Assembly: GCA_963664325.2 (NCBI GenBank) | Contig: CAXXDQ010000005.1 | Span: forward strand, 128,001-192,000 | Source of the DNA: Desulfomonilia bacterium | Lineage (GTDB): Bacteria; Desulfobacterota; Desulfomonilia; UBA1062 | DNA length: 64,000 nt | Direction: 5' to 3' | In this document: positions 1-64,000 of the stretch, in pieces | Position numbering within the stretch: the stretch's first letter is position 1 | Layout of the letters: every line of letters begins with the position of its first letter | Position numbers and translations under genes: made by a program | The notes under the pieces: model-generated | The model's database searches: none | Told to the model about the DNA's origin: nothing | What the model saw: the letters and a program-made list of their open reading frames with translations, nothing else

Positions 1-1
1 C

Positions 2-364
2 AGCTGCCTGTCCTTTCATTGTACCTTCCAGGATCAGGACCCTTGCCTCAATATCCCTGAGTTTTGTTACATCCGCTTTCGGGGAAGCCGATAGCTCCTC
101 GATCTTGCCCTGGATTTCCCTTATCTGCGTCTGAAGGTCATTGAATTGAGACTGGATGGATGCCTGGTTTTTCAAAGACTGGGCCTTGTCGCTGCTTATG
201 GTCCCCAGGTCCTTTTCAAGCTTGTCGTTTCTGGCTTTCAGGGCATCGAGTTCAGTCTTGAGGTTCGTAAAATCGCGCTGCGATGCACAGCCGGCAAGCA
301 TGAAAATTGCAGCGGAAAAAAGAATTATGCCGAATACCGATAGAGTCTTATTTTTCAAACGCAT
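2..364 (-). CDS. cpoB: Tol-Pal-associated CpoB/YbgF-like lipoprotein, 5' part (runs off window edge)
   Basis: Manual translation from ATG 364: MRLKNKTLSVFGIILFSAAIFMLAGCASQRDF... with lipobox LAGC, then a coiled-coil-like stretch; lies directly downstream of pal, the usual cpoB position; open to the window edge. Confidence 0.75.
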   Translation of the reverse strand, partial: MRLKNKTLSVFGIILFSAAIFMLAGCASQRDFTNLKTELDALKARNDKLEKDLGTISSDKAQSLKNQASIQSQFNDLQTQIREIQGKIEELSASPKADVTKLRDIEARVLILEGTMKGQAA

Positions 365-926
365 CAAAGTGTGCCCTCCTGTTTTTTGCCCAGGCTTCTT
401 CATTGTGACCCGAAGCCGCAGGCTTTTCCTTACCGTAGCTAATAACGGAAAGCCGGTTCCCGTCAATCCCCAGGAACATAAGGTATTTCTTGACCTCACC
501 CGCCCTTTTTTCTCCCAGGGCCAGGTTGTACTCCGTTGTTCCGCGTTCATCGCAATGGCCTTCAACCGTGATCTTGAGCTTCGGATGTGTTTTAAGGAAT
601 GCCGCTTTCGAGGCCAGTATCCTCTTGCCATCCTGTGACACGGTAAACTCGTCAAAATTGAAATAAATGTCTTCTTCTTCAAACTTTTTCAGACTGTCAG
701 CCGCTGCACTCATATCCTGCCCCGAGGAAGACTGCATTACGGGCATTTCAATCGGCTGGGGGATGATCTCCGGTGAAGGTGCTGTATTGAGCGATGTGCT
801 GTTCTGCCCCTGGTTCTGGCCATGAGGGCCGTAAACCTGCTCGATTTTTTTCTTGGCGCAAGCACAGGTAAGAATCATTACAAGCACAATAAGCAGGATG
901 AAGGTTTTTTTCTGCCGGATCATCAT
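348..926 (-). CDS. pal: Peptidoglycan-associated lipoprotein Pal
   Basis: Lipoprotein signal plus OmpA-like C-terminal domain (IYFNFD, VEGHCDERGTTEYNLALGEKRA, SYGKEKP, KNRRA). Confidence 0.95.
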   Translation of the reverse strand: MMIRQKKTFILLIVLVMILTCACAKKKIEQVYGPHGQNQGQNSTSLNTAPSPEIIPQPIEMPVMQSSSGQDMSAAADSLKKFEEEDIYFNFDEFTVSQDGKRILASKAAFLKTHPKLKITVEGHCDERGTTEYNLALGEKRAGEVKKYLMFLGIDGNRLSVISYGKEKPAASGHNEEAWAKNRRAHFDAFEK

Positions 927-1021
927 ATTCTCCTTGGAAGCACTTTCCTAATGATAAAAAATTTTATCACAGCTTGAACAATACATGTACATATAAAAAC
1001 ATACCATGAAATTCTGTATTC

Positions 1022-2311
1022 TTACCTGAGGACAGGACCCCATGCCGGCTGGCTGAATCGTCCTCCCGAATTCGTTACACGAACCGGTCTGCTGCCGTTC
1101 AGGTCGGTTATGTACAGGTTTCCGTCACCGGAGGCAAAGACCAAGAGCCTGCCGTCAGGTGAGAAGGCGGGGGAAAAGTCTTCAAAATCAGTGCCGCCAA
1201 GGACCCTCAGATCGGATCCGTCCGGCTTTATCGTGGCTATATGAAAAGCCCCGTTGTCTCCGACATATGTGAAGGCAATCAGGTCGCCTTTGGGTGAAAA
1301 TCTTGGTTCTGTATTCTTTTTCCCCTGGAAGGTGATCCTGCTTTCCTTTCCCGTCGAGAGGTCTTTTATGTAAAGCTGCGGCGAACCGCCCCTGTCGGAA
1401 CAGAATACAATCCTGCCCCCGTCCGGGGAAAAACTGGCAGAGGTGTCAATGCCTGCTGAATTGATGATGCGGGTGGTTGCTTTTGTGCCGAGGTCCATCA
1501 TGTATATGGACTGGTTGCCGTCTCTTGACATGGTCAGGGCCAGCTTCGACCCCGAGGGGTGAAAGGCTGGAGCCGTGTTTAGCCCCCTGGCGCCTGACAG
1601 AAGGGTCGCATTGCCCTGCGAAAAGTTTATCAGCCATAAATCAGGGTTTCTCCTTGCATAGGATACAAAGGCTATCCTGTTGCCGTCCGGAGAAAAGGCG
1701 GGGCTCAATACGATGTCGCCGGCTTTAGCCTTTAACAGCGGGAACCCGCCGGTTCCATCCGGCCTGCATGTGTACAGCGTCCGGCCCGAACCAGTCTGCA
1801 TCACGGAAACGATCTTCGAGTTGAACATGGGGGGAAGGCCCAAAGAATCCTTGAGAAATGAGTCCACAAAATTATTGATGCTCAGATAGACGGCATCCCT
1901 GAAGGGCTTGTAATCAAGGGAGGTCACGATCTTTCCGGTTATGTCGGCGGCCTCAAGCCGCAGGTTTACGGATTTGCCGTCAGCCGGGGTGAGGGAGCCC
2001 GTAACGATGAAATCGGCACCGATCAGGCTGAAGTCTGACAGCTTCGCCTGGGATGTCGATGAGATGGAGGCCTGTGACGGATAGGTTTTCGGGTCTATAA
2101 CGTCAAACACCCCGGCAATTTCAAGGTCTTTTTTCAATATTGCCCATGCCGGGCCTGCCAGATCGGTCGGACCTGCAAAAAGGGGCATGGCCACTTTTAC
2201 CTTCTTTACGCCGCCGGCCTGGATAACGATGGTTTCATCCTGTGCCCATGCGCTGCTAAAAAGAACAAAAAAGACAATTATAAACAAACCGGACAAAGTG
2301 CAACGTTTCAT
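1022..2311 (-). CDS. tolB: TolB beta-propeller protein
   Basis: Signal peptide, TolB N-terminal domain, repeated PD40 motifs (SPAFSPDG, SFSPDG, PRFSPKG); upstream of pal. Confidence 0.93.
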   Translation of the reverse strand: MKRCTLSGLFIIVFFVLFSSAWAQDETIVIQAGGVKKVKVAMPLFAGPTDLAGPAWAILKKDLEIAGVFDVIDPKTYPSQASISSTSQAKLSDFSLIGADFIVTGSLTPADGKSVNLRLEAADITGKIVTSLDYKPFRDAVYLSINNFVDSFLKDSLGLPPMFNSKIVSVMQTGSGRTLYTCRPDGTGGFPLLKAKAGDIVLSPAFSPDGNRIAFVSYARRNPDLWLINFSQGNATLLSGARGLNTAPAFHPSGSKLALTMSRDGNQSIYMMDLGTKATTRIINSAGIDTSASFSPDGGRIVFCSDRGGSPQLYIKDLSTGKESRITFQGKKNTEPRFSPKGDLIAFTYVGDNGAFHIATIKPDGSDLRVLGGTDFEDFSPAFSPDGRLLVFASGDGNLYITDLNGSRPVRVTNSGGRFSQPAWGPVLR

Positions 2312-2724
2312 TTATATCTCCTTAAATCTTCATGTGGTGTAACAAATGTAATTGTATATTCATCTTTTCCATCCGGCGGAGGAGGTAGCTTAATCTTGCT
2401 CAGGGCAGTTTCAACCGAACTGTCGTATGCTTTATTGCCGGAGGAAATAATCATTTTTTTACTGATGATTTCTCCTGTCTTGGAAATTTTTATAATATAT
2501 GTAACTTTGAGGTCAGGGTTAATATGCTGATCTTGTGGTAGTTGCCACACCTGTTTGAGTCTTAGCATTACGTTCCCGGCCCACTCCTCGTTTTTTGTAG
2601 CAGTATGCGTTATCGGTTCGGAGGAGATATCGGAAGTAATTTTCTTTTTCCCAGCGCATGCAGAGCATAACAAAATAATTATAAACATAACAAATATAAT
2701 TCGTTTAATATTAATCATTCTCAA
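2308..2724 (-). CDS. Lipoprotein carrying a second TolA/TonB C-terminal domain
   Basis: Hydrophobic signal ending CSACAGKKKI, then a domain aligning with the adjacent TolA C-terminus (QVWQ.P, PDLK.TY.I.IS..G.IISKK, SSGN..YD.SVE.ALS.IKLPPPP). Confidence 0.8.
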   Translation of the reverse strand: MRMINIKRIIFVMFIIILLCSACAGKKKITSDISSEPITHTATKNEEWAGNVMLRLKQVWQLPQDQHINPDLKVTYIIKISKTGEIISKKMIISSGNKAYDSSVETALSKIKLPPPPDGKDEYTITFVTPHEDLRRYK

Positions 2725-3371
2725 TTCCCATAAGGTGGAACGAATGTTAGTGACCCTATATATTCCCCTCCGGGCGGCGGTGGTAGCTTGATCCTGCTCA
2801 ATGCAATTTCAACTGAGCGGTCGTAAGGCCTGTTGCCCGAAGAGACCACCAGTTTCTTGCTTATTATATCCCCTGATCTCGAAATCCTGATATCGTAGGT
2901 CGCCTTCAGATCCGGGCTGATTGTTACCCCTTCCGGTATCTGCCATACCTGCCGGAATCTTGCTATTACAATTCCTGCCCATGCCTGATTCCTTGCAACC
3001 TCACCGTATCCGCTTTCACCTGAAGTTTCCACGTTTCCCTGACGGTTTTGCCGGCCCTGCTGCGGAGAGGGTGAAGGCCTGGCCGGCTCCGAATCCAGAT
3101 CGGGTTCCGGCAATCTGGAGAGGTTTTCATTGGCCGGTACGTCTTTTGAAATCTCCCCGAAGTCCCTGATTTTCGGTACAGGCGAAGGAACGGCAAAATT
3201 CTTGAAACTTCCACCTGAAACAGAGGCACCAGGGGGTCCGGGAACAATATCGACCTCATACACGACCGGAACCGCTTTTGCCTTTGAGGAGAAATCCGGC
3301 AGTATAACCCCTGCAAAAAATCCTATATGCAGTAAAAGGGATATAGCTATAAAAACATGAAACCTTCTCAT
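2721..3371 (-). CDS. tolA: TolA/TonB-family protein
   Basis: N-terminal TM with SLLLH (SHLS motif), Pro-rich linker, TonB/TolA C-terminal domain; between tolR and tolB. Confidence 0.8.
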   Translation of the reverse strand: MRRFHVFIAISLLLHIGFFAGVILPDFSSKAKAVPVVYEVDIVPGPPGASVSGGSFKNFAVPSPVPKIRDFGEISKDVPANENLSRLPEPDLDSEPARPSPSPQQGRQNRQGNVETSGESGYGEVARNQAWAGIVIARFRQVWQIPEGVTISPDLKATYDIRISRSGDIISKKLVVSSGNRPYDRSVEIALSRIKLPPPPGGEYIGSLTFVPPYGN

Positions 3372-3373
3372 CC

Positions 3374-3784
3374 TTACCTGTTCAAGGGTGGTTGAGTGAC
3401 AAGCCCCAGCTTCGTAAGACCCGAGCCCCTGATCAGGGCCATGACTTCCACGACATATCCATACGGCACCCCTTTGTCGGCCTGGAGGAATACGTTTTCA
3501 ATTCCCCTCTGCTGGACAATCTGCTCAAGCAGCGGGGTCAGCCTGGCTATTTCTATAGTAGAACCGTTGATATCAATTTTTTTATCCTTGCTTATGGTTA
3601 CAATTATATCCTGGGACTGGCTTGGGAGCGCTTTTGATTCCACCTCTGGGAGGTTTACATTCATACCTTCCTTCATCATGGGAGCGGAAACCATGAATAT
3701 TATGAGAAGCACCAGTATTACATCGACCAGGGGTGTTACGTTAATGCCCGATACGATTTTGCCTCTATTGTTTCCTGTCTCCAT
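3374..3784 (-). CDS. tolR: TolR/ExbD
   Basis: INVTPLVDVILVLLIIFMV, ADKGVPYG motifs. Confidence 0.92.
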   Translation of the reverse strand: METGNNRGKIVSGINVTPLVDVILVLLIIFMVSAPMMKEGMNVNLPEVESKALPSQSQDIIVTISKDKKIDINGSTIEIARLTPLLEQIVQQRGIENVFLQADKGVPYGYVVEVMALIRGSGLTKLGLVTQPPLNR

Positions 3785-4481
3785 ACAGGCTCCTCCTGGT
3801 CCAGTTCATGTACTCAATCATGAATTGATCCATCTGTCGGTATATGTGATCCATGACACCGGTGAAATAGTTATAAAAAAGGACCGCCGGTATTGCCACA
3901 AAAAGTCCTGCCGCCGTTGCAACAAGCGCTTCGGAAATGCCCGGTGCTACCGTTGCCAGATTTGCAGAACCCATAAGGCCTATTTCCCTGAACGAATCCA
4001 TTATTCCCCAGACGGTACCGAACAGGCCTATAAAAGGGGATGCATTGCTGATGCTGGCAAGAAATCCGAGCCCCCTGCCCAGGGACATGGACTCGTTTGC
4101 GGAAATGCTCTTGATCTTGCCCTCGATATTTTCCAGCAAGGCGGGTGAAATCGAATTGCTGGTGTCCGTTATCCTGTCAAACTCAAGCTGGGCGGCATTA
4201 TACAGTCTTGCGACGGGGGAATCACCGGCCTGCCTGACCCGTTCGGATATCTTTGACTGCAAGCCGCCTTGTCCCAGCGCGTTAAGGATAACTTCTCCGC
4301 TCTTCCTGGCCTTTTTAAACACTATCCATTTCTGGATGATGATCGCCCAGGAAATTACTGAAAAAACCAGCAGGCACGTAAGAACAATCTTTACAATGGG
4401 GTCAGAATCAATGACCATGGCCCCGATATCGCCCCTGAACTGGCCCGGAGCCGCAAACGCCGTCGCAGCCAGCATTAGCAT
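3765..4481 (-). CDS. tolQ: TolQ/ExbB proton channel protein
   Basis: SPFIGLFGTVWGIM and VAPGISEALVATAAGLFVAIPA motifs; GGGAGG RBS. Confidence 0.93.
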   Translation of the reverse strand: MLMLAATAFAAPGQFRGDIGAMVIDSDPIVKIVLTCLLVFSVISWAIIIQKWIVFKKARKSGEVILNALGQGGLQSKISERVRQAGDSPVARLYNAAQLEFDRITDTSNSISPALLENIEGKIKSISANESMSLGRGLGFLASISNASPFIGLFGTVWGIMDSFREIGLMGSANLATVAPGISEALVATAAGLFVAIPAVLFYNYFTGVMDHIYRQMDQFMIEYMNWTRRSLYGDRKQ

Positions 4482-4852
4482 GAGTACCTCCCGTTAAAAA
4501 ATTTATTTAAGGTAGTCTTTAGACACCTAAGTCTACATATATATTTTAAAGAGTCGTTTGTTCAAGTGCAAACCTCAAACCGTAAAGTTGATGGCATTCG
4601 GGGTTGCATTCTTTATATGTCCGCCGGGACCGGCGGTAATCATACCCCTCGGGTGTCGGCGCAAGGAGTTTGAATAATTCTTCAGAATTCACAATCCATT
4701 TGTACTCCATCCCTTTTTTAATTACCAGATGGAAAATCAAATTAATGGCACTTTTTGACATTTTGTTACTATTATATAACTACATGAATAAATAAAATAA
4801 TTTTAGACCTAAAGTATTATATTATTATTGACCGATAATAATGATTGTAATA

Positions 4853-4880
4853 TAGGCAAAATAGTGCCAAAAAGTGGCAT
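4853..4880 (+). promoter_or_regulatory. Probable MraZ operator boxes
   Basis: AGTGCC and AGTGGC at 10-bp spacing just upstream of mraZ; MraZ is known to bind GTGG-type direct repeats with 10-bp period. Confidence 0.45.
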
Positions 4881-4891
4881 AAGAGGTTTAC

Positions 4892-5335
4892 ATGTTTAAA
4901 GGTCACTTTGTAAACTCTATTAATGACAAGGGGAGATTGAGCATCCCGTCCCGCTTCAGGGATGAGCTGGAGGTGTGCGGCACCGATAAGCTTGTTGTCA
5001 CCAAGGGGATAGACTCCTGTCTCGTGGCATATTCTCCCGAAGAATGGGAAAAGGTGGAGGAAAAAGCCTCACACCTGTCAAGTTATAAACCTGCAGGCAT
5101 ATTCTACAAAAGACACGTGATCGGATCAGCCGATGAATGCTTGATCGATGCCCAGGGCCGTATACTTGTTCATGCGAGCCTGCGCGATTACGCCGGACTT
5201 AAGAATAAATGCCTGTTTGTCGGAATCACTGACCGCTTCGAAATCTGGAATCATGAAACTTATGAGAGGATTATGAAAGAAGCGCTGGCAAGCCCGGGAG
5301 ACCTTCGCGAAGAGCTCGCGAAGCTCGGGCTTTAA
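4892..5335 (+). CDS. mraZ: Transcriptional regulator MraZ
   Basis: MFKG..DKGRLSIPSRFR, IDAQGRIL, FEIWN; first gene of dcw cluster. Confidence 0.95.
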   Translation: MFKGHFVNSINDKGRLSIPSRFRDELEVCGTDKLVVTKGIDSCLVAYSPEEWEKVEEKASHLSSYKPAGIFYKRHVIGSADECLIDAQGRILVHASLRDYAGLKNKCLFVGITDRFEIWNHETYERIMKEALASPGDLREELAKLGL

Positions 5336-5339
5336 TCTC

Positions 5340-6260
5340 ATGCGGCATGTAACGGTACTCCTCGAGGAGGTCGTTCAGTTGATAGCTCCAAGGGACGGCG
5401 GCAGGTATTTCGATGGCACGCTAGGTGGCGGAGGTCATGCGCAGGCCATTCTCGATGCAAGCGCACCAACCGGAATGCTTGCAGGGACAGACCTTGATGC
5501 CGATGCCGTTTCGAAACTTCAGGAGACATTCAGGTCATTCGGTTCAAGGGCCAGTTTTTTCAGAGGCAATTACACTTCAATAGATACAGTATGCACGACG
5601 CTGGGCTGGGAGAGCCTCTCGGGCGTAGTACTTGATCTTGGTGTTTCCTCGTTCCAGCTTGACATGGCGGACAAGGGCTTTTCATTTTCAAAGGAGGCCC
5701 CGCTCGATATGAGATTTGAAAGTGAAGCCGGGTTATCGGCTTATGATGTCGTCAACAGATATGAAGAAAAGGAACTGGCCAGGGTTATCTGGGAGTACGG
5801 CGAGGAAAGATTTTCAAGAAGAATTGCCGGGAAAATTGCCTGTAACAGGCCGGTCGAGACCACCACGGCCCTTGCCGATCTTGTCTCCGGGGCAATCCCG
5901 AGGAAGTTCTGGCCTGTAAATATCCATCCTGCGACAAGGACCTTCCAGGCAATAAGGATAGAGGTCAACCGGGAGCTTGACAATCTCAGGGAATTCCTTC
6001 CCAAGGCGGCGACACTGCTTGAGCCGGGCGGCGTCATGGCAATAATTTCGTTCCACTCGCTTGAGGACAGGATTGTGAAACAGTTTTTTGCAGGTCCTGT
6101 GCCTGACATCTCCGCGAGGGAAATACCGGTTCCAGCCGGAACGGATATGCCGATGATGGAAAGGATAACAAAAAAACCGGTTATGCCCTCACCCGTGGAA
6201 ATCAACTCCAATCCGAGGGCAAGGAGCGCCAAACTCAGGGCTGCGAGGAGAAAAGGATGA
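5340..6260 (+). CDS. rsmH: 16S rRNA m4C1402 methyltransferase
   Basis: DGTLGGGGH, DLGVSSFQLD, HPATRTFQAIRIEVN, NPRARSAKLR. Confidence 0.97.
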   Translation: MRHVTVLLEEVVQLIAPRDGGRYFDGTLGGGGHAQAILDASAPTGMLAGTDLDADAVSKLQETFRSFGSRASFFRGNYTSIDTVCTTLGWESLSGVVLDLGVSSFQLDMADKGFSFSKEAPLDMRFESEAGLSAYDVVNRYEEKELARVIWEYGEERFSRRIAGKIACNRPVETTTALADLVSGAIPRKFWPVNIHPATRTFQAIRIEVNRELDNLREFLPKAATLLEPGGVMAIISFHSLEDRIVKQFFAGPVPDISAREIPVPAGTDMPMMERITKKPVMPSPVEINSNPRARSAKLRAARRKG

Positions 6261-6547
6261 GCAGATTCGACAAAAAGACGATGCTGCTTGCCGGTATCAT
6301 CTTTATATCATCCTTTTGCCTCTGGGCCATGTTCCATGTCTGGACAAGGACGTTTGCCATGGACCTTGGATATCAGATCAGCATGGAACAGGGCATCAAG
6401 CAGGAGTTTACAAACGAGAACAAGTCGCTAAGGCTGGAAATTTCAACACTGAAGAGAACCGACAGGCTTGAATCGATTGCGCTTAAAGACCTCGGAATGT
6501 CGCCCCCGGCCCCTGAACAGGTGGTGCACCTATGGAAAAACGAGTAA
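6257..6547 (+). CDS. ftsL: Cell division protein FtsL
   Basis: Single TM plus coiled coil (ENKSLRLEISTL, RLESIA...LGM); canonical position. Confidence 0.85.
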   Translation: MSRFDKKTMLLAGIIFISSFCLWAMFHVWTRTFAMDLGYQISMEQGIKQEFTNENKSLRLEISTLKRTDRLESIALKDLGMSPPAPEQVVHLWKNE

Positions 6548-8241
6548 ACGTCGTATTCGGCATCTTCCTTTTTCTGATGGTCGCCCTGTGTACAAAGGCA
6601 TTCCATCTGCAGGTGCTGAAGGCTGAAGACGTAATATCCCGTGCATACAGGAAATTTGAACACAGCGTCAGCCTGAGTCCCAACAGGGGCATAATATATG
6701 ACAGGAGAGGGCACCCGCTTGCAATAAGTCTGGATGTCAAATCCATTGCAGCAAACCCGAGGCTGATAAATGACGATAATGAGGTGTCGATAAAACTTGC
6801 CAAGGCCCTTAATACAGACCGGTTGTTGATCAGAAAACGTCTTAAGGAAGGCAAATATTTTGCCTGGATAAAGAGGCAGGCGACTCCGGACGAGATCAAG
6901 GCTGTAGAGTCGCTCAAGATAAAGGGGATAGGGTTTTTTAACGAAAAAAAGCGGTTTTATCCCGAAAGTGAAGCCCTGTCGAATATTCTGGGTTTTGTCG
7001 GCATTGACGGAAACGGCCTTGAAGGGCTCGAGTTGCAGTATGACCATATTCTGAAAGGGGCGCCCAAACAGATAGAAGTGGAAAAGGACGGGCTCGGACG
7101 CATAATATGCGCCCAGGGCGTCAAACCTGATATCAATGACAGCAAGGATGGAAACAGTCTCGGTCTTACTATCGATAAGAGACTCCAGTACATCTCCTAC
7201 TCATTCATCAAAGATGCGGTCGCAAGCAACAGCGCCAAATCGGGTTTTGTAATAATAACAAATCCCTATACGGGCGAAATTTACTCGATGGCATCCTATC
7301 CGGGATTTGACCCGAACATAGGTTCATTCAGGAACCTTTCCGGGCACCACAACCGTGCCGTAACAGATGTCTTCGAACCGGGCTCTGTAGTCAAGCCGAT
7401 ATGGGTTGCATGGGGACTTGACACCAATTATCTGAATGCTTCCCAGAGCGTTTTCTGTGAAAACGGGGCATATAAATTCCACCACTCAATTATAAATGAT
7501 CATGAAGGCAAAGGCTGGCTTAACGTCAGCGAGGTCGTCAAATACAGCAGTAACATAGGCATGGTAAAGCTGTTCAGCCCGGTTGATGCATCGAGGCTTT
7601 ATAGCTGTTTAAAGACTTTCGGGATCGGGACCCCTACCGGCATTGACTATCCGGGCGAACCTGCAGGCCTTGTCAGAAATCCGAAAGGCTGGCGCATGAT
7701 AGACAAGGCGACCATGGCCTTCGGACAGGGATTTGCCCTGACGGGGATACAGCTTATAACCGCCTTTAACGCCCTTGTAAACGGGGGGGTAATTATAAAA
7801 CCCCATTTTATAGATTACATATCCGATCCCAAGGGCAGGACAACAAAGTATCAGCCCACGATACTGAGAAAGGCGGTATCTGATAAGACATCGGAGGAAA
7901 TCGTTGACATTATGAAGACGGTGGTGTTGAAAGGCGGCACTGCCGAGGCTGCAAACATGAACAGCTATACTGTTTTCGGTAAAACCGGCACCGCTCAGAA
8001 AGTGGATCCCCTTACAAGAAGCTATTCAAGCGGGGCACATGTCACTTCATTCATAGGCGGGATAATGGATTCATCGGGCAGACCTGTCATGACAATGCTG
8101 GTCTGCATAGATGACCCCCATCCATATTACTATGCCAGTATAGTGGCATGTCCGGTTTTTAAGAGTATCGCCACGCAGTGTACTAATATCATGGATATGC
8201 GCCCCATAATAACACTGGCAAAGGAAGGGGGACGTGGATGA
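6532..8241 (+). CDS. ftsI: Peptidoglycan transpeptidase FtsI (PBP3)
   Basis: RGIIYDR, EPGSVVK (SxxK), SSN, KTG motifs. Confidence 0.93.
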   Translation: MEKRVNVVFGIFLFLMVALCTKAFHLQVLKAEDVISRAYRKFEHSVSLSPNRGIIYDRRGHPLAISLDVKSIAANPRLINDDNEVSIKLAKALNTDRLLIRKRLKEGKYFAWIKRQATPDEIKAVESLKIKGIGFFNEKKRFYPESEALSNILGFVGIDGNGLEGLELQYDHILKGAPKQIEVEKDGLGRIICAQGVKPDINDSKDGNSLGLTIDKRLQYISYSFIKDAVASNSAKSGFVIITNPYTGEIYSMASYPGFDPNIGSFRNLSGHHNRAVTDVFEPGSVVKPIWVAWGLDTNYLNASQSVFCENGAYKFHHSIINDHEGKGWLNVSEVVKYSSNIGMVKLFSPVDASRLYSCLKTFGIGTPTGIDYPGEPAGLVRNPKGWRMIDKATMAFGQGFALTGIQLITAFNALVNGGVIIKPHFIDYISDPKGRTTKYQPTILRKAVSDKTSEEIVDIMKTVVLKGGTAEAANMNSYTVFGKTGTAQKVDPLTRSYSSGAHVTSFIGGIMDSSGRPVMTMLVCIDDPHPYYYASIVACPVFKSIATQCTNIMDMRPIITLAKEGGRG

Positions 8242-9686
8242 GGGCATCAACTCTCACAGGCATGATTCCAGGCGCAGTCCTGAAAGGGTCTGATGCCGAG
8301 ATTTCAGGGATAACGGACGATACAAGGAAGATTAATGCAGGCGCTGCTTTTATTGCCCTTAAAGGGACTGTCACCGATGGACACAAATATATAAAGACAG
8401 CCCGGGAAAACGGTGCCGGCTTGATCATCTGCAATGCGGGTTCCGCCCCAGAGCAGGCTGCATTGCCGGTTATTGAAGTACCTGATACACGGGATGCACT
8501 AAAAACAATCCTTCCGGCCCTTTTCCCATCTGCCGGGAAATTGACACTTGCCGGCATTACCGGAACCAGCGGGAAGACTACGACTTCATACCTGCTTGAA
8601 TCCATTTTCAAGGCCGCGTGGAGAAATCCCGGCTTAATCGGGACCATTGAAATAAGATACGGAGGAGAAAGCATTCCTGCGAACGTGACTACCCCGGGTC
8701 CGGTCGAACTCTTCGGCATGCTCGATGATATGTGCAAAAAGGGCGTAGATGCCTGCATAATGGAGGTGAGTTCGCATGCCCTTGACCAGGGACGGGTCGA
8801 CGGTCTTATGTTCGATGCCGGCATATTCATGAATCTCTCACATGAGCATCTGGACTATCATAAGGACATGCAGGACTACCATAACGCTAAAAAAAGGCTT
8901 TTTACCGATTACCTCAGGGGCAGGGCTGTCATAAACATCGATGATGCGGCAGGCATGAGCATCAAGACCGAAATTCCGGATGCATTGAGTTTCGGAAATT
9001 CAATAGATGCGGACATAAGACCGCACTCGGTTAGAACGGATGAAGGTTCAATGATAATAAGCCTTGACACCCCCAGGGGCAGATTCGAACTGGCAAGCAA
9101 TCTTCTCGGACGTTTCCAGGTCTATAATATCATGGCTGCAACCGGGGCCGCCATGAGCCTTGGCATCGATACGGTGGCCATAATCGAAGGGATCGCAAAT
9201 CAGAGGTATGTGCCGGGACGCATGGAACCTGTGCCGAACAGCAAAGGGCTGAGAATCCTGGTCGATTATGCGCATAAACCCGAGGCGCTGGAGAATGCGC
9301 TTAAAGCGGCAAGGTCGCTTTCAGAAGGCAAAGTCCATACAATCTTCGGTTGCGGAGGAGATCGTGACAGGACAAAAAGGCCTTTGATGGCCGCCATTGC
9401 AGAAAAATATTCGGATACAGTTATCGTTACTTCGGACAATCCAAGGACAGAGGACCCGAATGCAATTATCAGGGAGATACTTGCAGGATTTACCAAAGGG
9501 TACGATCCGATAGTCGAACCTGACAGGGCCAAGGCCATCAAAATCGGTGTTGCACTGATGGAGCCGGAGGACATACTCATTATTGCAGGCAAAGGCCATG
9601 AAGACTATCAGATCATAGGGACAAAGAAGTATCCGTTTGATGACCGGACAATATCAAGGAAAGCTGTTCTGGAGGTTATGGCATGA
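8238..9686 (+). CDS. murE: UDP-MurNAc-tripeptide synthetase (mDAP-adding)
   Basis: GITGTSGKTT, MEVSSH, DYAH, DNPR, GKGHE. Confidence 0.96.
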   Translation: MRASTLTGMIPGAVLKGSDAEISGITDDTRKINAGAAFIALKGTVTDGHKYIKTARENGAGLIICNAGSAPEQAALPVIEVPDTRDALKTILPALFPSAGKLTLAGITGTSGKTTTSYLLESIFKAAWRNPGLIGTIEIRYGGESIPANVTTPGPVELFGMLDDMCKKGVDACIMEVSSHALDQGRVDGLMFDAGIFMNLSHEHLDYHKDMQDYHNAKKRLFTDYLRGRAVINIDDAAGMSIKTEIPDALSFGNSIDADIRPHSVRTDEGSMIISLDTPRGRFELASNLLGRFQVYNIMAATGAAMSLGIDTVAIIEGIANQRYVPGRMEPVPNSKGLRILVDYAHKPEALENALKAARSLSEGKVHTIFGCGGDRDRTKRPLMAAIAEKYSDTVIVTSDNPRTEDPNAIIREILAGFTKGYDPIVEPDRAKAIKIGVALMEPEDILIIAGKGHEDYQIIGTKKYPFDDRTISRKAVLEVMA

Positions 9687-11047
9687 GGGGCAGACTGATT
9701 GAAGCTGCTGAAATAACAGGCGGCACACTTCTGGAAGGCAGCCCCGAAACGCCTTTTTCAGGAATATCGACCGACTCAAGAATGGTGACAAAGGGAGAAC
9801 TCTTTATTGCGCTCAAGGGAGAGAATTTTGACGGCCATGACTATGTGGGACAGGCTGTTGACAGGGGAGCGGCGGCGGCTGTTGTCGAAAGAAGAACCGA
9901 TGCCAGGGGTTTGAACCTCATCCTTGTCGGAGATACACTTGCGGCGCTCGGGGAACTGGCTGCGCATAACAGGGCCTCATATAATGCAAAAGTAATCGGA
10001 ATCACCGGTTCTGCAGGCAAAACCACGGTCAAGGAGATGATTGCCTCCATCCTTGCCATAAATGGAAACGTCCTTAAAACCCAGAAAAATTATAACAACC
10101 TCATCGGCGTGCCGATGAGGCTCTTCGACCTGAAAGAAGACCACGATTTTGCGGTTATCGAGATGGGGACGAATGCACCCGGGGAAATAGAGAGACTTGC
10201 CAGGATGGCAAAACCGGACATATCAGTTCTTACAGGTATTATCCCGGCCCACCTCAAAGGACTTGGAAGCATGGAAGGCATCATCAATGAAAAGCAGGCT
10301 ATCTTTGAGCACACCTCAGAAGCCGCGGTGTTTGACCCGAATGGCGAATATACAAAAAATGTTGTTGTGCCAGTAAACCTTGAAAAAGTCACCTTTTCTT
10401 TAAAACAGCCCGCTGACGTTCTCCTTTCAGATATTCACAGAAAGGACCTCTCAGGGACGGTATTTACTGCGATACTAAAAGAGAGAAAAATAAGGATCAG
10501 GGTCGGTCTGCCCGGAATGCACAATGTCCAGAATGCCCTAGCTGCCTGTGCTTGTGCCCTGGCGCTGGGGATTGAACCGGAACAGATACAGGCGGGGATT
10601 GAAAATGCATCCTTCCCCGGGATGCGCTCCGAGATAGTGGTCTCTGATGGCCTTACGATAATAGACGACAGTTATAATGCAAATCCCGGCTCGATGAAGG
10701 CTGCGCTCGATGTCCTGTCTGCTGCGCCGCATTCGGTCAAAATAGCAGTCCTGGGGGACATGCTGGAACTCGGTGATGATGCTCAGTTCTGGCACAAAGA
10801 ACTTGGGAAATGGGCCGCCGAAGCAAAGATCAACCATCTTATCATAACAGGGGAAATGTCCTGGGCGGTTAAAGAAGCTGCCTATAATGCAGGACTTGAT
10901 ATAAGGCAGATCACGGTGGCCGACGATATAGAGGGCATAAAGAACGCCCTTTCGCTGAGGACATTGAAGGACGCTATCATTCTGGTTAAGGCCTCCCGCT
11001 CGCTCAAGCTGGACCGTGTCGTGGCGCATCTCAAGGAGGCGGCCTAA
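9683..11047 (+). CDS. murF: UDP-MurNAc-pentapeptide synthetase
   Basis: GITGSAGKTT, NYNNLIG, DDSYNANP, LGDMLELG. Confidence 0.96.
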   Translation: MRGRLIEAAEITGGTLLEGSPETPFSGISTDSRMVTKGELFIALKGENFDGHDYVGQAVDRGAAAAVVERRTDARGLNLILVGDTLAALGELAAHNRASYNAKVIGITGSAGKTTVKEMIASILAINGNVLKTQKNYNNLIGVPMRLFDLKEDHDFAVIEMGTNAPGEIERLARMAKPDISVLTGIIPAHLKGLGSMEGIINEKQAIFEHTSEAAVFDPNGEYTKNVVVPVNLEKVTFSLKQPADVLLSDIHRKDLSGTVFTAILKERKIRIRVGLPGMHNVQNALAACACALALGIEPEQIQAGIENASFPGMRSEIVVSDGLTIIDDSYNANPGSMKAALDVLSAAPHSVKIAVLGDMLELGDDAQFWHKELGKWAAEAKINHLIITGEMSWAVKEAAYNAGLDIRQITVADDIEGIKNALSLRTLKDAIILVKASRSLKLDRVVAHLKEAA

Positions 11048-12124
11048 ATGCTCTATCATATCCTCTTTCCTCTCCATGTGTACCATTCCGTTTTCAATGT
11101 CTTTAAATACCTTACGTTCAGGAGCATTTACGCGACCATCACGGCGCTGCTGATAGGGCTGCTTCTGGGCCCCTGGTTTATAGAAAGGCTCAGAAGAATG
11201 AGCTTCGGCGAAAGGATAAGCTCCTACACGCCCGGGCACAACAACAAGGCGGGCACCCCGACGATGGGCGGGGTGTTCATCGTATTCACGATCGTCTTTT
11301 CAGCCCTCATGTGGGTTGACCTTTCAAACAAGTTCGTATGGCTGGTCACGTTCATAACAATAGTCTTCGGTTCATTGGGTTTTATAGACGATTACGTAAA
11401 GACCAGGCGGGGCAACATGAAGGGGCTGCCCGGAAAGCTGAGGCTTGCAATCGAATTTGCCGCCGCCGGTTTTGTCGGATATACGCTGACCACCATCCCG
11501 GGTTTCAGCACTATAGTTACCGTGCCTTTTTTTAAAAACGTGCACTTTGACCTGGGCATGTTCTTCATTCCCTTTTCAATGCTGGTTATCGTAGGTGCTG
11601 CAAACGCAGTCAACCTGACAGACGGGCTTGACGGGCTTGCAATAGGGCCGAGCACCATAGCCGCTGCGACTTATCTGCTGTTCGCCTACCTTACGGGCAA
11701 CTTCAAGACCTCCAGCTACCTGCAGATACACTATATACCGGGAGTGGGCGAACTGAGCGTGTTCCTTGGGGCAATGGTGGGCGCCGGCATGGGATTTCTC
11801 TGGTATAACGCCTATCCGGCCCAGGTGTTCATGGGCGATGTCGGCTCCTTGAGCCTGGGCGGCATACTCGGCACCGTCGCAGTAATAACGAAGCAGGAGA
11901 TGCTGCTGGTTGTAGTCGGCGGCATCTTCGTGATGGAAGTAATGTCGGTAATTCTCCAGGTGGGATTCTTCAAGTTCACAAAAGGCAAACGAATATTCCG
12001 CATGGCGCCCATACACCACCACTTCGAGCTCAAGGGATGGCCTGAACCAAAGATTATCGTGAGGTTCTGGATCATTTCCATCCTGCTGGCGATGCTGGCT
12101 ATCTCCACGCTTAAGCTGAGGTAG
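11048..12124 (+). CDS. mraY: Phospho-MurNAc-pentapeptide translocase
   Basis: [35 protein letters not shown]. Confidence 0.97.
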
Positions 12125-13417
12125 ATGATGAAGATCCTGGTATGGGGGACTGGTGAAACAGGGGTTGAGTCGGCCAGGGCTATGGCTGCAAGGGGCAATG
12201 AGGTAAGGCTTGTTGACGAAAATGAGCCCGGGCAAGGTCTGATATTCCCTGCGAAAAAGCTTGAAGAGGCTGATATAGAATGGGCCGATCTGGTAATTCC
12301 GAGTCCGGGCATACCGATAGGACACCCTCTGCTTGCAAAGGCAAAAAAGGTGCTCTCCGAAATAGAAGTTGCATATTCGTTGCTCACCGGCAGGCTTATC
12401 GCCGTAACGGGCACGAACGGGAAGACTACCACGGTTACGCTGATACACAGGATATTAAAGGCTGCGGGCTTTGATGCAGGGATTGGCGGAAACATATCAC
12501 CTCCGCTTATAAGCCTTGCTGAAGCGAACCCCGGGTATCTGGTTGCCGAAATAAGCTCTTTCCAGCTCGAGTGGATAGAGAAATTCAGGCCTTCCATCGG
12601 CGTCTGCATGAACATCACGCCGGATCACCTCGACCGCTACAATAATATGGAAGAATATATATATTATAAACTGAGGCTGTTCGAGAACATGTCAGGGGAC
12701 GATATAGCCGTCGTCAACAATGACGACCCGTATAAGGACATGATCAAAACCCCGCGCAGGGCCGGCTTTTCGTTTACGAGGCGAGACATTGAACATGGCG
12801 CATATATTGACGGAGACCGGATTGTCTTTTGCGGGGAGATTGAAGGGAAGGGCCCCAAAGTGCCTGAGGCCGTAAAAGTGGGCCGCGGGACAATAGAGGA
12901 TATGCTTGCCGCGGCAATCGTCACCCGTTACCTTGGCGTTGAACCTGCGTTGATGGAAGACATATTTCTTTCATTCAAGGTTATTCACCACCGGTTCGAA
13001 TATGCCGGGGAATTGGACGGGGTGGTTTTCATCGACGATTCGAAGGCCACCAATGTAGGCGCTATTGACGTTGCGCTTGCAAGCGTCGATAAGAAGGCCG
13101 TCATAATCCTCGGCGGGAAGGACAAGGGAGGGAATTTCGGCGAACTCCTTGCGAAACATTCAGGAAAGCTCAGAAAAGCCGTCCTCATAGGAGAGGCGGC
13201 TTCAAGGATAGCTTCGGAAGCAAAAGGGATCGTGGATTTTGAGAATGCATTATCCATGACTGACGCGGTAGCCAGGTCGTTCGATTCGGCCAAGCCCGGA
13301 GATATAGTGCTGCTTAGTCCGGGCTGTGCGAGCTTTGACATGTTCAAGAGCTATGCACACAGGGGAGAGGTTTTCACAGATTGCGTGAAAATGCTGAAAA
13401 CAAGAATTCGGAACTGA
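12125..13417 (+). CDS. murD: UDP-MurNAc-L-Ala:D-Glu ligase
   Basis: SPGIP, GTNGKTT, EISSFQL, DHLDRY, DDSKATN, SPGCASFD. Confidence 0.96.
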   Translation: MMKILVWGTGETGVESARAMAARGNEVRLVDENEPGQGLIFPAKKLEEADIEWADLVIPSPGIPIGHPLLAKAKKVLSEIEVAYSLLTGRLIAVTGTNGKTTTVTLIHRILKAAGFDAGIGGNISPPLISLAEANPGYLVAEISSFQLEWIEKFRPSIGVCMNITPDHLDRYNNMEEYIYYKLRLFENMSGDDIAVVNNDDPYKDMIKTPRRAGFSFTRRDIEHGAYIDGDRIVFCGEIEGKGPKVPEAVKVGRGTIEDMLAAAIVTRYLGVEPALMEDIFLSFKVIHHRFEYAGELDGVVFIDDSKATNVGAIDVALASVDKKAVIILGGKDKGGNFGELLAKHSGKLRKAVLIGEAASRIASEAKGIVDFENALSMTDAVARSFDSAKPGDIVLLSPGCASFDMFKSYAHRGEVFTDCVKMLKTRIRN

Positions 13418-14505
13418 GCTTCGACGTACCGTTCCTGCTGGCAACGCTGGCGCTTATGGTGGCCGGTACGGTCATGGTTTATTCGGCCAGTTTTTTCCTT
13501 TCAAAGGAGATGTATGGAAACGGCTCGGCGATAATAATGAAAAGACTTTTACACCTTGTCGTCGGCTGCGCCGTAATGACGCTTGCAATGTTCATCGACT
13601 ACCGGAAAGTTTTTACCAGACCTGTCATATACATGCTGCTGATTTCAGGGCTTGTCTCGCTGGTCCTGTGTTTTATCCCCGGTGTGGGCATAACGGCCGG
13701 ACATGCCAAAAGATGGGTTAACATAATAATAATGAGGTATCAGGCATCCGAACTGATGAAAATCGCCATGCTCGTTTACATGTCGTATTTCCTCTCGGCT
13801 AAATCGAAAAACATCGGGGTATTTTCCGTTGGCGTTTTACCCGTTCTCTTCATTTGCTCGATTGCGGCAGGGCTTATACTGATCGAACCTGATTTCGGGA
13901 CAGCCGGTATATTTTTTGTCTGGACCATCATGGTGCTCTTTATTGCCGGCATGAGGTTAAAACACCTTCTGATCCTTGGCGGAGGAATATTGCCTCTGGG
14001 CATACTGTTCATGATTCTCGAACCGTACAGGAGGGCAAGGCTGACCGCGTTTATCAACCCCTGGCAGGACATGCAGGGCACGGGCTATCAGATCATACAG
14101 TCCATGCTTGCCTTTTCCAAAGGCGGTATTTTCGGTGCAGGTCTTGGTGAAGGGGCACAGAAACTGTTCTTCCTGCCCGCGCCGCATACTGATTTCATAA
14201 TGGCCGTCCTCGGCGAGGAGACTGGTTTTGCCGGTGTAGTTGTCATTGTTGCTCTGTTCGGGGTATGGGTATGGAGAGGCCTTACGATCGCCAAGGCGAC
14301 GAACGACCTTTTCGGGTTCTTCCTGGTGGTATCTTCGGTACTTCTTGTAGGACTTCAGGCGGTCATAAACATCGGTGTTGCAATGAGCCTGTTCCCGACA
14401 ACGGGCATACCATTGCCGTTCTTCAGCTTCGGCGGCACGACGCTTGTCTCGACCATGCTTGCCTGCGGCATAATCCTGTCCGTATCAAGAGGTGCCAGGA
14501 CATGA
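13381..14505 (+). CDS. ftsW: SEDS peptidoglycan polymerase FtsW
   Basis: Multi-TM, EPDFGT, GYQIIQS, LPAPHTDFI, LPFFSFGG; start codon uncertain. Confidence 0.93.
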   Translation: MRENAENKNSELSFDVPFLLATLALMVAGTVMVYSASFFLSKEMYGNGSAIIMKRLLHLVVGCAVMTLAMFIDYRKVFTRPVIYMLLISGLVSLVLCFIPGVGITAGHAKRWVNIIIMRYQASELMKIAMLVYMSYFLSAKSKNIGVFSVGVLPVLFICSIAAGLILIEPDFGTAGIFFVWTIMVLFIAGMRLKHLLILGGGILPLGILFMILEPYRRARLTAFINPWQDMQGTGYQIIQSMLAFSKGGIFGAGLGEGAQKLFFLPAPHTDFIMAVLGEETGFAGVVVIVALFGVWVWRGLTIAKATNDLFGFFLVVSSVLLVGLQAVINIGVAMSLFPTTGIPLPFFSFGGTTLVSTMLACGIILSVSRGART

Positions 14506-15566
14506 AACTTGTCATCACGGCAGGCGGCACGGGCGGCCATATAATACCGGCTCTGGCAATTGCGCAGGCGCTGCTTGAAAAGAGGCCGGATTCAGATGTC
14601 CTGTTTATCGGTACCGATCGCGGGCTTGAAGAAAGGCTTGCGGCAAAATACAATATACGGTTTGTGCCGCTGAAAGCAGCCGGGATCAAGGGGAAATCCT
14701 TCAGAAATATCCTTTCTGCCGTTGCCATCAATATCGCTGCATTTATAAGCGCCTTTAAGATCGTTTCCAGGTTTAAACCGGACTGGATTATAGGTACGGG
14801 AGGTTATGTAACGGGGATGGTCGTTCTGGCAGGAAGCCTGTCGGGTGCCTGCTGTGCAATACAGGAACAGAACAGTGTGCCGGGTCTCACGAACAGGATC
14901 CTTGCACGATTCTCCGACCGGATATTCCTTTCTTTCCCGGATGCCGCTGACTTATTTCCGGCCGGGAAGACTGTTGTGACGGGCAACCCCCTGCGTAAAG
15001 AGTTCCAGCCGGCTGACGGTAAAGAAAAGAGGACGCTTATGATTATGGGCGGAAGTCTTGGTGCAACAAGCATAAACAAGACAGCCGTGAAGGCCCTCGA
15101 GATTATTAGAAGCAGGCTGAACGGCCTTGAAATCATACACCAGACAGGCCGTGCCGATGCGGGCTGGGTGAAAAAGGCCTATGAGGAAAAGAATATAAAG
15201 GTAAAGGTTGAGCCGTTTATCGAGGATATGGCCTCGGTTTTTGCAAAGACGAAACTTGCGGTATGCAGGGCGGGCGGGATAACACTTTCGGAACTGTCAC
15301 GCATGGGAGTGCCGGCGATAATGGTGCCGCTTCCAAGTGCAGCGGACAACCACCAGTATTTCAATGCGCTTTATATAGAAAATGCAGGAGGCGGATGGAT
15401 ATTTAACGAGGACAGGCTTGCACCTGAGACTCTCTCGGCGGAGATTCTTAAAAGGCTGACGGACGAGCAGGCCCTTTCTGCTGCTTCATCAGCCATTAAG
15501 CGGCTGGGACTCGGCAACGGGACAGAGCATATAACTAAGGAGCTGATAAAGTGTTCAGGGGGATAA
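14502..15566 (+). CDS. murG: MurG GlcNAc transferase
   Basis: Start reassigned to ATG 14502 (overlaps ftsW stop); GGTGGHI, GGYV, EQN, GNP, GGSLG. Confidence 0.95.
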   Translation: MKLVITAGGTGGHIIPALAIAQALLEKRPDSDVLFIGTDRGLEERLAAKYNIRFVPLKAAGIKGKSFRNILSAVAINIAAFISAFKIVSRFKPDWIIGTGGYVTGMVVLAGSLSGACCAIQEQNSVPGLTNRILARFSDRIFLSFPDAADLFPAGKTVVTGNPLRKEFQPADGKEKRTLMIMGGSLGATSINKTAVKALEIIRSRLNGLEIIHQTGRADAGWVKKAYEEKNIKVKVEPFIEDMASVFAKTKLAVCRAGGITLSELSRMGVPAIMVPLPSAADNHQYFNALYIENAGGGWIFNEDRLAPETLSAEILKRLTDEQALSAASSAIKRLGLGNGTEHITKELIKCSGG

Positions 15567-16933
15567 AAAGAATTCATTTTGTGGGTATTGGCGGGATCGG
15601 CATGAGCGGTATTGCGGAACTGCTTCTCAACCTCGGGTTCAAGGTTTCAGGGTCTGATGTCGCATCTTCGGAGACTGTCGAAAGACTCATAGCAATGGGG
15701 GCCAGGATTAACATAGGCCACAAAGCTGAGAATCTCGGCGACGCGCAGGTTGTGGTTTTCTCATCGGCTGTTGCAGCGGACAATACTGAATGCCAGCTGG
15801 CAAGAGACAGGGCAATACCGGTAATTCCCAGGGCCGAAATGCTCTCGGAGCTGATGAGGATGAAATATTCCATTGCCATAGCAGGTACCCATGGCAAGAC
15901 GACCACTACCTCCATGCTTGCGACGATCCTGTCACGGGCGGGACTTGATCCGACCGCCATTATCGGCGGGAAGGTGGATATATTCAATTCGAATGCAAAA
16001 CTGGGTGACGGTGATCTGCTGGTCGCTGAAGCGGACGAGAGCGACAGGTCCTTCTTGAAGCTTGCGCCAATAATCGCTGTTGTCACGAATATCGAGGAAG
16101 AGCATATGGACTGCTACAGCGACCTTGACGACATCAGAGAGACCTTCATAGAGTTTCTGAACAAGGTGCCTTTCTACGGATTCAACATGGTCTGCCTGGA
16201 TGACAAAAATATCCAGAATATCCTGCCCAGACTTGAAAGAAAAGTCATTACATACGGCTCGCATACGCAGGCGATGTACCGCTTCAAGGAAGCCAGTTTC
16301 AGTGGTTTCAGCTCAACATTCAAGGCCCACAAAAACGGCACGTTTCTAAGCGATATCACCTTGAAGGTTCCGGGTGTGCATAACTGCATGAATGCGATGG
16401 CGTCCATTGCCACGGCGATGGAGCTGGGTGTCGATATAAAAGTGATCAGGGAGGCTCTGGAGACCTTCAGCGGGGTACAGAGAAGGTGTCATGTCAGGGG
16501 CGAAGCGGGCGGGATTACGGTCATGGACGATTACGGCCATCATCCGACAGAGATCCGGATGACTCTAAAGGCATTAAAGAACGGATTTCCCGATAAGAGG
16601 ATCATCGCCGTATTCCAGCCCCACAGGTACACGAGGACAAGGGATCTGTTCGATAATTTCATCACCGCTTTTTATGATGCGTCGGTTCTGTACATCACGC
16701 CGATTTACCCGGCCTCGGAAGAGCCGATAACGGGTGTTACAGGTCAGAGGCTTTACGAAGAGGTAAAAGAGCATGGCCACAGGCATGCCTATTATATCGA
16801 GGATAAGGATATGATTCCCGGGATACTCGGGAATGAGCTGAAAAGGGGTGATCTGGTCGTTTTCCTGGGTGCAGGGGATGTCTGGAGACAGGGGCCCAAG
16901 CTGCTGGGGATATTGAATAATGAAAACAAGTGA
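15551..16933 (+). CDS. murC: UDP-MurNAc:L-Ala ligase
   Basis: GIGGIGMSG, GTHGKTTT, EADESD, DDYGHHPTE, FQPHRY. Confidence 0.97.
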   Translation: MFRGIKRIHFVGIGGIGMSGIAELLLNLGFKVSGSDVASSETVERLIAMGARINIGHKAENLGDAQVVVFSSAVAADNTECQLARDRAIPVIPRAEMLSELMRMKYSIAIAGTHGKTTTTSMLATILSRAGLDPTAIIGGKVDIFNSNAKLGDGDLLVAEADESDRSFLKLAPIIAVVTNIEEEHMDCYSDLDDIRETFIEFLNKVPFYGFNMVCLDDKNIQNILPRLERKVITYGSHTQAMYRFKEASFSGFSSTFKAHKNGTFLSDITLKVPGVHNCMNAMASIATAMELGVDIKVIREALETFSGVQRRCHVRGEAGGITVMDDYGHHPTEIRMTLKALKNGFPDKRIIAVFQPHRYTRTRDLFDNFITAFYDASVLYITPIYPASEEPITGVTGQRLYEEVKEHGHRHAYYIEDKDMIPGILGNELKRGDLVVFLGAGDVWRQGPKLLGILNNENK

Positions 16934-17756
16934 CGCGCAGGCGACAGACCTTACTTCGATGCGGTGCGGGGGACGTATCGCACAGCTTATTACTGCCGAA
17001 AATCTGGGTGAACTCCAGCGGCTTCTGGCCGGACTTAACGAATATATTATCCTGGGCGGAGGATATAACACGATTTTTTCCGACGGCCTTACGCTTACAC
17101 CCGTCATAAGGCTTGGAGAAGCCTTTGAGGGGGTGGACGCAGACGGGTCCGGAATGCTTTACGCCGGCGGCGGTGCTAGCATTGCCTCAATTATTACGGT
17201 ATGCAAAGAAAAGGGCCTGTCCGGGATGGAGTTCATGGCGGGAATTCCGGGGACCCTCGGCGGAGCGATCAGGATGAATGCCGGGACCAACGATAAAGGC
17301 ATCATGTGTGTCTTATCGTTTATCGATCTGATGGACGCCTCCGGTTCAAGAAGGATGGAAAAAGCCGATATCAACTACGGCTACAGGCACACGGAACTGC
17401 CCTCGAAGTCGGTGATCACCGGCGCCGGATTATCCCTTGAGATTACATCGCCCGATGATGTCAGGGCAAAGGTATCATCCTTTCTGGACAAGCGCAGGAA
17501 TCAGCCGAAGGGACTTTCAAGCGGGTGCATATTCAAGAATCCGGAAGGTTCTTCAGCCGGTTATCTTATAGACAGGGCGGGTCTCAAGGGATGCCGTGTG
17601 GGCGGCGCCGTTATTTCGGATGTACATGCCAATTTCATAATTAACGACGGCAGCGCCTCATCATCGGATATTCTGGAACTCATAGAAATTATCAAGGATG
17701 AGGTAAAAAAACAGTTCTCGGTGGAATTGAAAGAGGAGGTTATAATCCTTGCTTAA
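16920..17756 (+). CDS. murB: UDP-N-acetylenolpyruvoylglucosamine reductase
   Basis: GIPGTLGGAIRMNAG, SGCIFKNP, HANFIIN. Confidence 0.94.
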   Translation: MKTSDAQATDLTSMRCGGRIAQLITAENLGELQRLLAGLNEYIILGGGYNTIFSDGLTLTPVIRLGEAFEGVDADGSGMLYAGGGASIASIITVCKEKGLSGMEFMAGIPGTLGGAIRMNAGTNDKGIMCVLSFIDLMDASGSRRMEKADINYGYRHTELPSKSVITGAGLSLEITSPDDVRAKVSSFLDKRRNQPKGLSSGCIFKNPEGSSAGYLIDRAGLKGCRVGGAVISDVHANFIINDGSASSSDILELIEIIKDEVKKQFSVELKEEVIILA

Positions 17757-18552
17757 GGACTACAGGGACAGGTTCCGCGTTAAATCATCAAAAAAGAAAG
17801 TCTTCAGGATCAATACCTTTCTGAGGGTGTTCATCTGGTCGAGCCTGGGACTGTCCTGTGCCATACTGATATTCTGCGCCGTTGCATATATCTCCAGCAG
17901 CAAGATTTTCAACATAAAGAATATTACGATCAGGGGGTGTTCATATCTAAGGCAGGAGGAGATACTGGCGCTGCTTGACATCGAAAAGGGCGATGGAATT
18001 TTCAAGGCCGACCTTGCCGCAGCAAGGAACAGGCTGAAGGAGCATCCATGGATTGAGGACCTGACGATCTCTAGAAGATTACTGCCTGCCACGGTTGTCG
18101 TTACGGTAAAGGAACAGGTGCCTGCAGCTGCAATAAACATAAATGAAAAATGGTATGTGGCAAACTCTAAAGGAAAAATATTTGCCCCATTGCCAAAGGG
18201 GTTTAACGGTCTTATCATAAGGTCAGTTGGTTATGTTCCAAGCGCTAACGAAATGGGTGAAATCCTTACGAGGTGCATGGCCGCAAACAGGCTTCTGGCC
18301 TCAAAAAAATTAAATATTGAAAGTATAGAAATTGAGTCGTGTAAACGGATGACAATAAGACTTAAAACAGGTATAGGTATAACAACCTTGGGAGAGATAA
18401 CTCCGGCCAAACTAGATACCGCTCTGTATGTCATACAGGAAGTCGGGCCGAACCCTGGGACCATGCTTGATTTAAGCTGTGAAGACAAGATTGTTTTGCA
18501 TAACCCCCCCAAGGAGGAGGAGTTTAAAACGAGTGGCGGCCAAAAGGGATAG
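17749..18552 (+). CDS. ftsQ: Cell division protein FtsQ/DivIB
   Basis: TM plus POTRA domain (HPWIE...RRLLP..V.V.VKE); upstream of ftsA. Confidence 0.85.
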   Translation: MLKDYRDRFRVKSSKKKVFRINTFLRVFIWSSLGLSCAILIFCAVAYISSSKIFNIKNITIRGCSYLRQEEILALLDIEKGDGIFKADLAAARNRLKEHPWIEDLTISRRLLPATVVVTVKEQVPAAAININEKWYVANSKGKIFAPLPKGFNGLIIRSVGYVPSANEMGEILTRCMAANRLLASKKLNIESIEIESCKRMTIRLKTGIGITTLGEITPAKLDTALYVIQEVGPNPGTMLDLSCEDKIVLHNPPKEEEFKTSGGQKG

Positions 18553-19759
18553 AATTATAGTTGGTCTTGATATTGGGACGACAAAGATATGCTGTCTCAT
18601 TACAGAGCGGAGGGAAAGCTCGCTGGAAGTGACAGGTTTCGGACAGTCGGAATCGATGGGACTGAGAAGGGGCCTTGTCGTCAACATGGAACAGACAGTG
18701 GAGGCCATACGCCGGGCCGTTGAAGATGCGGAGAAAATGGCGGGTATCAGGATCGACGATGTCTATACGGGCATTGCAGGCGGCCATATCCAGGGGATCA
18801 GCACAAACGGTGTCATTGCGATCAAGGGAGAGGAAATAACCGAAACAGACAAGAAACGCGTGGTGGACCAGGCAAAGGATTTTGCAAAACCTGTAGGCGT
18901 CGAGATAATACATGTACTTCCCCAGGAGTTTACGGTTGATGATATTCCAGGCGTAACGGATCCCGTCGGAATGGCCGGCACGAGGCTTGAGGCAAAGGTT
19001 CATATTGTCACCGGGTCTGTCTCCGCAGTCAGCAATATCTCAAAATGCGCACAGAAAGCCGGGCTCGGGCTGCATGACATAGTACTTCAGCAGATCGCAT
19101 CCGCCCAGGCCGTTCTGACACCTGACGAACGCAAACTGGGAGTTGTACTGATGGATATAGGCGGCGGGACAACCGACATAGCCATATTCAATGACGGTGC
19201 AATCAGGCATACGGCCGTCATCCCGCTTGGCGGCGATCATGTTACAAATGACATCGCCGTCGGATTAAGGACTCCCATTGCTGAGGCGGAAAGGATTAAG
19301 ATAAAATACGGTCATGCCATTTCATCAAAAGTACCCCAGGATGAGCATATAGAGGTTCCGTCCATAGGGGGTGACACTGTCAATAATATACCCAGAAGGC
19401 ATCTGTGCGAAATTATTGAGGACAGAATGGTCGAGTTCATGAAAATAGCCTATACCGAAGTGAGAAATACGGGGCTTGCGGAAGACATGCACGCAGGGCT
19501 TGTCATTACGGGAGGCGCCAGCTGTCTTGAAGGGCTTGCACAGCTTGCCGAGGGCATAATGCATATGCCGGTTCGCATCGGAAAGCCAAGAGGGGCGAAA
19601 GGCCTTGCCGAACTTGTTGACAATCCTGCTTATGCAACGGTTGTAGGACTGTGCCTTTACGGAACAGAAAGCCCGGCTTTTTCAGGAGGGTTTTCAGGTG
19701 AAGGCATCTTCGAAAAGATTTGGGAAAGGATGATCCGCTGGTTCAAAGAGGTTTTTTAA
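18533..19759 (+). CDS. ftsA: Cell division protein FtsA
   Basis: GLDIGTTK, DIGGGTTD, VITGG; probable GTG start at 18533. Confidence 0.95.
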   Translation: MAAKRDRIIVGLDIGTTKICCLITERRESSLEVTGFGQSESMGLRRGLVVNMEQTVEAIRRAVEDAEKMAGIRIDDVYTGIAGGHIQGISTNGVIAIKGEEITETDKKRVVDQAKDFAKPVGVEIIHVLPQEFTVDDIPGVTDPVGMAGTRLEAKVHIVTGSVSAVSNISKCAQKAGLGLHDIVLQQIASAQAVLTPDERKLGVVLMDIGGGTTDIAIFNDGAIRHTAVIPLGGDHVTNDIAVGLRTPIAEAERIKIKYGHAISSKVPQDEHIEVPSIGGDTVNNIPRRHLCEIIEDRMVEFMKIAYTEVRNTGLAEDMHAGLVITGGASCLEGLAQLAEGIMHMPVRIGKPRGAKGLAELVDNPAYATVVGLCLYGTESPAFSGGFSGEGIFEKIWERMIRWFKEVF

Positions 19760-19776
19760 ATAAATAAGGAGGAGAT

Positions 19777-20940
19777 ATGTTCGTATTGGAAGAAGTCGAG
19801 CAGTCTGGGGCTAGGATCAAGGTCATAGGTGTGGGTGGCTGCGGATGCAACGCGGTAAACAACATGATCGACAGTAACATCAAGGGTGTTGAATTTCTGG
19901 CTTGTAATACGGACTCCCAGACACTCAAAAAATCCCTGTCAGCAAACCGGGTTCAAATCGGCTCGAAGCTCCTTAAAGGCATGGGGGCCGGGGGAAATCC
20001 TGATACCGGGAAAAGTGCGGCAAGTGAGAGTGAAGATGAAATCAGGGAAGCCCTTAAAGGTGCAGATATGGTTTTTATTGCGACAGGACTCGGCGGCGGC
20101 ACAGGGACAGGGGCATCGCCTACAGTTGCCAGAATAGCCCGCGAAATGGGGGCGCTGACCGTTGCTGTTGCTACAAAACCTTTTGAATTTGAAGGACCGC
20201 GCAAGATGAAGCTGGCCCTTTCAGGCGAAAAGGACCTCTCCGAAAATGTCGATGCAATTATTACAATCCCCAACAACAGGCTTCTCGGACTTGATGCAAA
20301 GGGTGTCCCGATTATGGAGGCATTCAGGAAGTCTGATGAGATTTTAACCAATGCGGTAAAGGGCATATCCGACCTTATAAATACGACCGGTGTAGTCAAT
20401 GTGGATTTCAACGATGTCAAATCCGTCATGTGCGAAAAGGGCAAGGCCCTTATGGGGATCGGTTCGGCATCCGGAGAAAACAGGGCGGCAGAGGCTGCAA
20501 ATCTGGCCATATCAAGCCCCTTGCTGGAAGATGTGGATATTTCGGGGGCGAAAGGGATACTTCTCAACATTACAGGTGACCCTACGGTTACAATAAGGGA
20601 AATCAACGAGGCGTCAAAGATAATACAGGCATATGCGCATGAGGATGCAAACATCATCTGGGGATTTGTCGTTGATGAGGATATGGCCGATGAGTTCAAT
20701 CTTATGGTCATTGCAACCGGGTATGCGAACAAGACGGCTATAAAGATGAAGGATGACAGGGAAGTCGACAACGTGAGGGTTCTTCAGCCCAGGGTAATCG
20801 ACTATAACACACCGACCTATATCAGGAACAAGGAGAAGAAGGAAAAGGAAGTCATAAAAATGGGTATGGTTGTTGATGATACCATGGTTGATATGGAAGC
20901 ATACAACATACCCACTTTTCTGAGGAAGAAAGCAGACTAG
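19777..20940 (+). CDS. ftsZ: Cell division protein FtsZ
   Basis: GGGTGTG tubulin signature, NVDFNDV, C-terminal IPTFLRKKAD. Confidence 0.98.
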   Translation: MFVLEEVEQSGARIKVIGVGGCGCNAVNNMIDSNIKGVEFLACNTDSQTLKKSLSANRVQIGSKLLKGMGAGGNPDTGKSAASESEDEIREALKGADMVFIATGLGGGTGTGASPTVARIAREMGALTVAVATKPFEFEGPRKMKLALSGEKDLSENVDAIITIPNNRLLGLDAKGVPIMEAFRKSDEILTNAVKGISDLINTTGVVNVDFNDVKSVMCEKGKALMGIGSASGENRAAEAANLAISSPLLEDVDISGAKGILLNITGDPTVTIREINEASKIIQAYAHEDANIIWGFVVDEDMADEFNLMVIATGYANKTAIKMKDDREVDNVRVLQPRVIDYNTPTYIRNKEKKEKEVIKMGMVVDDTMVDMEAYNIPTFLRKKAD

Positions 20941-20947
20941 GAGAGGT

Positions 20948-22069
20948 ATGCGACCGACCAGGGTTGAGATTGACCTAGGCGCTATAAGCCATAATCTGAC
21001 ACAGATCAGGAGGCTTACCGGTGTAAGCATCATGATGGTGATAAAGGCGGATGCCTATGGCCACGGTGCCCATGAGGTCGGACGGCTTGTCGAAAGGGAA
21101 CAGCTTGCAGATATGCTGGGAGTTGCGAGCATCGAGGAGGGGATCGACCTCAGAGACGCCGGTGTTACGCTTCCTGTTCTTGTATTCACGCTTGTCGATA
21201 AAACAAAAGAGGATATAGACGCCCTGTTTGAATACCGCCTTACCCCTACTATAACTGACAATTACCACTTCGAAGCGATGGTAGCCGGGGCCAGGAGATG
21301 GGGCAGGCCCATGAATGTTCATTTGAAAACAGACACGGGCATGGGACGCCTTGGGCTCCCTCCGGAGGAGTCCCTTGATGTATTGAACAGCCTTTCCGGG
21401 ATTAACGAGATAAAGGTCTCGGGCATATACACGCATTTCCCCATTTCCGATTCGCCGGACCGGGAATTTACAAAAGAGCAGATATTCGCATTCCAGCAGA
21501 TAATAGACAAGGCCAAATTTCTGGGCAGGGACATCGAATATACTCATTGCGCCAATTCCGGTGCGATTGCCGATCATCCCCATTCTTATATGAATATGGT
21601 AAGGCCCGGTATCCTTTGCTACGGGCTTTACCCGTCACCCGCATGTACAAGAAAGCTGGATGTTATCCCGGCGATGACCATGAAATCAGGTATAATCTTC
21701 ATCAAGCGGGTCAAAAAGGGGACGGGACTTTCTTACGGCCTGACATATAAAACAAGCCGTGATGCATATATCGCCACAATACCTGTGGGTTATGCCGACG
21801 GATACATGAGGTCTTTGTCAAACAAAACGAATGTCGTAATCGATGGAAAGAAATACCCTGTTGTGGGAAGGATTAGCATGGATCTGTGCCTCGTTGAACT
21901 TGGCGATGATGTCTATCCTGTCGGCCACGAGGTTATAATGTTCGGCAAGGAGACCATTACTGCCGAAGATTTGGCCTTGTGGGCAGAGACCGTACCTTAT
22001 GAGATTATATGCAACATGAACAGAAGGGTACCCCGGACATATACAGGGGAAGAGCCATGCGATATATGA
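20948..22069 (+). CDS. alr: Alanine racemase
   Basis: VIKADAYGHG PLP-lysine motif, DTGMGRLG, VGYADG, GRISMD. Confidence 0.95.
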   Translation: MRPTRVEIDLGAISHNLTQIRRLTGVSIMMVIKADAYGHGAHEVGRLVEREQLADMLGVASIEEGIDLRDAGVTLPVLVFTLVDKTKEDIDALFEYRLTPTITDNYHFEAMVAGARRWGRPMNVHLKTDTGMGRLGLPPEESLDVLNSLSGINEIKVSGIYTHFPISDSPDREFTKEQIFAFQQIIDKAKFLGRDIEYTHCANSGAIADHPHSYMNMVRPGILCYGLYPSPACTRKLDVIPAMTMKSGIIFIKRVKKGTGLSYGLTYKTSRDAYIATIPVGYADGYMRSLSNKTNVVIDGKKYPVVGRISMDLCLVELGDDVYPVGHEVIMFGKETITAEDLALWAETVPYEIICNMNRRVPRTYTGEEPCDI

Positions 22070-22353
22070 AGGTGCTTATTGTTGTCCTTATTATCGCATC
22101 GGTCATGATTTTCGGTATACATAATCCCCAGGCCTATACACTTTCATTCCTCTCTTTCAGGCTGGTCTCGGGAATTCCCTTGTGGTCATTGCTGATGCTC
22201 TCTTTTTTTGCAGGAATGCTGCCCATTATCATTGTCAGTTTCCCGGAAAAGGCCGCTTTCTTTAAAAATATGAAGGAGTTGAACCTGAAAAAGAAAAATA
22301 TTGAAAAATCCCTGAAAACCCTCAATGCTGCAAAACCGAGTGCAGGAGCCTGA
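22057..22353 (+). CDS. LapA-like small membrane protein
   Basis: Two hydrophobic segments with FGIHN.Q, IPLW..MLLSFFAG and a C-terminal coiled coil; start reassigned to ATG 22057. Confidence 0.65.
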   Translation: MRYMKVLIVVLIIASVMIFGIHNPQAYTLSFLSFRLVSGIPLWSLLMLSFFAGMLPIIIVSFPEKAAFFKNMKELNLKKKNIEKSLKTLNAAKPSAGA

Positions 22354-22942
22354 AAGAGGATTTCATAAAATTAAACACTTTTTTGGGCAGCCACAGAGAA
22401 CTTAAAAAGCAGCCGAACTTCATGGCCCTTGTTTCCGTACACGTTAAAAGTTCCGGGGTAATCTTTCCCTTGATTTTCAGCATGCCGAACCAGTCGAGAC
22501 GGCTTAGCAGCTTTTTTAACGTCCTGGGCCGGGGGATGTATAACGACGGGGAAAAGTCTATCAGATAAGGCATGCCTGTTTCGTCAATTCCGTAATTCCT
22601 CCGGTTGCGCATGTCAATATGTACGACATCCCTTTCATGCATTCGTGAGATGATTTCGCCGAGTTTTTCATAATATGACTGATCCGGCACCCTGGAGGTT
22701 TCCCTCAGATTTGTCCCTCCCATGAATGATATGTGCAGGGAGTATATATCCGGCCTGCCAATAAAGCGGGGGATCCCTTCAATGCCGTTTAACTTTGAAT
22801 ATATGAAAGATTCCCAGAAGATGAACAGGGAGCCGATCAATCTTAAAGGCAGTGCCTTATTCCTGTAGGTTTTTTCAACCACCCCTTCATCGGTAATGTG
22901 GACATCAGGACTGTATCTCTGTCTCTGTTTAAGTTTTGTCAT
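22322..22942 (-). CDS. Protein kinase-like phosphotransferase (RIO/Kdo kinase-like)
   Basis: VVEK, MHERDVVHIDMRNRRN catalytic loop, LIDF. Confidence 0.6.
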   Translation of the reverse strand: MTKLKQRQRYSPDVHITDEGVVEKTYRNKALPLRLIGSLFIFWESFIYSKLNGIEGIPRFIGRPDIYSLHISFMGGTNLRETSRVPDQSYYEKLGEIISRMHERDVVHIDMRNRRNYGIDETGMPYLIDFSPSLYIPRPRTLKKLLSRLDWFGMLKIKGKITPELLTCTETRAMKFGCFLSSLWLPKKVFNFMKSSFRLLHSVLQH

Positions 22943-23039
22943 TTTTCTTTAGTAAAAACTAACATCCGTCATGAGATAATGCAAGAATAAGGCTTCATAA
23001 TAATTCAAATTTATTTCTACAAGTGATAAGAGATGATCA

Positions 23040-24983
23040 ATGAAAGCGAAGGGCGCTATTATCTGGAATGAAAAGGGTTATGCGTTTCTTGTAAGGGACG
23101 ACGGCAGGGAGGATGTCTTTCTAAGGGCCGCCGACCTTTGCGGGGCCATGCACGGCGATATTGTCGAAGCCAGGATATTCAGGCAGGGCAGAGGGTTCAG
23201 GGGTTGCGTAACCAGCGTGCTGAAGCGCGAAAACCTCAGGATATCTGGCAGGTATGTCCGCTTTAAAAAATCGGGCATGATTGAACCTTCAAAACCGATA
23301 CCTTATACGGTCATCGTGCCCAGGGGTTGTGAAAGAGGTGCCAGGCACGGGGATATGGTCACTGCATTAATTACACCCCCGAAGGGACCAGGCCGCATCG
23401 ATTCGTTTACGGCAAGGATCACGGGTATCCTGGATATGCCTGATGATATCAGGGATGACCTCAGATATGTCATAACCAAATATTCACTGCCCGCGGGCTT
23501 TTCGGAAGAAGCCAGGGCAGAGGCCGAGGAAGCTTCATGCACGGATTTTAATGAATATATGATAAGGCGGGTTGATCTGAGGGACAAGGTCTTGTTTACG
23601 ATTGACGGCAAGAATGCCCGGGACTTTGACGATGCCGTCGGAATAGAAAGGCTTGATGAGAGGAATTTCCTTTTAAGGGTTGCGATTGCGGATGTTGCCG
23701 AGCTTGTTAAGACCGGCTCTGCTCTTGACAGGGAGGCTCTTGACAGGGGTTTCAGCGTATATTTCCCGGAAACATGCCTGCCGATGCTGCCGGAGGAGCT
23801 GTCAAACGGTGTTCTCAGCCTCAAGCCCGGTGAGAACCGGCTGGCCGTAGTTGCAGAGATGAAGCTCGGTCCCCGGGGGAGACTTATTTCAACAAAATGC
23901 TACGAGGCCGTTATCCGTTCAAGGGCAAGGCTTATGTACGAAACAGCTTCCCCGTATCTTGAGGGCAGGGCAGGAGAGCCTGCCAGTGATAAAGAAGTGA
24001 ACAAATCGCTTAAGATGCTGAACATGCTCGCAGGTCATCTTATGAGAGCCCGGAAAAAAGCCGGGAGCCTTGATTTCGACCTGCCTGAAGTGGAGATCGA
24101 AATATCCGAAAACGGCCATGTCGAGGACATATCCAAAAGGCCAAGGGGACCTGCCGAACGGCTGATAGAGGAAATGATGCTGCTGGCGAACAGGGCGGTA
24201 TGCGCCTATCTGAAAGAACGCGGAATGCCGGTGCTTTTCAGGGTGCATGACAAGCCGGCGGAGGCTGATATCGATGGACTGGTCGAAATCCTTAATGATA
24301 TCGGTTGTGCAAAGGCTCTCACCGGAAGGCTGTCGCAAGCGGGAGCCTCAGGCAGGCATCTGAACAGGCTGCTGAACGAGATTGCGGATGCATACAGGGG
24401 CCATGACCTTGAATTGTTCGTGCACAGGCACATCCTGCGCTCGCTGAGACAGGCCGAGTATTCGGCACTTGACATCGGACATTTCGGTCTGGGTTTTACA
24501 GGCTACCTGCATTTCACTTCACCTATCAGGCGTTACTCGGACCTTATTGTTCACAGGGTTTTAAAAAGCGTTATCCGGCCGGAAGGTTTACAGGATAAGG
24601 AAAAATCGAGATATGCAAAGCTGATTAAGAAACTTGCACCCGTTTTAAGCAAAAAGGAGCGCACGACGAATGAAGCCATGATGGAAGCGGTCAAGCTGAA
24701 GACAGCTTCTTTCATGAAGCGTCATATCGGAGAGAGCTTCGAAGGTATTGTAACGGGCATATTGCCGTTCGGGTTTTTTGTGGAAATTGCAGACCCTCCT
24801 GTCGACGGTCTGGTAAGGGCGGCGGATATCCCTGGCGCAAGAATATCCGAAGGCCGTGAAGTCAGGATAAAAAAACTCCATATTTCAATGGGCGATAAAG
24901 TTGATGTGCTGATTGCCGGAGTCGATGAAACCAAGGGATTTATAGATATGAAATTAGCTGATCTGAGCCTTCACAGAACTTAA
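23040..24983 (+). CDS. rnr: Ribonuclease R (RNB family)
   Basis: Cold-shock domains, TIDGKNARDFDDA, HFTSPIRRYSDL, C-terminal S1. Confidence 0.9.
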   Translation: MKAKGAIIWNEKGYAFLVRDDGREDVFLRAADLCGAMHGDIVEARIFRQGRGFRGCVTSVLKRENLRISGRYVRFKKSGMIEPSKPIPYTVIVPRGCERGARHGDMVTALITPPKGPGRIDSFTARITGILDMPDDIRDDLRYVITKYSLPAGFSEEARAEAEEASCTDFNEYMIRRVDLRDKVLFTIDGKNARDFDDAVGIERLDERNFLLRVAIADVAELVKTGSALDREALDRGFSVYFPETCLPMLPEELSNGVLSLKPGENRLAVVAEMKLGPRGRLISTKCYEAVIRSRARLMYETASPYLEGRAGEPASDKEVNKSLKMLNMLAGHLMRARKKAGSLDFDLPEVEIEISENGHVEDISKRPRGPAERLIEEMMLLANRAVCAYLKERGMPVLFRVHDKPAEADIDGLVEILNDIGCAKALTGRLSQAGASGRHLNRLLNEIADAYRGHDLELFVHRHILRSLRQAEYSALDIGHFGLGFTGYLHFTSPIRRYSDLIVHRVLKSVIRPEGLQDKEKSRYAKLIKKLAPVLSKKERTTNEAMMEAVKLKTASFMKRHIGESFEGIVTGILPFGFFVEIADPPVDGLVRAADIPGARISEGREVRIKKLHISMGDKVDVLIAGVDETKGFIDMKLADLSLHRT

Positions 24984-25116
24984 AGTGTACCCGGGTTGCC
25001 TGATTGATTAAACTTCAATTGGTATGGGATCATAAAAGTATTTAACTCTTAAACTGAATAAATGGTTTGATTAGGCATATTAAAACAAATAAACAAAATC
25101 AATATTGGAGGTTGCG

Positions 25117-25422
25117 ATGCTGATTGTGGTTGCCAGAATGATTGCAAAGGCTGGAAAAGAAAATGAGATGGAAGAAGCCCTTCGTGCCATTATCCCGAAG
25201 GTGGAGTCCGAGGAAGGAACTTTGGCCTATGTCCTTCACCGCATGAAAAAGAAGCCGCAAAATTTTCTCATGTATGAAAAATACAGAGACAAGGAAGCAT
25301 TGGCGCTTCACAGTTCAACACCATATTTTGCGGAGCTTTTCGGGAAGATAGCGCCTTTAATGGATGGTGACCCGGCTATTGAAGTCTATGAGGTGCTTTC
25401 ATCCATCAAAGAAAAAGGCTAG
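25117..25422 (+). CDS. Antibiotic biosynthesis monooxygenase (ABM/YgiN-like)
   Basis: GGAGG RBS; EEGTLAY.LH, FLMYEKY.DKEAL..H..TPYF. Confidence 0.8.
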   Translation: MLIVVARMIAKAGKENEMEEALRAIIPKVESEEGTLAYVLHRMKKKPQNFLMYEKYRDKEALALHSSTPYFAELFGKIAPLMDGDPAIEVYEVLSSIKEKG

Positions 25423-25911
25423 GATCTCGATTGTAAAGGCATAGATAAACAAGCAGTCTGGAAAATATCAGGCATCAGATGCATTAACCTGCACCGGTTC
25501 CGGTTGCACTCAAAAGGAAGGTGCCGGTATGCCGATGGCGGCTGCCGATCTGTTGCGCCTGACCTGTCCCGGTCCATGACAGGGAGATGCTCTTCTCTTC
25601 GGAAGATGCGGCTGGACTATATGCTTACAGGTACAGCCGCATCGAAATCTTGATAAGAGCCAATACGGGAATGCTCCCTGCAATATGATATTTATTTGGA
25701 AATCAACTTGATCACTTGATAATCATGTTGGTTGGAATATAATAAAAATACTTGCAGCCCGGTGAAGATAAAATTTCGAAATTGCAGGAACGTCTCCATG
25801 TATTCCTCATCAGGAATAGGCCTCATGCGGATTTTGTGTAACAGCGGTGTAGTGTCTGAGCTCGATATTAGGATCCGGCAGGAAAAAAGTGTATGTCAAA
25901 GGGGTGAATGT

Positions 25912-26349
25912 ATGAAGAAAAGGAATATCGCCAAATGGACCCTGGCTGTTCTTGCTGCTGTATTTGCTGTAATCCAGTTCGTGCCTGTGAACCGGACAAA
26001 CCCGCCTGTGGAATCAGATATGCAGTGTCCGGTAGAGGTAAAGGCGATTCTGCGGACTTCATGTTATGACTGCCATTCTCACGAAACAGTATGGCCCTGG
26101 TACAGCAAGGTGGCACCTGTCTCCTGGCTTGTTGCAAGCGATGCCAAAGAGGGCCGGCGCAAACTCGATTTTTCTACGTGGAACCGCTACAGACCGGAGA
26201 AGCAATCTGTCCTGATCTCTGATATGATGGATCAGATCAAAGAGGGCGAGATGCCGCCGGTGCCTTATACCTGGATGCACACCGGCTCCGTTCTCACCCC
26301 GGAAAAGCTGAGAGTTCTGGAGGCATGGGCTGATCAGAACAAGAAATAG
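25912..26349 (+). CDS. Haem-binding domain c-type cytochrome
   Basis: Signal anchor, SCYDCHS (CxxCH), WPWYSKVAPVSW, GEMPP. Confidence 0.85.
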   Translation: MKKRNIAKWTLAVLAAVFAVIQFVPVNRTNPPVESDMQCPVEVKAILRTSCYDCHSHETVWPWYSKVAPVSWLVASDAKEGRRKLDFSTWNRYRPEKQSVLISDMMDQIKEGEMPPVPYTWMHTGSVLTPEKLRVLEAWADQNKK

Positions 26350-26577
26350 CGGTTAACAGCAAACGGAACGGCCTCGGATAATCAGGCTGGAGTGTTTCAG
26401 GAACCAGGCAGAGGTGTCTCTGAGAACATGATGTTCTGATTGAATAACTTGGCTGGGTGCTGATAGCGTTGGTGAAAATATATTAATGAAAAGGATTACA
26501 GCCCCGATTATGAAATATAGAAATAACAGGAATGTCCATGGAAATCCTCTGATAACGGAAAATCTTAACCCGCTTGA

Positions 26578-27450
26578 ATGATAAAAAAATTTGCGCTCCC
26601 CTTGCTGCTTGCCGTTGTTTTTTCCATTACCGGGTTAGGCGTATTTGCATATAAAACACAGATAAAATATCTGTTCCTTTTTTCCGGAATCGGAACGGCT
26701 ACGGCTTTAGGGGCATGCCTGTTCATTTTGATTCCCGGAAAGAAGCAAGCGATTCGAAGGATTATACAGGCATGCATTGGCGGGACACTTTTTATCGGAT
26801 TGTCTCTGTATGGGAATGTGAATTTTCAGGCTTCACAAATCATTTTCGATCTGTCTGCCGGTGTTGTTGCCGGTGCACTCATACAGTTTCTGATTGCAAG
26901 AATAGTAATGCCGTTCTTTATAGGGAATGGATTTTGCTCCATGGCCTGCTGGGACGGGGCTGTTTTTGAACTTATCCAGAACAGGATACCGAAAGCGATA
27001 AAACCGCGAAAGAGAAGCAGTCTCGTGGCCTGGACATATCTGTTGGGTGTTGTTCTGCTGGCAACTGGTATTTCATTTGTTGGTAATCCTGCCATCCACG
27101 AATCCTACAGGCGGTACTGGATAATAGGGGAAAATATCATGATACTGGGACTGGGTGTTGGACTATCCAGTTTTTGGGGAAGCAGGGCCTATTGCAGATT
27201 TTTTTGCCCGTTCATTACGGTTTCAGGTTTACTTTCCCGGTTTTCCATTTTTAAGATCGCCCCGGTTAAATATGACAGCTGTACCGGTTGCGGTGTTTGC
27301 AATAAGGCCTGTCCCATGCTGGTGGATGTGAGGGATTCCGTTAAAAACAACCAGCGAATTTCTAACAGAACCTGTATTCTGTGCGAGAGATGTGTGGATG
27401 CATGTCCGGAAAAGTGCCTGAAATTAGCCCCTGATTTTCCATGGAAGTAG
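26578..27450 (+). CDS. Membrane 4Fe-4S binding protein (NapH/YccM-like polyferredoxin)
   Basis: TM helices, CxxxC motifs (CSMAC, CRFFCP), two CxxCxxCxxxCP motifs. Confidence 0.85.
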   Translation: MIKKFALPLLLAVVFSITGLGVFAYKTQIKYLFLFSGIGTATALGACLFILIPGKKQAIRRIIQACIGGTLFIGLSLYGNVNFQASQIIFDLSAGVVAGALIQFLIARIVMPFFIGNGFCSMACWDGAVFELIQNRIPKAIKPRKRSSLVAWTYLLGVVLLATGISFVGNPAIHESYRRYWIIGENIMILGLGVGLSSFWGSRAYCRFFCPFITVSGLLSRFSIFKIAPVKYDSCTGCGVCNKACPMLVDVRDSVKNNQRISNRTCILCERCVDACPEKCLKLAPDFPWK

Positions 27451-27612
27451 AAATACAAAACAGAAAAGTCTTTTAATAAGAGTTGTTCAATAATCAATTA
27501 ATGGTCTTTGGTATTAGTATTCAGGTCGGATTTGAAAGCACTTAGAGTTCTTCCGCCAGGCAAGTACGCTCCCAATGTTATTCGAATATGTCAGGGGATG
27601 TTCCAATAGAAA

Positions 27613-27644
27613 AGGGGCTGCCTTCGTCACGGAAGGCAGCCCCT
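27613..27644 (-). terminator. Intrinsic terminator of the clostripain-like gene
   Basis: AGGGGCTGCCTTC / GAAGGCAGCCCCT 13-bp stem followed by a short T run on the minus strand. Confidence 0.75.
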
Positions 27645-27672
27645 GCAGGGCATAATTAAATGCTGCACGCCG

Positions 27673-29196
27673 CTATGGCGCCAGGTTGATCACCATATCG
27701 ACAAAATCCGTCCAGGCATTGGCACCGAATAACACGACCTGTCGGTAGTAGAAGGGAGAATAAAGGTTGCCGGAGCCCCAGATGTCATTGAAAATGCTCA
27801 GCCCAGAGGCCGCAGGGCATTTGTTCTGCCGCTGATATAGTACTGCATCGTTAAGGGCTGTCAGGACGTTTTCAGCCTGAGTTTTGACTGCGGTGCCTAT
27901 TCCATCACCGGTGATTACATGGTCGAGGTAATCACCCAGGTCGACATAATAGAAGTCGTCGACACCGCTGTTCTCCTGCATGGTAAAGCTGTTATCGGCG
28001 GCCTGGTTATAATGCTCCGCGACTGACTGATCGTTGTTGATGTCGCTGATAGCCGCCAGAGCAAAGGCGTCGATCGCCCCATACAGGGCATCGATTTTGG
28101 ACAGATCGACAAGGGAGAGTGTGAACGCCCTCGGATTCAGTACTCTATCGGCCAGCAATTCATAGGCGTTATCGCACATATCCCTGGCCAGGGATTCTGT
28201 CGCAATATCGGGATCGCCAAGTACGGCATCGAACCCCTGATAGGAGAAAATATCAGCAGGAAAGTTTTCTTCGGAGCTGAGCATGTAATCGACGTTGTTG
28301 CGCACTTCATAGGCCAGCTCAACCCCGCCCATCAGGCAGGCGAAAGGATAAAATATATCGATAGGATGACCGATAAGCTGTTTCAGATATGCCGTGGCCT
28401 GCCCCAGTTCATAATGCGTAAGACGGTCGTAGTCGCTGCCCTCATCGAATCCTATGCCAAGCACCCCCAGCGTATCCGGTGGCGGATCGTCAAATCCGCT
28501 GCCATGGTTGAATATCGAGTACATGTAGTGTTCAGACGGGTAACGCGCAGCGGCCCAGCTGAGAAAGGCCTCGGTATCGCTCAAAGAACCCGAGTTGATC
28601 TCACTTACGGGTACCATCAGGTCTTCGTTGAAGTCGCCTCCGGTCAGGTAATAATACCCGTCTGCATATTTCGTGTTTTCGTTGTAGGCATCCATCATAA
28701 GGATAATCTGGATGTTGTTCTCCAGGTCACGCGCCTTCATATCCTCAAGGGTTTCGAGGTAAAGGGCGAGGATAGGTCCCATCTCATAATTGATATTATT
28801 ATCCACAGCAAAGTGGGTTATCAGGGTCCACTTGTATGGAGTGTTGTCAACCTGTATTGACAGCTCCTGTTCGCCCTTGAACAATCCCTGGGGCAAAATG
28901 GTGTCGACGGCCTTAACCTTGAATGTGTACACGCCGGTGGCGCCGCTGTCGATAGTGCCGGAAACAGTCCCGTTCTGAGCCAGGCTTAGCCCGGAGGGCA
29001 ACACGCCCGACTCCAGTGAGAACAGGTATTTGCCGGTTCCGCCCTGCACGGCAACCTTAGTCTTGTAATAGCCGCCGGACTTGCCGTTATTCAGCGGCCC
29101 CTTGATCTTAAGACAACCGGCAAGGATGCTTACCGAGATAACACAAACCGCTACAAGCAGCCATCGGGAATACCTGGATCGGCTTTTTCTCCTCAT
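27673..29196 (-). CDS. Clostripain-family (C11) cysteine peptidase lipoprotein with Ig-like domain
   Basis: Lipobox LAGC, LPSGLSL..NGTVSGT Ig (He_PIG-like) motif, NHGSG and ACLMG catalytic motifs, SSEE; start may be 29217. Confidence 0.8.
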   Translation of the reverse strand: MRRKSRSRYSRWLLVAVCVISVSILAGCLKIKGPLNNGKSGGYYKTKVAVQGGTGKYLFSLESGVLPSGLSLAQNGTVSGTIDSGATGVYTFKVKAVDTILPQGLFKGEQELSIQVDNTPYKWTLITHFAVDNNINYEMGPILALYLETLEDMKARDLENNIQIILMMDAYNENTKYADGYYYLTGGDFNEDLMVPVSEINSGSLSDTEAFLSWAAARYPSEHYMYSIFNHGSGFDDPPPDTLGVLGIGFDEGSDYDRLTHYELGQATAYLKQLIGHPIDIFYPFACLMGGVELAYEVRNNVDYMLSSEENFPADIFSYQGFDAVLGDPDIATESLARDMCDNAYELLADRVLNPRAFTLSLVDLSKIDALYGAIDAFALAAISDINNDQSVAEHYNQAADNSFTMQENSGVDDFYYVDLGDYLDHVITGDGIGTAVKTQAENVLTALNDAVLYQRQNKCPAASGLSIFNDIWGSGNLYSPFYYRQVVLFGANAWTDFVDMVINLAP

Positions 29197-29548
29197 GAAT
29201 GAATACCCCCTCGTCATTCTTTTGGATCTGATCCAAAACTGAGATTAATAAATATACCACATAGCTCAATTGGCAATCAATTAATATTATATCAAATCAG
29301 CAAGGCCCCGCCTCTGATCCTGGCAGAATGGCAATTTACACCCGCACCCCTGATATTCATGAAAACATCTTCATGCATTCCGTCGCCAATGTACTTTTTC
29401 AATAATGCCCAAGTTTGTTTTTCATGATTAAAAATTGGAAAAAATACTAATCCTTCCTAATTATCTGCCGAAAAGCCAAAATATAATCAACAACGATTGT
29501 GTATGCAGGATTTGAGCAGAAACCAGAATGTAAAAGGAGAAACCAAAG

Positions 29549-29758
29549 ATGCTGAGATTCACAGGGCTGACAACAGAGGGAGATGCGATAAATTTCAGAT
29601 TCAACGATATCAGGCATATCGTGAAGGATGATGACCTTGTAATCCTGGACAGACCCGGCGAGGTCCTTGTGAAATTCTCTACCGTCGAAGTGGAAAAATA
29701 CGAAAAGGAAATTAGTGGTTCAGATTTTCATCCGGCCGTCAGCTTGGGGTATTACTGA
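29549..29758 (+). CDS. Hypothetical protein
   Basis: AAGGAG RBS, 69 aa with plausible composition. Confidence 0.5.
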   Translation: MLRFTGLTTEGDAINFRFNDIRHIVKDDDLVILDRPGEVLVKFSTVEVEKYEKEISGSDFHPAVSLGYY

Positions 29759-29835
29759 ACATTAAATATAAGGAAGGTAAAGCATGCCCAAGACAATAAA
29801 TACCAGGCTGAAACGACCGGGCATGGAGAACGTTT

Positions 29836-30402
29836 ATGAATGCAAAGTCCAAATTGAAAAAGAGTGAATTAATTCCATCACAGACTGACAGTTTGGATGG
29901 GAAAAAATCAGGTCTGAATAAACGCGGACTCAAACTCATACATGGATCTAAAAAACAACAGGTCAAAGTAATTATAGGCTGCAGTGATGAAGATGGTATT
30001 AGCGAATATTTGTCTGATCTTGCAAATGAGGCATCTGACAACAAATACGATCTGAGATTTTTCATATCTTATTACAGTGATGAGATACTGGAACTGGCCG
30101 ACAGGGAAGCGATCGATATTTTCATTCTGATTCTGAACAATATAGATTGCTTTGACTATTCAATCCGGGAGCGTATGGAGAATTCCCTGGAGCTTATCAC
30201 TCAGATCAAATCGACATATGAAAGGCCTGTCATTGCATTATCCGGCTGGACAGAAGATTTCTCTCAAATAGAGCGGGTTGAAATGATTGCTGATTTCTTC
30301 TTTCCTCTTCCATTTGAACCGCAAGATTTTGTCGAGGCCCTCGAAGAGTCTTTTGAAATGCTTTATGTCTCAAAGGAAGCATATCTGAAGAGACTTAAAT
30401 GA
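29836..30402 (+). CDS. Receiver-like (CheY-fold) protein, degenerate
   Basis: DIFIL beta3, PVIALSG beta4 and ADFFFPLPF pattern; GGAG RBS. Confidence 0.55.
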   Translation: MNAKSKLKKSELIPSQTDSLDGKKSGLNKRGLKLIHGSKKQQVKVIIGCSDEDGISEYLSDLANEASDNKYDLRFFISYYSDEILELADREAIDIFILILNNIDCFDYSIRERMENSLELITQIKSTYERPVIALSGWTEDFSQIERVEMIADFFFPLPFEPQDFVEALEESFEMLYVSKEAYLKRLK

Positions 30403-30719
30403 ATGCTGATGATTTTGCCACAAAAGATATTAAAGATTTAATGCTTTTAACCTGCCCATCGGAAAAACTTTTAAACAATTAACTTGAGTCAAATGATCTG
30501 ATTCTACGGCAAAAACATGCTGAATAGGTATTGTGACAGGACCTCGGAGAAATAATTGCTGATTCAGCAGTGCAAGAGTCTGAAATATACCCATATATTG
30601 GAGAAGGCGATGAAACAGCAGTCTTTGTCAGCCCGTGTGAACTAACCTGTATTGATTGCAATTCCTGTCAGGCCTGTGATAACGTTGCTAAACCATAACT
30701 TAGCTCAATATCGGGAATA

Positions 30720-32048
30720 ATGATGAAACCATCCCCTCTCTTTTCCGCTGAATACAATAAACTGTCGGCAGCGGCGCTGGAAACGGCATTGAATCATGTA
30801 GCGGCATACAAGAACTGGCAGGCATTTGATTCTGGCTCATCTGCTCCTGTTGACAGTCGTTTCCGAGCAATGCCCACAATTTCCAAACATGATCTGAGAG
30901 AGCACACCTGGCGCAACTTTATTCCTGCAGACATGGATGTCGATGCCGCGCTGAAAGCTGGCACTGTGGGCCTTGTTTCCACCAGCGGCACGCTAAGTGA
31001 ACAGGTTGTAAATGTCTGGCATCAGCCCTGGTGGGATGCTTCGGAAGCGGCATCTTGGCGCTACAATTCCTGTATGGCGGCATTGAATCTCGGCAAACAC
31101 CGGGAAGCAATTCTTACCAGCCCGCTGAATACGGGCATCCTGTCTGAAAACGGCCTGCTGAGCCTGGAGGAACGTTCGCTCGGCCGTTTCCTCTATCTTA
31201 ATGAAAAAACCAGTCCGTCATTATGGGATGACAAGCTGATAGAGCGCATTATCAGCGAGCTGGAGATATTCCGGCCGGTCGTGCTTGAAGCAAATCCCTC
31301 ATATCTTGCCCGGGTCGCCCGCTTTGCCTGCAGGCATGATCTGAGGGTATATCAGCCGCCGGTAATTGTATTTACCTATGAAAATCCGGGCATACTGGCG
31401 CGAAAACAAATAAGCAAGGTCTTCCGCTCACCGCTTGTCAGCTCCTACGGTTCAACCGAAGCTGGATATGTGTTGATGGAATGTGAACATGGAAAGCTCC
31501 ATCAGGTCTCTAACTTTTGCCGGATCGACCTTGAATTCATGCGGCCTGAATACGGATATCCATGTGTCGGAAGGCTGCTGCTGACAACACTGACCAATCC
31601 CTGGCGGTCATTGATAAGGTTCGATGTCGGCGATCTGGTACAGATCGATTCCAAGGGCATTTGCGAATGCGGACGAAATGACGGATACATCTGCAAGGAA
31701 ATTGCCGGACGGACGGCTGACCTTACCTATACGACGCAAAATCATCCCGTAACCACAGCCATGGTCGAATCTGTAATCAACAGGCTGGAACCTGTTGCCG
31801 ATTATCAGATCTTTCAACGGGAAGGCATTTATAATGTCCACATTGTTCTTGAGGAATCAGCAGATGCTTCCCGCGCGCTGGAGGAAGGAATAATCGAAAG
31901 TCTGCTGCCGTTGTATGGAGCTGGGGCTGTTATCAAGGTTCATTTTGTGCCGGAAATTGCCGTTGAACCGTCAGGCAAATACCGCCGGACGCGCTCGGAT
32001 ATCGAACCGGACTATGATAAACTATTTGTGAAAGAGGTAGCGCCATGA
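30720..32048 (+). CDS. Phenylacetate-CoA ligase (PaaK)-like adenylate-forming enzyme
   Basis: STSGT, YGSTEAG, RFDVGD, GR, SGKYR motifs. Confidence 0.8.
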   Translation: MMKPSPLFSAEYNKLSAAALETALNHVAAYKNWQAFDSGSSAPVDSRFRAMPTISKHDLREHTWRNFIPADMDVDAALKAGTVGLVSTSGTLSEQVVNVWHQPWWDASEAASWRYNSCMAALNLGKHREAILTSPLNTGILSENGLLSLEERSLGRFLYLNEKTSPSLWDDKLIERIISELEIFRPVVLEANPSYLARVARFACRHDLRVYQPPVIVFTYENPGILARKQISKVFRSPLVSSYGSTEAGYVLMECEHGKLHQVSNFCRIDLEFMRPEYGYPCVGRLLLTTLTNPWRSLIRFDVGDLVQIDSKGICECGRNDGYICKEIAGRTADLTYTTQNHPVTTAMVESVINRLEPVADYQIFQREGIYNVHIVLEESADASRALEEGIIESLLPLYGAGAVIKVHFVPEIAVEPSGKYRRTRSDIEPDYDKLFVKEVAP

Positions 32049-32728
32049 GCAGGCCAAGACCAACTGACATTTTTCTGATTGCCGGAGGCATGCAGTCGAA
32101 AAACAATAAGGAAATGCTTGCCGAAGCGCTTGCCCTGATCAAAAAGAAAACTCCAGGCGTTGCCTATATCGGCACGGCCAGCAATGATAACAAGGAATTC
32201 TTTTTGTGGATAAGACAGCTGTTTATGTCTGCAGGCGCCGGAGATGTCAGTCTTGTCCCCATCGTACGGCGGTTTGAACCGGACAAGGCCCGGGATATTT
32301 TGCTGTCGAGCGATATTGTCTTTGTAAGCGGCGGCGATGTGCATCTGGGTATGAAGTATCTGAACAGCAGAAAACTGGTAACTTTCCTCAGGGGAATCTA
32401 TGACCAGGGAAAATTGTTCTGCGGCGTATCCGCCGGGGCGATCATGCTCTGCCGGAACTGGATGAACTGGCGCGATCCTGATGATGACGACTCTGTCGAA
32501 CTTCTTGATTGCCTTGGATTTGCGCCTCTTCTCTGTGATGTCCATGCGGAAGAAGACGATTGGGTGGAAATGAAAAGACTGCTTGGTTTCTTCCCTGAAG
32601 GTACAGCCGGTTACGGTATCCCGACCAATGGCGCTTTACGGGTTGCCCCTAGCGGCAAAATCACGCCTGTCGGTTCTGCCCCGGTACGCTTTATCAAAAG
32701 GGGTGCTGACATAATATCGGTTGATTAA
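32045..32728 (+). CDS. Peptidase S51 (peptidase E/cyanophycinase family)
   Basis: YIGTAS.D, IVFVSGGD, GVSAGA nucleophile elbow, downstream His; ATGA overlap with upstream gene. Confidence 0.8.
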   Translation: MSRPRPTDIFLIAGGMQSKNNKEMLAEALALIKKKTPGVAYIGTASNDNKEFFLWIRQLFMSAGAGDVSLVPIVRRFEPDKARDILLSSDIVFVSGGDVHLGMKYLNSRKLVTFLRGIYDQGKLFCGVSAGAIMLCRNWMNWRDPDDDDSVELLDCLGFAPLLCDVHAEEDDWVEMKRLLGFFPEGTAGYGIPTNGALRVAPSGKITPVGSAPVRFIKRGADIISVD

Positions 32729-32773
32729 TGTTGTATTATTATTTGATCCGAATAAATTTTTAAAGAAAAGTCT

Positions 32774-32995
32774 CTATACGATCATCACAGGGTCATTTCT
32801 CTTGATGATTCTGTATCGTGCCATGTAGACTTCTGGTCTGGTTTTCCGGTTTCTGGAAGGAATAATAAAAAATGAAGGGAATGCATCCCAATCCTGAAAG
32901 CATTCCCATTTGTGTATTATATATTCAATCAGCTCGGTCGATTCTTGATTTCCTGCTTTCCCCCTTGTTGTCAGGACCACAACCGTCTTTCTCAT
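32774..32995 (-). CDS. Hypothetical small protein
   Basis: GGAGG RBS upstream of ATG; no recognisable motif. Confidence 0.35.
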   Translation of the reverse strand: MRKTVVVLTTRGKAGNQESTELIEYIIHKWECFQDWDAFPSFFIIPSRNRKTRPEVYMARYRIIKRNDPVMIV

Positions 32996-33398
32996 TTATT
33001 AAGCCCTCCACTGTTTTGTCTTATGTTGTTGTATTGAGCTATACAGACAATGAAGCAACAGTTGTGCCTTACTTTACCGCCAAAGTGATTATTTAAGCTG
33101 ATTGAATGTAACATAATGAATATATAAGGTATTATGTTAGTGTTCTGAGGACTGCGATGACGGTTTAATGCAGGGTGATAGGTAAGAATATGTTGTTAAA
33201 TAGAAAAATGCTTCATGTTTAAGTAAAACTATTTCCCATTAATGTGTTAATGATTAACAAATGCTTTGCCTGAACATTACAGGACGTCCCAAGACTGGGC
33301 GGAGCATTATCTTGACTTGTGGAGCAATGGTCTTATAATTCAAACCTTGTTGAATTCATCGTTTCCAATCTTGGGCAAATGGCCTGGAGGAGGTTACA

Positions 33399-33830
33399 AT
33401 GAAAAATTCATTCGTATTTCTTATTACAGCTGTTATCACAACCATGATGAGCGGGTGCATCCTGTCCAAAATACCAGATCATGATGCTGTCACCGTGATA
33501 TTGGGCGAGCAGATAACATTCAGTGTCAAGGTATATCCGTCAAATGAAATCTATACCTGGACCTTGGATGGGGCAACACTTTCGAATACCGGGAAATCTT
33601 TTGTGTACATCGTGCAGGAAGGAAAGCACACTCTTACGGTAAAGACGGTGCATGCACTGGTTGCAGATAAGCAGACCTGGAATATCTATGGACACATCCC
33701 TCCAGTTGCAAATGCCGGAGGCGATGAATCGGTAGCCATTGATTCAACACCCAAATTTCTTTGGGGCTCAGACTCGACTCATCGGAGATCAATATTGTTT
33801 CCCATGAGCGGCAGCGGAATGACGGATTAA
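33399..33830 (+). pseudogene. Truncated lipoprotein (Ig/PKD-like repeat protein fragment)
   Basis: GGAGG RBS, lipobox MSGC, Ig-like domain, then PPVANAGGD (start of a PKD-type repeat) after which the sequence degenerates. Confidence 0.5.
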
Positions 33831-33991
33831 CCTTAACGCTGACCGATACAAGAGACCCTGGTGATTCCGGGGCCCGAATAGACATGTTTTCACCCATCGC
33901 TTTTATATTGGTTAAGTGAGACGAGAAAACCCGGACTGGTTTTCCTAGAGTTACCCATGCGGGTTTATCTGAAATGTAAAAACTAAAAAAC

Positions 33992-34067
33992 TGGTGCCCC
34001 CGGCAGGAATCGGACCTGCGACACCAGGATTAGGAATCCTGTGCTCTATCCACTGAGCTACGGGGGC
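33992..34067 (-). tRNA. tRNA-Arg(CCT)
   Basis: 76-nt cloverleaf GCCCCCGTAGCTCAGTGGATAGAGCA-CAGGA TTCCTAA TCCTG-...GGGGGCACCA with encoded CCA. Confidence 0.95.
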
Positions 34068-34162
34068 ACGAGGTATTTTTCTTAATATCATGGGCTCGCT
34101 AACGTCAAGCGGAAAATGCCTGCTTGTGGGATGGGATTTCATAAGATATAGCTTTTGGCAGC

Positions 34163-35410
34163 ATGAAAAAAACCGAGATACTCTCGCCTGCGGGAAACCG
34201 CGAAATGCTTGAGACCGCCTGCCTTTACGGTGCGGATGCCGTTTATTTGGGCCTGTCGGGAGGCATGAATCTGAGGGCCAGGGCCGGCGGCTTTTCGCCG
34301 GAGACATTAAGCGGTGCTGTGGCATATGCCCATGAAAGAAGCGCCAGGGTCTACCTGACGCTCAACATATACCCGCATGACGATGATATCGGTCTTGTCA
34401 GGGAATGCATAGAAACCGCCAGAAATGCCGGAGTCGATGCGATCATCGTCTCGGATATCGGCGTGGCCTCTCTCGTGAAGAGCATCTGGCCCCGGGCGAC
34501 GCTCCATCTCAGCACACAGGCGAACACAGTGAATGTGCCCGCCATAAAAGCCTGGGAAGGATTCGGGATAAAAAGGGTGATACTGGCCAGGGAACTGTCT
34601 GCCGGCGAGATAGGCTATATAAGGAAGAACGTCTCCGCCGAGCTTGAAGTGTTCATCCATGGCAGCGTCTGCATATCCGTTTCAGGCCGGTGCCTCATAA
34701 GCAGCTATTTGAACGCAAGGGATGCCAACAGGGGGGAATGCACGCAGCCGTGCAGGTGGGACTACGCGCTGCTTGAAAAGACCAGACCGTCTGAGTACAT
34801 GCCCGTTGTCGAGGAGGACGGGTTTACCTATCTTTACAATTCAAAGGACATCTGTATCCTGCCTGTTTTTGCCGATGTCATGAGTCTCGGCCTTGATGGC
34901 CTGAAGATCGAGGGCCGGAACAGGACCCCGCTGTATGTGGCGACCGTCACCTCGGTTTACAGGCAGGCTAGGGACGCCTATCTTGCAGATCCCGAAGGTT
35001 TTTTTATCAAGCCCACCTGGCTTGAGGAGATAAAAAAAACCAGCAACCGCGAATACTTCACGGGCTTTTTTACAGGTATTCCGGGCGCGGACAGCCTGAA
35101 GTATGATTTTACGGGATATATGCACAGCCATCACCTTGCCGCCCGCATAATCTCAACCAATGGCAACAGGGCTTTGCTCGAGGCGAGAAACCCGCTCATC
35201 GAAGGCATGGAGCTTGAATGGATGTCCGCATCAGGCGAGAGGCAGACATTCACATTAAGCGGTGCGGCTGCAAACGGCGTACCGCAGCCGAAGATCAGGC
35301 CCAACAGCATTTTTGAGATGGAGCTGCCTTTCAGGCCGCTTGCCGGCGAGCTCATCAGAAAGCCCTACAGCGAAGGCGACAGGGTCGTTGAAAGGCGCGG
35401 GAAGAAATGA
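34163..35410 (+). CDS. Peptidase U32 family protein (TrhP/YegQ-like tRNA hydroxylase)
   Basis: EILSPAG, GADAVYLG, HLSTQAN, EVFIHG..C...SGRC...RGECTQPCR, LKIEGR. Confidence 0.88.
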   Translation: MKKTEILSPAGNREMLETACLYGADAVYLGLSGGMNLRARAGGFSPETLSGAVAYAHERSARVYLTLNIYPHDDDIGLVRECIETARNAGVDAIIVSDIGVASLVKSIWPRATLHLSTQANTVNVPAIKAWEGFGIKRVILARELSAGEIGYIRKNVSAELEVFIHGSVCISVSGRCLISSYLNARDANRGECTQPCRWDYALLEKTRPSEYMPVVEEDGFTYLYNSKDICILPVFADVMSLGLDGLKIEGRNRTPLYVATVTSVYRQARDAYLADPEGFFIKPTWLEEIKKTSNREYFTGFFTGIPGADSLKYDFTGYMHSHHLAARIISTNGNRALLEARNPLIEGMELEWMSASGERQTFTLSGAAANGVPQPKIRPNSIFEMELPFRPLAGELIRKPYSEGDRVVERRGKK

Positions 35411-37275
35411 AGGACCTTTTCGACGGGCTGAATGAGGAGCAGAAAAGGGCTGCAAAGCATATCAACGGGCCTCTCCTTATATTCGCCGGGGCGGGCTCAG
35501 GCAAGACCCGGGTGATCGTCCACCGGGTGGCAAACCTGATAAACAGCGGAATCAACCCGCACCGCATCCTCTGCCTGACCTTCACCAACAAGGCGGCCGG
35601 CGAGATGAAGGACCGGCTTGCCAGAATGCTCGGCAATGCATCATCGGGGTTGTGGGCCGGAACGTTCCACTCATTCGGGGCCTGGATGCTCAGGCGTGAG
35701 GCTCACAGGATGGGATATCCTCAGGGCTTTACCATATATGATGCGGCGGATACGCGTTCGCTGATCTCAAAGTGCCTGAAAGACCTCAGGATCAAAACGA
35801 ACAAGGGGACCGACTCCCAGATTGCCTGGCTCATCTCCATGGCCAAGGACACGCTTCAGGATTACAAATATTTCAACCTGCGGCTCAGTTTCGACCCTGT
35901 CCCTGTGATAAGCCTGTACGAAGAAAGGAAAAGGGAATACGGGGCCTTTGATTTCGGTGATCTCCTGAAGGTTCCGGGGCAGATCCTGAACGAGTTTCCG
36001 GAAGTAAGAAGGCATTACCATGAGATGTTCCCCTATATCCTTGTCGACGAATACCAGGACACCAATATGGCCCAGTACGTCATGCTCATGGGGCTCATAT
36101 CGGGCGAGAAGAATATATGCGTGGTCGGCGACGACGACCAGTCCATATACGGCTGGCGCGGTGCGGATGTCGGCAATATCCTCAGGTTCAAGGAGGACTT
36201 CCCCGAGGCCCGGGTCATTACCCTCGAGCAGAACTACCGCTCAACAGAGGAAATTCTCAATGCCGCGTCCTCGCTCATTTCATATAATTCAAGGCGGGCT
36301 CCGAAGATACTGAAGACGGTGAAGAAGGAAACCGGAGGCGTCACTTTAAAGGAATATCCCGATGACGATGCGGAGGCGGCCAACGTTTCGCGGGCCATAG
36401 CCAGGCTTACCGAAGATGGCACCAATCCCGCCGATATCGGCGTATTTTACAGAATCAACGCCATCTCGCGCGTGGTGGAGGAAAATCTTGTCCGCCGCGG
36501 CATACCGTATGCGGTATACGGGGGCGTGAGGTTTTACGAGCGCAGGGAGATAAAGGACGTGCTTGCATACCTGCGCATAATAGCCAACCCCAGGGATGAG
36601 GACGCGCTTGGCAGGATTATCAACACACCCGGCCGAGGCATCGGTCCCAAGACATTCCTTTCGCTCAGGGAGTATGCGAAGAAGAAAGGCCTTCCGACGA
36701 CCTTTGAAGGGCTTAAAGAGGCCCTTGACGCTGGCTTCGTCAAGGGAAAGGCGGCCGAAGGGCTCAGGGATTTCCTGACCCAGACGGGAAGGATAAAAGA
36801 GGCCTCGTCAAATCTTGACGTCGCCGGCCTGATCAGCATGACGCTCGACATCACGGGACTGAAGGAAGAGATAAAATCGGAGGTCGACGGCGAGGACCGG
36901 CTCACCAACCTGAACGAGCTTGTTGCGAGCGCATACGGCGCAACGGACCTCCAGGAGTTCCTGGCGGAAAAATCGCTCATATCGAACACGGACAGGGAGG
37001 AAGGCGAAACGGTCAGCGTCATGACGCTTCACATGTCAAAAGGCCTTGAATTCGACCACGTGTTCATCCTCGGGCTTGAGGAAGGCATACTGCCACACTC
37101 CAGATCGATGACTGAAAATTCCGATATCGAAGAGGAAAGAAGACTCCTGTATGTCGGCATAACACGGGCCAGAAAGCAGGCGCATCTTTCATGGGCAAGG
37201 GTCCGGGCGCTTTACGGCCGGGAATCGTTCCAGTATCCGTCCGGGTTCCTTAACGAAATAAGGGACGGGCTGTAA
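35407..37275 (+). CDS. PcrA/UvrD family DNA helicase
   Basis: AGAGSGKT, TFTNKAA, VDEYQD, VGDDDQSIYGWRGA, LEQNYRS, KGLEF, EERRLLYVGITRA. Confidence 0.93.
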   Translation: MKDLFDGLNEEQKRAAKHINGPLLIFAGAGSGKTRVIVHRVANLINSGINPHRILCLTFTNKAAGEMKDRLARMLGNASSGLWAGTFHSFGAWMLRREAHRMGYPQGFTIYDAADTRSLISKCLKDLRIKTNKGTDSQIAWLISMAKDTLQDYKYFNLRLSFDPVPVISLYEERKREYGAFDFGDLLKVPGQILNEFPEVRRHYHEMFPYILVDEYQDTNMAQYVMLMGLISGEKNICVVGDDDQSIYGWRGADVGNILRFKEDFPEARVITLEQNYRSTEEILNAASSLISYNSRRAPKILKTVKKETGGVTLKEYPDDDAEAANVSRAIARLTEDGTNPADIGVFYRINAISRVVEENLVRRGIPYAVYGGVRFYERREIKDVLAYLRIIANPRDEDALGRIINTPGRGIGPKTFLSLREYAKKKGLPTTFEGLKEALDAGFVKGKAAEGLRDFLTQTGRIKEASSNLDVAGLISMTLDITGLKEEIKSEVDGEDRLTNLNELVASAYGATDLQEFLAEKSLISNTDREEGETVSVMTLHMSKGLEFDHVFILGLEEGILPHSRSMTENSDIEEERRLLYVGITRARKQAHLSWARVRALYGRESFQYPSGFLNEIRDGL

Positions 37276-37308
37276 ACCCTTCCGGCCTGTTCCCCGACTT
37301 TAAATTGC

Positions 37309-38241
37309 CTATTTGTTCCGTGCGAGCGAGATCAGGTACAGGATGTCATGAGCCAGAGTGGCGCCTGCCAGGGCGGTAATCCGGCCCGGGGAATCGTAAG
37401 GCGGGCAGACCTCAACCAGGTCTCCGCCCACGATCTTCAAACCCGCAAGCCCCTTGAGTATCCGCCTTGCCGTGTGCGTGCTCGGACCGCCTACCACGGG
37501 GGTCCCTGTTCCCGGGGCATAGGCCGGATCGAGAAAGTCGATGTCAAAGGTGATGTATGCCGGATGATCACCAACGATGCTCCGGATCTTTTCTATTGCA
37601 GGTGCGGCGCCGTTTTCCAGAACCCAGTCCGCATGAAGGATATTGAAGCCCTGCGTATCCGGGTTGGGAGTGCGGATTCCCAGCTGTATCGAACGGGACG
37701 CATCCACGAGCCCTTCCTTCATGGCCAGAAAGAACATGGTACCGTGGTTCAGTTCATCGCCCATGTCCCAGGAATCCGAGTGCGAATCAAAGTGAATCAG
37801 CGAAAGAGGGCCATACTTGTTCGCATGGGCCTTGAGCAGCGGATATGTCACCATGTGATCTCCGCCTAGAGAGAGTACGGACAATCCTGCGTCAAGGATT
37901 TTTCCGACATGTTCGGCGACTGTGGAGAGCATGCGGTCGGGGTATCCGGGAAAAAACGCCAGGTCGCTGTAGTCGATCACGTTGTGACGCTCAAAGACGT
38001 TGAATTCCCAGGGCCAGAGCCCCCAGGGGTACATTCCGCTCACGGAAGACTGCTCGCGTATCGCCCTCGGGCCGAAGCGTGTGCCGGGGCGGTTGGACGT
38101 GCTGAGATCGAAAGGGATGCCCACTACGGCGATGTCCGCCCCTGTCAGATCACGAGTGTATTTGCGCCGGGCGAAAGAGAGCTCCCCCGCATACATGGCG
38201 TCATAGATCACCGATTGACTTAAATCATGACCGAGTGGCAT
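37309..38241 (-). CDS. speB: Agmatinase (ureohydrolase family)
   Basis: RPGTRFGP, GGDH, DSHSD, DIDFLDPAYAPGTGTP; substrate inferred, not certain. Confidence 0.8.
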   Translation of the reverse strand: MPLGHDLSQSVIYDAMYAGELSFARRKYTRDLTGADIAVVGIPFDLSTSNRPGTRFGPRAIREQSSVSGMYPWGLWPWEFNVFERHNVIDYSDLAFFPGYPDRMLSTVAEHVGKILDAGLSVLSLGGDHMVTYPLLKAHANKYGPLSLIHFDSHSDSWDMGDELNHGTMFFLAMKEGLVDASRSIQLGIRTPNPDTQGFNILHADWVLENGAAPAIEKIRSIVGDHPAYITFDIDFLDPAYAPGTGTPVVGGPSTHTARRILKGLAGLKIVGGDLVEVCPPYDSPGRITALAGATLAHDILYLISLARNK

Positions 38242-38439
38242 GCAATGCTCCTCCTTTCCTGATCAACCGTGAGGCATCAGGTCTTGATTTGTGGAAATTT
38301 ATATATCCAGCCATTGTTTTGAATACTTTCTCCTTTTCAGATAATTGAATATACCATCGCTGATTCTACTATACCCGGAACTTAAATATCCAATGGGAAT
38401 TAAAAACAATGGCATCGGCGGGGCATTACTCAATCGAAG

Positions 38440-38462
38440 GGGAAAGAGGGCCCCTCTTTCCC
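38440..38462. terminator. GC-rich hairpin downstream of the metallophosphoesterase gene
   Basis: GGGAAAGAGG / CCTCTTTCCC perfect 10-bp stem. Confidence 0.4.
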
Positions 38463-38567
38463 GGCATGTTAAAAGCCGGAAACAGGGCGCATCTTTGCTG
38501 ACGGAAGGGGCGGATTTTTCCTGCCGGTTACAGAGCTTAAGGAATGGATTCTGAAAGCTGCAAGAAG

Positions 38568-40259
38568 CTATTTTGAATCTGTTGCAATGAAGATCATGGA
38601 GTCCTTTTTGCCCATGCTGTCTTTTATTCTGGCAGTAATAATATGCGGCCCGGGACTCAACTTTGCTGCATCAATTTCTGCACTGTAAATAATACCGCCG
38701 TTGTGCATCGCGCCAATCCAGCTGCCTGAATCGATTTTGTAAGCGACGCTTTCTATCGGATAGAGACTGTAGGCATTGAGTATCAGCGGGAGTGTTCCCT
38801 TCAGGATTTGAAGCGTGGAAACGCCGGTTTCAAGACCTTCCTCATTGCCATAAACGCAGAATGTATAGGCGTTCAGAACATCGATGTCGGTGAAGGACAG
38901 CTTTCCATAACCCAGCCTTGTTCCTGCAGGGTCTGCAAAGCAGATATCCCGTTCCTGTTTAAAGGCCTTGTATGAAGAACTTAAGATTTCAGGTGCTACA
39001 GTAAGGATGCGGTAGCCCTGAGGGGTGCCGTCAGCATTTGCATTGATTCCTGTATCTGACATACAGGGATAAAGGATATCCATGATACTGTTGAAGCCGG
39101 GCCCCCACCATGCGCCGCAAACTGCTCCGTTTGTTACATGAAGGGTCCCTTTTTCCTTAAATAAACCGTTAGAATGAGTGTGTCCGAAAAACACTACAGA
39201 GACTTTGTATTTTTCAAAAAGTTCAAGGATGGATTCCCTGTCGACCCATACGTCGGGCGGCTTATTCAGAAGTTTCTTTACAATATATTCGATGGTGTTC
39301 TCGGTATTGTCTACAGGTTCATGGAAGAAGACCAGGATGCGCTTGTTTTTGTTGAGCTCAAGGTCCGTTTCGAACCATTGTTTCTGTGTTTCATCGAGTC
39401 CGTAGGTAAGTATTTTGCCATGGTCTCCTGACAGGATGTTTGTATCGAGCAGAATAAAATGGCAATCGGCATAATCGAACGAATGATAAAGCGGGCCGAA
39501 ATAAGAACGATAGGCCGTTTTATAGAAGATCCTGTCGGAATCGGAATCGTTGTGGCCGGGATTTCCCATTGCATTGTAAACCGGAACGCCAAGTCTCGAG
39601 CAGGTTCTGACATAATTATCAAGTCCCGAAGTGTCTTCAGGCGTAACCCCGCTCTGGTCGCCGTTTGCAATTATGAAATCCGGCTTCGGGCTTAGGTACA
39701 TGAATTCATCGATAAACTTGCTGAATGTCTCCAGAGGGTCCTGATTTGCTCCCCATTGGCCCTGGCCGGCAACCACCTCAAAGTGTATGTCGTTCATAAT
39801 CACACCTGAGTAAGCACGGGTAACCTCTGACGGGGTTAATGAGAAATAATAAAGCTGCTGTTGCGGTTCTGTTTTTCTGAAAAAAACAGGGATGTTGTTC
39901 ATTGCAAGAGGCAGGTCATATCCGGCAGGTTTTGTTATATAGACATAATCAAAACCCTTGGGCAGTCTGAATATGCCCTTTTCATCCGTGATGGTGATGT
40001 CTTTTCCGTTGGTTACCTGTACGCCGGGAATGGGAGAGTCTTCGGTGGAGTAAATAAGGTCCTTGTCAGCATCAACAAAGACTGCACCGCATATTGATTC
40101 GGAATCACATTCTATTTCAAGAGCGGGTAAAGATGATTTATCATCGGTTTCCTGATTGGCTGCCGGTGTTTCATAATTTTTGGTCCCGGAACCGCTGCAG
40201 CCATAAAAAATCCATACTGCCAGAGAAAAAAATATTAAAAGAAAAAGAGAATTTTTCAT
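38568..40259 (-). CDS. Calcineurin-like metallophosphoesterase lipoprotein
   Basis: Lipobox FYGC, N-terminal GVQVTNG..TDEKG domain, DIH, GD, GN..H, FHEP, GHTH, GAVCGAWW, DGTP.GY. Confidence 0.82.
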   Translation of the reverse strand: MKNSLFLLIFFSLAVWIFYGCSGSGTKNYETPAANQETDDKSSLPALEIECDSESICGAVFVDADKDLIYSTEDSPIPGVQVTNGKDITITDEKGIFRLPKGFDYVYITKPAGYDLPLAMNNIPVFFRKTEPQQQLYYFSLTPSEVTRAYSGVIMNDIHFEVVAGQGQWGANQDPLETFSKFIDEFMYLSPKPDFIIANGDQSGVTPEDTSGLDNYVRTCSRLGVPVYNAMGNPGHNDSDSDRIFYKTAYRSYFGPLYHSFDYADCHFILLDTNILSGDHGKILTYGLDETQKQWFETDLELNKNKRILVFFHEPVDNTENTIEYIVKKLLNKPPDVWVDRESILELFEKYKVSVVFFGHTHSNGLFKEKGTLHVTNGAVCGAWWGPGFNSIMDILYPCMSDTGINANADGTPQGYRILTVAPEILSSSYKAFKQERDICFADPAGTRLGYGKLSFTDIDVLNAYTFCVYGNEEGLETGVSTLQILKGTLPLILNAYSLYPIESVAYKIDSGSWIGAMHNGGIIYSAEIDAAKLSPGPHIITARIKDSMGKKDSMIFIATDSK

Positions 40260-40624
40260 CTTGTCCTCCTCTCATATGCTGAGTTCACAATATTGATGGC
40301 CGATTGCAATTCAGCGGTCAGGGTTGCTGTTTTTCCAAAATGAAATGGAATGTCAGCATTTTAAAGTAAAACTATAATAGCAGGCAAATATATAGTGTCA
40401 ATCCCCCTGAACAAGGGTGATCCGACTTTCTCTACCCCCTTCAAGATAAACACATCTTCATTCAGTAGATCACTGCAATCATGCAAGACTGGATTATTCA
40501 AAATGGCGGTTCCCTTGTCCTTACCGCCTTTACCTCCGGTTCAGCTTTGATTAGACATGAAGTCTGGCAATCTATGAGCTATTTTGTTGCCGTAAAGCAA
40601 ATTCCAATATAGGTATTGAATAAA

Positions 40625-41038
40625 ATGAATTACTGTTTAGCCTATTGCGGATCGCGCTGTGATCTTTGTCCCAGATATCAGGCAACACTCAACGGAGACC
40701 GGGATCAACTGTCGGTGCTTGCAGAGCTCTGGTACCGTTGCGGATGGCGTGATCGTGTTTTGTCACCTGATGAGATGTCATGCAGCGGGTGCTCAGAAAC
40801 AATATGGTGCCGCTATGGTATACCTGGATGCGCTGCGAAAAAAGGGGTGCCGAATTGCGGAGTATGCAAGTCTTATCAATCCTGCAAACGTCTGAATGAA
40901 ATGTTTGCCAGCAACCATTATTACGATGAAAACTGCCAATTGAAATGTTCTGAAGAAGAATATGAAATGCTGCGAAAAGTTTGCTTTAATAAGAGGGAAA
41001 ACCTCAATAACGCCGGGAAAAAGGGTCAAATAAAATAG
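40625..41038 (+). CDS. DUF3795-like Cys-rich protein
   Basis: AYCGSRCDLCP, CSGC, C....GCA.KKGV.NCG.C. Confidence 0.75.
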   Translation: MNYCLAYCGSRCDLCPRYQATLNGDRDQLSVLAELWYRCGWRDRVLSPDEMSCSGCSETIWCRYGIPGCAAKKGVPNCGVCKSYQSCKRLNEMFASNHYYDENCQLKCSEEEYEMLRKVCFNKRENLNNAGKKGQIK

Positions 41039-41144
41039 ATATTGCACTTTTTATTTCGATTGTAGCTTCATCATCTTAAAATATCGTTTTTTGTTGAGCA
41101 TTACTTTTTACGAAGAAGCTGGAAACCGGCATGACCTGTAATTT

Positions 41145-43466
41145 CTAAATATTGTCACCAACAAAAACAGTTTTTATCTTGGTTATCTCGGACGGCAGCA
41201 GTTTGTCTTCTCCGAATGTCTCTATAAGCAGTGCAGGCGATATCGTCCTTCCGCCGACAAAGCGTATTGTAAGCGCGGCCTCATCGTTCTGTCCAAGGTA
41301 ATCATTCACAACAAGTTCGGCCTCGCCTTTTCTGATCGCTGCACCTTCGCCGAGTTTGAGCCTTAAGGGCCGCATCAGCCTGAAGGTATAGGCGGCGACC
41401 TGTCTGAGCCTGCCCTTCATGCATGATTTGATGGCCATGCCTTCAGGCATATGGCCTGAGAGCGTTTCGGCCGCCTCCTCTGCCGGAAGGTCTTCTGCGA
41501 GGTCAAGCTGCATGTATTCGTCTTCCGATGCGATACCCAGGGATACCGGCGGAATGAGGGTAAGCCTCATGGCCGGGCTGAAGCCTTCGGAATACGAGGC
41601 CCTCAAACCCGAGCGCCTCACAGCCCGCTTGATCATCTCGATAAAGTCCCTGTTGCCGATCAGCGATAAAGCCCCCGTCTTTGAAAAGCCAATCACATAG
41701 GGATACCGGCCCTGCGTCAGTGGCGGGAAGAGGTCGATCTTTTCAGCAGGCCCCCTGATAATATTATTAATATCACCCTTGCAGGCGCCGCAATCGAGGC
41801 ACGCGTCTTCCCTGCAGTCAGGGCTCTGAACAGCGTTGTATGCGAGTTCCCTTTCGCGGATGAGGAAATCCCTGTTTATTCCCATATCCATGAATTCCCA
41901 GGGCTGGGCTTTATTTATATCTCTTTCCATCAGATACTCGCCGGGGTCCAGGCCCGCTCTTTCAAAGGCGCCGGTCCATGCCTTGAAATTGAATGTGTCC
42001 GACCAGCCGTCGAGGTAGGCCCCCAGCCTGAACGCGTTTTCCGTTACGCCGGCAAGCCTATCGTCTCCCCTTGAAAAAACGCCTTCCAGAACCGAGAACT
42101 CGGGATCGGTCCACTTGAGGCTGATTCTCCTGTCGCGGAGCTCCCTCTTGAAGTATCCGAGCATGTCATGAAGCCTTGCTGTTGCGATCTGGGCTTCCCA
42201 CTGGAAGGGCGTGAACGTCTTCGGGATGTAGGTGGACACGCTCACATTGACCCCGCCCCTGAATGCGTTGGCGATCTTTCTCGACAGCCTGACTATAGCC
42301 TCGACATCCGCATCCGTTTCGGTGGGCAGTCCTATCATGAAATAAAGCTTGATCAGCTTCCAGCCCTGCTTTCTTATGATCGAAATGCTTCGCAGGAGCT
42401 CGTCTTCGGTATTGCCCTTGTTTATCACGGCCCGCAGCCGCTCGGTCGCCGCCTCGACCGCCAGCGTGAAACCGGGCTTTTTGACGGATGAGATGATGCC
42501 GGCCATCCTTTCGGTCATGCCCTCGACCCTCATGGACGGCACGCCCAGGGAAATCTCGCGTGACGGGCAGTTGAGCGATTCCATTATATCGGCCAGGTAG
42601 CTCAGGTCGGTTATGGAAAGTGCGGTCATGGCCAGGTTGTCATAGCCGGTTGTTTTAAGCCCCTGCCTGAACGTGCTGATAACGGAATCGAAAGACCGCT
42701 CCCTGTAAGGCCTGTAAATCATTCCGGCCTGGCAGAAGCGGCATCCCCTGGTGCAACCCCTGGCAACCTCCACACCGAGCCTGTCGTGCACTATGCTTAT
42801 ATTGGGAACGATGATGTCTGCCGGGAACGGGTGCTTATCGAGGTCCGGCAGAATCCTGCGTACCGGCCTGGCGCCTGAGCCCGGCCTGTAGACGCCTGCA
42901 ATCCCTGACATGGCGCGGATCCGCTCGTCCCTGTCGTTCACAGCCAGGCATATCTGAGCCATTTCAGCCACCACCTCTTCGCCGTCACCGATGACGATCA
43001 GGTCGAAGAATGGCAGGTATGGCGAGGGGCTGGAAGTACAGGTCCCGCCTGCAATGATTACGGGGTCGGTCTTTTTCCGTTCTGCCGCATAAATGGGAAT
43101 GCCGGAAAGGCTGAGCATTCTGAGGACCGTCGTATACGACAGTTCGTGCATGAGCGAGAAACCCACGATGTCAAATTTTCCGAGCGGTCTTTTCTCCTCC
43201 AGCGAAAAAAGGGGTTCTCTATTCTTTTCCAGGAGCGAGGCCATATCGGGCCAGGGCGCGAACACGCGCTGGGCCCACACTCCCCTGATGGAATTAAGGA
43301 TATGGTACAGTATCTTCTGGCCCGAATGCGACATGCCGATTTCATAGGCGTCAGGAAAGGCCAGGGCGAAACGGACTTTGACTTCAGCTTCCGGTCTGCC
43401 GGCCTGGTTTACCTCGCCGCCCGTATAGCGGCCGGGTTTCAGAACCTTTTCGAGGCCTTTTATCAT
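41145..43466 (-). CDS. TIGR03960-type radical SAM protein fused to a TIGR03936-type radical-SAM-linked domain
   Basis: KPGRYTGGE, FPDAYEIGMS, RGCTRGCRFCQAG (CxxxCxxC), KLYFMIGLPTET; C-terminal YSEGFSP..R...LG..S.DE. Confidence 0.88.
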   Translation of the reverse strand: MIKGLEKVLKPGRYTGGEVNQAGRPEAEVKVRFALAFPDAYEIGMSHSGQKILYHILNSIRGVWAQRVFAPWPDMASLLEKNREPLFSLEEKRPLGKFDIVGFSLMHELSYTTVLRMLSLSGIPIYAAERKKTDPVIIAGGTCTSSPSPYLPFFDLIVIGDGEEVVAEMAQICLAVNDRDERIRAMSGIAGVYRPGSGARPVRRILPDLDKHPFPADIIVPNISIVHDRLGVEVARGCTRGCRFCQAGMIYRPYRERSFDSVISTFRQGLKTTGYDNLAMTALSITDLSYLADIMESLNCPSREISLGVPSMRVEGMTERMAGIISSVKKPGFTLAVEAATERLRAVINKGNTEDELLRSISIIRKQGWKLIKLYFMIGLPTETDADVEAIVRLSRKIANAFRGGVNVSVSTYIPKTFTPFQWEAQIATARLHDMLGYFKRELRDRRISLKWTDPEFSVLEGVFSRGDDRLAGVTENAFRLGAYLDGWSDTFNFKAWTGAFERAGLDPGEYLMERDINKAQPWEFMDMGINRDFLIRERELAYNAVQSPDCREDACLDCGACKGDINNIIRGPAEKIDLFPPLTQGRYPYVIGFSKTGALSLIGNRDFIEMIKRAVRRSGLRASYSEGFSPAMRLTLIPPVSLGIASEDEYMQLDLAEDLPAEEAAETLSGHMPEGMAIKSCMKGRLRQVAAYTFRLMRPLRLKLGEGAAIRKGEAELVVNDYLGQNDEAALTIRFVGGRTISPALLIETFGEDKLLPSEITKIKTVFVGDNI

Positions 43467-43564
43467 AAACCGTCCGAACCTCAGCCGAACGCCGGGACAG
43501 CAAGACAGCCCCGGGGATCAGGAAATTCAAGCTTCAAATCCCGTATCAACCTCGCTTTTACCAT
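43463..43564 (-). CDS. Candidate small selenopeptide MVKARLIRDLKLEFPDPRGCLAVPAFG(U)GSDGL
   Basis: GGAGGG/GAGGA RBS; in-frame TGA at 43483-43481; next stop overlaps the radical SAM ATG (ATGA). Confidence 0.5.
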
Positions 43565-43676
43565 ATGTCCTCGATTCCCTCCGGAAGTCTTACATGGTTA
43601 TCTCTGTCTGCTTATCATCCGCTTGACAAAGATGCACATGAAAACTGCTTATTATTCCACTTGACCGCTATTTTCC

Positions 43677-44978
43677 ATGATACTAAAAGCCGTGTTCATG
43701 TTTGACAGGTTCGTTCTTACACTGACAGAACTGTGCGGGGTCAAGCCTGGCAATGGCGTTCTCGCATGCTGTTCCGGCGGCATCGATTCCATGGTGCTCT
43801 TGAGATTGATGAAAAAGGCATCAGTGGAACTGGGGCTCGAGCTCCACGCCGTTACAGTCGATCACGGCCTCAGATGCGAAGCGCCGGGGGATGCTCAGTT
43901 CGTTCTCGATACTTGTGCCGCCCTCGGGGTCGAGGCGAGCCTTTATGAACTGAAGATGGATCCGGAAATCCCGAACCTGGAAGAAGAGGCGCGCATCAGA
44001 CGATATGAGGCCATCATGGATTGCAGGCAAAAGCTGGGCCTTGAATTCGCCGCAACCGGCCACACGGCTGACGATCAGGCCGAAACCCTTATCTACAGGC
44101 TTGTCCGCGGCACGGGCATGAGGGGCATGTCGGGTATGGATTATGCCAGGCCCGACGGTCTTATCAGGCCTATGCTGGACATAACAAGGGCCGAGGTCGA
44201 AGCTTACGCGGATGCGAACGGTGTCAAGTTCGTGACCGACCAGACGAACAGTGACCTTACTCTGGTAAGAAACCTTATACGAAAAAGGATTCTCCCGCTC
44301 ATGAGGGAGATCAACCCGCTTGCGGAAACAGCTATATCGAGGTTTGCATCTATTGCGGCTCTTGAGAATGCATATATCGCAGACGAGGCGGACAGGCTTA
44401 TCGATAGTGCGCTCCTTCACGACTGGAACGTGTGCCGGGTTTATGATGCGGGGAAGCTCAAAGATGCGCCGGAAGCCCTCCTGCACCGTATTATCATAAA
44501 ACTCTCGGCTGACATGCTGGGAGACCCGCGCGGAATACCGGCAACGGACGTGGAGCAGGCTTCTCTGGTAATCAGGGGAAAAAGCAGGGCGCACACGATA
44601 ATGCGCAAGGTTTGCATTAAAGGTGATGGAAGATATCTGTCATTTGAGAAATATCCGTCCGGGCGGTTGCTGTCTTTTGCGGACAGATCTGATGAGCCGC
44701 AGACTGCTGTTCATCAGGATGGCATCTATTCAATTCATCCCATAGAAAAACAGATGCAGATCAAAGGCATTACTGACGGCCGGAATGCTGCCATCAGGTT
44801 TTATCTGCCGGGCGACAGGATTCAGGATAAAAAGGTGACCGCAGTTTTCCAGGCAAAGCGGGTCCCCATTCAGCTTAGAAAATACTGGCCTGTCATTATG
44901 CTCGATCACGAGATTGTTTCAATCGCCGGACTGCTGGACAACAGCGATATAAAGACGATATTCCCCTATGAAGATTGA
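43677..44978 (+). CDS. tilS: tRNA(Ile)-lysidine synthetase
   Basis: SGGIDS PP-loop, VDHGLR, EEEAR..RY, GHTADDQAET, RN.IR. Confidence 0.92.
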   Translation: MILKAVFMFDRFVLTLTELCGVKPGNGVLACCSGGIDSMVLLRLMKKASVELGLELHAVTVDHGLRCEAPGDAQFVLDTCAALGVEASLYELKMDPEIPNLEEEARIRRYEAIMDCRQKLGLEFAATGHTADDQAETLIYRLVRGTGMRGMSGMDYARPDGLIRPMLDITRAEVEAYADANGVKFVTDQTNSDLTLVRNLIRKRILPLMREINPLAETAISRFASIAALENAYIADEADRLIDSALLHDWNVCRVYDAGKLKDAPEALLHRIIIKLSADMLGDPRGIPATDVEQASLVIRGKSRAHTIMRKVCIKGDGRYLSFEKYPSGRLLSFADRSDEPQTAVHQDGIYSIHPIEKQMQIKGITDGRNAAIRFYLPGDRIQDKKVTAVFQAKRVPIQLRKYWPVIMLDHEIVSIAGLLDNSDIKTIFPYED

Positions 44979-45108
44979 GAATATGTTTTTAATTCCGCTC
45001 TGCATTCAGGATGATGTCTCTTCGCCTTCGGCTCGAGGAGCGAAACATGAAGTTCGAGACTTCATTTTCGAGGAGCATTCCGACGCGGCCGACAAAGGGA
45101 GCGCTTGA

Positions 45109-48100
45109 ATGCAGAGTGGAATTGCAGGAATGTCCATAGGTGCTTACCCCCCTTCGCTCCAGGCCATGCTCGTTGCCGAGGCGTTTCTCGCCGGCAGGAA
45201 AAACATATTATGGCTCGTTGAAAACGACGAAGACATGTACAGGGTTAAGGCCGACCTTCTTTGCTTTATCCCTGAAAATAAGGTCCTGTGCTTTTTGTCT
45301 CCCGATGTCAGGCCCTATCAGGGGGACAGCCCTTCGAAAGAAGTCATCGCCGCAAGGATAGAGGTCCTGGTAAGGCTCATCGACAACGGGTCTTATATCG
45401 TCATTGCGCCTTTCGATGCCGTTCTTCCCTACACGGTTCCCAAGCAGGTCCTGAAAGATGCCGTTACGGTAATGAATCTCAGGGCCGACCTGAACAGGGA
45501 GGAATTCTCCCGCAGTCTCGTCCGCATGGGCTATACCAGGGAGCCGCTGGTTGACGACGTGGGCCAGTTCAGCATCAGGGGTTTCGTGATGGACATATTC
45601 TCTCCGGGCATGAACGAGCCGGTAAGGCTGGACATGTTCGGGGACATGATAGAGGAGATAAAGGTTTTCAGCCTGTCGAGCCAGCGTTCAAGGAAATCCG
45701 AGAAGGCGAGGGGTCTCGCTTCATGCACCATCATGCCCGTCTCGGAAGTGCTTCTGACGGATGAAAACATAAAGACGGCCAGGCCTAAATTGAGGCGCTT
45801 CAAGGACGAGACGGCCTCGGCCCTTATCGAAGACATTGAACAGGGCATCATGGCGCCGGGCATCGAGGCCTACCTCCCCATGTTCTATGAGGAGAAAGCC
45901 ACCATATTCGATTACATGGGGACGGATTATATCACCGTCGGCCCTGATGAAGCGGGATTGCAGGGCGCGTGGGAAGGCTTTTATTCAAAATATATCAGGG
46001 CCTATGAAAAGGCCTCAGAGTCGGCGTTCCTGCTTCATCCCGGTGAGCTGATCATTTCGGAAAAGGCCTTTGCGGGATACGCTTCGCCGGGGGGCGGGCA
46101 TATCCCGACATCCATAACGGGCGGATCTTCAGGGCTCAACTGGCATGACTTCAGGACCGGTGGCGCCCCTGAAAAAGCCCCGGAACGCCTGGCCGAGCTC
46201 GCCGCCCAGGGCTACACCGTGTTTCTTACCGCAGGTTCAGCCATGCTTATTGAACGCATCGAATATGCGCTCAAGTCCCATGGCGCGGAACCCAGGCGCT
46301 TTGACGGTACCTTCTTCAGCCTGCGCCCGAGGCCCGGGATATTCATCAGCGAGAACCACCTGTCCACGGGTTTCGTGCTGCCCGAAAAATGGCTGGCCCT
46401 CATCCCGGCCGAAGAGGCCTTCGGCGTAAAGAGGCAGAAGAAGCCTGCAAAACGTCAGGCCATAGTCAACCCGTTCACCCAGCTCGAGGTGGGTGACGCA
46501 GTGGTGCACCGCGACAACGGCATCGGCATTTTCAAGGGCGTCGAAAGGCTCACCCTTGACGGCATAACCTCTGATTTCGTCGTGCTGGAATATATAGGAG
46601 GCGACAAGCTCTACCTGCCCGTGTACCGGCTTGCAATGATTCAGCGCTATGTGGGGGACGCCGACGCGCTTACCATCGACAGGCTCGGCGGCACGCGCTG
46701 GTCGAAGGTGACGGAAAAAGCCCGGGAATCGGCCAGGAAGCTGGCTGCGGAGCTGCTCAAGGTATATGCGAAACGCGAAAGCTCAAAGGGCTTTTCATAT
46801 GATGTCAGCTCCTCCCAGGTGCGCGAATTCGAGGACGATTTCCCCTATGACGAGACGGACGACCAGCAGAAGGCCATAGAGGACGTCTTTGCGGATATGG
46901 CCTCATCAAGGCCCATGGACAGGCTTGTATGCGGCGATGTCGGCTACGGCAAGACCGAGGTGGCCATGAGGGCGGCCTTCATCGCGGCCCTGTCCGGAAA
47001 GCAGACCGCAATACTGGTACCGACGACGCTGCTCGTCCGCCAGCACCTTAATAATTTCCGTGAGCGCTTCGAGCGCTGGCCCTTCAGGATCGAGGCGCTT
47101 TCGGGATTTGCAACCTCTCAGCAGAACGAGAGCGTTATCAAGGCTATCGAAACCGGTGCCGCCGACATACTGATCGGCACCCATGCGCTGCTTTCCGAAA
47201 ATATCAGGTACAGGGACCTGGGCCTTCTTGTCGTCGACGAGGAGCACCGCTTCGGGGTCAAGGACAAGGAAAAGATAAAATCAAGGCGCGCCGAACTCGA
47301 TATCCTGACGCTCACGGCAACCCCCATCCCGCGCACGCTAAACCTCTCGCTCTCGGGTATCAGGGACCTGTCCATAATCGAAACGCCCCCGGCCGAGCGC
47401 AAGTCCATAGATACTGTGATTTCACGCTTTGACGACGAGGCCATCGTGAACGCCATCGAGCGGGAAACGGCCCGGGGCGGCCAGGTGTTTTTCGTGCACA
47501 ACATAGTGGCCAACATCGACTACATGGCGGACTATATCAGACGCATATGCCCTTCCGCGCGAATAGGAGTGGCCCACGGCCAGATGCCCAAAAGGGAGCT
47601 CGAGAAGGTCATGGAGCAGTTCCTGGACCGCCGGATCAATGTCCTGGTCTCGTCCTCGATCATCGGCAGCGGCATAGATATAGGCAATGCGAACACCATC
47701 ATCATAAACCGCGCCGACAGGTTCGGCATGGCCGATCTCTACCAGTTGAGGGGCCGCGTCGGCCGTTCGAAGCTCAAGGGCCACGCAATGCTGCTCATAC
47801 CCGAGACGGGCAGGATTTCAAAGGACGCCCGCAAGAGACTTTCCGCCATCAAAGAATACGAATCGCTCGGCGCGGGCTTCCAGATGGCGATGCGGGACAT
47901 GGAGATCAGGGGCGTCGGTGACATTCTCGGCCATAACCAGTGGGGTCATGTCACCGCCATAGGTTTCGAGCTTTACCAGGAGATGCTGACCGAAGCCGTC
48001 TCGCTCCTGCAGGGCAAGACCGTTGCGGCCGAGCTCGACCCCGAGATAAAGCTGGGTATCGACGCCTATATACCTGATGATTACTGTCCCGAGGAGCACC

Positions 48101-48459
48101 TGAGGCTTGGGCTTTATAAAAAGCTGGCCACGTCTTTGCCCGAAGACATTCCGGGGGTCATGGACGAGCTCATAGACATGTACGGGCCGGTCCCGGGGCC
48201 CGTCAGGGCGCTACTTTTCATAGCCGAAACCAGGGGCATGATGAAGCGCCTGAGGATCAGAAAACTCGAGCTCTCGGAGAACTTTTTGAGGCTGTACTTT
48301 AGTCCCGATACTGTGGTAAACATCCAGGACCTGATAGATCTAGTCACTGAAAAACAGGGCAAGCTGACAAAAGAAGGCATGGCCGGAATAACAATTAAGG
48401 ACATACGGGAGATTCATGAAATACTCGGAAGGCTCATTCAAAAAACTGCTGCTGCTTAG
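45109..48459 (+). CDS. mfd: Transcription-repair coupling factor
   Basis: UvrB-homology module, CarD/RID domain, CGDVGYGKTEV, DEEHRFG, QLRGRVGRS, TRCF C-terminal domain. Confidence 0.96.
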   Translation: MQSGIAGMSIGAYPPSLQAMLVAEAFLAGRKNILWLVENDEDMYRVKADLLCFIPENKVLCFLSPDVRPYQGDSPSKEVIAARIEVLVRLIDNGSYIVIAPFDAVLPYTVPKQVLKDAVTVMNLRADLNREEFSRSLVRMGYTREPLVDDVGQFSIRGFVMDIFSPGMNEPVRLDMFGDMIEEIKVFSLSSQRSRKSEKARGLASCTIMPVSEVLLTDENIKTARPKLRRFKDETASALIEDIEQGIMAPGIEAYLPMFYEEKATIFDYMGTDYITVGPDEAGLQGAWEGFYSKYIRAYEKASESAFLLHPGELIISEKAFAGYASPGGGHIPTSITGGSSGLNWHDFRTGGAPEKAPERLAELAAQGYTVFLTAGSAMLIERIEYALKSHGAEPRRFDGTFFSLRPRPGIFISENHLSTGFVLPEKWLALIPAEEAFGVKRQKKPAKRQAIVNPFTQLEVGDAVVHRDNGIGIFKGVERLTLDGITSDFVVLEYIGGDKLYLPVYRLAMIQRYVGDADALTIDRLGGTRWSKVTEKARESARKLAAELLKVYAKRESSKGFSYDVSSSQVREFEDDFPYDETDDQQKAIEDVFADMASSRPMDRLVCGDVGYGKTEVAMRAAFIAALSGKQTAILVPTTLLVRQHLNNFRERFERWPFRIEALSGFATSQQNESVIKAIETGAADILIGTHALLSENIRYRDLGLLVVDEEHRFGVKDKEKIKSRRAELDILTLTATPIPRTLNLSLSGIRDLSIIETPPAERKSIDTVISRFDDEAIVNAIERETARGGQVFFVHNIVANIDYMADYIRRICPSARIGVAHGQMPKRELEKVMEQFLDRRINVLVSSSIIGSGIDIGNANTIIINRADRFGMADLYQLRGRVGRSKLKGHAMLLIPETGRISKDARKRLSAIKEYESLGAGFQMAMRDMEIRGVGDILGHNQWGHVTAIGFELYQEMLTEAVSLLQGKTVAAELDPEIKLGIDAYIPDDYCPEEHLRLGLYKKLATSLPEDIPGVMDELIDMYGPVPGPVRALLFIAETRGMMKRLRIRKLELSENFLRLYFSPDTVVNIQDLIDLVTEKQGKLTKEGMAGITIKDIREIHEILGRLIQKTAAA

Positions 48460-49276
48460 CCTGGCAGTCCTGGCCTGTATCGTTTTTCTGCGTCCCGCTG
48501 CAACCCGGGCAGACACCATCGACGGGATTGTCGCCGTGGTCGACAAGCAGCTTATCATGCGCTCCGACCTGAACAGGAGGCTGCTGCTTGTGGGCATCAG
48601 TCCCAACAACGAAACCAGGTCGCGCCAGATACTTGAACTGATGGTGGAAGAAGTCGTTATCCAGAAGACCTATGAAAAATACGGACAGCCCCCAGTAAGC
48701 GAGAAACAGGCCAAGGAAATTGCAGAGGCGAACAAGATCAGCGAAGCGACCGCCAGGATCATGATAATGAGAAAATCCCTGATGGACACCATGGTCTCCT
48801 CCCGCGTCGTTGTCACGCCCCAGATGATAAAGGATGAGTTCAAGAACAACCCGGAGTATTCGGGAAAGCCCTCCCTCGAGCTCAAGCAGATCGCCGTAAA
48901 GAACGACAGGGAAAAGGCGGACAAGGCCGCCGCAGAAATAAAGGCGGGCAAAGCTTTCGATGAAGTCGCCCTAGAATATTCCGATATACTGACGGACGGG
49001 AAATGCAACCTGGGATGGATGCCTCTGGACGCCCTGGACTCGGCGGCGGCGAAGGCGCTTGAAAATGCAAAAAAGGGAGACGTTTCCGCCCCCCTCAAAA
49101 TTGACGACTACTGGTGCATTTTCATGGTGACGGGCCGGGATGTGGTAGGGGCCCGGAATTTCGAGGAGGCCAAAGACCAGATCGCCGCAAGCCTCATGGA
49201 AAAGGCCCGGGAAGATGCATTCGAGCACTGGCTGAAACAGATAATGAGTGAGTATTTTATCGGGATTTACATGTAA
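48416..49276 (+). CDS. SurA/PrsA-like parvulin peptidyl-prolyl isomerase
   Basis: Signal peptide, IDGIVAVVD, FDEVA.EYS, GNLGW-like rotamase motif; follows mfd. Confidence 0.8.
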   Translation: MKYSEGSFKKLLLLSLAVLACIVFLRPAATRADTIDGIVAVVDKQLIMRSDLNRRLLLVGISPNNETRSRQILELMVEEVVIQKTYEKYGQPPVSEKQAKEIAEANKISEATARIMIMRKSLMDTMVSSRVVVTPQMIKDEFKNNPEYSGKPSLELKQIAVKNDREKADKAAAEIKAGKAFDEVALEYSDILTDGKCNLGWMPLDALDSAAAKALENAKKGDVSAPLKIDDYWCIFMVTGRDVVGARNFEEAKDQIAASLMEKAREDAFEHWLKQIMSEYFIGIYM

Positions 49277-49349
49277 CCAGCTGAAACCGACAGACTCAGC
49301 TATCTGCTTTTTTAATGATTTTCAGTGCAGACAGTTATGAGATATCATT

Positions 49350-49496
49350 GGAGACAGGATACAGGAGACAGTAGAAAACATGAAAAGACAACCCTTTACA
49401 AACAACAGGCCCAAAATTGTTGGAAAGGGTCTGACTTCTAAAATTCAAAGATATGAAGACTTTCTGATTTTATTCTGTCTCCTGAATACTATCTCC
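49350..49496. repeat. MITE-like element with 22-bp imperfect terminal inverted repeats
   Basis: GGAGACAGGATACAGGAGACAG ... CTGTCTCCTGAATACTATCTCC (3 mismatches). Confidence 0.5.
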
Positions 49497-49513
49497 TTTT
49501 CACTTATTTTCAG

Positions 49514-52276
<2,763 letters not shown>

Positions 52277-52344
52277 TTCCGTTTTGCATTCAAGACAATT
52301 ACGCTAGAGCCTGAATGAAAAGCAAAATCTCCCCATCTCCCACC

Positions 52345-52458
52345 CCTCTTCCCCTTAGGTGAAGAGGGCCATCCTTTCGAATAAATCCGCACATGGCGTG
52401 CGGGTTTATTCGAACATGCCATTTCCATGTTCCCAAGCAAAACTTGGGAACATGGAAA
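52345..52458. repeat. Cluster of three strong hairpins (REP-like/terminator) after uvrA
   Basis: CCCTCTTC..GAAGAGGG; TCGAATAAATCCGCAC..GTGCGGGTTTATTCGA; TTTCCATGTTCCCAAG..CTTGGGAACATGGAAA. Confidence 0.65.
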
Positions 52459-52702
52459 GTGAAAGCCGCGCTTGATGCTTGCCGGCGTTGTGAAATGTAT
52501 GTATATTACAGCCTAATTGATGGTTTTGCATTATTGTATTGGAGCGGAATGATATTTATATGGTCAACTTTTTAGGGCAAAGGGAGAATGTTTGTATTTT
52601 GTTATGAGAATATTAAGGCTTTCTTTCAAAAACTACTACTCAGTAAAACAAAACATCGCATTAGGTATAATTATAACTTAGCTTGTTCCTTGGGGATAAA
52701 CA

Positions 52703-53062
52703 ATGTCAGATGTCATTTCAAAAGTCTGTTTGATGCCAAGAGATTTTAAAGTCAGTGGGAATAGGAGCATGATTCAACTCCTCAAAGAATCTGGTTATTT
52801 GGGGTGCAAGAATGGTGTAGAAAAAGATGTGGTTATTAAGTTTCTAGAAAATCATCCTGATTTAATTAAAGAATGGCTAATTTATTCACTTGATAAGCGT
52901 ACTTCGATAGGATGGTATCTCTTGTGTGAAGATTCTGTATGGACTGTTGGGTACTTAAATCATGGTGGGAGAGAAAAAGAGCATAAGTTTATTTCTGGCT
53001 TTGAAGCTTGTGCTATTTTCATAATCAATGAAATTAAGCAGCTTGCTAAAAACGCAATATAA
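52703..53062 (+). CDS. Hypothetical protein (AT-rich, cassette-like)
   Basis: 119-aa ORF with GGGG RBS, visibly lower GC than flanks. Confidence 0.65.
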   Translation: MSDVISKVCLMPRDFKVSGNRSMIQLLKESGYLGCKNGVEKDVVIKFLENHPDLIKEWLIYSLDKRTSIGWYLLCEDSVWTVGYLNHGGREKEHKFISGFEACAIFIINEIKQLAKNAI

Positions 53063-53085
53063 CCAGTGCAACCAGAACATTTTAG

Positions 53086-53146
53086 GGGATGCTGATGAAA
53101 TAATGAGAAAGCTGTTTCTTCAAAATTTTATTATCATCAACGTCCC
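53086..53146. repeat. GGGACGYTGATGA palindromic repeat, copy 1
   Basis: GGGATGCTGATGAAATAAT ... ATTATCATCAACGTCCC. Confidence 0.75.
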
Positions 53147-53276
53147 ACAAGTGGTCTGACTTAGTATACTGTTGTATAGCTTCAGGGTACACGCTATAAA
53201 AAAGAGTTTCAATATTTTTATCTTTATTACCGAACAGTGCATCATGATGATTTCAATAAAAAGGGAGGGGGAAAAC

Positions 53277-53717
53277 ATGAAGATAAAAATTACTTGTCTC
53301 ACACTGGCTGCACTATTCTTCATCCTGTCTTCGTCAGCGGTATTGGCAGAGGAGAAGTTTCCCAATCTTGTCGGCAAATGGACAGGCCAGACTAGGATAG
53401 GACATTCACTGGCCAATGGCTTCGGCAGCGAGCATGGAGGTTTGACGATAGACATTGCGAAACAGGAGGGAAGGCTCTTTACCGGAAACAAGATAATAAA
53501 ACATTTTGACATAAAGAAAAAGAACGTGACAACAAAGGAGCCTATCTCAGGAGTTATTACAACAGACGGTAAAACGCTTTACATAGCCGACAGGGATTTC
53601 GGTGTGACGATCGGCAACATAATATCAGAGGACAACATCGAATTCTATTACATTCAGAGCGGCAAGAAGGAAGGCCAGTTCGTCTCGTACTACAATTTCA
53701 AAAAAATAAAGCAATGA
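53277..53717 (+). CDS. Secreted hypothetical protein
   Basis: GGGAGG RBS, Sec signal ending AVLA, FPNLVGKWTG beta-rich domain. Confidence 0.7.
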   Translation: MKIKITCLTLAALFFILSSSAVLAEEKFPNLVGKWTGQTRIGHSLANGFGSEHGGLTIDIAKQEGRLFTGNKIIKHFDIKKKNVTTKEPISGVITTDGKTLYIADRDFGVTIGNIISEDNIEFYYIQSGKKEGQFVSYYNFKKIKQ

Positions 53718-53743
53718 AGTTTAAATGAGCTTAAAGCATTTTT

Positions 53744-53804
53744 GGTGATGTTGATGAAATTATGAGTAAAATGTTTTTTTAATTCATATAATCATCAACG
53801 TCCC
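53744..53804. repeat. GGGACGYTGATGA palindromic repeat, copy 2
   Basis: GGTGATGTTGATGAAATTAT ... ATAATCATCAACGTCCC; followed by a 13-bp tandem duplication ACGTCCCGCTCAG. Confidence 0.75.
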
Positions 53805-53831
53805 GCTCAGACGTCCCGCTCAGAACTCAGT

Positions 53832-53892
53832 GGTGTCAGACCGTTTAAGCTTGACAATATGAGCATAAGTCAAAGATAAAGGCCTGACTCCC
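53832..53892. repeat. GGxGTCAG...CTGACxCC palindrome (second REP-like family)
   Basis: GGTGTCAGACC..TTGAC..GTCAA..GGCCTGACTCC; half sites GGTCTGACTT also near 53153 and 49428. Confidence 0.55.
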
Positions 53893-53903
53893 GTTGTTAT
53901 TGT

Positions 53904-54083
53904 TCAACTAGCGTTAATTACTTCACATGCGTCGCACCAAGACGACCACGCATAACATCCGGTGTCGTGTTCATTAAAGCCTATCGATGCATCATCAGTC
54001 TTGCACGCAAGCAGTATCGCTTCCTGCTTAGACGGGCGACAAAGGATTACTAATTCCGGGCGATTCCATTGTTTTTTAGCCAT
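53904..54083 (-). CDS. Candidate RiPP precursor, family 1 (59 aa)
   Basis: GGAGAG RBS; MAKKQWNRPELVILCRPSKQEAILLACK...C......C..C.....S; leader homologous to 57575-57760. Confidence 0.75.
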   Translation of the reverse strand: MAKKQWNRPELVILCRPSKQEAILLACKTDDASIGFNEHDTGCYAWSSWCDACEVINAS

Positions 54084-54374
54084 AAATTCTCTCCAGTTCA
54101 ATGGGGAAGGCTGAGATGGTTCATTGACTGAACACCCTCGCAAATACCTCAAAAAACAAAAACCCCACTTTATCATAATTTATTGATCATACATCCTTAA
54201 TGACACTATTAGATAAGCACAAGGGATAATTCAAGTCACTTCTCGGACCCTGGGAGACGATGTTAACTAACATGAACTTGATGTCGTATTCAAACCTCAG
54301 TCCCTCAGGCATTCCTCCGATATTCAATTATCGAGGAATCCGCATTTTCCCATAAGATTTGTGGGGGCACTTTA

Positions 54375-54431
54375 GGGACGCTGATGAAATTATGATATAT
54401 AATTTAAAAATCATATTATCAGCAACGTCCC
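54375..54431. repeat. GGGACGYTGATGA palindromic repeat, copy 3
   Basis: GGGACGCTGATGAAATTAT ... ATATTATCAGCAACGTCCC. Confidence 0.75.
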
Positions 54432-54461
54432 CCATAAATCCATTTTGTGGCAGAAAAATAT

Positions 54462-55637
54462 TTACAGTATTTTATTCAACAGCGGAATGCGCAACAGGAT
54501 GTAGTAGGCGATCAAAAAGCACAGCGGAATCGAGATCAGGCCAGCCAGCGCCCACTTGAGTACCGGCATCATATACAGTGGTGTCATAAGCTTTGTTACG
54601 GCAACAATTATCGGCGGGTGGAACATATAAACGGCAAACGCGCCGGCGGACAATTTTTGCGTAAGTTTGTTGCTGAAATTTAATTTGTCGCGAAACAGCG
54701 CCAGAAGCCCCATGGTCATAGCCACACCAACGAATGATTCCCAGAAGGCATAGTAAGCGGCTGGCCAGGAGAGACCGCCGATTACTCTTTTGCCTGTGTC
54801 TACAGACTTCATTGTAAGAGTTGAAAAATCATAAGGACCGGCGAAGTATTTTAATATCAGCCAACCGATAAAGCCTAAAATCAACCCTGCCGCCAGCCAT
54901 CTTCTTCCGGTGGCCGACGTCATGCTTTCAAAACAGTTCGTGCGGTATGCAACAATCCCCGCTGTGAACATGATAATGTATTGCGAAAAAAATCCCAGCT
55001 GCATTCCCCAGAACACTGACCCGATGGGAAAAAACAATCGCAGCGAAAACGCAACCATCGCAATGATGACAATGAGCAGCAGCAGGCGCCCGGTAGTCAC
55101 AATACCCTGCCTGGAATCAGACGCTGCCGGAAGCGGAAAGAGCAGACGCCAAAGTGTATATATCAGGCAAAAAATAAACAATGCCAGCGCGAACCACATC
55201 GGGCCGACGCCAAGAAGATGTATTCCGGCAGACTTAAAGTATTGCCAGTAAAATTCCGGGAAACTGGAAGTGCTGCCTTTCCATAGGGCTGTTGACCCTA
55301 CCACTGCTATCATCAAAGGAGTTACCACCAGCAGAAAAAACATTGAAGGCAGGACGAGTCTCCGGCATCTGTCGGATAAAAACCGGACGGGGCTTTTCCG
55401 GTCATAGGCCAGGGGCGTAAAATAGCCTGCCACAAAGAAAAGCATCCCCATGGAAAACCCCTGAGCGAAAGCCTGGAAGAAACTGAAGAAAATATGGTTG
55501 AAGAAGCCAAGCGGCCGTGCTTCGTTATAAAACCAGATGCCGCTGCCGCTGTAAGTCACAGCCAGATGAATCAGAATCACCAGCATGATCGTAGCGACAC
55601 GCAGATTGTCAATGTAATAAAGGCGCTTCTTTTCCAT
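54462..55637 (-). CDS. Acyltransferase-3 family membrane protein (OpgC/MdoC-like)
   Basis: RLYYIDNLR...LIH, MGMLFFVAGYF, R..RL..P, GPMWF, VYMFH. Confidence 0.85.
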   Translation of the reverse strand: MEKKRLYYIDNLRVATIMLVILIHLAVTYSGSGIWFYNEARPLGFFNHIFFSFFQAFAQGFSMGMLFFVAGYFTPLAYDRKSPVRFLSDRCRRLVLPSMFFLLVVTPLMIAVVGSTALWKGSTSSFPEFYWQYFKSAGIHLLGVGPMWFALALFIFCLIYTLWRLLFPLPAASDSRQGIVTTGRLLLLIVIIAMVAFSLRLFFPIGSVFWGMQLGFFSQYIIMFTAGIVAYRTNCFESMTSATGRRWLAAGLILGFIGWLILKYFAGPYDFSTLTMKSVDTGKRVIGGLSWPAAYYAFWESFVGVAMTMGLLALFRDKLNFSNKLTQKLSAGAFAVYMFHPPIIVAVTKLMTPLYMMPVLKWALAGLISIPLCFLIAYYILLRIPLLNKIL

Positions 55638-55995
55638 TAAAATGTAAGTTTCCTTTCAGGGAAAGTAAGTCCTAAACCTCGAAATTTTATAGTCCTGATA
55701 TATCAGTCAGTTACAACAATAGAAACAGATTGTTTTCAAGTTACTTATATCAATACATATAGCATCTGAAAACCAATACATTTTCAAACGGTTAAAAGTT
55801 GCAATCCTTCATAGTACTCTTTCATTCTTCAGGCAAGGCACATGGCTTTCATGACTTACAGATATTGGAGAACCATAGGGGACGTTGCTGCCCAAATAAC
55901 TTCCGGACTGTACGAACGTTACAGCTTGATTGCCGATTGCAGAATATTTCACAAATACCAGCCATAATCCGATATGTATTTTGTCAGGAGATGAG

Positions 55996-57354
55996 ATGGA
56001 AAGAAAGAAGATACTGAGGTTTAAGGATCTCGCGCTTTTTACATTCTGCGCGATATTCGGGTTGGAGGCCATTGCAGCCTCCGCCGCTATCGGTCCATCG
56101 GCCATCTTCTGGTGGCTGTTATGCCTCGCCTGTTATTTTATACCGTTCGGAATGATTGCTGCAGAGCTGGGCTCGACCTATCCCGAGCAGGGCGGGCTTT
56201 ACGTCTGGATCAAAAAAGCGATGGGGCGCCGGTGGGCGGCCCGGAGCGTCTGGTATTACTGGATATCCCTGCCGGTATGGCTGCCCGCAATCTATATCGC
56301 CATCGCGGATATTTTAGGGCACATCTTTTTCCCCGGCATCACCTTCTGGCAGCAGATCGCAATAAGCGTCGTGCTGATATGGATCGCCCTCGGAATCAAT
56401 CTGTGTCCCCTGAACGCTTCAAAATGGATACCCAACATAGGCTCCGTCGCGCAATTTAGCATTGTGGCGGGAATGATCGCAACCGCTGCGCTGTTTTTCC
56501 TGAAAAACGGGCGCATGGCCAACCGGATCACCCTTGCGGAAGTAATGCCTAACATGAACGCCGCGCTTGTCTTCATCCCGATGATCATCTACAACCTCCA
56601 GGGCTGCGAACTTGTCTCATCGGCTGCCGGCGAGATGAAAAATCCTGCCCGCGACATCCCCCGGGCGCTTATTTTATGCGCCTTCGTAATCGCGGTGCTG
56701 TACTTGATGACGACCTTCTCGGTCTGGGTCGTGATTCCGGTCAATGAGATCAACGTGGCGAGCGGCGTGCTTAACGTATTCACGAACGCACTTGACGATA
56801 ACATCGCGAAGCCCTTTATCACGGTTGCAGCCGGTCTCCTGATATCGTGCGCTTTCTTTGCGGGAATCATCGCCTGGAATCTTGGGCTGAACCGTACCAT
56901 CGCCGAGTCCGCGAACAACGGGGATATGCCGGGGATCCTGGGGAAGATGAACAGGAACATGGCCCCGCTGGGGGCGTCGGTTGTATCCGGGATCATCTCC
57001 ACCGCAGTGATTCTTATTTATGGATTCATCGCGAGCGATGCGGCCGAACTGTTCTGGCATACGGTCTCGTTCAGTCTTATCGTTCAACTGTTTTCAAATC
57101 TGATGCTGTTCCCGACTTTTATAATCCTGCGGAATAAAGATAAGGGTGCTCCCAGGCCTTTCAGTGTGCCCGGGCCCGATTGGTTAGCGATTTTTCTGGC
57201 CTTCCTGGCGGGCATATTTGTACTGGCCGCCATTGTCATACTTATTATCCAGCCGGGGCAGGATATAGTCAGGGTAACCATGCCGATCATCGCCGGAGTG
57301 ATAACAGTCGTCATCGCGGGCGAGATTTTGTTATCCCGTTGTAAACCAGAGTGA
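55996..57354 (+). CDS. APC-family amino acid/polyamine permease
   Basis: AELGSTYPEQGGLYVW, GCEL....AGEMKNPARDIP, about 12 TM; start reassigned to ATG 55996. Confidence 0.88.
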   Translation: MERKKILRFKDLALFTFCAIFGLEAIAASAAIGPSAIFWWLLCLACYFIPFGMIAAELGSTYPEQGGLYVWIKKAMGRRWAARSVWYYWISLPVWLPAIYIAIADILGHIFFPGITFWQQIAISVVLIWIALGINLCPLNASKWIPNIGSVAQFSIVAGMIATAALFFLKNGRMANRITLAEVMPNMNAALVFIPMIIYNLQGCELVSSAAGEMKNPARDIPRALILCAFVIAVLYLMTTFSVWVVIPVNEINVASGVLNVFTNALDDNIAKPFITVAAGLLISCAFFAGIIAWNLGLNRTIAESANNGDMPGILGKMNRNMAPLGASVVSGIISTAVILIYGFIASDAAELFWHTVSFSLIVQLFSNLMLFPTFIILRNKDKGAPRPFSVPGPDWLAIFLAFLAGIFVLAAIVILIIQPGQDIVRVTMPIIAGVITVVIAGEILLSRCKPE

Positions 57355-57372
57355 CCCATGAGAGGACGCCAA

Positions 57373-57544
57373 GGGCATCAGGCGGAATGACAGGTCCGGG
57401 AAACGGGCCGACAGGCCTTCCTTGATGCGCTGCCCTATCGCAGTTATGTCGGACAGGGCCATATCCGAGCCGAAAACAAGCTCCAGCTCAACAAAGCGCG
57501 TATTGCCTCTGCAGCACGTGTAAACCAGCCCGATATTCTCGAAA
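57373..57544 (-). pseudogene. Relic 3' end of the CDF transporter gene (direct repeat of 63045-63216)
   Basis: 172-bp ungapped alignment, about 26 mismatches by manual count; encodes FENIGLV...ELELVFGSDM...FRLMP. Confidence 0.9.
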
Positions 57545-57574
57545 AAGAGAGGGCTCAGAGAGGAAGACAAGATA

Positions 57575-57760
57575 ATGGATGAAAGCAGGAAGAAATTGTG
57601 GATGAAGCCGGAACTGACCATACTGGTGCGCAACAAGCCTGAAGAGGCGGTGCTTGCTGCATGCAAAGGCAGTATTGGCTCAACGTCATTGGCTGTTCAA
57701 TACAATAACTGCCGTTTTAACGAATGCTCAAACTATTGCACGGATCAGGTAACATCTTAA
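57575..57760 (+). CDS. Candidate RiPP precursor, family 1 (61 aa)
   Basis: MDESRKKLWMKPELTILVRNKPEEAVLAACK...C....C...C.....S; homologous to 53904-54083. Confidence 0.78.
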   Translation: MDESRKKLWMKPELTILVRNKPEEAVLAACKGSIGSTSLAVQYNNCRFNECSNYCTDQVTS

Positions 57761-57889
57761 GCCGATCTCTCAAGAACCGGAACCAGGGAAAGAGCAATAA
57801 GTAAAAGGCATTTGTGATCGACAGGACATGGTGACTGGCCTTAATTGTCTCTTTTCAAGGCATGACACCTTGTTCGCATGAATTGACGC

Positions 57890-58123
57890 CTAAAATCCGA
57901 TTCCTGTTATATCGCAATAGATCGCAGCAATGTTTCCATTAATCACGCAAAAATCGGCTGAATTGCCATTACTCGTACACATATTTCCTGCGGTATTGCC
58001 TGTTGAACAGGAATTCACATCACCGCTGCCGGGACCAAAACAATCGCCTTTGCCGCTTTTGTAATCATAGAGGTCATATGCATATGGTTTTTCATATATC
58101 GGCTTCTGATTCTTTTCTTCCAT
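57890..58123 (-). CDS. Candidate RiPP precursor, family 2, copy B (77 aa)
   Basis: AAGGAG RBS; MEEKNQKPIYEKPYAYDL leader; five Cys spaced 10-11 residues apart in a Gly/Asn/Ser-rich core. Confidence 0.8.
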   Translation of the reverse strand: MEEKNQKPIYEKPYAYDLYDYKSGKGDCFGPGSGDVNSCSTGNTAGNMCTSNGNSADFCVINGNIAAIYCDITGIGF

Positions 58124-58188
58124 TACCCTCTCCTTTGGAAGTGTTTCTATTATGGTATCAAGATTGCGCAGTGTAATCAATACATCCG

Positions 58189-58280
58189 TCATATCATGGC
58201 GCAGAGCCTGTCTCTGAACGCACCGCAATTCATATCCTTTTTCTCGATTGCCGTAACAGCCGATTTCTCCTTGTTATTTT
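58189..58280 (-). pseudogene. Relic 3' end of a GT4 glycosyltransferase gene
   Basis: Encodes SAVTAIEKKDMNCGAFRDRLCAMI* versus GT4 end AAFAAVEKQDASYRSFSDWLYAMI*; offset 414 bp. Confidence 0.8.
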
Positions 58281-58300
58281 GCCGTGTTCGTATGAACTTA

Positions 58301-58537
58301 TTACACAATTCCGCTTCCTGGATTACAACTTGACGGAGCGCCGTTTCCATTATCAATACAAATTCCGCTGTCCGAATTGCCATTACTCAAGCAATTACCC
58401 AGGGCGTGACCGCCTGTTGAACAGAAACTTCCATTGTTGCTGCCGGATTTACAATCATCACCCTTACCGATTTTATAATCGTTGAGATGATATACACACG
58501 GTTTTTCATATGCCGGCTTCTGGTTCTTTTCTTCCAT
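58301..58537 (-). CDS. Candidate RiPP precursor, family 2, copy A (78 aa)
   Basis: AAGGAG RBS; MEEKNQKPAYEKPCVYHL leader; five core Cys spaced 10-11 residues apart. Confidence 0.8.
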   Translation of the reverse strand: MEEKNQKPAYEKPCVYHLNDYKIGKGDDCKSGSNNGSFCSTGGHALGNCLSNGNSDSGICIDNGNGAPSSCNPGSGIV

Positions 58538-58602
58538 TATTTTCTCCTTCGGCGGTGTTTCTATTATGGTATCAAGATTACACGATGGAATCAATACATC
58601 TG

Positions 58603-59799
58603 TCATATCATTGCATAGAGCCAGTCACTGAACGAGCGGTAGCTTGCGTCCTGCTTTTCAACGGCCGCAAATGCCGCTGCCTTTGATATCCCGACGGCAC
58701 TTTCATAATTGACGGGATCGTCAAGATTCCTGATATGCCTGATGTATTGCATGATCGTACGGGCATGGTATTTCATGTTCACGAAGAAATCAGGGGCTTT
58801 CCTTGAATCTTCGTTTACTTGAACCAGAAAACCCTCAGGCGGCATCTCCTCTCTTATGCCGCCCGAGTCGTTTGCAATAACCGGCAACCCGCTGCATATG
58901 CCCTCGACAATAACCCGCGAATACGGCTCCTCCCAGAGAGAGGGGACCAGAAGTATTCTTGTCATTTCATAAATCCTGCGCACATCCATGTCCCATGGCA
59001 TGAAGGTTACGTTTGAAAGATTGAATCCTTCAGGGTTGACCACCGTGCCGGGTTTCATGACCAGAAGAAACTTTTTGTCCTGAAGATTGCTTGCAATGTT
59101 CAGAAATATTCCCAGGCCTTTCGCAGGAGAGCCGTTTATCATAGTGATATATTCCCCCGGCGCAGCGGTGGGGGCAAAATTTTCAAGGCTGATCTGCGGA
59201 ATGAGGTTAATGCTGTTCTGAGAGTAATACGATCTGAATTTATCCTTTAGAAAACTTCCGGTGCATATGAATTTGAACCCGGGTGCGATTTTTCTGAACA
59301 TTCCGGTATATTTATTGAAACCTTCCTCAAATATCTGCTGATCGCTGATGCGGTGCAGCCTGAGGGGCGAGAAGTTCAGGCTTGCCTGCATCGAGAATAT
59401 GTCGGAATTAAGGGTCAGCGTGGCATCGGTTTTCCTGTCTGACAATATATTGCCCCACAAAACCGAAATCCTGTCGATTCTGTCTTTGATATTGTGATGG
59501 TATGCCTGGTTTATATCAAGACCGGATAAGAAGCATTCGAATGAAAACGGGTATCCTTCGAGATGAAATTTGATTTTTCCGTTTCCGGGCAAAACAACCC
59601 GGCCGCCGATGCTCAGGATATCCCTTGTCAGCCTTTCATGATTAAAGCCTTTATCGGCAAGCCACAAAAAGGAGACATCAAATCCATCCTGTGAAAGCTT
59701 TTTAAGGATGGTCAGAACGCTCAATGTCCCCCCTGATGAATTCCTTATGTCAAGATTGCCGGTCATCAGACATGTAATGCGCTTTCCAATCATTATCAC
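58603..59799 (-). CDS. Glycosyltransferase family 4
   Basis: GG at N-terminus, KGL, LLVPSLWEEPYSRVIVEG...GLPVIA..SGGIRE. Confidence 0.88.
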   Translation of the reverse strand: MIMIGKRITCLMTGNLDIRNSSGGTLSVLTILKKLSQDGFDVSFLWLADKGFNHERLTRDILSIGGRVVLPGNGKIKFHLEGYPFSFECFLSGLDINQAYHHNIKDRIDRISVLWGNILSDRKTDATLTLNSDIFSMQASLNFSPLRLHRISDQQIFEEGFNKYTGMFRKIAPGFKFICTGSFLKDKFRSYYSQNSINLIPQISLENFAPTAAPGEYITMINGSPAKGLGIFLNIASNLQDKKFLLVMKPGTVVNPEGFNLSNVTFMPWDMDVRRIYEMTRILLVPSLWEEPYSRVIVEGICSGLPVIANDSGGIREEMPPEGFLVQVNEDSRKAPDFFVNMKYHARTIMQYIRHIRNLDDPVNYESAVGISKAAAFAAVEKQDASYRSFSDWLYAMI

Positions 59800-60013
59800 C
59801 CAATCCTGTCAGTCATTTACTTCAAGACGATATTTTTAGCGGATGAAAATACAGTAGCAAATAGTTCATGGCCAGTCCAACCATAGTTCCCGAAGACGGT
59901 TTTTATTTGCGATGGAGTATCCGGCCGCGTCGAATCCCGGGACCGGGAACGCTTGACTTTCCAGCTGTCATCGGTCACTATAATCTAATATTTTATTTTT
60001 ATAAACATGTGAG

Positions 60014-61798
60014 GTGTTCATCATGATGCGAAAGCTGACAATATTTGCACTGATCATTCCGGCCTTAATTTTTGCCGCCTGCAAAAGCGGGATCAGGGTA
60101 TGGACTGAGCCGTCCACAGAACGGGTCATGCAGTATTCGGTTTCAAAAAAGATCGTCCCGGCGGAAATCTATGCAGCGCACAACGATTACGAATCCTTCC
60201 AGATAGTGATAAACGGCGGTCTCAACGGCCTTACCGGCGTGAATGTAAGTCCGGGCGATCTGACCGGACCCGGCGGCGCGGTCATCGCCAAGGAAAACAT
60301 TGCGCTTTACAGGGAATTTTATGTCCATGTCAGCAAGCCTTCATTTCTATTGGGCGTTGTCGGGGATCTCAGGCTTCCCGGGAACTACCCGGACCCTCTC
60401 ATCCCGTTCACAGACCCGTACGATCCCGCCCATCCCGCTGTGGGTGCGCCTTTCAAAGTGGACAAGCTCAAGAATCAGCCGGTATGGGCCGAGGTCTATA
60501 TCCCTGAAGGCATACCCGCAGGGGAATATATAGGCACGATGACGGTGAGCGCTGACGGTATGAAGCCGGTTGAAATTGAAGTAAAGGCGACAGTCTGGGA
60601 TTTCAGCATCCCGAAGGAAAGGACCGTCTCGACCGCCTATGGCCTTTATGACAGCACCCCGGATAAATTCCATGCAGCAGGTTCGCTTGCACAAACCCAT
60701 TATAATTACGAACTGGAGCTCCACAAGCACAGACTTGATGTAACGAGGATCACGGGCCTTGCATCGAATCCTTTCAGGTTCGGCAGCGACGGCCATCTGC
60801 TCCCGGTGGACTGGACCGAGTACGATTCGATAGTCAGCCCCAGGCTCGACGGCAGCTACTATGGCGACGGCATTGGCATGCACAAGCTGAACGCAGGCTT
60901 CTTCCGCCCCGGAAGCGGCGGGTGGCTTGAAACCGGTATCACCGACGATCAGTACAAGGAAGCAGCACGGGAGTTCGCCCGCCACCTGAAGGAAAAGGGA
61001 TGGATGGACAGGGTTTACGTTTACTGCCAGGACGAACCGTTCTGGAACAATGTCCCGTATGAAGATCTGGCGTATGACATAAGGCTCATGCTCGAGGCCG
61101 ACCCGGACTGGAAAGGCGCATTCATGGACACAAACTGGTGGGTCAGGGAGCTCGACGGCCTGATAGACATCTGGTGCCCCGAAGTCACGAAGTATGAAGG
61201 CTGGCTGACCGCCGGCATCCTCGATTTCGCCGGAAGGGATGAATACGACAATATGCGGGCCAGAGGCGAAAACCTCTGGTTCTATGTATGCAACGCGACC
61301 GTGCCGCCGTATGCCGGTTACGATATAGACACCATGATAGCTTACGAGCCCCGCATCATGATGTGGGGCGCCTGGTATGAAAAGGCGGTGGGCTTTCTTT
61401 ACTGGTGCACGACCGCCTGGAAGGAGGTCAACCCGTGGGAAGATCCTCTCGCTTTCCCGATATGCCCGAGAAACGGCGATGGTTTCCTTTTCTATCCCGG
61501 CGATCATAACGGGACGGCCGCGCCCGTGGGCTCCCCGGAAGAGGTCTCAATCAACGGGCCGGTGACTTCGATCAGGCTTAAGCAGACTAGAGACGGCCTT
61601 GAAGACTGGGAGATGTTCAAGATAGCCGCCAGTATCGCAGGCGAGGACGCCGTAAGAGATGCGGTTTCAAAGGCATACACGCAGCTCGGGACTGCGCCGG
61701 TTCTGGGGATATGGAATCCTCTCAGCCCGCCGTGGACGCATGATGGAAAGGTCATCGAAGAAGTGAGAAAAGAAGTCGCTTCTTTGATATGCAGGTAA
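60014..61798 (+). CDS. DUF4091-containing glycoside hydrolase-like lipoprotein (GH123-like)
   Basis: Lipobox FAAC, NDYESFQI, YPDPLIP, QPVW.EVYIP, DEP, W.YVC, GFLYW, GDG.L.YPG, SIRL...RDGLEDWE. Confidence 0.75.
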   Translation: MFIMMRKLTIFALIIPALIFAACKSGIRVWTEPSTERVMQYSVSKKIVPAEIYAAHNDYESFQIVINGGLNGLTGVNVSPGDLTGPGGAVIAKENIALYREFYVHVSKPSFLLGVVGDLRLPGNYPDPLIPFTDPYDPAHPAVGAPFKVDKLKNQPVWAEVYIPEGIPAGEYIGTMTVSADGMKPVEIEVKATVWDFSIPKERTVSTAYGLYDSTPDKFHAAGSLAQTHYNYELELHKHRLDVTRITGLASNPFRFGSDGHLLPVDWTEYDSIVSPRLDGSYYGDGIGMHKLNAGFFRPGSGGWLETGITDDQYKEAAREFARHLKEKGWMDRVYVYCQDEPFWNNVPYEDLAYDIRLMLEADPDWKGAFMDTNWWVRELDGLIDIWCPEVTKYEGWLTAGILDFAGRDEYDNMRARGENLWFYVCNATVPPYAGYDIDTMIAYEPRIMMWGAWYEKAVGFLYWCTTAWKEVNPWEDPLAFPICPRNGDGFLFYPGDHNGTAAPVGSPEEVSINGPVTSIRLKQTRDGLEDWEMFKIAASIAGEDAVRDAVSKAYTQLGTAPVLGIWNPLSPPWTHDGKVIEEVRKEVASLICR

Positions 61799-62243
61799 TA
61801 ATAACTTTACATCTCTGCATCGCTCCTTGACCTGTTATGTTTGCAGGTATGATACCTATATTTTCATCAATGACAGTTGAATCTTATAATCCAATCAGGG
61901 TCCCGGTCTGTTTCCGGGCTTAAGGTGCAGAAGGATTTATTCCGGCGCCCTGTAGACAATCAACCGGTCTTTTATTTTCAAGCCGGTACTTATGATAAAA
62001 GTTGTTTGAAAACCATGCTTGAGGCTTGCTTATGGTGAAGAATATATGTAATCTATAGCGTAATTGATGATTTTGCATAATTGGATTGCAGCGGCATAAC
62101 AGTAATATGAACAATTTTTTCGGGCATAGGGAGGATGTTTTGAATTGGGTGGTGAAAATCGATCTTTCTTTTATAAATTATCGCTCTGTTTCAACAAGAC
62201 ACTGCATGCTGAGTAACCATTAGTCGTGTGCTGATGAATAATT

Positions 62244-62906
62244 ATGCAATATGCATATGACTTAATTCAAACCAACCCTGAGTATTTTGCCTTGGGGTTC
62301 GTGCTGGTTAATGTTCTTTGGGTTCTTTTTGCCTATCTCAATAAACAAAGACACGACAAAGCATTGGCGAATCTGGCTCGCAATCTGAAACTGGAAGCAG
62401 AGCGGAGAAAGACCATATTTGAGCTAAAAGTTGCCCAATACGAATCCTATGTGAATAACCTGGATGAGTTTGGCAGAAAACATCAGGTGGACATTCCCTC
62501 ACGGATGCAACCGATTTTTAAAAAATATCTTCGAGATATAATGGAAGCTTCGGAGCTGCAGAACAAGGAAAAGACGAAGGATGTAATTGTCTGGTTTTGC
62601 GATCAGATTACCACATTGATGCAGGAAGGTTTAAATGATGTGCTTAAACTTCAATCCGAATCCAACCGGTTAAAGCTTACCGCCACAGATGAAATGATTG
62701 AAACATTCAATAGACTTGAATACCTGACTAAGGAATCAATGGAAAAGACCAATGAATTCATGCAGAGATTCATTGAGATCAACCTTTCACAAAATGATGA
62801 TGCAATAGATAACTACCTGCTGACCTCGAAAAAGATCGGGCTTGCCATGAAGACAGAGGCAGAAAAACTGATGAAACAAATGAGAAACGAACTTGCGCAA
62901 ATCTAG
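62244..62906 (+). CDS. Hypothetical membrane-anchored coiled-coil protein
   Basis: 220-aa ORF, one N-terminal TM, helical remainder, AT-richer than flanks. Confidence 0.7.
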   Translation: MQYAYDLIQTNPEYFALGFVLVNVLWVLFAYLNKQRHDKALANLARNLKLEAERRKTIFELKVAQYESYVNNLDEFGRKHQVDIPSRMQPIFKKYLRDIMEASELQNKEKTKDVIVWFCDQITTLMQEGLNDVLKLQSESNRLKLTATDEMIETFNRLEYLTKESMEKTNEFMQRFIEINLSQNDDAIDNYLLTSKKIGLAMKTEAEKLMKQMRNELAQI

Positions 62907-63008
62907 GCTTCCCCGGGCACGCCAATCAGCTAATCGGACGCAGTATGCTGCGGGACGCTGAAAAAATAAATAACCTGAATGCTGTCTGAAACCTGGACCC
63001 CCTGGGTT

Positions 63009-63965
63009 TTATCGCGAAGCGGACAGGTCCGTGACAGCGGTCACGGGCATCAGGCGGAAGGTCAGGTCCGGGAAATGGGCAGACAAGCCTTCTTTGATGC
63101 GCTGTTCTATTGCGGCTATATCGGACAGGCTCATATCAGAACCGAAAACCAGCTCCAGCTCTATGAAGCGCGTATTGCCGCTGCGGCGCGTGCAGACCAG
63201 CCCGATATTTTCGAAATTGGCGTATTCGCGCATTATGACCTGCAGTATTTTCATCTGGTCTTTCTCCGGCAGGGGGAGGTCGATGAGAGACTTGAAATTC
63301 TTCACGACGAGACGGCTGCCGTTTACCAGCATATAAGAGGCCAGCAGTACCGTCACAACAGGGTCGATCATCATGGCAGGCCCGCGCATGTTCATCGATA
63401 TGAGAACCAGCGCCAGCCCCAGTGCCGCCATCACGCCCGTATCCACCACGGCTGATATCCTGTAGTTGATCCTGTAGGAACCCATTAGCGATGTCTGCCG
63501 CCGGTTCCGGCGTATTATCCATGAGGTAAATACAAATAGTCCCAGGGAACGGAGAAGAGATATCCCCATGGGTATCTGGCTCAGACCGAAGAGTATGTTT
63601 GCCGGAGGGTTGAAAAAGCGGATTACGGCTGAATAGATCAGGAAACAGCCCGTCGGCATAAGCAGGGTGCCGTATAAAAGACTGGTGAAGTTCTCAAGTT
63701 TGCCCACGCCGTAAGGGAATGTGAAGATGTTTTTTCTGAGCATGATGCGGATGGCCGCGAAGGCGAAAATATTGACGATGATTGACAGGCCGTAGTCAAC
63801 CGCCACTGCGAAGATGGTCAGGGAATCCGAAACGAGACCGATGGCGATAAACAGGACAGTGAGCGGAATAAGCGTTCCGACTCCCCAGTACACCACGAGG
63901 CGGAGGTCGTTCAGCTGCCGGGAAGATTCGTCTTGAAACTTCGTATTGGTATGGTTTTCAGGCAT
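63009..63965 (-). CDS. Cation diffusion facilitator (CDF) family transporter, atypical
   Basis: FPYGVGKLEN motif, six TM, C-terminal TRRSG..RFIELEL dimerisation domain; GGAG RBS. Confidence 0.8.
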   Translation of the reverse strand: MPENHTNTKFQDESSRQLNDLRLVVYWGVGTLIPLTVLFIAIGLVSDSLTIFAVAVDYGLSIIVNIFAFAAIRIMLRKNIFTFPYGVGKLENFTSLLYGTLLMPTGCFLIYSAVIRFFNPPANILFGLSQIPMGISLLRSLGLFVFTSWIIRRNRRQTSLMGSYRINYRISAVVDTGVMAALGLALVLISMNMRGPAMMIDPVVTVLLASYMLVNGSRLVVKNFKSLIDLPLPEKDQMKILQVIMREYANFENIGLVCTRRSGNTRFIELELVFGSDMSLSDIAAIEQRIKEGLSAHFPDLTFRLMPVTAVTDLSASR

Positions 63966-64000
63966 AGTCTCCAGTTTGAAGATATAAGGCGGGCAGACTT

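Follow-up and report, generated by a model that had tools for sequence, protein, structure and literature searches.

Our data suggest that four small open reading frames (ORFs) in the 64,000-nucleotide stretch of Desulfomonilia DNA analysed here (the window) are probably working satellite copies of precursor genes that serve a pair of related radical-SAM RiPP systems, with the enzymes encoded at other sites of this genome. The four ORFs, designated A1, A2, B1 and B2 according to family, are all intact and span 53904-58537 (Table 1).

Table 1. Features of the peptide island and its surroundings (window coordinates)
Feature	Position	Strand	Description
Palindrome, three copies	53082-53146, 53741-53804, 54371-54431		~65-nt imperfect palindrome (repeat families)
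A1	53904-54083	-	Family A precursor gene, 59-aa ORF
Acyl_transf_3	54462-55637	-	Membrane acyltransferase; PF01757, 101.6 bits
APC permease	55930-57354	+	APC-family amino acid permease; PF13520, 164.9 bits
CDF 3'-end fragment	57370-57544	-	85% copy of 63042-63216, direct repeat
A2	57575-57760	+	Family A precursor gene, 61-aa ORF
B1	57890-58123	-	Family B (SynChlorMet-type) precursor gene, 77-aa ORF
B1 5' region	58124-58262	-	Duplicate of the final ~70 nt of GT4 plus promoter-like site
B2	58301-58537	-	Family B precursor gene, 78-aa ORF
GT4-B2 spacer	58538-58602	-	Promoter-like TTGATT (58594-58589) and TGaTACCAT (58574-58566)
GT4	58603-59799	-	Divergent GT4 glycosyltransferase, 398 aa; PF13692 42 bits, PF00534 35 bits
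GH123-like	60014-61798	+	Lipoprotein; PF13320, 66.2 bits
CDF	63009-63965	-	Cation efflux transporter; TIGR01297, 89 bits (cut-off 82.35)

Two families of Cys-rich peptides

The sequence-only reading of this DNA had described four small Cys-rich ORFs of two families among genes for a GT4 glycosyltransferase, an acyltransferase-3 and an APC permease, with a GH-like lipoprotein and a CDF transporter further to the right, and we recovered all of these genes. None of the four ORFs matches a Pfam or NCBIfam model. Profiles made solely from other organisms (117 A sequences and 38 B sequences) scored A2 at 75.1, A1 at 63.9, B1 at 80.1 and B2 at 58.0 bits, while the best of 200 shuffled controls reached 12.7 bits with the A profile and 8.2 bits with the B profile. 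The matches are far above chance, and A and B are two real families. At E<=1e-3, 1068 database clusters match family A and 43 match family B, every one of them named 'hypothetical' and none with a Pfam domain.

The leaders of A1 (WNRPELVIL...QEAILLACK) and A2 (WMKPELTILVRNKPEEAVLAACK) each precede a core with three Cys residues and a C-terminal Ser. Although the listed A1 ORF reaches 54176, comparison with the family places its start codon at 54083 (ATG). Among the 120 best family A matches, W..PEL..L is present in 117, E..VL..CK in 116 (112 of which have exactly three core Cys) and the C-terminal Ser in 114, A1 and A2 included. A1 keeps every invariant column of a 50-sequence alignment and differs in its leader at four near-invariant positions (LCRPSKQEAI vs LVRNKPEEAV). 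In B1, the leader KPIYEKP is followed by GSGD and then by a Cys every 10-11 residues (spacings of 11, 10, 10 and 11); in B2, spacings of 10, 10, 11 and 11 follow a leader Cys. This periodicity, also noted in the sequence-only reading, extends to the 38 B homologues from other organisms, where successive Cys are 10 or 11 residues apart in 125 of 147 intervals, 37 sequences have the Y-x-x-P leader, all 38 have a GSGD-like motif and 30 have 4-5 copies of the module C-x(2-5)-G-[NS].

The four window ORFs retain every invariant position of the leaders and every invariant Cys. Each is preceded by a Shine-Dalgarno sequence (GGAG 8-9 nt 5' of the ATG in A1, GAGG in A2 and AAGGAG in both B1 and B2), and both B genes have a promoter-like TTGATT-N17-TACCAT with an upstream TG, at 58180-58152 for B1 and beginning 9 nt past the GT4 stop codon for B2; the elements of this site fall in invariant columns in an alignment of five B copies. 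Judged from the DNA, these sites are signs that the genes may be expressed. Pairwise dN/dS values range from 0.32 to 0.93, with most pairs at 0.32-0.66 and the highest value between B2 and its G008 counterpart, a range compatible with a hypervariable core and also with relaxed constraint. The combination of a conserved leader, a variable core and, in family A, a near-invariant C-terminal Ser fits enzymatic processing, supporting the identification of all four as RiPP-type precursors.

Cognate clusters in this genome and across the phylum

Whole-genome scans, which returned 8 SPASM, 4 PqqD and 52 Radical_SAM matches, bear out the earlier observation that the island holds no maturase: there were zero such matches on contig C5 from window position 43466 to the contig end. 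The closest radical SAM gene (41145-43466) encodes a TIGR03960 B12-binding enzyme, and TilS, Mfd, PPIase and UvrA stand between it and the island. The proposal that precursors are dispersed, with maturases elsewhere, also agrees with the rest of the genome, which has 9 family A loci, 8 family B loci and cognate clusters on contigs C3 and C7.

Five of the 9 A loci are at C3:859-864 kb, within a cluster (about 856-866 kb) that also encodes three radical SAM/SPASM enzymes, one PqqD-type RRE, an S24/S26 peptidase-GNAT fusion, an ABC exporter and a nucleotidyltransferase (PF14907, NTP_transf_5). One of the three enzymes, 673 aa in length, carries a fused ScmC-like P-loop domain at its C terminus (BLASTP match to ScmC, E = 1e-5). 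A structural model of this domain, of moderate confidence (pLDDT 67.4), matched PEP carboxykinase (E = 6e-7) and HprK/P (E = 6.7e-6; TM 0.48-0.54 by target length); a sequence match to a solved kinase was sought for the domain and none was found. The predicted HPr-kinase/PEPCK-like fold suggests kinase activity. In docking predictions, the C3 PqqD protein and A2 scored 0.41 and the best of 3 controls 0.01 (at least 89% contact agreement between runs; partner pLDDT at least 47). In calibration, 58 of the 80 solved complexes attained the mark, compared with 2 of the 110 mismatched pairs; at scores of 0.60 or below, only 7 of the 80 solved complexes and both of these mismatches did so. Since solved RRE-leader complexes exist, this pass may reflect likeness to them, and it weakly supports docking of the A2 leader on this protein.

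Three of the 8 B loci are at C7:479-481 kb, in a SynChlorMet-type cassette (about 475-481 kb) that encodes a ScmC-S26 peptidase fusion, two ScmD (PqqD) proteins, ScmE and ScmF. ScmC, at 153.7 bits against a curated cut-off of 125, is the only component above its NCBIfam cut-off; ScmE scored 391.7 (cut-off 400), ScmF 313.6 (400) and ScmD 54.4 (100). Decay of precursor genes is seen in both families: one copy in each home cluster is interrupted by a stop codon (TGA at C3:859607; TAA at C7:480396), as is the GT4-linked B copy of the sister species G009, which is broken by a TAA.

Co-occurrence with RRE or radical SAM genes had been set beforehand as a test of the RiPP assignment, and homologues do co-occur with such genes. 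Elsewhere in the phylum, orthologues of the C3 enzymes flank 9 of 12 A loci, and Scm genes lie within about 2 kb of 8 of 12 B loci; for the four B loci without adjacent Scm genes, ScmE is on another contig of the same genome. One further A locus of the 12 is truncated by a contig end. A ScmE-like gene was found in 10 of 12 B-positive genomes vs 23 of 388 B-negative genomes (Fisher p = 2e-10, computed over genomes that include relatives and are not independent), and in the remaining two B-positive genomes Scm genes adjoin B on short contigs. In G187, G315, G165 and G430, for example, B-like genes adjoin ScmE genes of 560, 579, 554 and 557 bits, respectively, all above the curated cut-off. Both clusters are present in all three sister species (G007, G008 and G009), stray copies occur also in G007 and G008, and intact stray copies recur in distant genomes as well. 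Given the cognate clusters in this genome and these associations elsewhere in the phylum, the most likely role of the window genes is that of satellite precursors.

A patchwork between uvrA and the CDF gene

Rather than a biosynthetic unit, the island is a patchwork produced by recombination, set in a variable interval that runs from uvrA to the CDF gene. The interval is different in each of the four species of the genus, and its conserved right border is the CDF gene, with orthologues 73-75% identical in all three sister species. Recombination scars within the island are the CDF fragment (a 59-aa tblastn match at 78%), GT4 remnants and a tandem duplication; a 265-nt direct repeat pairs 57998-58262 with 58412-58676 at 75% identity. 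The CDF fragment marks where, on the left, an inserted block of 5.5 kb begins, containing A2, B1, B2, GT4, the GH123-like gene and orf220. Copies of the palindrome separate orf119 from a 181-aa ORF (53172-53717; no family match) and that ORF from A1, such that A1 lies inside a 566-bp unit bounded by two copies; strong copies are confined to this spot in the genome (nhmmer), with predicted hairpins of -10.3 to -11.8 kcal/mol (z -2.8 to -4.9). The acyltransferase and permease have been in the interval for longer and are bystanders: permease orthologues (90-91% identical) are at the same location in G008 and G009, accompanied in G009 by an acyltransferase with an internal deletion that adjoins uvrA and the permease, and in G008 by no acyltransferase, with no peptide genes beside them in either species. 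Orthologues of the GH123-like gene (81-82% identical) adjoin stray family A copies on contig C6 of G007 and contig C102 of G008.

These comparisons tell against the sequence-only reading's suggestion of sugar or acyl tailoring. Relatives of GT4, the acyltransferase, the permease or the GH123-like gene are at none of 24 A and B loci elsewhere in the phylum, the acyltransferase and permease occur in sister species without adjoining peptide genes, and the GT4-B pairing is seen solely within this genus. Tailoring by the island's own genes is poorly supported; GT4 may tailor the B peptides, and is more likely an inherited neighbour only. We consider it unlikely that GT4, B2 and B1 form a self-contained glycopeptide operon in which GT4 glycosylates the Ser/Thr/Asn/Cys-rich B cores, replacing or adding to SynChlorMet-type maturation. 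GT4 does end 66 nt ahead of B2 on the same strand, the GT4-then-B order recurs in G008 and G009 (about 80% nucleotide identity, at another chromosomal location), the 3'-terminal ~70 nt of GT4 were co-duplicated with B, to B1 and to a copy on contig C4, and GT4 faintly matches the radical-SAM-associated TIGR04157 (18.2 bits vs a cut-off of 400). However, the 12 B loci from elsewhere in the phylum all lack a GT4 relative, the C7 cassette has none (the window copy is the genome's sole GT4 match), G009 keeps GT4 intact beside its broken B gene, the contig C4 B gene persists beside a mere GT4 stub, and a conserved promoter-like site of its own precedes each B gene, just past the GT4 stop. The sole distant GT4 relative in 400 genomes (38% identity over 154 aa) has other glycosyltransferases as neighbours, and the 5.7 kb read there contains no B gene. 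The known peptide S-/O-glycosyltransferases of glycocins are GT2 and not GT4 enzymes, which also counts against such an operon.

The variability of the interval, its CDF fragment, GT4 stubs and tandem duplication, the pseudogenised copies in the home clusters and G009, and the B2 dN/dS of up to 0.93 would suit a reading in which duplication and insertion at a hot spot of recombination left the four ORFs behind as non-functional remnants, open by chance or because of recent origin. We regard this as quite improbable because the four frames are intact despite divergence of B1 and B2 to 75% nucleotide identity, the invariant positions, ribosome-binding sites and B promoter-like site are conserved, dN/dS is lower for most pairs, and intact stray copies recur in near and distant relatives. 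It is far less probable still that the ORFs encode unmodified metal-binding or signalling peptides tied to the adjacent CDF transporter, as the proximity of Cys-rich ORFs to a cation efflux gene might suggest: the CDF gene is a border gene found in sister species without adjoining peptides, the two families follow radical SAM/PqqD clusters rather than CDF genes, and their leader, core and C-terminal Ser suit enzymatic processing.

Related systems and a proposed route of maturation

The earlier description of the island as an undescribed system stands in part. For family A and the C3 cluster, the libraries searched contained neither a matching model nor a matching paper, whereas the B maturases, by profile score, appear to belong to a catalogued but uncharacterised NCBIfam cassette, SynChlorMet, whose four components (TIGR04248 ScmD, TIGR04249 ScmC, TIGR04250 ScmE and TIGR04251 ScmF) are together in one C7 block; the window differs in having stray precursors alone, without the enzymes. 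Neither a model for the associated B peptide in the NCBIfam/Pfam library nor a paper mentioning the cassette in the literature library searched was found, and the family description reportedly states that the precursor was not identified.

A satellite-precursor arrangement has precedent in the prochlorosins, where a library of precursors is encoded away from one maturase, ProcM. Common to both are many diverged precursor genes with a shared conserved leader, mostly scattered over the genome, and enzymes encoded at a single site; here, however, the enzymes are radical SAM/SPASM proteins with a PqqD-type RRE instead of a lanthionine synthetase, there are two families with two enzyme sets, and processing in trans is inferred. 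Sactipeptides and ranthipeptides share the Cys-rich cores, radical SAM/SPASM maturases and Y/W-x-x-P-x-L type leader, and the regularly repeated Cys module of family B resembles the repeated Cys-X3-Asp motifs of freyrasin, which is made by PapB. The maturases here are nevertheless far under the curated cut-offs of PapB, AlbA, StsB and all characterised families, and each system combines a kinase-like protein with two or three enzymes of the radical SAM type.

Family A also resembles certain lasso peptides (paeninodin, pseudomycoidin) in pairing a kinase or kinase-like protein and a nucleotidyltransferase with a C-terminal Ser; a review of the lasso systems describes phosphorylation of the precursors' C-terminal Ser by HPr-kinase homologues and addition of hexose to the Ser phosphate by a nucleotidyltransferase (PMC8498205). 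In contrast, the core-modifying enzymes of the C3 cluster are radical SAM proteins, and no lasso cyclase was noticed among the C3 ORFs in general family searches.

These features suggest a route in which translation of each window peptide would begin at a start site of its own (with a separate promoter-like site as well for the B genes), and the peptide's [W/Y]-x-K-P-x-L leader would dock onto the PqqD protein of the cognate cluster. The radical SAM/SPASM enzymes would then cross-link the Cys-bearing core, with thioethers assumed as the likeliest chemistry. In family A, the near-invariant Ser at the C terminus would be modified by the kinase-like domain, a modification that the nucleotidyltransferase may extend. 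The S24/S26 peptidase would cut off the leader and the ABC transporter would export the product. By this route, the window peptides would most likely be matured in trans.

Small Cys-rich genes of two families

The four small genes of the peptide island (A1, A2, B1 and B2) are intact ORFs lying within 53904-58537, each preceded by a purine-rich ribosome-binding site, and none of them matches a Pfam or NCBIfam model. Profiles built exclusively from other organisms (117 family A and 38 family B sequences, after 3 A and 5 B sequences from this genome had been dropped) gave scores of 75.1 bits for A2, 63.9 for A1, 80.1 for B1 and 58.0 for B2, while the best of 200 shuffled controls reached 12.7 bits on the A profile and 8.2 bits on the B profile. 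The proposal, made from the sequence alone, that the island holds four precursors of two families is thus borne out. Values of dN/dS range from 0.32 to 0.93, in genes too short to tell a hypervariable core from relaxed constraint, or function from decay. An Rfam scan of 52200-64000 returned two sub-threshold chance matches, neither of them near the peptide genes.

Family A is large: at E<=1e-3 the database contains 1068 clusters, none of them named or assigned a Pfam domain; the few organism labels among them are Desulfomonilia and Chloroflexi. The 120 best matches share a layout in which a W-x-K-P-E-L leader is followed by a Cys-Lys junction, a core with three Cys and a Ser at the end: the W..PEL..L leader motif is present in 117 of them and E..VL..CK in 116, of which 112 have exactly three core Cys (median core length, 31 residues), and the C-terminal residue is Ser in 114, including A1 and A2, and Thr in 5. 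Family B is rarer (43 database clusters) and is built on a K-P-x-Y-E-x-P leader, found in 37 of 38 members from other organisms, followed by a GSGD-like motif, found in all 38, and by Cys modules, for which 125 of 147 intervals measure 10-11 residues. Genes of both families are thus small and encode a conserved leader ahead of a variable core with Cys, the make-up of a RiPP precursor. In the ESM Atlas, A2 (0.93) and B1 (0.88) match only unnamed "hypothetical protein" clusters.

Within this genome, tblastn and profile searches found nine family A and eight family B loci, one per family being disrupted by a stop codon. Both disrupted copies lie inside the home clusters described below, one with a TGA (L001 6593-6780, C3:859607-859783) and the other with a TAA (L002 ~8396-8635, C7:480396-480635), so members of both families do decay. 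More than half of the intact genes lie outside the home clusters (4 of 8 for family A and 5 of 7 for family B). One such B copy, on contig C4, has an apparent GTG start (L005 5415-5417) in place of the ATG of the four copies aligned with it, and keeps its Shine-Dalgarno and promoter-like sites. Another stray, the A gene at C3:1033103, has an IS110-family transposase gene (L003 3830-4885, C3 ~1031.8-1032.9 kb) ~200 bp away.

Features of the peptide island and of the two home clusters in the same genome
Feature	Location	Strand	Size	Remarks
orf119	52703-53062		119 aa	no Pfam or NCBIfam match
Palindrome 1	53082-53146			imperfect
Palindrome 2	53741-53804			imperfect
A1	53904-54083	-	59 aa	from ATG at 54083; RBS GGAG
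Palindrome 3	54371-54431			imperfect
Acyl_transf_3 protein	54462-55637
APC permease	55930-57354
CDF 3'-end copy	57370-57544		175 nt	85% identical to 63042-63216
A2	57575-57760	+	61 aa	RBS GAGG
B1	57890-58123	-	77 aa	RBS AAGGAG
B2	58301-58537	-	78 aa	RBS AAGGAG
GT4	58603-59799			divergent glycosyltransferase
GH123-like lipoprotein	60014-61798
orf220	62244-62906		220 aa	no Pfam or NCBIfam match
CDF transporter	63009-63965
A home cluster	C3, L001			five A genes interleaved with enzyme genes
C3 radical SAM proteins	C3		370, 387 and 673 aa
C3 PqqD	C3		99 aa
C3 S24/S26 peptidase	C3			fused to GNAT
C3 nucleotidyltransferase	C3			PF14907
C3 ABC exporter	C3			MsbA-like
B home cassette	C7, L002			three B genes with ScmC/D/E/F, all four parts adjacent
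C7 ScmC	C7			fused to S26 peptidase; 153.7 bits, cut-off 125 (above)
C7 ScmE	C7			391.7 bits, cut-off 400 (below)
C7 ScmF	C7			313.6 bits, cut-off 400 (below)
C7 ScmD	C7			two PqqD proteins in cassette; 54.4 bits, cut-off 100 (below)

Probable maturation enzymes encoded at home clusters elsewhere

Whole-genome scans for SPASM, PqqD and peptide-type radical SAM genes found none in this region of contig C5 or beyond position 64000, in agreement with the sequence-only reading that the island lacks a maturase. The radical SAM gene at 41145-43466 was considered as a hidden maturase and ruled out, as it encodes a B12-binding enzyme of family TIGR03960 (586 bits) among housekeeping neighbours. SPASM and PqqD matches sit instead in two paralogue clusters on other contigs, C3 for family A and C7 for family B; the paralogues there lie beside a PqqD-type RRE (a leader-binding domain) and radical SAM/SPASM genes, and the four island genes do not.

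Judged by its gene content, the C7 locus is a SynChlorMet-type cassette in which ScmC alone exceeds its curated threshold and the other three parts fall slightly under theirs in NCBIfam. The A and B systems are related: over 182 aa, the C-terminal 300 residues of the 673-aa C3 enzyme share 25% identity with ScmC (E = 1e-5), the alignment being built around a P-loop common to both. On C3 (L001 11488-13509) and in at least two other genomes (L076, L077), this ScmC-like P-loop domain forms part of a radical SAM/SPASM protein by fusion; five further genomes (L079, L081-L084) encode it as a separate protein of 297-339 aa. The family A system is not classed as a lasso peptide system: among the annotated ORFs of the C3 cluster there is no asparagine-synthetase-like lasso cyclase. 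Characterised maturase families gave nothing near cut-off (PapB, AlbA and StsB at best 42-104 bits, against cut-offs of 340-850).

The same associations recur in other genomes. Both families occur in all three other species of the genus, each of which carries both home clusters, with solitary copies also present in two of them (G007 and G008); within the order, each family occurs in 4 of 51 other genomes. In a sample of 400 genomes from the phylum, family B was found in 12 genomes and family A in 11, and up to 20 kb around each best site was searched with the cluster proteins of this genome. Orthologues of the C3 enzymes lie beside A genes at 9 of 12 loci, one further locus being at a contig end and two being solitary, and Scm genes lie within ~2 kb of B at 8 of 12 loci, with none near the other four, two of which have in-frame TAG stops. 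An ScmE-like gene is present in 10 of 12 B-positive and 23 of 388 B-negative genomes (Fisher p = 2e-10, related genomes not being independent), and the two B-positive genomes with no ScmE-like match have ScmC, ScmF or the peptidase beside B on short contigs. B-like genes also adjoin ScmE genes that score above the curated cut-off in other genomes. In all four genomes with solitary B loci, ScmE is encoded on another contig, indicating that stray precursors are not peculiar to this organism. Together, these data uphold the earlier proposal of dispersed precursors, whose homologues do lie next to RRE and radical SAM genes, and our main inference, well grounded genomically, is that the dispersed set is probably served by enzymes encoded elsewhere.

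Architecture of the uvrA-CDF interval and the place of GT4

The Pfam and NCBIfam assignments of the larger neighbours agree with how they had been described from the sequence. The island they form with the peptide genes is a patchwork and not an operon. The interval between uvrA and the CDF (cation efflux) gene, at 52277-63008 here and at L055, L056 and L057 in the sister species, carries different cargo in all four species of the genus. In G009 the order is uvrA, acyltransferase (with an internal deletion removing residues 105-257), permease, 6 kb of unrelated genes and CDF; in G008 the interval contains the permease and 8 kb of other genes; and in G007 it contains neither the acyltransferase nor the permease. 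No peptide gene is present at this site in any of the three, so the acyltransferase and permease are older residents and the peptide genes later arrivals. Just after the permease comes a second copy of the CDF 3' end, which lies 5.7 kb left of the intact gene, and the pair brackets a 5.5-kb block containing A2, B1, B2, GT4, the GH123-like gene and orf220, an arrangement that looks like the scar of an insertion or of unequal recombination. The protein encoded by orf220 is predicted to have a membrane segment at its N terminus, after which comes a long, charged stretch rich in helix. Stray A genes in this genus repeatedly adjoin a lipoprotein gene, either GH123-like (L060 7974-11493, L061 3300-6822) or Big_5/BNR-like (L004 5530-9200), and a gene for a 576-aa protein with an AAT domain (Ntn-hydrolase, penicillin-acyltransferase-like); these neighbourhoods may reflect inherited synteny or a functional link.

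Near uvrA are three imperfect palindromes of ~65 nt, ~640 bp apart, reading G(T/C)TGATGAAAT...ATCATCAACGTCCC. The small genes that precede them, one each, are orf119, an ORF of 181 aa without a family match, and A1, and two of the palindromes bound a 566-bp unit containing A1. No other strong copies exist in the genome, and in each of the sister genomes one copy, whole or partial, is found at this uvrA-side hot spot. We considered whether the cassette-like palindromes around A1 mark an integron gene cassette and rejected this. The attC sites of integrons have outer AAC...GTT cores, and the core order here, G(T/C)TGATGA...TCATCAAC, is the reverse; no integron integrase was found above cut-off with TIGR02249 (best 84.3 bits against 265).

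B1 and B2 arose as a 414-nt tandem duplication (75% identity) in which each copy includes ~70 nt of the 3' end of GT4, the glycosyltransferase gene beside B2. The adjacency raises the alternative that GT4 glycosylates the B peptides. The order GT4-B is conserved within the genus, where the pair in G008 and G009 adjoins two amidohydrolase genes (the matching amidohydrolase-side site in the present genome, on C4, retains a B gene but just a stub of GT4), and we retain a glycosylation role on the strength of this conserved order as an unlikely but real option. Against it, GT4 relatives are absent from all 12 B loci outside the genus; GT4 is single-copy here and lineage-restricted, the two sister loci being the sole finds in the collection of species genomes; and the one distant relative among the 400 phylum genomes (38% over 154 aa) is part of a glycosyltransferase cluster, and the 5.7 kb read there contains no B gene. 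Moreover, each B gene has its own promoter-like sequence, TTGATT-N17-TACCAT with an upstream TG, starting from 9 nt past the GT4 stop and falling in invariant columns across five diverged B copies, and in G009 an intact GT4 adjoins a B gene carrying a TAA (L059 6722-6928). In glycocin-type systems a peptide glycosyltransferase would consistently accompany the precursor family, whereas GT4 stands beside B in this genus only. The wider suggestion that the island provides local sugar or acyl tailoring fares poorly as well: relatives of GT4, the acyltransferase, the permease and the GH123-like gene are missing from all 24 A and B loci in other genomes, and the acyltransferase and permease preceded the peptides. 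Service by the enzymes of the home clusters is the reading we prefer.

Proposed maturation and its implications

PqqD-type RREs bind motifs resembling the [W/Y]-x-K/x-P-x-L leader core, and the shared leader of the two families would dock on such a domain. In the calibration of the complex-prediction tool, the mark was reached by 58 of 80 solved complexes and 2 of 110 mismatched pairs; at scores of 0.60 or less it was reached by only 7 of the 80, along with both passing mismatches. The C3 PqqD with A2 scored 0.41, and the best of three controls scored 0.01; the runs agreed on 89% or more of the contacts, and the partner had a pLDDT of 47 or higher. The modelled complex hints at docking of the A2 leader, but since RRE-leader complexes have already been solved, the score may mirror likeness to known structures. 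The A precursors encoded in the cluster are as far apart as the stray ones (33-44% identity to A2), and a single C3 RRE must therefore already accept that spread. The radical SAM/SPASM enzymes would then cross-link Cys residues of the core, perhaps by the Cys sulfur-to-carbon thioethers that such enzymes introduce in sactipeptides and ranthipeptides.

The ScmC-like domain offers a further lead. A sequence search of solved structures with two such domains returned only unrelated proteins (E = 0.69 and 0.017), but a model of the domain (pLDDT 67.4) matches the fold of PEP carboxykinase (E = 6e-7) and of HPr kinase/phosphatase (E = 6.7e-6, TM 0.48-0.54 by target length). In lasso peptides the C-terminal Ser is phosphorylated by HPr-kinase homologues, and a nucleotidyltransferase attaches a hexose to this phosphate (PMC8498205). 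Family A likewise pairs a C-terminal Ser with an HPr-kinase homologue in its cluster, the latter by modelled fold, and by this analogy its near-invariant terminal Ser, present in A1 and A2, fits Ser phosphorylation or nucleotidyltransferase chemistry.

A broader proposal, to which we give a rather low probability, is that families A and B are substrates of one undescribed SynChlorMet-type RiPP superfamily, in which several radical SAM/SPASM enzymes, one RRE, an HPr-kinase-fold enzyme and a signal-peptidase-like protease would yield multiply cross-linked peptides, those of family A phosphorylated or phospho-glycosylated on the C-terminal Ser. The precursor genes would be mobile as small self-promoted units, A1 in its hairpin-bounded cassette among them, so that each genome would have a shifting set of peptides served by an unchanging enzyme hub, and one branch of the genus would have recruited GT4 for glycosylation.

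A literature search of article texts, few of them from subscription journals, found no paper on the SynChlorMet cassette or on families A and B, and none that brings together HPr kinase, radical SAM, PqqD and a precursor peptide; papers retrieved for PF14907 and RiPPs were general accounts of radical SAM RiPPs, none of which concerns these clusters by title or abstract. The NCBIfam/Pfam library searched holds no peptide model for the cassette. The window genes belong, as stray precursors, to two related radical SAM RiPP systems, both uncharacterised; one is a catalogued cassette and the other an unmodelled family. Family B is thus a concrete candidate substrate family for the SynChlorMet cassette, and family A is a large family, absent as a model from the libraries searched, and linked with a conserved gene cluster that encodes as many as three radical SAM enzymes. 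Because the genes are short, the partner enzymes known and the mass shifts predicted, both systems suit co-expression and mass spectrometry. For genome mining, cluster-based tools would overlook more than half of the intact precursors in this organism, and an enzyme-free precursor island need not mean a new kind of system.

Follow-up and report, generated by a model that had tools for sequence, protein, structure and literature searches.

Candidate satellite precursor peptides for a putative SynChlorMet variant with a glycosyltransferase in a Desulfomonilia bacterium

RESULTS

Two tandem Cys-repeat peptide genes follow a glycosyltransferase gene.

The window analyzed here, a stretch of 64,000 nucleotides on one contig (C5) of a Desulfomonilia bacterium, contains two genes for Cys-repeat peptides (pepA and pepB) on the same strand as a gene for a GT4-like glycosyltransferase (GT). 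Our preferred reading, held with moderate confidence, is that pepA and pepB serve as satellite precursors for a SynChlorMet variant that includes a glycosyltransferase and in which a satellite module consists of the GT followed by its precursor or precursors, apart from the core maturation genes. The conserved link between GT and peptide is the new part of this work; a sequence-only reading of the same DNA had described the peptides and missed the GT. The features of the locus are as follows.

57890..58123, minus strand: pepA, a 77-aa Cys-repeat precursor-like peptide (stop codon in coordinates)
58124..58188, minus strand: conserved non-coding stretch 5' of pepA, with a Shine-Dalgarno sequence and a CATAAT -10-like hexamer
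58189..58265, minus strand: remnant of the 3' end of the GT gene, duplicated with the peptide gene
58301..58537, minus strand: pepB, a 78-aa Cys-repeat precursor-like peptide (stop codon in coordinates)
58538..58602, minus strand: spacer of 65 nt from the GT stop to the pepB start, with the same conserved Shine-Dalgarno and -10-like letters
58603..59799, minus strand: GT-B, GT4-like glycosyltransferase of 398 aa, directly 5' of pepB

The peptides were previously described as having near-identical leaders followed by five regularly spaced cysteines, and both parts of this description hold. The pepA leader spans approximately residues 1 to 27 and precedes a core with Cys at positions 28, 39, 49, 59, and 70 (gaps of 10, 9, 9, and 10 residues), while the pepB core has Cys at positions 29, 39, 49, 60, and 71 (gaps of 9, 9, 10, and 10). 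All of the units listed earlier (CSTGN, CTSNGN, and CVINGN; CKSGS, CLSNGN, and CIDNGN) were found in the two peptides; a sixth Cys of pepB, at position 14 in the leader, had escaped that description. Gaps that are all 9 or 10 have a probability of approximately 2.6e-5 for five randomly placed Cys in 77 aa. Aligned as open reading frames with their in-frame upstream stretches, the two copies are 60% identical (BLASTP E value, 1e-33), and none of the five core Cys or of the repeat Gly residues has been lost despite 40% divergence. Strong AGGAG-type Shine-Dalgarno sequences lie within 25 nt 5' of both ATG codons (AAAGGAGAGGG before pepA and GAAGGAGAAAATA before pepB). Translation of a longer precursor from an in-frame ATG overlapping the stop codon of the GT gene (MTDVLI...) was set aside because the congener genome G001 lacks such an ATG and every copy has an AGGAG-type site just before MEEK. 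The dN/dS ratio (NG86) is 0.1 to 0.3 in the leader in 10 of 10 pairs of peptide copies and 0.3 to 1.45 in the core of the same pairs, with dS between copies of 0.3 to 1.4, in agreement with the earlier remark that the Cys are kept while the rest of the core diverges. These patterns in the sequence indicate that pepA and pepB are real genes under leader-biased purifying selection.

The flanking DNA records a local duplication. A three-copy DNA alignment shows that the letters of 58124..58188 are common to pepA, pepB, and a further copy on contig C4, and that 58189..58265 corresponds both to the final ~70 nt of the GT gene and to the sequence 5' of the C4 copy; by blastn, 57932-58220 matches 58343-58634 at 75% identity. 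As read from these alignments, the unit that was duplicated to give pepA and the C4 copy includes the 3' end of the GT gene. The C4 copy has lost the GT and has a GTG start codon. The 547-aa protein encoded 5' of it is a hydrolase, rejected as a relative of the GT (best E value, 1.2). An ATTACA-17-CATAAT promoter-like sequence at 58177-58149 is a consensus match only, and a scan of 57300-60100 for promoters and terminators returned 4 promoter-like and 3 terminator-like sites, which is not above shuffled sequence.

Such a history could also mean that the two copies are decaying and no longer serve a function. The tandem duplication carried with it a dead piece of the GT 3' end, the islet is strain-variable and lies beside a duplicated gene end, and related copies are broken by an in-frame TAA in both the congener G002 and the first precursor of the maturation cassette described below. 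However, the pepA and pepB frames are intact behind strong Shine-Dalgarno sites, the five core Cys and repeat Gly are retained at 40% divergence, leader dN/dS stays at 0.1 to 0.3 while dS reaches 0.3 to 1.4, and the GT upstream is intact and 77 to 78% identical to congener GTs. We therefore regard decay as quite unlikely.

The peptides belong to a large precursor family that co-occurs with ScmE.

A profile (A1) was built from the seven intact paralogs of the genome, including pepA and pepB, so that the scores of the window peptides on it (121 bits for pepA and 107 bits for pepB) are circular. Independent support for their membership comes from the other matches of the profile, because these adjoin ScmE genes. 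The A1 search retrieved 725 peptide clusters at 50% identity, with a family repeat unit of C-x3-G-[SN]-x-A-x3. Among 151 family representatives, Cys gaps of 10 (n = 329) and 9 (n = 178) predominate over gaps of 11 (n = 29) and 8 (n = 26). In pepA, the Y-E-x-P motif precedes the first core Cys by 18 residues, the modal distance of the family (90 of 135), and the family features tested for were all found: Y-E-x-P about 18 residues before the Cys, at least four C-x3-G-[SN]-x-A-x3 units, and a G-x-G tail. The window peptides are 34 to 37% identical to the peptides encoded in the genome's own SynChlorMet cassette, and the residues invariant across both sets include Y10, E11, P13, L18, G26, C49, and C60. 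The family is poorly annotated: Pfam and NCBIfam models gave no match to pepA at E values of ≤10, a word-based homologue search with pepB returned only itself, and the cluster names of 10 family representatives were "hypothetical protein" or none. Clusters found via the homologue P0019 are likewise unnamed, one with a 26% label of PF27846 (tSAM_targ_Cxxx_rpt).

The curated precursor model of the system, ScmA (TIGR04252; 49 positions, whole-protein cutoff of 35 bits), had no match at E values of ≤10 in pepA, pepB, the C4 copy, or both intact cassette precursors. The sole paralog of the genome to score on it, at C7:899789, reached 12.7 bits, and in other genomes, two peptides encoded next to SCM-like genes reached 28.6 and 30.1 bits. 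In a sample of 401 genomes of the phylum, an ScmE-like gene is present in 34, of which 21 reach the ScmE cutoff, and the ScmA cutoff is reached in none, so that curated ScmA covers only a sliver of the precursor family.

Peptide and enzyme co-occur across genomes. Among 41 relatives, the peptides were found in 6 genomes, all 6 with ScmE, and in 0 of 32 ScmE-negative genomes. Of the 15 peptide-positive genomes in the 401-genome sample, 13 also have an ScmE-like gene, and a peptide was found in 2 of 367 ScmE-negative genomes, which are 62% and 88% complete. These counts overstate the case because related genomes are not independent. In this sample, 7 of the 12 other double-positive genomes have their best peptide match no more than 3 kb from ScmE, as do G001, G002, G003, and G035. 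The A1 profile is narrow, scoring in just 13 of the 34 ScmE-positive genomes and missing the peptide of the Saganbacteria locus described below.

The genome holds one SynChlorMet cassette, on another contig.

The sequence-only reading had compared the peptides to substrates of SynChlorMet-type cassettes and suggested searching the genome for ScmC, ScmD, ScmE, and ScmF. That search found exactly one cassette, on contig C7, with its own precursors and the order ScmD, precursors, ScmD-like, ScmE, ScmF, ScmC. ScmC (TIGR04249) scores 153.7 bits, above its cutoff of 125, and is fused to a signal-peptidase-like domain. ScmE (TIGR04250; 391.7 bits), ScmF (TIGR04251; 313.6 bits), and ScmD (TIGR04248; 54.4 bits) take these models as best matches below their cutoffs of 400, 400, and 100 bits, respectively; the ScmE cutoff is reached in the congeners G001 and G002 (402 and 411 bits). 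The comparison is thus borne out, but in trans: the cassette precursors align with the window peptides and lie beside ScmC, ScmD, ScmE, and ScmF, whereas pepA and pepB do not. The genome has 8 SPASM and 4 PqqD matches, none of them on the contig of the window, and therefore any maturation of pepA and pepB would take place in trans. The only radical SAM gene among the open reading frames of 38.5 to 64 kb is at 41145-43466 and is of the Radical_SAM_N2/DUF2344 type. The fourth PqqD gene, on contig C8, was rejected as a part of the system; it belongs to an apparent lasso-peptide cluster.

Both loci have metal transport genes as neighbors. ZnuA/ZnuC/ZnuB-like genes immediately precede the C7 cassette in 4 of 4 genomes of the genus, and the window islet, which is strain-variable, is inserted at a cation-diffusion-facilitator (CDF) gene whose duplicated end adjoins it. 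Together with five or more Cys per core, these neighbors could point to unmodified small Cys-rich peptides that bind or buffer metal. Against this, the Znu adjacency was not seen at three other loci (L056, L057, and L149), the CDF surroundings vary among congeners, the association across the family is with ScmE-type enzymes, PqqD proteins, and leader peptidases, and a conserved leader with a variable core is the pattern of enzyme-processed precursors. We consider unmodified metal-binding peptides highly improbable, while a mature, enzyme-processed product with a metal-binding role may be compatible with maturation.

A small glycosyltransferase clade travels with Cys-repeat peptides.

The GT directly upstream of pepB matches only generic GT4 domains in Pfam (PF13692, 1.4e-10; PF00534, 1.1e-8), and its matches to PDB profiles are limited to the C-terminal sugar-nucleotide domain. 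From the sequence and its invariant columns, we read EEPYSRVIVE as the EX7E-type motif of the enzyme. An AF2 model of modest confidence (mean pLDDT, 63.7) finds GT4/GT5 and generic GT-B enzymes in Foldseek, and no RRE-like part was detected in the GT (hhalign probability, 0.2).

Orthologues at 77 to 78% identity are present in 2 of 3 congeners, each with a peptide of the same family (Family-2) ~70 nt downstream and with non-syntenic flanks, while the third congener (G003) lacks both members of the pair. The pair recurs on a metagenome contig (L148). At a locus of a Saganbacteria metagenome-assembled genome (L070), a PqqD gene and a GT gene (39% identity) are followed 3 nt later by a gene for a 66-aa Cys peptide; an ScmC-like gene is nearby, no radical SAM gene is present within the 7.3 kb visible, and a true ScmE (550 bits) is encoded elsewhere in that genome, on a separate contig. 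A sediment contig (L149) carries a complete cassette in the order PqqD, ScmE, ScmF, GT (40% identity), peptide, ScmC, peptidase, ABC exporter, in which the GT start abuts the ScmF stop. The link between GT and peptide is thus counted in three lineages; the 39 to 40% homologues P0158 and P0160 fall outside this context count.

Among 5.8 billion proteins searched, 14 matched the GT at E values of ≤1e-5, and 7 of these are full-length members of the clade (at least 39% identity). Around 77 other GT-related loci (L071 to L147), mostly partial and more distant GT matches, the A1 profile found no peptide at E values of ≤1. In 146 genomes of the Saganbacteria phylum, there was one further GT match only, a partial one (G561; E value, 4e-34) that adjoins a B12-radical SAM gene and lacks a Cys peptide. 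On the strength of sequence and gene context, we propose that the GT is a tailoring enzyme for the peptides encoded downstream.

It is also conceivable, though improbable, that pepA and pepB are SCM-type precursors matured in trans while the GT is a cell-envelope enzyme that merely adjoins them. The generic family matches fit this explanation, an orthologue is annotated in one source as "glycosyltransferase involved in cell wall biosynthesis," L149 has ordinary GT genes 5' of its cassette, and a GH123 lipoprotein gene is the divergent neighbor of the GT in the window. Yet enzymes of the same clade (39 to 40% identity over the full length) are encoded directly 5' of a Cys-repeat peptide in three lineages unrelated to one another, and in L149 the gene has ScmF, whose stop abuts its start, on one side and the precursor on the other. 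Among congeners, the GT and the peptide shift jointly to non-syntenic sites and are both missing from G003, the duplication unit of pepA and the C4 copy includes the GT 3' end, and the clade is tiny.

Alternatively, GT and peptide might form an autonomous module that follows glycocin-like logic, its product being glycosylated and disulfide-bonded or with free thiols, without radical SAM cross-links. The lack of SPASM and PqqD genes on the window's contig, the movement as a two-gene unit, and the stretch of L070 seen with no radical SAM gene are in line with this idea. However, ScmE/F is present in every GT-clade genome or contig that could be checked (G000, on C7; G001; G002; G428; and L149), the leader has the motif and spacing that cassette-encoded peptides use throughout the family, and a GT that has no RRE-like part would need another protein for leader recognition. 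An autonomous module is accordingly an unlikely explanation.

DISCUSSION

A proposed route for maturation in trans.

If the satellite reading of pepA and pepB is right, their maturation may proceed in four steps. The leader motif KP-x-Y-E-x-P...L would be bound by the ScmD/PqqD-type proteins encoded on C7. The radical SAM/SPASM enzymes ScmE and ScmF would then join every Cys to a partner inside its own repeat, most likely by forming thioether rings, and the adjacent GT4-like enzyme would add one or more sugars to the Ser/Thr/Asn/Cys-rich core. Finally, the fusion of ScmC and signal peptidase from C7 would remove the leader. More tentatively, the small and scattered GT-B clade could represent a dedicated SynChlorMet tailoring enzyme, and the genus could keep one core cassette together with mobile satellites that borrow its enzymes in trans and acquire new precursors when a gene is duplicated in place, as for pepA and pepB.

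The substrate family, at 725 clusters, extends far beyond what curated ScmA captures, and its regular C-x3-G-[SN]-x-A-x3 unit narrows the possible sites of cross-linking. A specific GT clade travels with Cys-repeat peptides in three distant lineages and, if the proposal is true, would define a glycosylated subclass of radical-SAM-cross-linked ribosomal peptides (RiPPs); a single peptide of this kind with both glycosylation and radical SAM cross-links would combine these modifications in a new way. Precursor genes dispersed from their maturases are missed by adjacency-based genome mining tools. The two-gene module of 1.9 kb and the five-gene cassette are small enough for reconstruction in a laboratory host.

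Comparison with known systems.

The closest known system is SynChlorMet (TIGR04248 to TIGR04252), whose models are the best matches of the C7 genes, with ScmC over its cutoff, and whose C7 precursors share the leader motif and Cys-repeat core of the window peptides. The differences are that the window peptides lie outside the cassette and that the catalogued set of five Scm models does not include the GT. Our literature search, with subscription journals outside its scope, found no experimental paper on the SynChlorMet cassette or its product, nor one combining HPr kinase/HprK, PqqD, radical SAM, and a precursor peptide or RiPP.

Ranthipeptides and sactipeptides resemble the system in their short leader with PqqD-like binding, SPASM maturases, and repeated Cys units; in freyrasin (PapA/PapB), the rings are formed in repeated Cys-x3-Asp units. 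The PapB, AlbA, and StsB models are weaker matches of ScmE and ScmF, and ScmE scores 70.2 bits against a PapB cutoff of 340, so that the maturase is not of the PapB family. Unlike the freyrasin type, SynChlorMet combines a pair of radical SAM enzymes with an HprK-like ScmC and a signal-peptidase-like domain, and its repeat, C-x3-G-[SN]-x-A, lacks a conserved Asp acceptor.

Glycocins of the sublancin/SunS type likewise pair a ribosomal Cys-containing peptide with a dedicated glycosyltransferase. Their enzymes are GT2/GT-A enzymes of the SunS type, whereas the window enzyme is GT-B/GT4-like by Pfam and by structures and does not have the SunS-type GT2 character. Glyco_rSAM_CFB (TIGR04157) is a GT4-like family of Bacteroidota found beside radical SAM/SPASM peptide systems. 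The window GT reaches 18.2 bits on this model, over residues 275 to 322 only, against a cutoff of 400, and the window peptides are of a different family from those of both glycocins and TIGR04157 systems. Accessory glycosyltransferases in Bacteroidales radical SAM clusters have been reported in a genome mining study (PMC10352776).

The GT4 protein O-glycosyltransferases GtfA and SdgB share the fold class of the window GT and appear among its Foldseek matches (4pqg [GtfA] at rank 19 and 7vfo [SdgB] at rank 28). Their TM-scores, on a modest model, are 0.41 to 0.46, whereas GlgA, MshA, and BshA score better, and the sequence relation is limited to the sugar-nucleotide domain. GtfA and SdgB modify Ser residues of low-complexity repeats, in Ser-rich and Ser-Asp repeat proteins, respectively. 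By analogy, they provide a precedent for a GT4 enzyme that would act on a Ser/Gly/Asn-rich repeat peptide.

Cys-repeat peptides of the window and their paralogs

Two precursor-like peptides with Cys repeats, pepA and pepB, are encoded downstream of a GT4-like glycosyltransferase gene (GT).

Peptide and glycosyltransferase genes of the window
57890-58123, minus strand: pepA, open frame, 77 aa
58301-58537, minus strand: pepB, open frame, 78 aa
58603-59799, minus strand: GT, 398 aa; 65 nt separate its end from the pepB start (Pfam PF13692, PF00534)

The two leaders (27 residues) are near-identical, with one additional Cys in that of pepB, and each core carries five Cys, with 10, 9, 9, and 10 residues between them in pepA and 9, 9, 10, and 10 in pepB. 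For five random Cys in 77 residues, the chance that all are spaced 9 to 10 is p ~2.6e-5. The peptides with their in-frame upstream stretches share 60% identity (E = 1e-33), and an AGGAG-type site lies a few nucleotides 5′ of both ATG codons. No Pfam or NCBIfam model matched pepA or pepB, even at E ≤ 10.

The window covers positions 128001-192000 of contig C5. A search of the genome (4.3 Mb, 9 contigs) identified a third close copy on contig C4 (58% identity, GTG start) as well as less similar copies at C7:899786, C3:991408, and C7:479417-480641, where three lie in tandem. Five of the eight family members lie outside the C7 maturation cassette described below, including two with unrelated neighbors.

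Distant orphan family members
L012 9786-10013 (C7:899786): beside a HlyD-fragment ORF and an epimerase gene
L013 9408-9626 (C3:991408): beside GNAT and gamma-glutamyltranspeptidase genes

Shine-Dalgarno sites precede every intact copy, and alignment of the seven intact paralogs (A1) displays the invariant columns M1, Y10, E11, P13, L18, G26, G32, S33, G42, A45, C49, G53, C60, and G64. A single TAA interrupts an otherwise conserved frame in the first cassette precursor (L011 10396-10641) and in the GT-linked copy of the congener G002 (L052 8721-8924), and both look like recent pseudogenes. Whether pepA and pepB are likewise decaying duplicates is a rival explanation on which the substitution pattern bears. 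Among pepA, pepB, the C4 copy, and the copies of congener G001 and metagenome contig L148, NG86 dN/dS of the leader (only 26 codons) is 0.1 to 0.3 in 10 of 10 pairs (dS, 0.28 to 1.45), and that of the core, also of few codons, is 0.3 to 1.45, with Cys and repeat Gly kept. This is the pattern that would be expected of an enzyme-recognized leader joined to a freely varying core.

A SynChlorMet-type cassette on another contig

The sequence-only reading had likened the repeats to the peptides expected of SynChlorMet-type cassettes. That comparison is borne out for the genome, in which the C7 tandem precursors sit within such a cassette with all genes on one strand, but not for the window, as none of the 8 SPASM and 4 PqqD matches found in the genome is on its contig, C5.

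Maturation cassette on contig C7 (locus L011)
10796-11083: PqqD; TIGR04248 (ScmD), 54.4 bits (cut-off 100)
Between both PqqD genes: three precursors; no model
8999-9277: second PqqD-like gene; TIGR04248 (ScmD), 21.7 bits (cut-off 100)
7906-9012: radical SAM/SPASM; TIGR04250 (ScmE), 391.7 bits (cut-off 400)
6743-7909: radical SAM; TIGR04251 (ScmF), 313.6 bits (cut-off 400)
5199-6728: 509-aa protein; TIGR04249 (ScmC), 153.7 bits (cut-off 125), plus a signal-peptidase-I-like domain (60.6 bits)

In 4 of 4 genomes of the genus, the cassette is immediately preceded, in the same orientation, by genes similar to ZnuB, ZnuC, and ZnuA (L011 11228-13854, G000:C7:481228-483854 in this genome); none was seen beside the cassettes of loci L056, L057, and L149. 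These neighbors may point to a link with metals or reflect local synteny only. The fourth PqqD gene is on contig C8, beside an Asn-synthase homolog and an HprK-like gene, in an apparent lasso-peptide cluster (L157 4777-8349, G000:C8:79777-83349) predicted to encode a cyclase of 627 aa, the PqqD protein of 96 aa, and a kinase of 355 aa, with a small ORF between; IS200- and DDE-type transposases flank it.

The peptide family and its association with ScmE

Searching 1.84 billion sequences with the A1 profile retrieved 725 representatives of 50%-identity clusters at E ≤ 1e-3 (48 at E ≤ 1e-10). The best 150 of these are nearly all 60 to 130 aa long, with three of 153 to 183 aa. In these 150 and pepB, Cys-to-Cys gaps are 10 (329 times), 9 (178), 11 (29), and 8 (26); the 10-gap unit has G at +4 in 94%, S/N at +5 in 75%, and A at +7 in 68% (D in 15%), and in 90 of the 135 members with a Y-E/x-x-P motif, that motif precedes the next Cys by 18 residues. 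Ten family representatives that were looked up are nameless or "hypothetical protein."

That pepA and pepB are plain metal-binding peptides is another rival explanation, and the distribution of the family bears on it. Among the 41 nearest genomes, peptides (E ≤ 1e-3) occur in six (this genome, 3 of 3 congeners, and 2 of 16 genomes of a second family), all of which belong to the nine with ScmE (E ≤ 1e-40); the 32 ScmE-negative genomes gave no peptide match. Across the phylum, 401 evenly sampled genomes (peptide, E ≤ 1e-5; ScmE-like, E ≤ 1e-60) included 15 peptide-positive genomes and 34 with an ScmE-like gene (21 of them over the cut-off), and 13 of the 15 had both. Completeness of the remaining two is 62% and 88%, and other members of their genera have ScmE. 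In the 12 double-positive genomes other than this one, no more than 3 kb separates the best peptide match from ScmE in seven, and the two are on different contigs in five. These counts are descriptive and carry no statistical test, because the genomes are mutually related and the A1 profile is narrow. The curated precursor model TIGR04252 (ScmA) is very narrow, and its 35-bit cut-off was reached in none of the 401 genomes; its two best matches (28.6 and 30.1 bits) are similar-looking Cys-repeat peptides beside ScmC-like and radical SAM genes.

Pairing of glycosyltransferase and peptide across genomes

GT homologs are rare (14 proteins at E ≤ 1e-5 among 5.8 billion) and include the window protein itself, three at 77 to 78% identity, and three full-length at 39 to 40%. 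The profile of the GT clade matched solved structures over the sugar-nucleotide half only (e.g., BshA and GlgA), and structural matches of the AF2 model, which has a mean pLDDT of 63.7, are GT4/GT5-type GT-B enzymes, with the protein-Ser glycosyltransferases GtfA and SdgB at lower ranks (TM, 0.4 to 0.5). No RRE-like part was found in GT.

That GT is an incidental neighbor of the peptides is also a rival explanation, on which its other genomic settings bear. Orthologs are present in G001 and G002, in which a related peptide lies ~70 nt downstream (intact, 68 aa, in G001; the TAA-bearing copy in G002); these two loci lack all other genes found at 52-64 kb of the window. L148 carries the same pair, while no ortholog was found in the congener G003, where the cassette peptide is the only one. 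The G001 locus is syntenic with the C4 locus (glutamine synthetase, MR_MLE enzyme, peptide, and two amidohydrolases), where GT is reduced to its last ~65 nt. A GT 3′ remnant also stands upstream of pepA, as at C4; pepA is thus the product of a tandem duplication that took in the GT end and the peptide together.

More distant loci hold the pair as well. In a Saganbacteria MAG (L070), a PqqD-like gene is followed by GT (39% identity) and, 3 nt past the GT stop, a 66-aa peptide that has three Cys units behind a KYEQPELIDI leader. An ScmC-like gene is close by, and a different contig carries an ScmF-like gene and a true ScmE (550 bits). A GT-only pathway is a further rival explanation, on which a sediment contig (L149) bears: its order is PqqD, ScmE-like (42% identity to the C7 protein), ScmF-like (37%), GT (40%), a 59-aa Cys peptide, ScmC-like, an S24/S26-type peptidase, and an ABC exporter, with the ScmF stop abutting the GT start and a second peptide gene 4.6 kb further. 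Of the 80 loci retrieved by the GT profile, only those of the two congeners gave an A1 match; A1 overlooked the L070 peptide, which was found by eye. When 146 genomes from the Saganbacteria phylum were scanned for GT, there was one further match, partial and without a peptide.

A probable islet around the peptides

The 3′ end of a CDF transporter gene (63009-63965, minus) is duplicated as a fragment (ORF 57331-57666; 57370-57544 versus 63042-63216, 84.6% identity). The copies bracket ~5.5 kb holding the peptides, GT, a 220-aa ORF, and a GH123-family glycoside hydrolase gene with a lipoprotein-like N-terminus (60014-61798, plus), which diverges from GT at a distance of 214 nt and was not found next to GT in G001 or G002. 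In G002 and G003, the two congeners in which it could be compared, the sequence flanking the CDF gene is different, and the segment resembles a strain-variable islet.

The genome also has nine matches to another precursor-like family, unrelated to the first, with the leader KKLWMKPELTILVR..PEEAVLAACKG. Orphan copies lie at 57575-57760 (plus), beside pepA, and at 53973-54080 (minus), 3.5 kb off; the home cluster (L150, G000:C3:852001-870000) has at least four matches with three radical SAM/SPASM genes, an S24-peptidase-GNAT fusion, and an ABC exporter. Two distinct radical SAM systems thus appear to have orphan precursors side by side in one islet.

Proposed satellite precursors and comparison with known systems

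On the best-supported reading, pepA and pepB would be satellite precursors that serve a SynChlorMet pathway of a GT-bearing variant type. The C7 PqqD proteins would read their leaders, ScmE and ScmF would cross-link the Cys repeats, most likely as thioethers if they resemble other SPASM maturases of peptides, the local GT would add a sugar to the peptide, and the ScmC-peptidase fusion would trim the leader.

Our literature search found no paper naming the SynChlorMet cassette or its models. Genome mining of Bacteroidales has described radical SAM clusters with accessory glycosyltransferases, reportedly of families other than those here (PMC10352776). The SynChlorMet kind is already database-defined, and what is new is the link to GT, examined here at independent loci.
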